A DNA stretch of 32,000 bases from Zygophlyctis sp. KS116 (Eukaryota > Fungi > Chytridiomycota), in NCBI GenBank assembly GCA_054661495.1, contig BAAFSQ010000054.1, forward strand, positions 1-32,000, read 5' to 3'. How positions within the stretch are numbered: the stretch's first letter is position 1; each line of letters starts with the position of its first letter. Of the stretch, positions 1 through 32,000 are shown one piece after another. A program made the position numbers and the translations under genes. The notes beneath the pieces were generated by a model. The model was given only the letters and a program-made list of their open reading frames with translations, had not been told where the DNA came from and made no database searches.

Positions 1-226
1 TGCATGCATTCAGAATGCAGTTGGAATCAAGCGAAGACGTAAATGGGCTAACTAGAAACTTAAATCATAATTCAAACTTAAAATGTATTTTTCAAATCCA
101 ACTAGCAGAGAGAGAATATTGAAATTCAGCATAATCTTCATAATGCCCAAGAAATATTAAATGCAGAATTAGAAAATGATTTTAAGACTGATTGGTGCCA
201 CACTCCCTAACCAAACGAGAAAAAGA

Positions 227-1206
227 ATGTCTGTTAAACCAAGAATTGTTAAGAGTGTTTCTGAACTACATGCATTTAGAAGATCATTAACTCCAAATTC
301 TAGAGTTGGATTTGTTCCTACAATGGTAATTTCCCTCTCTAACTCATAGGGCGCATTGCATCAAGGCCATTTGGATTTGGGTAATTTTATTACTATCTTA
401 TTATAGTCAAATCTGCTAGAAAACAATGTGATACCGTCATTGTTAGTATCTTTGTCAATCCCTCACAGTTTGGAGTTCATGAAGATTTGGATAAATATCC
501 CAGAACTGAATCGTCAGATGTCCAACTATTAGAGCGTGAATCTGCAGATATTGTTTTTATTCCAGCAGCCAATGAAATGTATCCATCAGGAATAAGTTTA
601 CATATTGATCAACAAATTGGAACATTTGTAACAGTTCTTGGTCTAAGCCATCAATTGTATTATTAAAACACTTTAATATTTAGAGAAGGTAAAGTACGTC
701 CTCAAATGTTTAGAGGAGTTGCAACTGTACTTTCAAAACTCTTTAATATTTCTCAACCTCATTCTGTATTCTTTGGACAAAAAGATATACAACAATGTGT
801 TGTAGTCAAAAGACTCATCAAGGACTTGTTATGGCCTATTAAAATGAATATTATACCTACAACTAGAGAGTCTGATGGATTAGCAATGAGTTCTAGAAAT
901 CGCTTTTTATCAGAACAAGAGCGTAAAGATGCTCCAATTCTCTATGAAGCATTAGAAAAAGGATTATCTGAATTTAAAAAAGGAATATTAGATCCTAAAC
1001 AGATTATAGAAATTGCTACAAACACAATTTCTAAAAACCCTCGAGTTGTTTTAGATTATCTTTCAATATCTGATCCAAATACGTTATCGGATTCCAAGAC
1101 TTTAGATAATGGGGCTATCTTCTCTGGAGCAATCAGAGTAGGGAAAACAAGAATTTTAGATAATCTCTTATTGGGAATGAATGCAACAGATTTGTCTGAA
1201 ATCTGA
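227..1206 (+). CDS. PAN6: Pantoate-beta-alanine ligase (pantothenate synthetase), 4 exons; introns 326-349, 381-406, 657-683
   Basis: Spliced translation MSVKPRIV...GFVPTM/GALHQGHLDL/VKSARKQCDTVIVSIFVNPSQF...FGQKD...RESDGLAMSSRN...RILDN contains the PanC motifs (HxGH, KMSKS-like AMSSRN). GT-AG introns of 24/26/27 nt restore the frame. Confidence 0.96.
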
Positions 1207-1216
1207 AAATTTTAAA

Positions 1217-2014
1217 ATGAATCAGGAAATGGTCTCTCTTGATGATGCATCAGCCGCTGATTCTGATGAATGTTTATCCAACTCTGATGCATCCAACTCT
1301 AATGAATCAATCTCCCAAACCAGTGATTTTAACGATCCATTTTCTATTCTATCTGCCTCTGATTTGAAAAAACATTCTGCAGCGCTTGAGTCATCGGGAG
1401 TAGTATATCTATCCCGAATCCCTCCATTCATGAAGCCAACTAAATTGCGATCTCTATTGGCAAAATATGGAAAGTTGGGAAGAATTTATTTAGCGCCAGA
1501 AGATGCTAAAATCACTGCTAAAAGGAAAAAGTACAAACACAATAAGAGAATTAATTATGTTGAAGGATGGGTGGAATTCCTAGATAAAAAGGTTGCTAGA
1601 AGAACTGCTGCTCATTTAAATAACAATATCATTGGTGGTAAAAAACGATCTTATTATCATGATGATATTTGGATAATGAAATATCTTCCTAAATTTAAAT
1701 GGAATCATTTAACAGAACAGATTGCTTATGAATTAGTAATTTTTTATTTGATCTCTAATCTGTAGAAAGTCAAGGATCAGAAATTAAAGACTGAACTTTC
1801 TCAGACTAGAAGAGAAAATAAAATCTACATGAATAATGTAGAAAAGGCAAAGATGATTAATAGCATCAAGGAAAAGAAATCTGCTAAAATTGAAGATTAT
1901 GATCAGTCTTCTTTATTAAAAAAGACTAGACAATTCAAACAACGTCCAGTCTTGGATGGAAAAAGGCCAGATAAAGATAAAACACTAAATATTCTATCGA
2001 GAATCTTTTCTTGA
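1217..2014 (+). CDS. ESF2: Pre-rRNA processing protein ESF2/ABT1 (RRM), intron 1736-1765
   Basis: GVVYLSRIPPFMKP...GRIYLAPE...EGWVEF...IGGKKRSYYHDDIWIMKYLPKFKWNHLTEQIAYE is the Esf2 signature. A 30-nt intron joins it to the 1829-2014 ORF frame. Confidence 0.93.
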
Positions 2015-2231
2015 TAGGAATTTGAAGGAATTTAATTCTTTCCATTTGTTATCATTTGCAGAATCTAGAATTTTAATAAAAACAAGAAACCATTTTCTGG
2101 ATGCTGGTAATTGGCATTGATTGGAATGTCTGGTAGTGGAATAGAATCTTTTCCATTTAATGAATTATAAGAATGCAGATAGGGAATATATCTAGAGTCC
2201 TAAAATGAGTTTTAATAATTACTTTGCTCAT
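1994..2231 (-). CDS. Small 62-aa protein, APC13/Swm1-like (anaphase-promoting complex subunit 13); introns 2200-2222 and 2065-2090; absent from ORF track
   Basis: ATG AGC AAA|gt..ag(23 nt)|GAC...G|gt..ag(26 nt)|AT...TAG gives MSKDSRYIPYLHSYNSLNGKDSIPLPDIPINANYQHPENDSANDNKWKELNSFKFLSRKDSR. The N-terminal (K/R)DS, the D-x-I/L-P core and the C-terminal KWxE/DL resemble Apc13. Confidence 0.72.
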
Positions 2232-2243
2232 TTCTGCCGCTTA

Positions 2244-3233
2244 ATGAAATTTCCAACCCGACTATTGTCTGATCGCCGCAAAAGATTAAAGGCGTTTGAT
2301 TATAATGGATTGTATGAAAGAGCTGTTGCAAGTCAAAAATGGGTCGGTGCTCATGTATCGGCTGCTGGTGGGCCTGCAAATGCAATTGTAAATGCTAGCT
2401 TTATCGGGTAAAAAGTGTAATTAACAAAAGTGCCACATCGTTCGGACTCTTTTTAAGTTCGCAGAGGAAATGGGATAGTAAACAGTACTCTGATGATCAG
2501 ATCAAGGATTTTATTGATAGAATAGAGGAATTTGGATATTCTCATATTTTACCTCATGGATCGTACTTGGTTAATTTAGCAAGTCCGGAACAAGAGACTA
2601 GAAGAAAATCTCTTGATTGGTTTCTACAAGATCTTAAAAAATGTGAATCTTTAGGGATTAAATTATACAATTTTCATCCTGGGAGTTGTACTAGTACCGG
2701 TACTAAAGATGAATCACTGCAATATATATCATATGCTTTAAATAAGGCTCATTTGGAAACTAGAAATGTAATTACAGTCTTGGAAAATTCAGCCGGACAA
2801 GGATTTAGTCTTGGTGCAAAATTTGAAGAATTAAAGGCAATCATTGACTCTGTAGATGAAAAATCAAGAGTCGGAGTATGTCTTGATACTTGTCATTTGT
2901 TTGCTGCAGGTTATGTACTTTTTACACGCTTAATCCTAGGATATTTCAACCAGTGAATCTTTTGAAAGAGTAATGAAGGAATTTGAATCAGTAATTGGAC
3001 TAGAATATCTCATGGCGATTCATTTAAATGATTCTAAAGAAGAATTAGGATCTAGAAAAGATCGTCATGAAAATATAGGAAAAGGTAAAATTGGACTGGA
3101 ATGTTTCAAATATCTCATGAATGATTATAGATTTAACAATATGCCTCTAATCCTGGAAACACCTCTTGGAAAATCACAAGATTTCTCTATTTGGGAAAAG
3201 GAAATTGATCTCTTGTACAATTTAATAAATTGA
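2244..3233 (+). CDS. APN1: AP endonuclease 1 (endonuclease IV family); introns 2408-2430, 2915-2939; start 2244 (2205 alternative)
   Basis: Motifs GAHVSAAGG, PHGSYLVNL, NFHPG, LENSAG, VCLDTCHLFAAGY/D, HLNDSK, DRHENIG, LILETP (tri-Zn EndoIV ligands). Confidence 0.95.
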
Positions 3234-3262
3234 TTCTTTTATTTATTAATGCATGCTTAATC

Positions 3263-4059
3263 TTAAAATCTTTCCTTCATTCTTGCACTGATAGATCTTA
3301 ATTTTGAATAAACCTTTCCAGGAGATGATCCTCTAATCAATGCAACCATTGAATCTCTTGCAATTTTTATATTTTGAAATGATCCTAGAATATGAATTTT
3401 AGTATCTGCAACAACAACTCTAGTTCTGGTTGTATTCTCAATTGTATATTTTGTTTTTCCATCTTTTCCTACAAGTCTTGCTATAGCTCTAGAAAGATTA
3501 TCACCGGCTAGAGTTCGAACATCTTTAATCTCAAAACTATCAACAAATAAATCATCTAATCTTAGTAATGCCATTGCATCCTATAAATATTAAAAAGAGA
3601 AAAATACCTCCAAATCGAATCCTAATCCATATGCTCTTACAAAATCTGCACCTTTTTGTAATGCACCAATATCCTCTGTTTGAGCGCAAGACCTCAATTC
3701 AACAGATTTACTTCTAATATTCATTCGGACTTGCAATTTCATGTGCTCCACCAATGGCGTATAAATTTTTAACCAATCCTTCTTCAATGGAGTCATTCGA
3801 TGTGGGGGGATGGGGACTCTTCTGGTTTCTATTTTACCATCCTAATGTATTAGACCATAAAGACTCAGAAATATGAATTATCATCAATGGCTTGTTCAGT
3901 GCTTGACTCTTAAAATCTCATCATTGTCCGTTTAAAGTAATTTACCTTTAATTCACTTGGATGGATTGGATCAAAAGATGGCCTGGATGATGCATCAATT
4001 GGCATCTCATCTAGCGGTTCAAATTTAGAGGCATCAATGGTCTCCATAATAGTTTCCAT
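3263..4059 (-). CDS. PNO1: Pre-rRNA processing KH protein PNO1/DIM2; introns 3842-3945 (104 nt) and 3581-3607
   Basis: [27 protein letters not shown]...[21 protein letters not shown]...[19 protein letters not shown]...GSSPGKVY is the Pno1 signature. Confidence 0.95.
3861..3929 (-). ncRNA. Intronic box C/D snoRNA, snR66-like (guide for LSU rRNA Um2417, yeast numbering)
   Basis: Minus strand: GGAC stem, ATGATGA (C), guide AGAGTCAAGC, A, CTGA (D'), TGATGA (C'), CTGA (D), GTCT stem. The guide is complementary to the conserved LSU sequence GCUUGACUCU, and the D'+5 rule points to the second U. Confidence 0.85.
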
Positions 4060-4127
4060 TGCGGTTTTTCAGTAAAAAAAAACTGCGGAACCCTAACTAT
4101 AAAAATTTTACAAATTCCTTGTTTTTA

Positions 4128-6335
4128 TTAGTATGGGGAATTCACAATGTCCGACCTACTTTTAAGCATTTTGGTAGGAGTTTGCAAATTAGATTTATGA
4201 ATCATCTGAACATCTGAAGGAAGAGCAACTATTATTGAGCGATCTTGTCCAAACTTGAAGGAATCAGCAACAACTTCTTCTGCGTATTTCTTGATCTGAT
4301 AATCATACAAATGTCCAGCCTTAACTCTACGGAAATTCCAGGTTATAACATACGGTCCAGTTGAAGTAATAATGGTCTTTTCTTCATCTTGTCCGGTAGA
4401 AAACTTTGCAACGGTAAAGTTTATCTGGTGATTCATTAATGCTGCATGTTCTGGTTTAAGCTGAAGTCTTCTAGGAACTGGCTTCTTGTCTCCCATACTT
4501 TTTGTAAATCCTGTAGATGAAGACTCTTTAAGTTCAGTGTTTAAGATTAACAAGTAAGTTTTGCAAGTTGCTAATAACCATTTTCCACTTTCAGTAGTGT
4601 CAATTCCAATAATAGGATCTAATTTCTTAAATTCTTAAATTTACCTCCAAGTCCTGGAAGATGGGTTTTGGCTCTAATGTTTAACTTATTATAAAGTCTG
4701 ATATCTCCCTTCTTAGAGGCAACTGCTAATTCTCCTTTACCAGTTGTAACTGCACAACTAAAATCAGCTTTTGTAGCATATTGTTTGGATTCATTGACAA
4801 CACGCTTGGTTCCAGATAAACGAGGATCAATCCGAAATATAGAGTTTTTATTGATTCCAATAATGGTTTTTTGTGGAGTAAGCTGAGCGTATTTAGAGTC
4901 TGGGATCATTTCATGAACAGGTACATTTTCATCAACTTCCCACTCTAAAATAAGCTTTTATAATTTACCTTCCACAACTTTACCAGTTGTCAAATCCATC
5001 TTAAAGATTTTCTTATCATTCTTGTTATCCATCATTAACATTGAAGTGTCTTGTTCATGCAATAAGACTTTTCTAGGAGAAAAATATTCTCCTTTTAGAG
5101 TCTTTATATGAGGAATCATTGTTTGGAATTTTAATTGTTCGTCATCAGAATGATTAAAAACCCCAATTTTATCTCCACGGAAAACATAAGAACGATCACC
5201 TTTATATCCCACTGTTAAATTTGAATTCTGTTCAGGCATATTAAGTCCGGAAAAATCATTTTTTTCTACTTCCATATCACCACGCAAGTTTCTTGGAGCA
5301 ATTACTTCTTCTTCTTCCTCTTCTTCTTCAAAAGCATCCTCCATAACAGCATCTTCTTCATAAGCAGAAGTTATCCAGTCTTGATCAGCCTTTGAAACCT
5401 TTGCAAAGTCTTCCTTATTCAAAGTTTCATAAATACACTTTGAAAACATTGACTTGAATTCTTCAAAATCACTTGTAGAATTAAACTTTAAAGAGAATGA
5501 GAATGGACCTTTATCATCCTTGAACCAATTCCAAACAAATGAATTATGTTCCTTATTAAATGTAGGACTTGTATTAATAGCAATTTCTTGAGATAATATA
5601 GTATTTTCTATTGTTAAACACTTGAATTTACCTGATTTATCTATAAAAATCCCAAAGCTATATTTCCCTAAAGCCAAAAGACACACATCCACTTTATCAT
5701 GTAACCTCACAAACTGATCAAATCGCGCATCATACAAATAAAGCTCTGATTTAAGAGACATTAATTCTGAACCAGATTTCTGAATGATTATATAACTCTT
5801 GGATTCAAATTCATCTTCATTTTTTTCTACCAATGTTTCATTAGATTTAGAAAAATTACTATTTTTTTCAATAGTTCCCTTGTAATTAACTCTATAAACT
5901 TACTTTAACAAACTGATCAAACTCTTCCTGTGAATCGGGGAGCCTAGAGTATTGACGCTGAAACGCACATTGCATAAAGAACTGATAAAATTCACTTATA
6001 CTCTTTTTAGAGACTTGTAAAGTATCAGGAATAAATTGAAAAGAATCAATTCCTGAAGCCGATTCCAAATCTTTCCAAGTAAACTCTGTCGACATTTTTA
6101 GTTTTTCATCAATCAAAAAGCATTTTTCATCAAGAGTGTCTAAACATGAAATTATTAACTGGAACTGATGTTCTGCATCAGTCGAAAGGATTGATGCACT
6201 GGCCCTGGTAAAAACAACTATTGAATCGGCTTCTGCTGGACGTTTATGAACCAATTGTCCGCAAGCAAGTTGTGCCAGACATGCAGGTCCAGATTTTCCA
6301 AAAACAATATCAGAAATCTTTGTAAACAAATTCAT
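4128..6335 (-). CDS. VID27: VID27 (vacuolar import and degradation 27); introns 5879-5903, probable 5608-5631, 4945-4968, 4619-4644
   Basis: NSNLTVGYKGDRSYVFRGDKIGVF, FRIDPRLSG, AVASKKGDIRLY, AKTHLPGLG/DPIIGIDTT..GKWLLATCKTYLL, LQLKPEH and IITSTGPYVITWNF are Vid27 C-terminal motifs. Confidence 0.92.
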
Positions 6336-6373
6336 TTCTCAACGCAATTTCAACTTATCGGTCAGTGCCAAGG
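6039..6373. repeat. Direct repeat copy 1 (~335 bp; VID27 5' exon portion plus 38 bp upstream)
   Basis: Identical to 7674-8008 (offset 1635) except one substitution seen (ctctGtcgac vs ctctCtcgac). Confidence 0.97.
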
Positions 6374-6473
6374 GCGTTTGTACGGAGGTATAGATCGGAC
6401 ATACTCACACTCTTGGCAATCCAACACTCACATAACACGATTTGTCGACACAATCAATTTGAAACCATAGTGT

Positions 6474-7211
6474 TTATTTTTCATCATTTTTTCCAAACAC
6501 AGTATTTTCTTGATTCTCCAACACTCGGGAAACACTGTTAGAAGCTTCAAATAGACCATCAGCCAACTTTGATTGAGTAGGTATAAAGTTCAACTCAATT
6601 TTCACAGACTTTCCAGCTTGAGTTTTAGAAAAAGCCTTGATCTGATCCATCGTGCGAGTATTAACAACTTCAGCGATTCTTTTCCAATTTCCCCAACCAC
6701 ATTGCTGTACACCAGCTTTAAAAAGGACTACTTCAGAAGGCATCCACTTGCCAGAATGGTTTATACCCTGACATTCAGGTTCCTCAAGGCAATCAAACTT
6801 GCGCTTTTCTGATTTAGCATACAACTTTAGTTCCAAAGTAAGAATATCAGATTCTGATGATACATCCTCATATGCGAAAATGAGTTCTTCTTGACTACCT
6901 ATAATTTCGCCCGTATTTGGAATAGTTAGAACACATTTGAAATCAGGGTTCCAGGCTTCAACTCTTGACTGTAATTCAGCGAATGACTTTAATGGCTTCA
7001 ACTTTCTAGTAAGAGATGTCTCTCCAGTTTTCAATTCTACGACAATCCGCTTGAATCTTTTTGATACCTCCTTTATGACTTCAAATTTCCCAGTTACGGA
7101 AATAATAGCTTTTTCCAATTTGTTTGCATACGCTTGCCCATCAGATGATTCTTTAAAAAAAATGTTAGACCCCTGAGGAAGTTGCTCAACAACAGTAATA
7201 TCATTTTTCAT
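6474..7211 (-). CDS. Intronless 245-aa protein: putative ubiquitin-like/PB1-like domain plus a single SANT/Myb HTH domain
   Basis: GKWMPSEVVLFKAGVQQCGWGNWKRIAEVVNTRTMDQIKAF is a clear SANT/Myb repeat. The middle region (RIVVELKTG...SFAELQSRV...GEIIGSQEELIFAYE...LTLEL) follows a PB1/beta-grasp pattern (inference). Confidence 0.8.
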   Translation of the reverse strand: MKNDITVVEQLPQGSNIFFKESSDGQAYANKLEKAIISVTGKFEVIKEVSKRFKRIVVELKTGETSLTRKLKPLKSFAELQSRVEAWNPDFKCVLTIPNTGEIIGSQEELIFAYEDVSSESDILTLELKLYAKSEKRKFDCLEEPECQGINHSGKWMPSEVVLFKAGVQQCGWGNWKRIAEVVNTRTMDQIKAFSKTQAGKSVKIELNFIPTQSKLADGLFEASNSVSRVLENQENTVFGKNDEK

Positions 7212-7228
7212 TTTTCAGTTTTTTTCGG

Positions 7229-7310
7229 AGGGAGTCTGGCCAGTCCGGGTAGTCCGATAGTCCGATAGTCGGGGAAAGACATTTTACTACTCTCTACTAC
7301 CAGACCCCCC
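7229..7310. repeat. Short tandem/inverted repeats upstream of the Myb gene (TAGTCCGA-like x3-4; GGGAGTCTGG...CCAGACCCCC)
   Basis: cagtccgggtagtccgatagtccgatagtcggg, flanked by an imperfect inverted repeat. CTACTACC(A/G)GAC recurs at ~7294 and ~7408. Confidence 0.7.
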
Positions 7311-7565
7311 TTTAAGCAGCGTTGCTATTTTCAGATTTTTCCAGGGATATTCAGGGGAAATTATTGATCTATACTTAGTTGCATCTTCTACTTTCCAATC
7401 AGGGGTGCTACTACCGGACATCCCCTCAGGTCGCGTAGCAATCGATATGTTTTGGTTCTAGAGATCCTTTCTTGGATCAATTCGGCGCCAGAGTCCAGCT
7501 ACCTACAATTTCAGGCAATTAGATCCTTTTGAGTAATTAGATACAACTGCCCTTAATATGAAAAG

Positions 7566-8008
7566 ATCATACAAATGTCCAGATTGATTTAAGTCGGCAG
7601 GAATTTCAGGTAATTAGTAGATATGGTCCAGTTGAATTCATAAAGTTCCTTTTCATCATCTTGTCCAGTAGAAAAAAGAATCAATTCCTGAAGCCGATTC
7701 CAAATCTTTCCAAGTAAACTCTCTCGACATTTTTAGTTTTTCATCAATCAAAAAGCATTTTTCATCAAGAGTGTCTAAACATGAAATTATTAACTGGAAC
7801 TGATGTTCTGCATCAGTCGAAAGGATTGATGCACTGGCCCTGGTAAAAACAACTATTGAATCGGCTTCTGCTGGACGTTTATGAACCAATTGTCCGCAAG
7901 CAAGTTGTGCCAGACATGCAGGTCCAGATTTTCCAAAAACAATATCAGAAATCTTTGTAAACAAATTCATTTCTCAACGCAATTTCAACTTATCGGTCAG
8001 TGCCAAGG
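7566..8008 (-). pseudogene. Internally deleted VID27 copy: near-identical 5' part (7674-8008) fused to a degenerate 3' fragment (7566-7673, homologous to ~4302-4403)
   Basis: The 7656-7970 ORF repeats the first ~100 aa of VID27 and then stops. The adjacent blocks atcatacaaatgtccag, ggtccagttgaa and catcttgtccagtagaaaa align with the last VID27 exon with many substitutions and indels. Confidence 0.88.
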
Positions 8009-8039
8009 CTAGTACGGAGGCGTACAACGGTCCTGAACG

Positions 8040-8085
8040 GCGGCATCTATTGCGGCATCCTGACTATAAAAGGCATAATGCCGCA
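8040..8085 (+). promoter_or_regulatory. TATA box (8065-8071) flanked by inverted repeat TGCGGCAT/ATGCCGCA, with a third GCGGCAT copy
   Basis: gcggcat 8040-8046; tgcggcat 8051-8058; tataaaa 8065-8071; atgccgca 8078-8085; ATG at 8112. Confidence 0.55.
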
Positions 8086-8111
8086 CACTTTCTTTAAAAA
8101 ATTTAATCAAC

Positions 8112-8873
8112 ATGATCTTTTCAATTGCATTGCTAGCCATTCTAAGTTCAATCATGCCTGATGTGGCTGCTTATGAAATGAGTGTCATGTCCAGACAGTT
8201 TTATTACTTGGGCCTTGCAAACCTCGAGTCTACTACAAACATGCGACAAGTTCAATTTACATTTGGCTCTTACTATAGAGATTCATTCAATGTCTATCCG
8301 GGATCGGCAAATGCATTTACAATTTACGAAAATAACGTTGGTCTTCTTGTTAGTCAAGATATAAGCCCAAGGATTTCAATCAGATATAACGATAATGAAC
8401 ATGATACTTATAGAACCAACTGTTATGACTCTGTCGATGGGACAGATGTAATTTTGGAGTTTGAAGAACCATCCTCTGGAGAAGATTATAGACTTGCTTA
8501 TCGCTGCTGGAATATACGTGAATATAGACCAACATACCATTCTAATTACATAGATCCTCGGACGATTGTAATGAAATATCAGGATAATCTGCGTTGGTAT
8601 CATCGTCCTTCATCAGAAAGAAGAAGCTTGTTGGATATTGGAAAGTTTGGTACCTTGGGATTGAATCAAACTTGTAAGCCTTCTAGTGGGAATCCCAATC
8701 CTTGCAAAAGTCCATATTATTGTGCTTTGTTGGCAAACTCTCTCCCGGATGCTCAATATAAGTGCCTGGAGGCAGTTACCAAACCAAACTCTGCATGTTC
8801 CAGCACAAAACTCTGCATTTATCCCTTAACATGTAAGGTCTCAACTTCTGGATCAAAAGTTTGCCAAAGATAA
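8112..8873 (+). CDS. Intronless secreted protein (253 aa), unknown function; signal peptide, beta-rich domain, dibasic site, C-terminal 8-Cys double module
   Basis: Hydrophobic N-terminus MIFSIALLAILSSIMPDVAA; SSERR potential Kex2 site; CKPSSGNPNPCKSPYYC...KC and CSSTKLCIYPLTC...VC. Confidence 0.8.
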   Translation: MIFSIALLAILSSIMPDVAAYEMSVMSRQFYYLGLANLESTTNMRQVQFTFGSYYRDSFNVYPGSANAFTIYENNVGLLVSQDISPRISIRYNDNEHDTYRTNCYDSVDGTDVILEFEEPSSGEDYRLAYRCWNIREYRPTYHSNYIDPRTIVMKYQDNLRWYHRPSSERRSLLDIGKFGTLGLNQTCKPSSGNPNPCKSPYYCALLANSLPDAQYKCLEAVTKPNSACSSTKLCIYPLTCKVSTSGSKVCQR

Positions 8874-8928
8874 CTGTGAAATCTGATTAAATAAAAGAAT
8901 ATTTTTTCAATTAACTTGATTTGACAAA

Positions 8929-11900
8929 CTAGTTAATAGTGGCCAACAACCATTCAAAAAATATCTTTGAGGATTCAGGATCAGCAATCAAATCAGTAAG
9001 ATCCCCTCCGTATCCATATCCCTGACTTGTATCCAAAGATTTAATCAAGCATTCAACAAGAGAGGCGTTTGGATTCAAGTATTTCTAAAATTTAGTTAAA
9101 AAAACTTACTAGATCGACTAGTTTCTGATCTTCACAAAAGAATGAAATAAATGTTTTCAAGATTGAGTTCCAAGTATCAGTGATTTTTGCAATAAAAGTG
9201 CTATCAGGAACTTGAGATGATCTTTGTAATGCGGCTAATAATGCTTTTGCTTTTTCTAAAAGTGATTGTAGAGTCGATTTGGGTACAAGTGACCTTGAAT
9301 TAATTATTGTTTGATCAGAGGCACAGAAATAAAGTTTATACATATTAGCCTGATTCATTGGTGATTCTTCGGTTTTATTTTGGCGAGTCTCTAGCCACTG
9401 AATGCAATAAAAGTCTGCTGGGATCTGACTTTCCTCAAGTGAACTTGGATCTAATCCCCATTTGTAATCTGAATCTGCAAGTGATAATAATTGGCCAAGT
9501 CTGTATTGACAAGCGATTTCCCAAGGGTCGGTGACTGGTTGGTAAGGATTTAGTAGTTCTTCCTCAAGAATACAAACTATTTCAAAAATATGATGTTGAG
9601 AAACATTCATTTCTGGAATAGCTTGAAGAATATCCGAGTATTTTAACACGTTTTCCAAAACATCGTTCTCTAGAGGATTGGGAAGAAGCTGCGCGTTAGC
9701 TGAGGGGTAGCTTCTGCAGTTAAATAGATCCAAATCATATAAAGTTGTTTGAGGAATGTTTTCTACCTTCAGATGGAATGGAAGCGTCTTTTTAAGTTTA
9801 TAATGCGCTCGAACCATTGATGACTTAGTTGCTAAGTAAAGCCATTTTGTTGGGCGTATATTATGAAGTACGTCAATTGATGAAATAAGCAAAAGGCCTT
9901 CCCTAATTTGACCATAAGAAAATGAACTTTCCTGCAGGACTTTAGAAAGAAATACGATCAGGTCTTGTTTAGATTCTGCAAGATTTCCTGGATCTAGTTG
10001 CTGGTGCAACTGAGATAAATCAACTAAATTGCGGACTTTCAACAGCATATAATTTCTACATAGTCCTTTTGAACATTCAAAGCTACTGAAAAGCTTTTGA
10101 ATTTCGATGAATAATGGCTGAATACTGTCCAGTTCTGATATTAAGCGAACGATTAAAAATTGTTTTATACTGAGTCTAAGTATGTCCTCCTTTTTTGTTG
10201 GAAAAGCTTTGGCAATCGATACTAATTCGGAGAGGGATTCATGATTGGCCTTATTATTATGGTCGTACATAAGCTCCAAAGCAGTAGAATATGCTTCCAT
10301 ATTATGTTTATGTATATATTGCAACCATTCAGCTGGAGGTGGTAATGTACCAAAATTCTCCGACTTATTTGAAACAGATTCCAGAGAATAAAATACTGCC
10401 GCTTTTAATTTCATACCAATCGATTCTGCTTCTTTTCGAGCGGTCTGAGCCATGTGATTTGCAACATCAAAATATCTTAGCGATAAAAATCCTCTTATTG
10501 TTTTCTCCAAGATCATAAATCGAAGATGCGGTAAACTCATAAACCCGTATTCAATTGTTTGAAGACTACGATTATTAGCCAAGTATGTATGAATCCCTTC
10601 CATTGCTGTAAAATACCTAATTATTAAATCGTTAATAAAATACCACTTAATTCCAATTCCAATATTTTTTTCTAGTACGCATAAATCACCAAGAAGCAAA
10701 TACCAGCAAATTTCTGCTCTATCATAAAAAAGTTTTACTGTCCCTTTATTTTGAAGTTTCTGAGAATATAATTTCTTCATTTTTTCTAGAATAAATGACT
10801 TTGCATCTTGAATTCCTTGTTCGGTGGTACGCTCCCTCGTCCGCAAAAAATCCAGAATAAATCTGATTTTCGTGATTGCTATTAGCTCTTGAGAATAAAT
10901 GCCGCCTAAACTTTCTACTTGATCTATATCTAACAATTCTGTAGTAACTGTTTTGGTAAGTATTGTTTCTAATTCTATCGGATATATGGAAGATATTGAA
11001 TCGCCTATATTTTTCATATTCTTAAGAACTGAAAAAGCCTGGTCAGAAAGATTGAGGTTTTGCAAAGCTTGTATCTCTGCTGATCGATTGATTGATGTGT
11101 AAATGGAAGAGAAATTAGCCCATTTAGTAATGTGCTTTATATAGCAGTTCAAAGGGAATACTAAATATGATAATTGAGAGGAGTTGCAATAATTAATCAT
11201 CCATAAAATCTGATCCATTATTAAATGAGAATCGTATTTGTAGATCATAGAGAATTTTTCCAGGATATCTGCAAAATATTCTGACTCCCACAGAGAAAAT
11301 TCCACATATGTAGATGGTCTTGAAGGAATAATATTAAACGGTGCTAATAAACAACATACAGCAAGCAAAATAATCTGGTTTTTAGATTCATCACTTTTAT
11401 AATGCTGAGAATAAGCCAGTTTAGCAACGATAAGACCCATAAAAATACTAAGTTTTACATTTTTCGTTACTTGCAATATTTTAATGGAAGTCTGATAAAT
11501 CCCTAGTATTTTATCCACGTTAGCATCCCAAGAGAACAAATTTGGCCAGTTGGTTAGTATATTCTCCTTTTTAAATACAACTTCGATACATTTCATCCAA
11601 TTTTTACCAGCATCCTTCGTTTTTTTATAGCTTATTAAAGTATCCCCTAGCTCATTCATTGCCGTAATCTCGTTTAAAAGACATCCTTCTTCCTCCGCTT
11701 TCAAAAACGAATTGGCATACATATCAATTCGCTTCTGTCCTTGCAAACATCTGGCATAATGAAGAATAGTATGACTATTTCCAATCCTAGTGTGAATATC
11801 ATTCCGATAAGATAGAAAAAGTTGGCAGCCATAAAAAATATGATTTAACCTATCTAATAAAAGATTAAGACGATGTGATTTTTTTGATAAATTCATCATC

Positions 11901-14900
11901 TCTAAAGTTGTATGAAGAAAGTTAACAATCAGTTTAATATCCATTCTTTCAGCATGCATCAACCCACTGCCGTCCTTGTAAAAAATATTCCAAGAATAGT
12001 CGTAAATATCTTCCCTTGATTCTACTGGAAATCGCCTATTATATTTCGGAGCATTCATGTATTTTAAGGAAACAGGCGGTACAGCCTTTATAGAGTTTTC
12101 CATGACGAATTCTACTGTTTGGAAAAGGTCGCAAATATCATCTGCAATCAAATAAAACCACTTTGAAAGACGATCTTTCCAAATATCAGAATCAAATACC
12201 CGAAGAGATGCCAAATATTGATATGAACTGTGAATCTGCTGAACGCCTGAAAGAAGTTGGATCCATGAACCATTTCTTGCAGCTAGATTTATTCCAAATG
12301 TGTAGTATTGAAAAGCATCTTTAATTGTGTTTAAAAGTACAGTAGGAATAGTAATAATCTTTTCGTCATCTTTAAGTTCGTCATTCTTTGGATTTTTTAT
12401 CGTATTGATTCTTGCAAAGTCGGCTTCAAGAGTCTCCTTCTTTACAAATCCTTTTTGTATGAGATCCCTTTTCAAAATTCCAAATAAGCTCTCTGCATGA
12501 ATAAGAGATATATCTATTCTTGAATACGCTTCGAATCTGAGAACAAAAGCAAGTCGCCGCCTTATTCTGAATCGGTACCATAATGATGATAAGTACCTGT
12601 CCAATACTTTCACAGCTTTATCCATTTTTATTTTCATATCCGGAGCTAATCCTTCTAAATACTGCTGTTTGAAAGTAATTTTTCTCCTTCTATAAGCTAT
12701 ATAGCTATTCTTATTTTCGGAATCGTCTAAGCCGGTTTCCAGTACCTTATTGCCACTATAGCTAATTCTTCTTGCTAGAGATGGTCTATTTTCAGGTGAA
12801 ACAGATCTTTGTTTTCTCTCACGGCTAGAAGAAGATTCTCTATCTGTAGAGGTTCCTGCATTTTTCGAAGCCCCGTTACGTTTTGCTTGAGGCGCATGTT
12901 GTCCAGCACGCCGAGAACGGCCCCTTTTTTCTTGTCTAAAGTGAGATCATATAATGTCTTACTTAATATCTGGTTCGGATTGCTTATTAATTTTAATTGG
13001 CGGTTTTCTTTTAATTGCTGCTTCCCATTTCTGATATTCTTCGGGTGATAGATCGATCGTACCCAAAATTAAGCTTCTTTTGCTACACCAATCTTCAATT
13101 TCTCCACAAAGTTTTGAAGCCTGCTCAAAACTCTTTGTTGATATAGCCCATCCTGCTATTTTAGATGCAATTTCTATGAAACGGGGATGGTTACGAAATT
13201 TAAGTACTTCATGAAAAACAATTTCAGCGGATTGAGAATTTTGGTAAAGAATTTGGATATCTTTCATTGTTGGCTGTGAATCCAAGGACCTTCTCGATAA
13301 TTCTTTTCGAAGTGTATCTGAAACAAGAGAGTTTTCCAAAGAGAATGGAAGCTTAAAACAGCAAATAACAATCTTTGAGTCTAAATATTCACAGAATTGA
13401 TCAAGCTGGGTCCTTTTAGTAGTATAACCTGCTTTCCAGCGATTTGATACAGCTAAATATTCATGATGAAGAAATTCCTGACTATTGTATAAGTTTTTCA
13501 AATTAGAATCCGGGGAAACTATAGATCTACCATATTTTTCCTCAGTATTGATTTTGATTTTAGGATCGCTTAAAACACAAAAGCGATGCACTAGCTCCAA
13601 TATTTCAGTACAAATCTTCAAAACTTGTTCATACATGTGAAGTTTTGTAAGAAGTTTGATCAAATGTAATGTGATGGGGATTACAAAATCGATAATCCCT
13701 TGAGTTCGGCTATTTTCGAGAGAAGAAATTGATTTAATCATACTTGAATGAAGAAATATTAAAATTGGGATAAATTCTGTAGTTTCTAGATTAGTTTTGA
13801 GAAATGATTCAATATGATTGAAGCAGCATACCGCACCCTTAAGCTCAAATGACCGATTATCAGTGAGCTTACAAATATTCACTGCAACAAGTAGCCTTTC
13901 AATCGCTCGTAACCGAAAATCAATTAAGCAGTGATACTGAGAATGATCTTTTAGGTTCTCCAAATATGAGCCCAGAATAGGAAGATATTCCTCATTATTA
14001 ATATGGTAAATAACTCTGACAAAATTATCCAGCAATATTTGATTTTCTCTCTCGATATTTGCCTGCTTAAGCATCGCTGGCTTTTTAGGTAGAGCATTTT
14101 CAATCGAGTTTTGAAATGGCGCATCAACAAAATATGACCACAAAAACTTGAGTCCATTTAATCCTAAACTTAAATAGCCAAATGAAGGCGCAATAAGACA
14201 GAAATTTTCCCAGCACAAAACTAAAGGTAATATATTCCCAGTAATTATGTTTATTCGATCCGTTGCCTTTGATGAATTATCGTTAGAATCATATAAAGTG
14301 CCACTTATCTCATAGAAAGTGTTTTCCTTTAATCCACTTATTAATAAAACCTCGTGATTATTAGCTCCTATCAATACAGCCTCCCCAGTTCCTGAAAATT
14401 TAGTATTTGTTATAGAAACCATCTTATTTACAGATTTTTTTCCGCAAAATAATTTAACAGTAGTTCTGTTACTGTTTGAGCGCAATTTGAGAGCGATACA
14501 GTTATGGCTTCTATATGCTATACTGAGCTGATTTATATTATTTTCCATATTTTTTCGCTTCAGATATTCTTCGTATTCCACAGATTGTTTTAAGTACTTG
14601 TACGATAGGATTATACTTTTCTTTCTGATGTCAATATGATAATGATTAGCAGTAGTGGCAAAAACTTGCAAAAATATTGCCCGATGAGTATAACTTTCTC
14701 CACAAACTAACTTCAGAAGCCGATCTACATCCGTTGCATCAAAAGGTGGAGAGATAGTAATCTTCTTTTGAGTCAGCCTAAAATATTGCCCTTCTTTATT
14801 TGTTACTTCTTCCATTGTTTTTAAATGATTTAATTTTATGAAGCAGCGATAATATCCCTGCAAAAGATCGACATGATGACAAGCTAAAGATTTCGTTAGC

Positions 14901-17280
14901 ATTTTCCCTTGATGTTTAGTCTCGATTGAATTTTCCTCTAATAAAGAATTGATAAATGGTGTTCCATTTTCACCTAATCGAAGTTGAAGCAGTTTAATTC
15001 CCTCTATAGCGCTTAACAGAATTTCTATTGCATCGTTATATTGACCTTTCAGTTCTAAAAATACAGCCAATGCAGAACTTATACTTACTGCTAAGTTTGA
15101 ATGATTGCATATTTGTGATGAAATTACTTGAGCAGCATTAATTGCTAAGATAATAATATTCTCTAAACAAGGCGAAAAATTAGTACTGGACGGATCCAAA
15201 TCAACAAAATATGGCTCAGTAAATTTCCATAAGATATATGATGAATCCGCTAACAAATTGCAAATTTCAGACCGGCTTCTATTATCCTCCAAGCAGAGAC
15301 AAAGTTCTTTAAGAAATCCAATCAATGATTTCTCAACAGATTTACCGACTTTTTGCCTTCGTTTCTTCAAATCGACAAGAGATTTTGTAATATCTTGCTG
15401 AGAATATTCAAAACCTACCATTCTTTCGGAATGGAATGAGATATCAAAGTTAATACATTCGCTCCGCAGCGAGAATTCACGTATAGACGCAAAGTCATTA
15501 TTATTCATTGATACTCGAAGGAAATATGGCCAATATTCTTGCACATAAAGATACCGTGAGAAACTAAGTAAATCTTTCAAATCAAACCGATCTAAATTAG
15601 CAGGCTTTGGAATACTTTGGATTGCATTTAATTTTCCTTTTTTGCATTCCATAATCTTTTTAGTCGGTATATGACCATCTAATGATCCTGCGGATGAACT
15701 AAGCAGATGAAATCCAAGATTGATTAATTGTTTAATCATGTTTTCCAAGATAGGCTCTGAACATTTTTCGTATGTAAAAAGTGAATGCCCATCTACCCCT
15801 AAATTACAAAGAGCAGAATTAATAGCTGCCAATTTTCCACGATCATCTGTAAACATCTGTAATCTGCTGATTAGCTGGAAGAATGACTTCTTTTTTAATT
15901 TTATTTCTTCGGCATTCTCCTGTTTTTCACGTCGTCCAGATCTACGCTTCGGGTCTTCTACTATAGCCTCCTTCTTTTCAGATACTCCTGAATCTTCAAA
16001 CTCAATCGTTTCGAAAACTTTTTCGACCACGATATTGTTTTCGGAAACGTAAGATTCAGTCATTTTCTTTAGATTGTATGTCAAGTTTTCCTGAAAAGAT
16101 AGCGCACATGAATCATAAGTAATATTGTAGAGAGATCTATAGGCGAACTTTCCGCATAGACGAACTATCTGTCCTTTTAAAATCTCTTTTAGTTGCATCT
16201 GCGTTTTTGTAACCGTTGTGGAACACGTTGGGCTTAATCGAGTATCTTCTCCTATGTCACCATGATCAGACAAATGATGATAGGTGGGTTCTTGGATAGT
16301 TCCAGTATACATAATTAAAGTTTGTGCCCGAACTTCACAACCGAACAATAACAGGCTCATATCATACAGCGCTGAATGAATATCTTCCTGTAATTCCTTG
16401 GGTAAAATTTCAGAATATTTTGCTTCTTTTTCCAGTTGTTCGATATATTTGATCATGGTAATAGTTTCCAATATCATATTATTTGCTTGTTTTATTTGAC
16501 AAATATTGAGTAATGCATTATAGATCAATTTAATATTATCTACAATCCACGGAATGAATTCTGCACCCATAAGCTCTATATTATTTTTCAAATAATTCAG
16601 ACTTTTTGCTAAATATTCAGCAGTCTAATTTGTAAAATCAGTTAAAATCTTACCAGAGAATAGTTTTTGTTTTCATAGAGATGATTGCAAATGTTCCTGA
16701 TATGATAACTCCCAGTTAACATTAGTCCAGCAAGTTGCTCTTTTTTATTACATTCATCAACTATTTCAATTAATTCAGATAACAAGTTCTCCACAGATTT
16801 AATAGCGATCGGACTTCTTATAAGCGGATCCATTGAAAGAATCTGAATGTAGTTAACCATGACACGTCCATACTTTGCTCGTATCATCAACTTCTCTATT
16901 TCAATTCCTTGGATTTGATTACCATCCAGTATTTTGGAAAAACAATGCAAGTTTGCTAAATTATGAAATCCTTTGGATTGCAAAAGCTCTTCTCCAGATT
17001 CAATCAATCTAGTAGCATATAATAGTGGCGGTAAATAACTCCCATACTTATTCCATGCATCAAGAAATAGATCGATGTTTAGTAACTTTTGATGATTTGA
17101 TGATGTATTAAACTTGATGGCCTTGAGAGAAAATGTTAAATCATTCTCAAACATCATCAGCAGAGACTTTTGGCTGATCCTACTCAAGACTGGATCAAAT
17201 GCTTTCGGATCAGTCAAATCAGACACTGAATTTAAATTCGGATGCTGTTGAAGAGTCTTTATTGGCTTTAATTTCCCCAT
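8929..17280 (-). CDS. CFAP54: Cilia- and flagella-associated protein 54 (~2700 aa); introns 16625-16653, 12936-12962, 12690-12745, probable 10617-10643, 9085-9109
   Basis: The N-terminal LFLDAWNKYGSYLP.LLYATRLIESGEELL...LANLHCFSKIL resembles the CFAP54 N-terminal domain. Very large helical protein; three long ORFs are joined in frame by GT-AG introns. Confidence 0.8.
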
Positions 17281-17321
17281 ATGTGATTTAAATTTAAATA
17301 TCCCACTTGGTGACGTAACAA

Positions 17322-18066
17322 CTATTCACATGTTTGAGTGCCCATTTCCGTAGTTTCTTCTGTCTCATAATATCCATTATCTTCATCTGGAGGATCCCAC
17401 AAGTGTAATTTACGACGCCAATTTCTTACTAATCCATCCCATGATCTTTTCGAACATTTATTCTTCTTATCCGGAGTTACTGGATCCTGACGCCCTCGTT
17501 TATGGAACGGTACCAGAGAATTATATCTCGCATAACCAATAGTATTCTAATATTATTTTTACTATTGATACCTTTCCATAATCAATCTGTTTTTGTCTCT
17601 GATGTAGCCTTCTTTCCTGTGCCGCCTCGCAAGATCCTATATATCCAGTAGATGACTGAGTAAGAAAAGATTCTGCCAATGAACGATTTTCTGCTGATTC
17701 GACAGACTCTGGAATACTTTGAATTTCAACTTCCAAGTCCTGTTCATCTTCCTGTATTGCTAAACTTCGCAGATCTCGTAGCAAGGATTCACCAAGAGAA
17801 AGGTGGTTTTCATTACTTTCATCACTAGTTGGCCGGCGATAGATACGTGGGTTTCTTACATTAAGTGAGCAATGTGTGGGACTCTCTCTTTTCTTCTTGG
17901 TTGCTGTGGGTGGAGTGTAAAGTTCCCAATCTTCTTCATACTCGTAATATGTGTTGTCCGAAATAGTCTTGCATTTCACTGGGCATAAAAATAATAATGT
18001 ACCTGGTGTAGTTACAATATTGTCATATTCATTCAAGTAATAATTATCTGTTGCGGCAGTGAGCAT
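17322..18066 (-). CDS. SLBP: Histone RNA hairpin (stem-loop) binding protein; intron 17547-17571
   Basis: Spliced: RRLHQRQKQIDYGK/NTIGYARYNSLVP...DPVTPDKKNKCSKRSWDGLVRNWRRKLHLWDPP matches the SLBP RNA-binding domain (RQKQIxYGKNT, TPxK, SxRxWD, WRxxLHxWDPP). The start codon is uncertain (first ATG used). Confidence 0.92.
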
Positions 18067-18233
18067 TGATGGCGAGAGAGGAATAGAAACACTCGAACGA
18101 TTCAAAAATTATTTTCTTCGCGTCTGAAGTTTTATCAATTGGTGATTTAATCAATCAGTCCAGTCAACAGCCAGGACTCAAATCGATCTTGCATTATCAG
18201 TGATCAAATCAATCTCATTATCATAAATTTCCG

Positions 18234-18262
18234 AATGACATCAATGACCTGTTGATGTCATT
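18234..18262. promoter_or_regulatory. Perfect 11-bp inverted repeat 15 nt upstream of the EFHC1 ATG
   Basis: AATGACATCAA-tgacctg-TTGATGTCATT. Confidence 0.55.
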
Positions 18263-18277
18263 ACCCTTTCTAAAAAA

Positions 18278-20283
18278 ATGAATAAAGGTATTCCATTTCT
18301 TCCTGGAAACTCATTTCAAAATGTCAAGGTATTCTATGAATAATATTAAAAAGATTAGAAGCATGATTTTAGAAAGCCTCATTCGCTAGGATACAAAAAT
18401 GGTTATCCGACTCAGATCACTCCAAAACTAGGGATCGGACTTGAGGAATTAAATATCGGCGGAACACCATCAATTGAAGAATTGGCAGAATCAGCAGTGT
18501 CTAATGCATCAATCACTTATGGAGATAAACAGTTTCACACTAGAACAAAGGCTCCTCGATTTGTTCCGTCCCATGTTGCCTTTGATAAAGTTGTACGAAA
18601 TCAAAAGTATTAATGATCATAGGTCTTAAGATTTGATGCGTACTTTAAAGAAACAGTGCATGAATCTACAGAACAATTTCATCTTCGGAAAGTTTTAATT
18701 CATTATTTCTTAGAAGATGATTCAATTGCTGTTGTAGAACCACCAGTTGAAAATAGCGGAATACTGCAAGGAGTATTAATAAAACGTCAACGCCTTCCAA
18801 AAAATTCTACAGAATTTTACTGTATTAAAGATTTTAATTTGGGAATCAATATTACTTTTTATGGAAAAACTTTTAGAATAGTATCTTGTGATGAATTTAC
18901 AGAGGTAAGAAGTAATGGTTGAAAATTAGCATTACCTGATGGAAACTGAAGGAATTCAATTGAATCCTCCAGAAAAAATGCCAGTCGATAATTATATTTT
19001 GCAACGTGTTCGACCTGCAAGAGTTCATAATGTGAAGGGAGAAAGAAACGATCATTTACGTCGCTTTTTGGAAAATGATCGTAAAGTTCTTCGATTTTTC
19101 TGTATCTGGGACGATCGTGACTCTATGTATGGAGAACTTCGTGAATTTGTAATTAGAGACATTCTTAATCTAGGTTATTCATTATTATTTAGTAGATGAT
19201 AGTGTAGAAGTCCGTGAAGTTCAAAAACCAAACAACGGAAGAGATCCATTCCCCATACTTCTTAAACGAACTAAACTTACAAAATCCTTTTCGGGTGATA
19301 ATCATGACACTGCAAAATATGTTTGGAATGATTTTCAAATAGGAGCTGTGATTGATGTATTGGGCCGTAAATTTCTAATGTATTTTTAAAAGAGTCTTAT
19401 CATAGTCGTGATTGTGATGAATACACAAAGAAATTCTTTTCAGAACATACTGGTGTCTCTGTAGATGACATTAAAGCCATCCCATTAGAAAAAGATGAAC
19501 CTGCTAAATTAGAACATGAACTTCCACCATATAATGGATTCGGATCTGTTGAAGACTCTTTAGGCTCTTGCAAATACTTGGTTTTACAGCCTCCTAAAAA
19601 AGACTTTATAAAAATGCTTGAAAATGAGCATAAAGTCCTTCGATTTGTTGCTAGACTAGATTCTAAACATAAAGAAGACAGGGACAGAAGATTTGTTATT
19701 AGTTATAGATTAGCAGATGATACAATGACTATTTATGAGCCTCCTCAAAGGTATTATCTTTACTCTAAATTATAGAAATACAGGAATTCTTGGTGGTAAA
19801 TTTAATGAAAGAACTAGACACTTAAAGCCTGGATCATCTCTTTTATCACCTTCTGGACCAGTATACTATTCAACCGAAGATCTTTACGTCGGAGGAGAAA
19901 TCGAAGTCTGTTCTCATCACTTTGTACTTTTAGATGCTGATGAATATGTATTCAATTATATGGAATCTGATCCAGTAAAATATAAACAGAGTAATAAGGC
20001 GGCTGTTTTTGATAAAATGGCTAGATTTATTATTTCTGAACCAGGACATGACTTGAAGAGGAGCTTGAAACAACTATTTAGTAAATTAGATCCATCTGGA
20101 TCACATTTAATTGATCGTATTAAAGCGATTGAAGCAGCCCGATCTCTCAAATTACCATTATCGGATCATGTAATAATACTATAATTTAATATTTAGGAAT
20201 TGGTTACTCTTTTAAGAATTTTTGAAGATTCTCCACGCCGCCTAAATTACGTCAAATTGCTATCAGCCCTTGATGAATTCTAA
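18278..20283 (+). CDS. EFHC1: EFHC1/RIB72 axonemal microtubule inner protein (3 DM10 domains plus degenerate EF hand); 7 introns of 25-30 nt
   Basis: N-terminal [10 protein letters not shown]; [33 protein letters not shown]; DRKVLRF..WDD; KVLRFVARL...[21 protein letters not shown]...[13 protein letters not shown]. Confidence 0.94.
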
Positions 20284-22592
20284 GAAATCCCCCCATGAAG
20301 CAAGTTTAGAAATTATTTCTCGCATTGAGTCTGACTCCTTTCCTGTATTTGACGATTTGTCCATTAGCCATCTATCCTATGTCGAGCGGTGTCTGGATCA
20401 AAAGATTCATGCATTGGCGATCAGAGACGATTTAGTAAATGGGCAAGAGCTACGACGAGAGATTGATGATTTCAAGGACAATCAAAAGATTATAACAATG
20501 ACGATTAAAGATTGTCAACTGCAGCAAGAGAAATTAAATGAATATCAGGAACAAATAAGCAGTGCGCAACAGAAACTCGCCAATCTAAAAACGCAAAGGA
20601 AGAAATTGGACATTTTAAGGAGTTTTAAGAAGGTATTATCAAAAATATTTAAGTTAGATTCAAGATGGTTTTGATCTGATTGATGAAAAGAGTGGGACAG
20701 GGGATTTATTAGGAGCTTCTCATGTTTTAAAGGATTTAGAACCACTCATTGAAAATATTAAGGATTCTAAATTAGAATCAGAGAATGATGTATTGGTAAT
20801 TATTGTAATATTTTAAATTTTTTAGGATAGATATAATCATTTAAGAAGTGGGATAAAGTATTCTTTAGATTATATGCTGGAAGAAGCATTCAACTGTTCA
20901 TTTACTCCTGCGCCAGTGGCAACTGCAAAGATTAGTATTAAAACTTCAATAGGTGTGATAAAAGAATTAATAGGATAGATTTTGGGCCAGGTATTCCTTC
21001 TTCGCAGACAGTTAAAGGGGCTTTAGATGCAATTCAGGCTGGTGATCAGTTGTTACGTCAAGTTTTTACTCCAATCTTGATGTGTAATAGTAATTGGGAG
21101 TTTGAAGAATCAAAAGAAAATGGATCAGTGCTTTTAATAACCGCTGAAAATAATTCTGATATGGATATTATACAGATTTTGGATAGAATACTTACATTTT
21201 TATCTATAGTATTGAAAGATTTCACTTCGTGTACAGATCCAAAAACTTCTTTTTTAACTCAGATTGGATCATACTCTTATGAAAAAATTGCATCTTTATT
21301 GATCAAGGAGTGGTTAATGCCACTCACTCCAAAAAACTACAAGGAATTGACTGATTACCCAGTTCAAATAGCAGAAAAATTTATGAATTTTGAAATCAAA
21401 TGGTCGAAAGAGTCTATATTTATTCCATTGGATGGAAAGTATTTAACAGAATACTTCAAAGATATTGTGTCTATATCGCTTAAGCAATGGCGCTCAAATC
21501 TTTTAAAAGAGGCGAGGGAAATTATTAATTCTAGTGATTATGAGTACGAAATTGTGTGCCCAAAAATGGTATCTGAAGCTTCATGTATTTTAATTCTTGT
21601 TTCTAAATTAAAAGCTGAAAAATATCCAGACTCAGAGTTTGATAATATACTGCAGTCCCCTAAATGTGCTATTAGTAAGCGTATAATTAGATTTGTTGAT
21701 TTGATACGGAAAACTATTGTAAATGCTAATTCAATGGACAAGGTCTGGTATATTATATTTCATCTTATGTTAGCCAAAAACATGTCTTGATAAGCTGTAC
21801 AAAAACATTTGTGCTGTACAGAGCTACAGTTCACAATCAGCGAACTGATATTCCTCTTTTGGCGCTGGTTTGTTTCAACGATTTAATGTATTTATCAAAT
21901 GAATACATGCTTTGTATTTTCAATTTTCCGTTTTGGTCGCAAGACTATAGCTTCCTGGATCAATGCGGATTATTTAGAGAATGCGGGCGTGTAATCTTCA
22001 AAAATGTTTTGGTACGCATGATATAATTTAAAATCTAGCACAAACAAAAATCAAATATCGATGAAATATTTTCTACAATAGTTGATTTTCAGGTGAGGAA
22101 GAAAAAACAGATCACTGGATTACAGGCTTTAGTGGAACAGTTGATTCACCAAGTCAACTCCATAGCAGAAATATTCAAGGCATGATTATTTAGCTAATTA
22201 TTTAGAAAGTTTTAAGTACTAGGATGTATTACAGGGCACTTGCAGATATATTAGACCATGTGTTTCAACGCTTTATCGATGGTATTTTAGATTTGCCAGA
22301 TATCACCACCGAGGAATCAAATCATTTACATTCAAACTTATCAATTTTTTTCCAATTTGATTCAAGATTTGACTCCCGCAAGGAAAGTATTCAACCATCT
22401 TTATTTACAAAATTTAAATTCATCGTAAATATTTTGGACATGAATATGGCAAATATCATGTTACATTTCGAAAGTGGTGAATTGAAAGAATTTTCTCTGT
22501 ATGAACTAAAACACTTGATTTGCGCACTTTTTGCAGATACGCCTCTTAGAAAGAAGAATCTTGGCTTGATTGAATCTCAATTGAAAGAATGA
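20273..22592 (+). CDS. ZW10: ZW10/DSL1-family kinetochore/NRZ tethering subunit; introns 20633-20657, 20796-20825, 20953-20978, 21748-21773, 22012-22038, 22180-22205 (GC-AG)
   Basis: FNDLMYLS and the C-terminal LPDITTEES...ELKHLICALFADTPLRKKNL are ZW10 motifs; N-terminal coiled coil. Confidence 0.85.
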
Positions 22593-23407
22593 ACTCTTTA
22601 GCAAGTTGATAAAACAATTCTTCCTTGAGTACACCATCATGCGATCCTTTAAGACTTTGAGTATCCAATTTAACATTTGTGATCCCTTCTAAATGCGTCT
22701 TGTAATCAGTTGTTTGTCCAACATCAAGTAACTCATCATTACAGCTATGAAGCAAAAGATATTGTGGAATCTTTCCCTCTAAATTCGATTTCTTTGGATT
22801 ATAAAATCGCGGCGATCCTTGGTTCCATACTGAAACATCTGCAGTGAATGCATCATTAACAAACCATTCGGCATAAGTTGGCCATGTATCACACATTAAC
22901 TTAATATCATAGATCCCCTCTAGACCAATAACGCCATTGATTCTCTTGTAAGTATTTTGGTCAATACTGATTGCCTTGAGCGCAATCAATCCTGATATTT
23001 GCGCACCCGCAGAATGTCCAATTATATAAAAATGCGGTTCAAACTTTAGAATTGATCTGATCTCTGGGGAATCTAAAAAACAAATTGCATCTGCAGCCTA
23101 TAAATCGGTTAAAATCAATTGTCAAGGTACATCCAAAGCGGGTGCAGGATATTTAGCTACATTTGATAGTCTATAATTGATGATTGCTATTGCGAATCCC
23201 ATCTCAGCAAATGATTTGCCCAAAAATGAGAAATCTGATTTATCTCCCATTCGCCATGCTCCTTTGATCAACTCGACAAAAGTTACCTCCATGTACATAA
23301 ATTAGCAAAGGTCCGGACAATACATTTTCTGGCAAGTAAATATCAAGTTTATTTTTAGCGTCGGATGGGTCATTAGACTGTTTAAAGACGAGATCATGAT
23401 AAATCAT
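22546..23407 (-). CDS. Alpha/beta hydrolase, kynurenine formamidase (BNA7/AFMID)-like esterase; introns 23262-23286, 23098-23130
   Basis: LDIYLP...LIYVHGG/AWR, INYRLS, GHSAG nucleophile elbow, NDELL (Asp), GSHD (His). Confidence 0.82.
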
Positions 23408-25630
23408 TGTTTTGTTTTCTTTTTTGGCAACAAACAAACCGTGATATGTTTATCAACATAAGTCCACGAATTCTCTGATTCAAAAATAAGAGGCCGTTTA
23501 ATATCAGTGAAGTTTATACGGCGATTAGAATCAAACTGGGATAAAATCTTACTGCAATCCTTCGAAGTATGCTGATTATCAGACATAACACATTCCTTCT
23601 TCAAATCACAATGTTGATTTACTCCGACATGATCAAAAGAATGATTAGCTAGCTCGTATAACCCATCATCTTGCTTTCGAGATGTTATCACAGGGGAAGA
23701 TCTCATTTTCTTGATCCTTGAGGCCTTTGCGTTATGCATGTCACGGTTCATGTGGGTCATTTGAAGTAAAAGAGTATCTCTATCAGCTACCAACTCCAAA
23801 ATAGATTTACGGTAATGTTCAATGACCTCTATATTTGCAGCTTCAGGAGCGAAAGTAGAGTTTTTAGAATTCTGATGAAGTAATTCCTCATTTAATTCAT
23901 AAACTTGAAGGGATAAATCAGAATTGATTCTTTCTAATGCATCGATTCTGGCATCTAGGTTAGCATTGTCTTGTTCTATATATTTAAGAGATAGATACTC
24001 ATTTTCCAAAAGTTCAGCTTCCATTTTTGCATCAAAACGTTGCGTTTGTGTATTTTCTGAAACAACTGTAGGATTTTCTAACAATTAGATAAAATGCATA
24101 CCGAATAAATTGCTGTTTTCAAGAATTTGTAAAATTGATTCAGTCTCCAACTCTAAGGGAGATCGAGGTGACATACTGGTCTTAGTAGTTTTGAAACGGG
24201 ATAGTTTGACAGACTTTTCAAATTTTTGAACACAAAGTAAATCACCATCTCCGTCTTTAAAAGATTCAACCTTTCCAAAAGTATCATTTTCTTCAACTGT
24301 GAAATTTTCATACTTTTCTGATATGATCATATCTTCAGGTGATTGAAGGGGAGAAACATCATCTGCTTTCATTACATGCTCTTTCAAATCGGTAAAAGAC
24401 GTTTGAGTAAGAAATTCGTGAGATGAAGGATATGCCTGAGTTGAACAACTTTTGGTATTTGCTGTATTGGACTGTGTAAAAACTGTTTTGTTGCTAATAG
24501 CTGTTTGTGTCTCCCCTGAGTGTGCTTCTACAGATTCAGTCTGCAAAGATACAGACTCCCCTGGCTTGATGTCCATATCATGATTTTGCTTATCTGTTTC
24601 TGTAAATGAGTCACTTGTTTCCAATGCTGAAAAGGCTAAAGCACGCGAAATAAGTAAATCGTCAGGATACGGACCATCAGTCTGCTGCAAAGTTTCATTT
24701 AATTCTTTGACAATCTCTATATTGGCCTGAACTGATATCTCTTCATACTCGGTTTCTGTGGTTTGAATCATATGCTCGTGAGTAGATGGATGTGCTTGTG
24801 AAGAGAAACTATTCTTTTCAACTGGCAAAACTTGAGTAAAAGATTCCACAACAGCAGGCTTTTGTATTTCTTCTGTTTGTGTCTCCCCTGAGAGTGCTTC
24901 TACAGAGTCAGTCTGCAAAGATACAGACTCCCCTGGTTTAATGTCCATATCATGATTTTGCTTATCTGTTTCTGTAAATGAGTCACTTGTTTCCAATGCT
25001 GAAAAGGCTAAAGCACGCGAAATAAGTAAATCGTCAGGATACGGACCATCAGTCTGCTGCAAAGTTTCATTTAATTCTTTGACAATCTCTATATTGGCCT
25101 GAACTGATATCTCTTCATACTCGGTTTCTGTGGTTTGAATCATATGCTCGTGAGTAGATGGATGTGCTTGTGAAGAGAAACTATTCTTTTCAACTGGTAA
25201 AACTTGAGTGTATGATTCCTTGAAATTAAATTTTTCCGTTTGAGTTTCTAATCATTAAATTCCATTAGTATACCAATATTTGTCAGTTTATCATATGAAG
25301 CAGCCTCATTATTCTGAAATTTAAATTCCCCTAATTGAGATAAATCAAAATCTATCAAATCTGTTTGTATTGAACCATCACAAGTATCAAATGCATCCAT
25401 GTCTTCTACCGATAATTCATTAATAGCTTTTATGAGATCCGAAACTTGTTCCAATGATATCCCGATTTCAATTTGCACCCTCTCTCTAATTTGCCTCTCT
25501 TCATTAAGAGCTTTTGTTAGATTTTTGATCTGAAATTCAAGATCCTTTACATAAAGCCGCTCTATTTTTAAGTACTGTATAGATCACCTTGAGTCATAAT
25601 AGTAAGATCAGTCTCACTCCAATAGTTCAT
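23404..25630 (-). CDS. Coiled-coil protein with a long acidic disordered region rich in xQT motifs and a 124-aa internal duplication; introns 25562-25587, 25248-25273, 24078-24101; start uncertain
   Basis: Three ORFs join in frame through 24-26-nt introns. N- and C-terminal coiled coils; SIQTD, ETQTE, MIQTT, SLQTD, ETQTA and LTQTS motifs. Confidence 0.7.
24501..25209. repeat. Intragenic tandem duplication, period 372 bp (24501-24837 vs 24873-25209)
   Basis: Two ~337-bp copies with about five substitutions; frame preserved (124 codons). Confidence 0.96.
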
Positions 25631-25949
25631 TTTGATCTGCACAAGAAAATTTGATCCTGAACTGTCTGTTTCATTGTAAAATATTCACCAGAAACATTCC
25701 ATTATATCATTAAATTGAATTAGCTTTAATGCATTGATGAGCCAACACATGCGGCTTATAGTACAAAGTAAATCGGACAATCATACTAAAACGCGATCAT
25801 CTTTGTGCCTGAGTTGATTTGAAGAATAGATGCACTAGTTTTTATGGAATGTATGAAATGTATAATTGATATCTGAGATCCATCATACTCTATATTTACT
25901 GATTCAACTCGAGTCAGGACTGAAACGTTTAGGCTGAGGCTGCAACAAA

Positions 25950-27125
25950 ATGCGAATGTTTCGACGATGGCAAAGTTCAACTGTTTTCAAATTGGCAGAA
26001 AATAGCTTCGACGTCCACAAATGTGACATGCCGCCTCTAGAGACTACTCTAAGTAGAACCCAGGCGCTTGATCTATACAAGACAATGGTTAATATTCGTA
26101 GGATTGAAACGGCATCGGATCAGGTAATTTATTTGACTCATCGATAGCTCTACAAAGCAAAGCTGATTCGAGGCTTTTGTCATTTATCAACCGGACAAGA
26201 AGCGGTGGCTGCAGGGATGGATGCTGCAATTACAAAGGAAGATTCAATAATTACTGCTTATAGATGTCATGGATTTACTTATACAAGAGGGGTCTCTGCA
26301 AAGGCTATTATTGCGGAATTGATGGGAAGAGTTGATGGATGTTCCAAGGGAAAAGGGTAATTACAGGTTTCATTAGTTTATCTCGCCGTAAATTTACTTT
26401 TTAGAGGTTCGATGCATATGTTTGGAAAAGAATTTTATGGTGGAAATGGGATTGTTGGGGCACAGGTTCCTATTGGGGCGGGTATTGCATTTTCTCACAA
26501 GTATTTGGGAAAAAAGGCAATGTGCTTTTCAATGTATGGTGATGGTGCGTCAAATCAAGGTCAGGTTTTTGAAGCTTTTAATATGGCAAAACTTTGGGAT
26601 CTTCCAGTCGTTTTTGTTTGTGAAAATAATAAGTATGGAATGGGAACTTCTGATAAGCGTCATTCTGCATCTACAAATTACTATACTCGAGGAGATTTTC
26701 TTCCAGGAATAAGAGTTAATGGAATGGATGTTCTTGCAGTTAAAGTTGGTTGTGAATTTGCAAGAGAATGGACACTTTCTGGAAAGGGGCCAATGGTCAT
26801 GGAACTTGTGACGTATCGTTATGGTGGTCATTCAATGTCTGATCCAGGAACTACTTATCGAACTAGGGAAGAAATTCAACATATGAGATCTACCCGTGAT
26901 CCTATCACAGGATTTAAAGAAAAAATTATTGCTTCTGAACTTGTGACTGATGCTGAATTAAAGAAACTAGACAAGGATATTAAGGCAGAGATTGATCAAG
27001 CAGTGGAAGAGGCTACAGCATCTCCAGAGCCAGGTTTAGATCAGCTATTTACTGATATCTATGTCAAGGGAACTGAGCCTCCATTTTTAAAGGGAGTAAT
27101 GTCAGATGATATTCATACTTTTTAA
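25950..27125 (+). CDS. PDA1: Pyruvate dehydrogenase E1 alpha subunit, mitochondrial; introns 26124-26147, 26357-26404
   Basis: [61 protein letters not shown]. Confidence 0.97.
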
Positions 27126-27152
27126 AAATAATTTTTTTTGATTACAGAAAAG

Positions 27153-30100
27153 TTAAGCAATTTCTTCATCGTCTTCCAGGGGGGTATAATTATTATTCCT
27201 ATGTCTTGTTAAAACTTGTTTGATAGCATCCAAAGGAGAATCTGTGACAGGAGATTCGTTTGGACCAAGATATATAGTAGAATCTTTGGCTTTCAATGAT
27301 GAGGGAAGATGCCGTGAGTCGTTAGAGTATTCTGGCTTCTTATATAATTTCAGCAAAAGTGATGATGTAACAACTGAAACAGAGCTCAAAGACATGGCGA
27401 TTCCGCTCAACATAGGAGGAACCTTTAATCCAAAAGGTACACCCACACCCATCGCCAGAGGTACCATTAAAGTATTACTATTCGTAAATGTAAACTGCTG
27501 CTTACTAAAATGTTGCAAATGCAAAATTAAGCCAAATCCTTCTCATTATTGTTTTTGATAAATCTATTGCAGTCACAACATCCGTCAAATCAGGTCGCAT
27601 CAAAACAATGTTCGCTGCATCTATTGCAACATCTGTTCCACCAGCGACAGCAATTCCAATATCTGCTTGTGCTAAACTCGCAGAGTCATTTAGACCGTCA
27701 CCAACCATAGCAACTATTCGACCTTCAGACTGAAGCTTTTCAACTATTTGCTTTTTTCCGGCAGGAGTAACGCCAGCATAAATATCAACAATATGACATT
27801 CTCGACCAATCATCCGAGCTGTTGATTCTTGGTCTCCTGTCACCATCAATACCTTGATTCCCATTTTCTCCAAGGATGAAACGGCTGCAGAAGCTTCCAG
27901 CCGAAGTACATCACTAACTGCGATCATTCCAGCTATTTCACCATTAAACGCCGCAAATATGGATGTTTGTCCACGGCCTGCGTGTAAATGAAATTTGTCC
28001 ATATGATCATCAGTAAGAACGATTTTGTTATTTTCCATGACTTTAATGTTTCCAATTACAACCGATGTGGAAATACTATTGATGGAATTTTTAACTATAC
28101 ATTTGATTCCCAGAGCGGGAAGATCTTCAAAATTTTGAACTTCGTAATGATAATTATGTAAAGTAATTTTCTCTGCATATTCCACGATTGACTTTGCAAT
28201 AGGATGCTTACTATTTTTTTCAGCAGTACCTACAATTGACAAGAGTTCTGTTTCAGAAAGAGTGCGAGATTTAAATAAAACATAAACAGCATCAATGCCC
28301 ATTTTCCCTGTAGTCAAAGTACCGGTTTTGTCAAAAATGATGGTATTTACTTTATGAGCTGTTTCCAGAGGTCTTCCACCTTTGATGACAATCCCCAAGC
28401 TAGCCCCAACTCCCGTACCGACCATAACTGCGGTGGGAGTCGCCAGACCTATAATAAGTAAAAGAATTCTTACCTAATGCACATGGGCAAGCTACAACCA
28501 CGACTGATATGGAGAAAATTAATGCATCGAAAAATGGAACGAAAAGAAGCCACACAGTGAATGTCAATATGGCCAAAACAATGATTGAAGGTACAAAATA
28601 TCCAGATATCCAATCTGCTAAATCCTGAACAGGCGCTTTAGAAACCTGTGCATCTGTTACGAGTTTAATTATTTGTGAAAGAGTGGAGTCTTCACCGACT
28701 CTTTGAGCCTTAACATGAAGAACACCCTACAGTCAATTTTTAAACGATATACCGTTAAATTCAAAGTACCGCCTATCACAATTTCTTTCTCAGATTTTGT
28801 CACGGGGAATGGTTCCCCGGTGATTAAGGATTCGTCGACTGTGCTTTCACCATAAATCACACTCCCATCAGCCGGGATCTTTTCGCCCGGCCTGACCTTC
28901 AAAACATCATTTTCTTCGATAAGATTTTGACCTATTTGTTTTTCTGTTTCTCTTCCTGATTCATCATATTCTATCAATGTTCCAAAAGCTGGAGCTAATG
29001 AAATAAGTTTTGATAGTGCTGAAGTGGTGTTACTTTTGGCAATATTTTCCAGATATCTTCCCAAGCTTACAAAACATATCAACATTGCACAAAGTTCAAA
29101 AAATACCGGAGTCGGGATTTTAGGCTTAAACACCACAGAATATATCATAGAAATCAGCGAAAAGGTAAAAGATAGTAACGTGCCCAGGGTAATCAATACA
29201 TCCTTAAAATATTAGAAAAATACTAAACTTACCATTGTATACACTCTATGCCGAACTGATTTGAAAGCAGCTTCGAAAAACACCCTACCAACCCCAAATT
29301 GAATCGGTAAAGTGAGTAGCACCAAAATTACATCTGTTAGTCGTAGTCCTGAAATTAAAGTATAATTATAGCTATTCGCAGATATTAGCATCGGTAGAAT
29401 CATTGTAATAAATGCAACTGGAATACCCCATACACAAGACATATAAAATGTATGCTTCCATTTCAAGATTTCTTTAGTCCTTTGTAGACTTTCTAGCTGA
29501 GCTGAAGGATCTGCATTATCTACAACCGCATCAAATCCTATATCTTCAATATGAGAAATTATTTTTCTAATTCCAAGTTTAGATTTATCGTACTCAAAAA
29601 CTCCACTTTGTCCAAGAAGATTCACAGAAACCTTTTTTATTCCTGGTACTTTTGATAATTCTCTTTCAATACTTGCTGAACAACTAGCACAAGTCATACC
29701 AAAAATTCTTAAGCAAACTGATTTTTTGGAATCCTCCTTCATGACTTTTGCTTCAAATCCAATTTCTTCAATTTTATCTACAATTTGATCCGGACCTATT
29801 AATGATCCATTATATCGAACTTCAGCACTTTGAGCTAAAAGAGAAACTGATACACCAAGAATACCATCTGTCTGCCTTAGACTGTTTTCAATTGAACTAA
29901 CACATGACCCACAAAACATCCCATTTACATTGAATCTACATATCCTTGATTCTGCAGTAATCGCTGACCTTTTACTTCTTAAAGTTTTCATTTCAATATC
30001 TTGAGAATTTGAATGATCAAACTCAAATCCAGGACTTTTTACCAATTTAGTACCTTGAATCGATGCATCAAATCCACAATCTTCAATTGTAGATATTAAT

Positions 30101-30696
30101 AGAGCCTCTGAAACCTTTGAAGTATCAAACGTAAATGTCCCTGTATTACTTGACAACGATATATCCATATCAGATACATCCATAAACTCTTCAAGACTCT
30201 TTTGTATCGAATTTACACAAGACTGACAAACCATTCCATTTATATCAACACAAATCGTCTTTCTCTTTTTAATTGGCTTTAAAGGTGAAACCTCTGGCGT
30301 TGGCAAACCTGCCAAAGACTTTAATGAAACAGAATATCCAGCATTCCCAATCATTTTTATAATCTGTTGCAGATCAGTAACATCCACATCATAAACAACT
30401 TGAATAATGCAATTATCTACTTGAGCTGATTGAATACCTGTAAAAGACCGAAGAGTTATCAAAGACGCAGAATCAATAATTCTATTTACATACAGTCGAA
30501 CACTTTGAGGAGCTACTAATAGTCCATAGCCGTGCAGTGCCTCTATAAGATCCCGATCATTAAGTATAGTATCATCATAACTTATAAACACATTATCAGC
30601 AACCATTTCTTTTGAGGAAATTCCAGGAAGAAATTCCAGTGCCTGATCAGCTTCATCAGTGGAGTTTAGTAAGAATACTGTTTTGTGATCTCTCAT
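27153..30696 (-). CDS. CCC2: Copper-transporting P1B-type ATPase; introns 29203-29232, 28727-28752, 28449-28473, 27478-27505; start 30696 or 30723
   Basis: GMxCxxC HMA domains x3, TGEP, ACPCALG/LATP, DKTGT, HP, GDGLND, YN and MSLSSVSVV Cu(I) signatures. Confidence 0.95.
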
Positions 30697-30784
30697 TTTA
30701 CAATTTAGAGCACTATTTCTCATACAATGGAATTTTGAGTTGGAATGACGCAGGTTGTGTGGCGCTCTAGCCTTGATCAAATGA

Positions 30785-31283
30785 TTATATTGGCTTCATT
30801 AATTGTAAAAGTAATAAAAACACAGCTGCATATAAAATAACTGTCCCTGATGCACTTACAATCAGCAGTATTTTAGCGGTTCTTTCATTAATACTTATAA
30901 TCCGTACCTCGCATATCCTATGGCCGCCCGTTGTTTACCTCTAATAATCAGCGCATCCACTTGTGCTGCATTGTATATTGCAAGTAAAGCTATCGGAAAC
31001 GTAATCTAGTCTTAAAAACAATAATTACAAGACAAAAAACACTTAGAAAGCTCACAATTATACTTTCTCCTAGATATGAATATATACTGTCAGAGTCAGT
31101 AGGAGATTCTGGTTCTGATGATCTATTATTAGAAAATAGTTCAGTAATTTGTGTAGCTATACGGTGTACAGCTCCTCCGTTTGAGTGTCCGCCGATTGAT
31201 GATGTACGGCGACGATATGATACAGGAGAAGCTGATACATTCCCTTGAGTAGACTCATCATTTAATAGAGGGGTGGTCTCCAT
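30785..31283 (-). CDS. CD225/dispanin (IFITM/PRRT-like) membrane protein; introns 31006-31028, 30882-30907
   Basis: Spliced C-terminus SYLGESIIVSFLSVFCL/ITFPIALLAIYNAAQVDALIIRGKQRAAIGYAR/TAKILLIVSASGTVILYAAVFLLL follows the CD225 pattern; N-terminal ETTPLL dileucine sorting signal. Confidence 0.75.
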
Positions 31284-31295
31284 GTAAATATGTAT

Positions 31296-32000
31296 TTAAT
31301 TCAATTTAACTGCAAAAGGGTTCCGTGCCTTGTAATACTCTATTCGCTGATCAAGAAACATGTTTCCTTGGCGAATCAATTCAGCAACATCATCATTGTC
31401 CATCAATATAGAATCAGCCATGCATTCCTTCAAAAATAAACGGTCGGGGTATAGTTCCTCTAGTAAATTCTTTTCAATGCTTTCTGGTGATAAAGAAGAT
31501 GTAGATCCGTTTTTAGTTAGAATTCTTGATTCTGATTGATGATTTCTTTTAATGGGTAGTTTGTCTCCTTTCAAGATAGAAATATGCTCTTTGATCTTAA
31601 ATAGATGATTATCATCTAATTCATTCACAGCTGTTAAAATTGCTTCTTGGCATCGTCCAATACCTTCGATTAAAATTAATATTATTACCAAGTTTACAGT
31701 CGTTTGAGTCGGATTTCATATTAAGACCTATAGATTATATTGTCTTTATTACCTCTAGAATACCATAGTAATGCAGACTCAAAATCTCCCATATTAAAAT
31801 AGCAATCGGCTTTACAAAGTATTGCTTTTAAGGACTGGGGACTGATGGCAAAAGCTGATTTTGCATCTTCCAAAGCAGAACTCATCTCACCTATAAATGC
31901 ATAACATCGAGATCTTCGGAGATACAAGATCTCTGATTGTTTGATTGATATAGCTTGTGAATATAATGGTATGGCAGCTGCATAATCCCCTTGCCGAGAT
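31296..32000 (-). CDS. TPR protein, TTC25/ODAD4 (outer dynein arm docking)-like; 5' end outside the window; introns 31728-31752, 31664-31688
   Basis: RSRCY..IGE..SALEDA...KADCYFNMGDFESALLWYSRG...G/IGRCQEAI and LLEELYPDRLFL...FLDQRIEYYKARNP parallel TTC25 N-terminal motifs. Confidence 0.78.

Follow-up and report, generated by a model that had tools for sequence, protein, structure and literature searches.

The question raised by this locus is why the start of the VID27 gene occurs twice, with a Myb gene enclosed between the two copies, in a 32,000-nt stretch of DNA from the freshwater chytrid Zygophlyctis sp. KS116 (the window). The stop codon of a CFAP54-like gene (8929-8931; CFAP54_N was matched on its N-terminal ORF at 16645-17325) was separated from the VID27 ATG by 2593 nt, close to the approximately 2.55 kb given in a preliminary description of the sequence. 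As that description also stated, the gap contained two genes, an intact 245-aa Myb ORF on the minus strand and a 253-aa ORF on the plus strand, and GC-richer spacers (GC content of 0.41-0.45 vs. 0.348 for the window). The direct repeat of the VID27 5' end that had been claimed to bracket the Myb gene was borne out by alignment. The two 335-nt copies aligned without gaps and with a single mismatch (6088/7723) at an offset of exactly 1635, and each comprised 38 nt upstream of the VID27 ATG and the first 99 codons, with the ATGs at positions 6335 and 7970 of the minus strand. Pfam VID27_N was matched on both copies. The gene encoding the 253-aa protein, which is rich in cysteine, was located outside the repeat-bracketed unit.

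Table. Features between VID27 and the CFAP54-like gene (window coordinates).
Feature	Position	Strand	Remarks
VID27 gene	4128-6335	-	four ORF blocks (6335-5892, 5833-4958, 4909-4619, 4553-4128) with short introns between
Repeat copy 1 (A)	6039-6373	-	38 nt upstream of VID27 ATG and codons 1-99; 335 nt, 1 mismatch to 7674-8008
Spacer between Myb stop and VID27	6374-6473		CGGAGG motif at 6383
Scrap of dispersed repeat family, 62 nt	6401-6461		82-84% matches to four contigs (C594, C234, C694, C541)
Intronless Myb/SANT gene	6474-7211	-	245 aa; PF00249, E=1.9e-9
Myb upstream region	7212-7358	-	degenerate ~10-nt repeat and CGGAGG motif (7226)
Scrap of Ty1/copia pol gene, 43 nt	7359-7401	-	sense on minus strand; 98% identical to C162, C48
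Filler of unknown origin, 164 nt	7402-7565
Decayed scrap of VID27 exon 4 (P')	7566-7675	-	parent 4302-4403; 76% identity with indels
Repeat copy 2 (A')	7674-8008	-	within 104-aa truncated VID27_N ORF (7656-7970)
Divergent upstream region between VID27 pseudo-copy and Cys-rich gene	8009-8111		CGGAGG at 8015
Orphan Cys-rich gene	8112-8873	+	253-aa protein; single-copy in genome
CFAP54-like gene, last exon and stop codon	8929-9078	-	C-terminal exon aligns with L014

Successive ORFs of the VID27 gene matched the Pfam VID27_N, VID27_PH, and VID27 C-terminal domains. The comparison with strain L013, performed one exon at a time rather than on a joined CDS, gave omega values of 0.07-0.09, indicating purifying selection, and VID27 is predicted from its sequence to be a functional gene that was left intact by the event. 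The upstream copy is a chimeric pseudogene consisting of the 5' piece and P', a scrap of approximately 110 nt that joins repeat copy 2 in a different reading frame, within a run of A's common to both. The VID27 segment absent from copy 2 measured 1635 nt between the aligned blocks (1637 nt counting a 2-nt overlap), which equals the repeat period. The divergence of P' between strains was approximately 10%, and the event is older than the strain split because the scrap has diverged by 24% from its parent exon. Nine positions differed between the window and L013 yet matched between both repeat copies within each strain, which indicates that gene conversion keeps the 335-bp cores of the two VID27 start copies nearly the same in any given strain. 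It is ordinary for gene conversion to make a gene and an adjacent pseudogene fragment evolve in concert; here too, the copies were more alike within a strain than orthologues between strains, and the tract ended sharply with the homology. This case differs in that the converted pseudo-copy keeps a predicted working promoter and is covered by RNA-library contigs. Contigs from RNA library X19 spanned the P'-A' junction (7554-7820), and a truncated pseudogene of 104 codons seems to be transcribed from this upstream copy.

The pieces lying between and beside the repeat copies were of diverse origin. The match of the copia scrap in C162 and C48 falls inside an ORF with an RVT_2 match, and in run X2 the contigs at this scrap reached approximately 1760-1880x, vs. 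approximately 320x in their neighbours, and extended into copia sequence. The four contigs that matched the 62-nt scrap have as much as 1.66 kb in common, 93-98% identical from one contig to another. The 164-nt filler showed no further match in the genome and no residual similarity to VID27, and the sequences upstream of the two copies (8009-8111 in the case of copy 2) retained weak similarity. Neither the spacers nor the Myb gene were covered by RNA-library contigs.

The Myb gene had been described as orphan-like, a view that does not hold: database searches gave 13 relatives, and the genome itself contains two distant paralogues. In its product, a single SANT/Myb domain comes after a middle part predicted to be beta-grasp-like, as judged from secondary structure alone since the structure model was of low confidence, and the SANT/Myb domain was the only one found, with no recognised replication or recombinase domain. 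Alignment showed that the gene lacks approximately 92 codons (a 276-nt internal loss) present in the full-length orthologues of 334-368 aa. Homology to the Myb loci of relatives ended 16-22 nt past the stop codon, where the relatives share at least 85 nt, and on the upstream side it stopped near 7229-7231. The preliminary description had expected further genomic copies of both cargo genes; each proved to be single-copy in the 12.7-Mb assembly. Neither a donor locus nor a separate contig for Myb was found in the genome, where the only trace was an isolated 84-nt scrap on C9 with an 80% match to the Myb upstream region. In strains L011 and L013, positions 6707-6774 were missing, a 68-nt loss that takes out part of the SANT domain, and L013 additionally lacked 6923-7255 (333 nt). 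The Myb gene is broken in these two sister strains, and the Myb copy is decaying.

The arrangement was recovered in other assemblies. Both repeat copies were present on a 22.5-kb scaffold of L013, a strain of approximately 96% identity, and L011 contained the copy-2 junction as well as a path from Myb through repeat copy 1 into the rest of VID27; the structure is therefore not confined to one assembly. In the more distant relative L014, the CFAP54 stop and VID27 ATG were only 27 nt apart. This is the empty site that the preliminary description had anticipated, and it supports the region as a likely lineage-specific insertion zone.

With moderate confidence, we regard the island as the outcome of DNA duplication and repair in one lineage, with templated filler that was later homogenised, and not as a self-moving element. 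In the ancestor, no more than a few tens of bases would have separated the CFAP54 stop from the VID27 start. Two additions would then have been made: the secreted Cys-rich orphan gene, and an A-X-A structure in which the VID27 start (upstream region and 99 codons) was doubled with a filler X of approximately 1.3 kb between. X would have been stitched from copied pieces, namely the exon-4 scrap, the 164 nt of unknown origin, the copia pol scrap, the Myb gene, and the dispersed repeat, and the Myb piece would have brought its proximal promoter and been cut shortly past its stop codon. MMBIR and FoSTeS are replication template-switching mechanisms, and we infer that one complex event or a few events of such a kind, during replication or break repair, could have given a tandem duplication with templated insertions. 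As expected of template-switching tandem duplication, the duplicated target brackets the insert with no gene destroyed, the short insert pieces come from nearby (VID27, 1.6 kb away) and from distant loci, and microhomology, the shared A run, occurs at the P'-A' junction, the only one that could be read. The recognised filler donors (the copia pol ORF with RVT_2 and the dispersed repeat family), the empty site in L014, the lack of mobility hallmarks, and the integrated order on which L011 and L013 agree also argue for this reading. After the event, gene conversion would have homogenised the arms, while Myb decayed and the orphan gene was kept. "Templated insertion chains" are known from cancer genomes (PMC7025897). 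The present case differs in being germline and fixed in a compact fungal genome, in that a whole promoter-bearing gene was carried in and the arms were probably later homogenised by gene conversion, and in that its mechanism is deduced from the product. Through the direct repeats, the 1635-bp unit should be able to pop out or undergo unequal crossing-over, at which contig depth and one contig hint. Against duplication and repair stand the missing Myb donor locus and the match between the missing VID27 segment and the repeat period, which this reading leaves unexplained, together with the Myb units of relatives, one contig order, and the depth of the unit, for which an element that is circular or amplifies in tandem is at least as good an explanation.

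These last observations are as follows. Myb orthologues of relatives were found on contigs with identical ends, giving 1658-nt units in two or three samples and one 3567-nt unit. Separate assemblies with different start points (L043 and L044) both yielded the 1658-nt unit (Myb gene plus 551 nt), a 55-nt terminal overlap in L010 yielded the 3567-nt unit, and two Myb copies lay 1744 nt apart in L027. These units hold GGAGG clusters at 10-nt spacing (five GGAGG and then five CCTCC in L010). One contig (L012) joined the upstream region U to the repeat A and the exon-4 scrap P', in the same order as a circle or another tandem unit would, although coverage was thin and the contig ends in an Illumina adapter. 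The Logan contigs break at the repeat; the depth of the repeat contig was about the sum of those of its neighbours (unit plus flank), i.e., about double, and that of the Myb unit was 1.2-1.5x that of the flanks, an excess for which GC bias could account. Identical contig ends fit a circle or a tandem array equally, and such an origin of the unit in the window is possible. Myb would then be the sole gene of a circular or tandem element of approximately 1.65 kb kept in this chytrid clade, a copy of which, bearing a VID27 fragment (the start joined to the exon-4 scrap), entered VID27 through a single homologous crossover, left the 335-bp repeat behind, and is now decaying in its chromosomal position; we consider this rather unlikely. 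Campbell-type integration of circular DNA by a single crossover is seen with integrating plasmids in fungi, and here the direct repeat would be the shared homology and the period of 1635 nt is near the unit size of relatives. Small nuclear plasmids include the yeast 2-micron circle and the Dictyostelium Ddp plasmids, which the units of relatives resemble in carrying phased short repeats, and in some cases inverted repeats, beside the gene of a DNA-binding protein; however, the circle is a candidate here, with tandem arrays equally possible, and the Myb protein carries no recognised domain of a replication protein or recombinase. Moreover, the window holds just a trimmed piece of the unit, with no iteron cluster and with the downstream homology cut. 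The single-crossover integration of a 1635-bp circle that had been proposed earlier retains the identical-end units and the L012 contig in its favour, but clean integration is disfavoured because the scraps of exon 4, copia pol, and the other repeat point to patchwork repair; a circle would first have had to capture the deleted VID27 fragment and these scraps by illegitimate events. An ambiguity of the assembly graph raises the possibility of a chromosome with one VID27 start only and of a free 1635-bp circle, sharing 335 bp with it, that the assembler threaded into the contig, since a repeat of this length gives one assembly graph for both states and the L012 contig shows a circle-type path. 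This is very unlikely given the integrated paths in three assemblies (the window, L011, and L013), the partial loss of the unit's only gene in L013 and L011, which is easier to reconcile with a relic in the chromosome than with a plasmid that is maintained, and the exon-4 scrap, which evolves like neutral chromosomal DNA.

Mobile elements were also weighed. Capture and transport by a DNA transposon, through hAT alternative transposition or a Pack-type or Helitron-like fragment collector, would suit the patchwork of gene fragments typical of Pack-type elements. hAT remains are common in the genome (at least 32 dimerisation-domain matches), the Myb-start scrap on C9 lies approximately 250 nt from a hAT scrap, a hAT-like scrap occurs on L010, and L010 and L026 carry the Myb start a second time, inverted, after the gene. 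However, no TIRs, TSD, or transposase were found in or around the island, no inverted repeats in the window, and no second copy of the patchwork in the 12.7-Mb assembly, and the inverted repeats of the relatives comprise the promoter and seven initial codons, with neither a TSD nor defined outer ends, so that this origin is most improbable. The analogy to WHO elements drawn in the preliminary description implies a homing element aimed at VID27 that rebuilds the 5' end of the gene at each invasion, leaving the old 5' end behind. WHO elements at FBA1 of Torulaspora and Lachancea form clusters of an intact host gene, cargo, and a host-gene fragment; they encode an endonuclease, replace the 3' end of FBA1, and make that end hyper-diverged between alleles (PMC7282813). 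The geometry of the island and the empty site in a relative agree with this pattern. In contrast, a Pfam search of the island's ORFs revealed no nuclease or transposase domain, the two genes encoding a SANT/Myb protein and a secreted orphan. The VID27 5' end, which is duplicated here, showed no excess of between-strain divergence over exon 2 (dS of 0.095 vs. 0.108), the fragment left behind is kept identical to its parent, presumably by conversion, and not divergent, the cargo decays in sister strains, and the exon-4 scrap has no place in the model. A targeted element of this type is thus extremely unlikely, and duplication with patchwork repair is preferred.

The 253-aa protein begins with a sequence resembling a signal peptide, and its last 66 residues include eight cysteines. 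It had no Pfam match, and its structure model was unusable (pLDDT 32). P0018 was considered as a relative and rejected, being a translated tandem repeat; the sole relative is a 94%-identical copy in strain L013. A mobile cassette of regulator and toxin, as suggested earlier, is not upheld, given that the repeat does not enclose the Cys-rich gene, that the Myb units of relatives lack it, and that it is intact in L013, where the Myb gene is broken. No short flanking duplication was found around the Cys-rich gene. The omega value relative to L013 was 0.44, with just two conservative changes in the Cys-rich C-terminal part, and RNA-library contigs covered positions 8119-8849. These sequence comparisons suggest that the orphan gene is conserved and has been retained.

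The direct repeat reported in the preliminary description was confirmed: positions 6039-6373 (copy 1) and 7674-8008 (copy 2), each 335 nt long, differ by a single mismatch (6088/7723) and are offset by exactly 1635 nt. The repeat comprises 38 nt 5' of the VID27 start and codons 1-99. Both copies matched the Pfam family VID27_N, and the VID27_PH and VID27 C-terminal domains were found on the ORF blocks downstream of copy 1. The large gene on the right-hand side is CFAP54-like (CFAP54_N), and 2593 nt lie between its stop codon and the VID27 ATG. Each exon of the multi-exon genes VID27 and CFAP54 was handled separately. The source assembly amounts to 12.7 Mb in 1175 contigs, and the window (contig C54, positions 1-32000) shows a GC content of ~35%, dense gene packing, and short introns; it was contained in freshwater and lake metagenome runs, plus one organism-labelled run. 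A ciliate or other alternative genetic code was rejected, as the standard code gave ORFs of 1200-1300 aa and the ciliate code gave overlapping nonsense. Apart from the two ORFs listed in the table, no further long ORF was found in the island, that is, the extra DNA between the CFAP54-like stop codon and the VID27 start, and no credible RNA gene was detected in its GC-rich spacers using Rfam (at the gathering threshold and at E<=1) or ARAGORN.

ORFs and repeat scraps located in the island
Feature	Position	Strand	Length	Remarks
Myb/SANT ORF	6474-7211	minus	245 aa	intact
ORF with C-terminal cysteines	8112-8873	plus	253 aa	signal-peptide-like N-terminus; eight C-terminal cysteines
Copia scrap	7359-7401		43 nt	98% identical to Ty1/copia pol (RVT_2)
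Scrap of another dispersed repeat family	6401-6461		62 nt	

The duplication was also detected beyond this assembly. A 22.5-kb scaffold of the sister strain L013 (~96% identical) is colinear with window positions 1281-18837 and contains both copies, and in the second sister strain, L011, the copy-2 junction is followed by a path leading through the Myb gene and repeat copy 1 to the remaining VID27. Logan contigs from three DNA runs show the repeat as a contig of its own, with a depth close to the sum of its neighbours, as in run X2, where the depth was 593 for the repeat contig versus 323 and 198-320 for the neighbouring contigs.

Past codon 99, copy 2 switches out of frame to a segment of ~110 nt (7566-7675) that corresponds to VID27 exon 4 (4302-4403) at 76% identity with indels. 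The junction between this scrap and the repeat lies in a run of A's common to both parents, with a 2-nt overlap, and the remaining junctions are blurred by donor divergence; at the upstream end, ~20 nt of weaker similarity extend past the identical core. Since the 99-codon core is near-identical and the exon-4 scrap only 76% identical, copy 2 is a VID27 pseudogene of chimeric make-up whose two parts seem to differ in age. Nine positions differ between the window and L013, yet in either strain the two copies agree at these positions; the two VID27 copies have undergone gene conversion, with derived variants common within a genome and distinguishing the genomes. The two apparent ages thus arise because gene conversion homogenises the 335-bp core. 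The exon-4 scrap is ~10% diverged between the strains and, together with the within-strain match of the core, this indicates that the duplication is older than the strain split. The part of VID27 absent from copy 2 (4404-6038) is as long as the repeat period, 1635 nt, when measured between the aligned blocks, or 1637 nt with the 2-nt overlap included; the distance from the exon-4 scrap to its parent is 3272 nt (twice 1636).

The DNA between the two VID27 starts is composite. The contigs covering the copia scrap were five to six times deeper and extended into copia sequence. The 164-nt filler at 7402-7565 had no other match across the genome, and residual VID27 similarity in this filler and in the regions upstream of the copies did not rise above shuffled controls. 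From these scrap matches, the segment is a patchwork of exon-4 scrap, filler, copia scrap, Myb promoter and gene, and repeat scrap. Donors for VID27 exon 4, the copia pol, and the dispersed repeat family are still found elsewhere in the genome, and the sole trace of a donor for the Myb gene is a scrap of its start on contig C9. This scrap (G000:C9:32622-32705; L021:1501-1584) is isolated, comprises 12 nt of upstream sequence and 24 codons at 80-85% identity, and lies ~250 nt from a scrap of a hAT dimerisation domain, a domain with at least 32 matches in the genome.

The Myb gene had been described as orphan-like, which did not hold: thirteen metagenome relatives with 58-99% identity and two distant paralogues in its own genome were found. 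Among JGI metagenome contigs, only one known locus and one paralogue-type locus were recovered, and IMG/VR gave none. Pfam detected only Myb_DNA-binding in the 245-aa ORF, a PDB profile search returned only SANT and TRF2 Myb domains, and the structure model of the protein was unusable (pLDDT 47.5). Full-length orthologues have 334-368 aa, and in the window copy a coiled-coil-like region is shorter by ~92 codons. Homology of this copy to the relatives' Myb loci stops 16-22 nt 3' of the stop codon, where at least 85 nt are common to the relatives themselves. In both L011 and L013, 68 nt coding for part of the SANT domain are missing, and in L013 a further 333 nt, including the start codon, are gone. 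No contig of a metatranscriptome library covered the Myb gene. The Myb gene in the window looks like a trimmed, decaying copy. The C-terminal third of the Myb gene in L011 (L011:965-1190) differs from the window much more than the remainder of that contig does, with an overall omega of 1.5, and at several positions its residues match the distant orthologue L010 and not the window; this suggests that the segment is mosaic or was converted by a different Myb copy.

The Cys-rich gene is present as a single copy in the genome, and its omega of 0.44 indicates moderate constraint, with only two conservative changes in the Cys-rich part. Word-indexed and exhaustive HMMER searches and the ESM Atlas returned only the strain copy as a relative of the protein; one candidate, P0018, was dismissed as a translated tandem DNA repeat. 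Pfam gave no match to the 253-aa ORF, and its structure model was also unusable (pLDDT 32.3). Three contigs of the metatranscriptome library span the gene, and contigs of the same library cross the pseudo-copy junction (7554-7820). The absence of such contigs on the spacers argues that they derive from RNA and not from stray DNA, although coverage is thin and the strain is ~3% different.

The preliminary description had predicted an empty site between CFAP54 and VID27, and this was found in the more distant relative L014 (VID27 exon 1 at 72% amino-acid identity), in which the CFAP54 C-terminal exons and stop codon are followed by 27 nt and then the VID27 ATG; accordingly, the whole 2.6 kb is extra relative to that state. 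In another relative, L015 (positions 1-274), the sequence 5' of VID27 is not CFAP54 but a GC-rich array of short GCTAGGTC-like repeats, so the intergenic spot 5' of VID27 varies across the clade. Contigs from a lake metagenome (run X3) track the window to 6953 or to 7967 (just past the copy-2 ATG), beyond which their sequence is unrelated; the Myb gene and a VID27-like start therefore occur in different surroundings in some further strain or species.

The most likely origin, judging by the anatomy of the locus, is a tandem duplication with templated filler followed by gene conversion. The VID27 start would have been tandem-duplicated with templated filler placed at the junction, and template switching during replication or break repair (MMBIR/FoSTeS-like) could produce both the duplication and the filler; gene conversion would have acted afterwards. 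Such a duplication resembles templated insertions (PMC7025897) in that the duplicated target segment brackets the insert and the insert segments have donors in the genome. The island is thus best read as a patchwork made by duplication and repair, after which gene conversion and gene decay set in. Its steps would comprise a patchwork-filled duplication, a duplicate homogenised by gene conversion, a secreted orphan that was kept, and a DNA-binding gene that is decaying. The empty site, together with the three strain-level states, shows a very compact fungal genome gaining and losing genes without harm to the flanking housekeeping genes. Of the earlier interpretation, the empty site and the repeat geometry stood, and the WHO-like element and the regulator-toxin cassette were not supported; the island was not classed as a transposon either.

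These mobile readings were set aside for the following reasons. The island does have one WHO-like feature, a 335-bp copy of the VID27 start on either side of the Myb gene beside the intact host gene. WHO-like homing elements carry a site-specific endonuclease with which empty alleles of the host gene are cut, and no endonuclease was found among the island products. WHO-type replacement has as its signature an excess of divergence at the host-gene end that was replaced (PMC7282813); such an excess was absent at the VID27 5' end between the window and L013 (dS 0.095 in exon 1 and 0.108 in exon 2), and the island was not classed as such an element. The tests for a mobile cassette were likewise negative, with neither nuclease nor transposase domains, no TIRs, and no extra copies beyond the scraps' own families. 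Situated beyond the repeat-bracketed unit, the Cys-rich gene does not form one cassette with the Myb gene, and no duplication flanks it. A DNA transposon of the TIR kind, including hAT and Pack-type elements, was not favoured: no meaningful inverted repeats were found in 6300-7700, and neither the Cys-rich gene nor the island in its entirety is bordered by short direct repeats. The island parts are single-copy; hAT remains are frequent in the genome, one of them beside the Myb-start scrap on C9, and nothing ties hAT to the island. A processed retrocopy was also rejected, as no A-tract follows the Myb stop codon and upstream promoter-like sequence is included; the absence of introns is uninformative here because Myb orthologues are intronless everywhere.

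It is also conceivable, though unlikely, that the island is an integrated circular or tandem Myb element. Contigs carrying Myb orthologues bear on this possibility. Two of them, L043:1-1785 and L044:1-1688 (57% aa identity), come from different metagenome assemblies and have identical ends of 127 nt and 30 nt and different start points. Their ends resolve to the same 1658-nt unit, in which the Myb gene is accompanied by just 551 nt and GGAGG repeats are spaced 10 nt apart; as the same unit is reached from different start points, it is circular or tandem. The ends of a third, L010:1-3622, overlap by 55 nt, which yields a unit of 3567 nt, and L027 carries two Myb copies 1744 nt apart. L010 and L026 each have the Myb start repeated in inverted orientation 3' of the gene; the inverted copy of L010 is 36 nt long, 97% complementary, and 90 nt after the stop codon. 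At the L010 join, five GGAGG precede five CCTCC, spaced by 10-12 nt. L010 also contains a hAT-like scrap; Pfam did not link its ORFs to hAT, the only connection being DNA similarity (75%) to a site on contig C128 that has a hAT domain, and its flanks gave only short weak matches in the window's genome. The plus strand of the 32-kb window has four CGGAGG motifs, of which three, at 6383, 7226, and 8015, lie in the island, each just 5' (in gene orientation) of a VID27 or Myb start.

At the locus itself, the contig L012 joins the region upstream of copy 1, the repeat, and the exon-4 scrap as a circle or second tandem unit would, but it ends in an Illumina adapter, indicating thin coverage. Similarly, the contig depth of the 1635-nt unit is 1.2-1.5 times that of the flanks, but its higher GC content could also account for this excess. 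A more specific proposal, to which we give still less credence, is that the Myb gene is the sole gene of a new small nuclear element of ~1.65 kb in chytrid-like fungi, circular or a self-amplifying tandem, with helically phased GGAGG repeats as putative binding sites, which would recombine into host genes and regenerate their ends. If true, the match between the 1635-1637-nt VID27 deletion and the 1635-nt unit would reflect a size rule of the element. If the Myb units prove to be genuine replicons or arrays that amplify, early-diverging fungi would have a novel type of small element, and the circular or tandem units in related freshwater fungi are the part most worth pursuing.

Elsewhere in the window, a second near-perfect direct repeat was observed at 24501-25172 (at least 300 nt, 99% identity, spacing 372), within an ORF on the minus strand (24088-25251) that had no clear Pfam match. 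It is presumably a recent internal tandem duplication.
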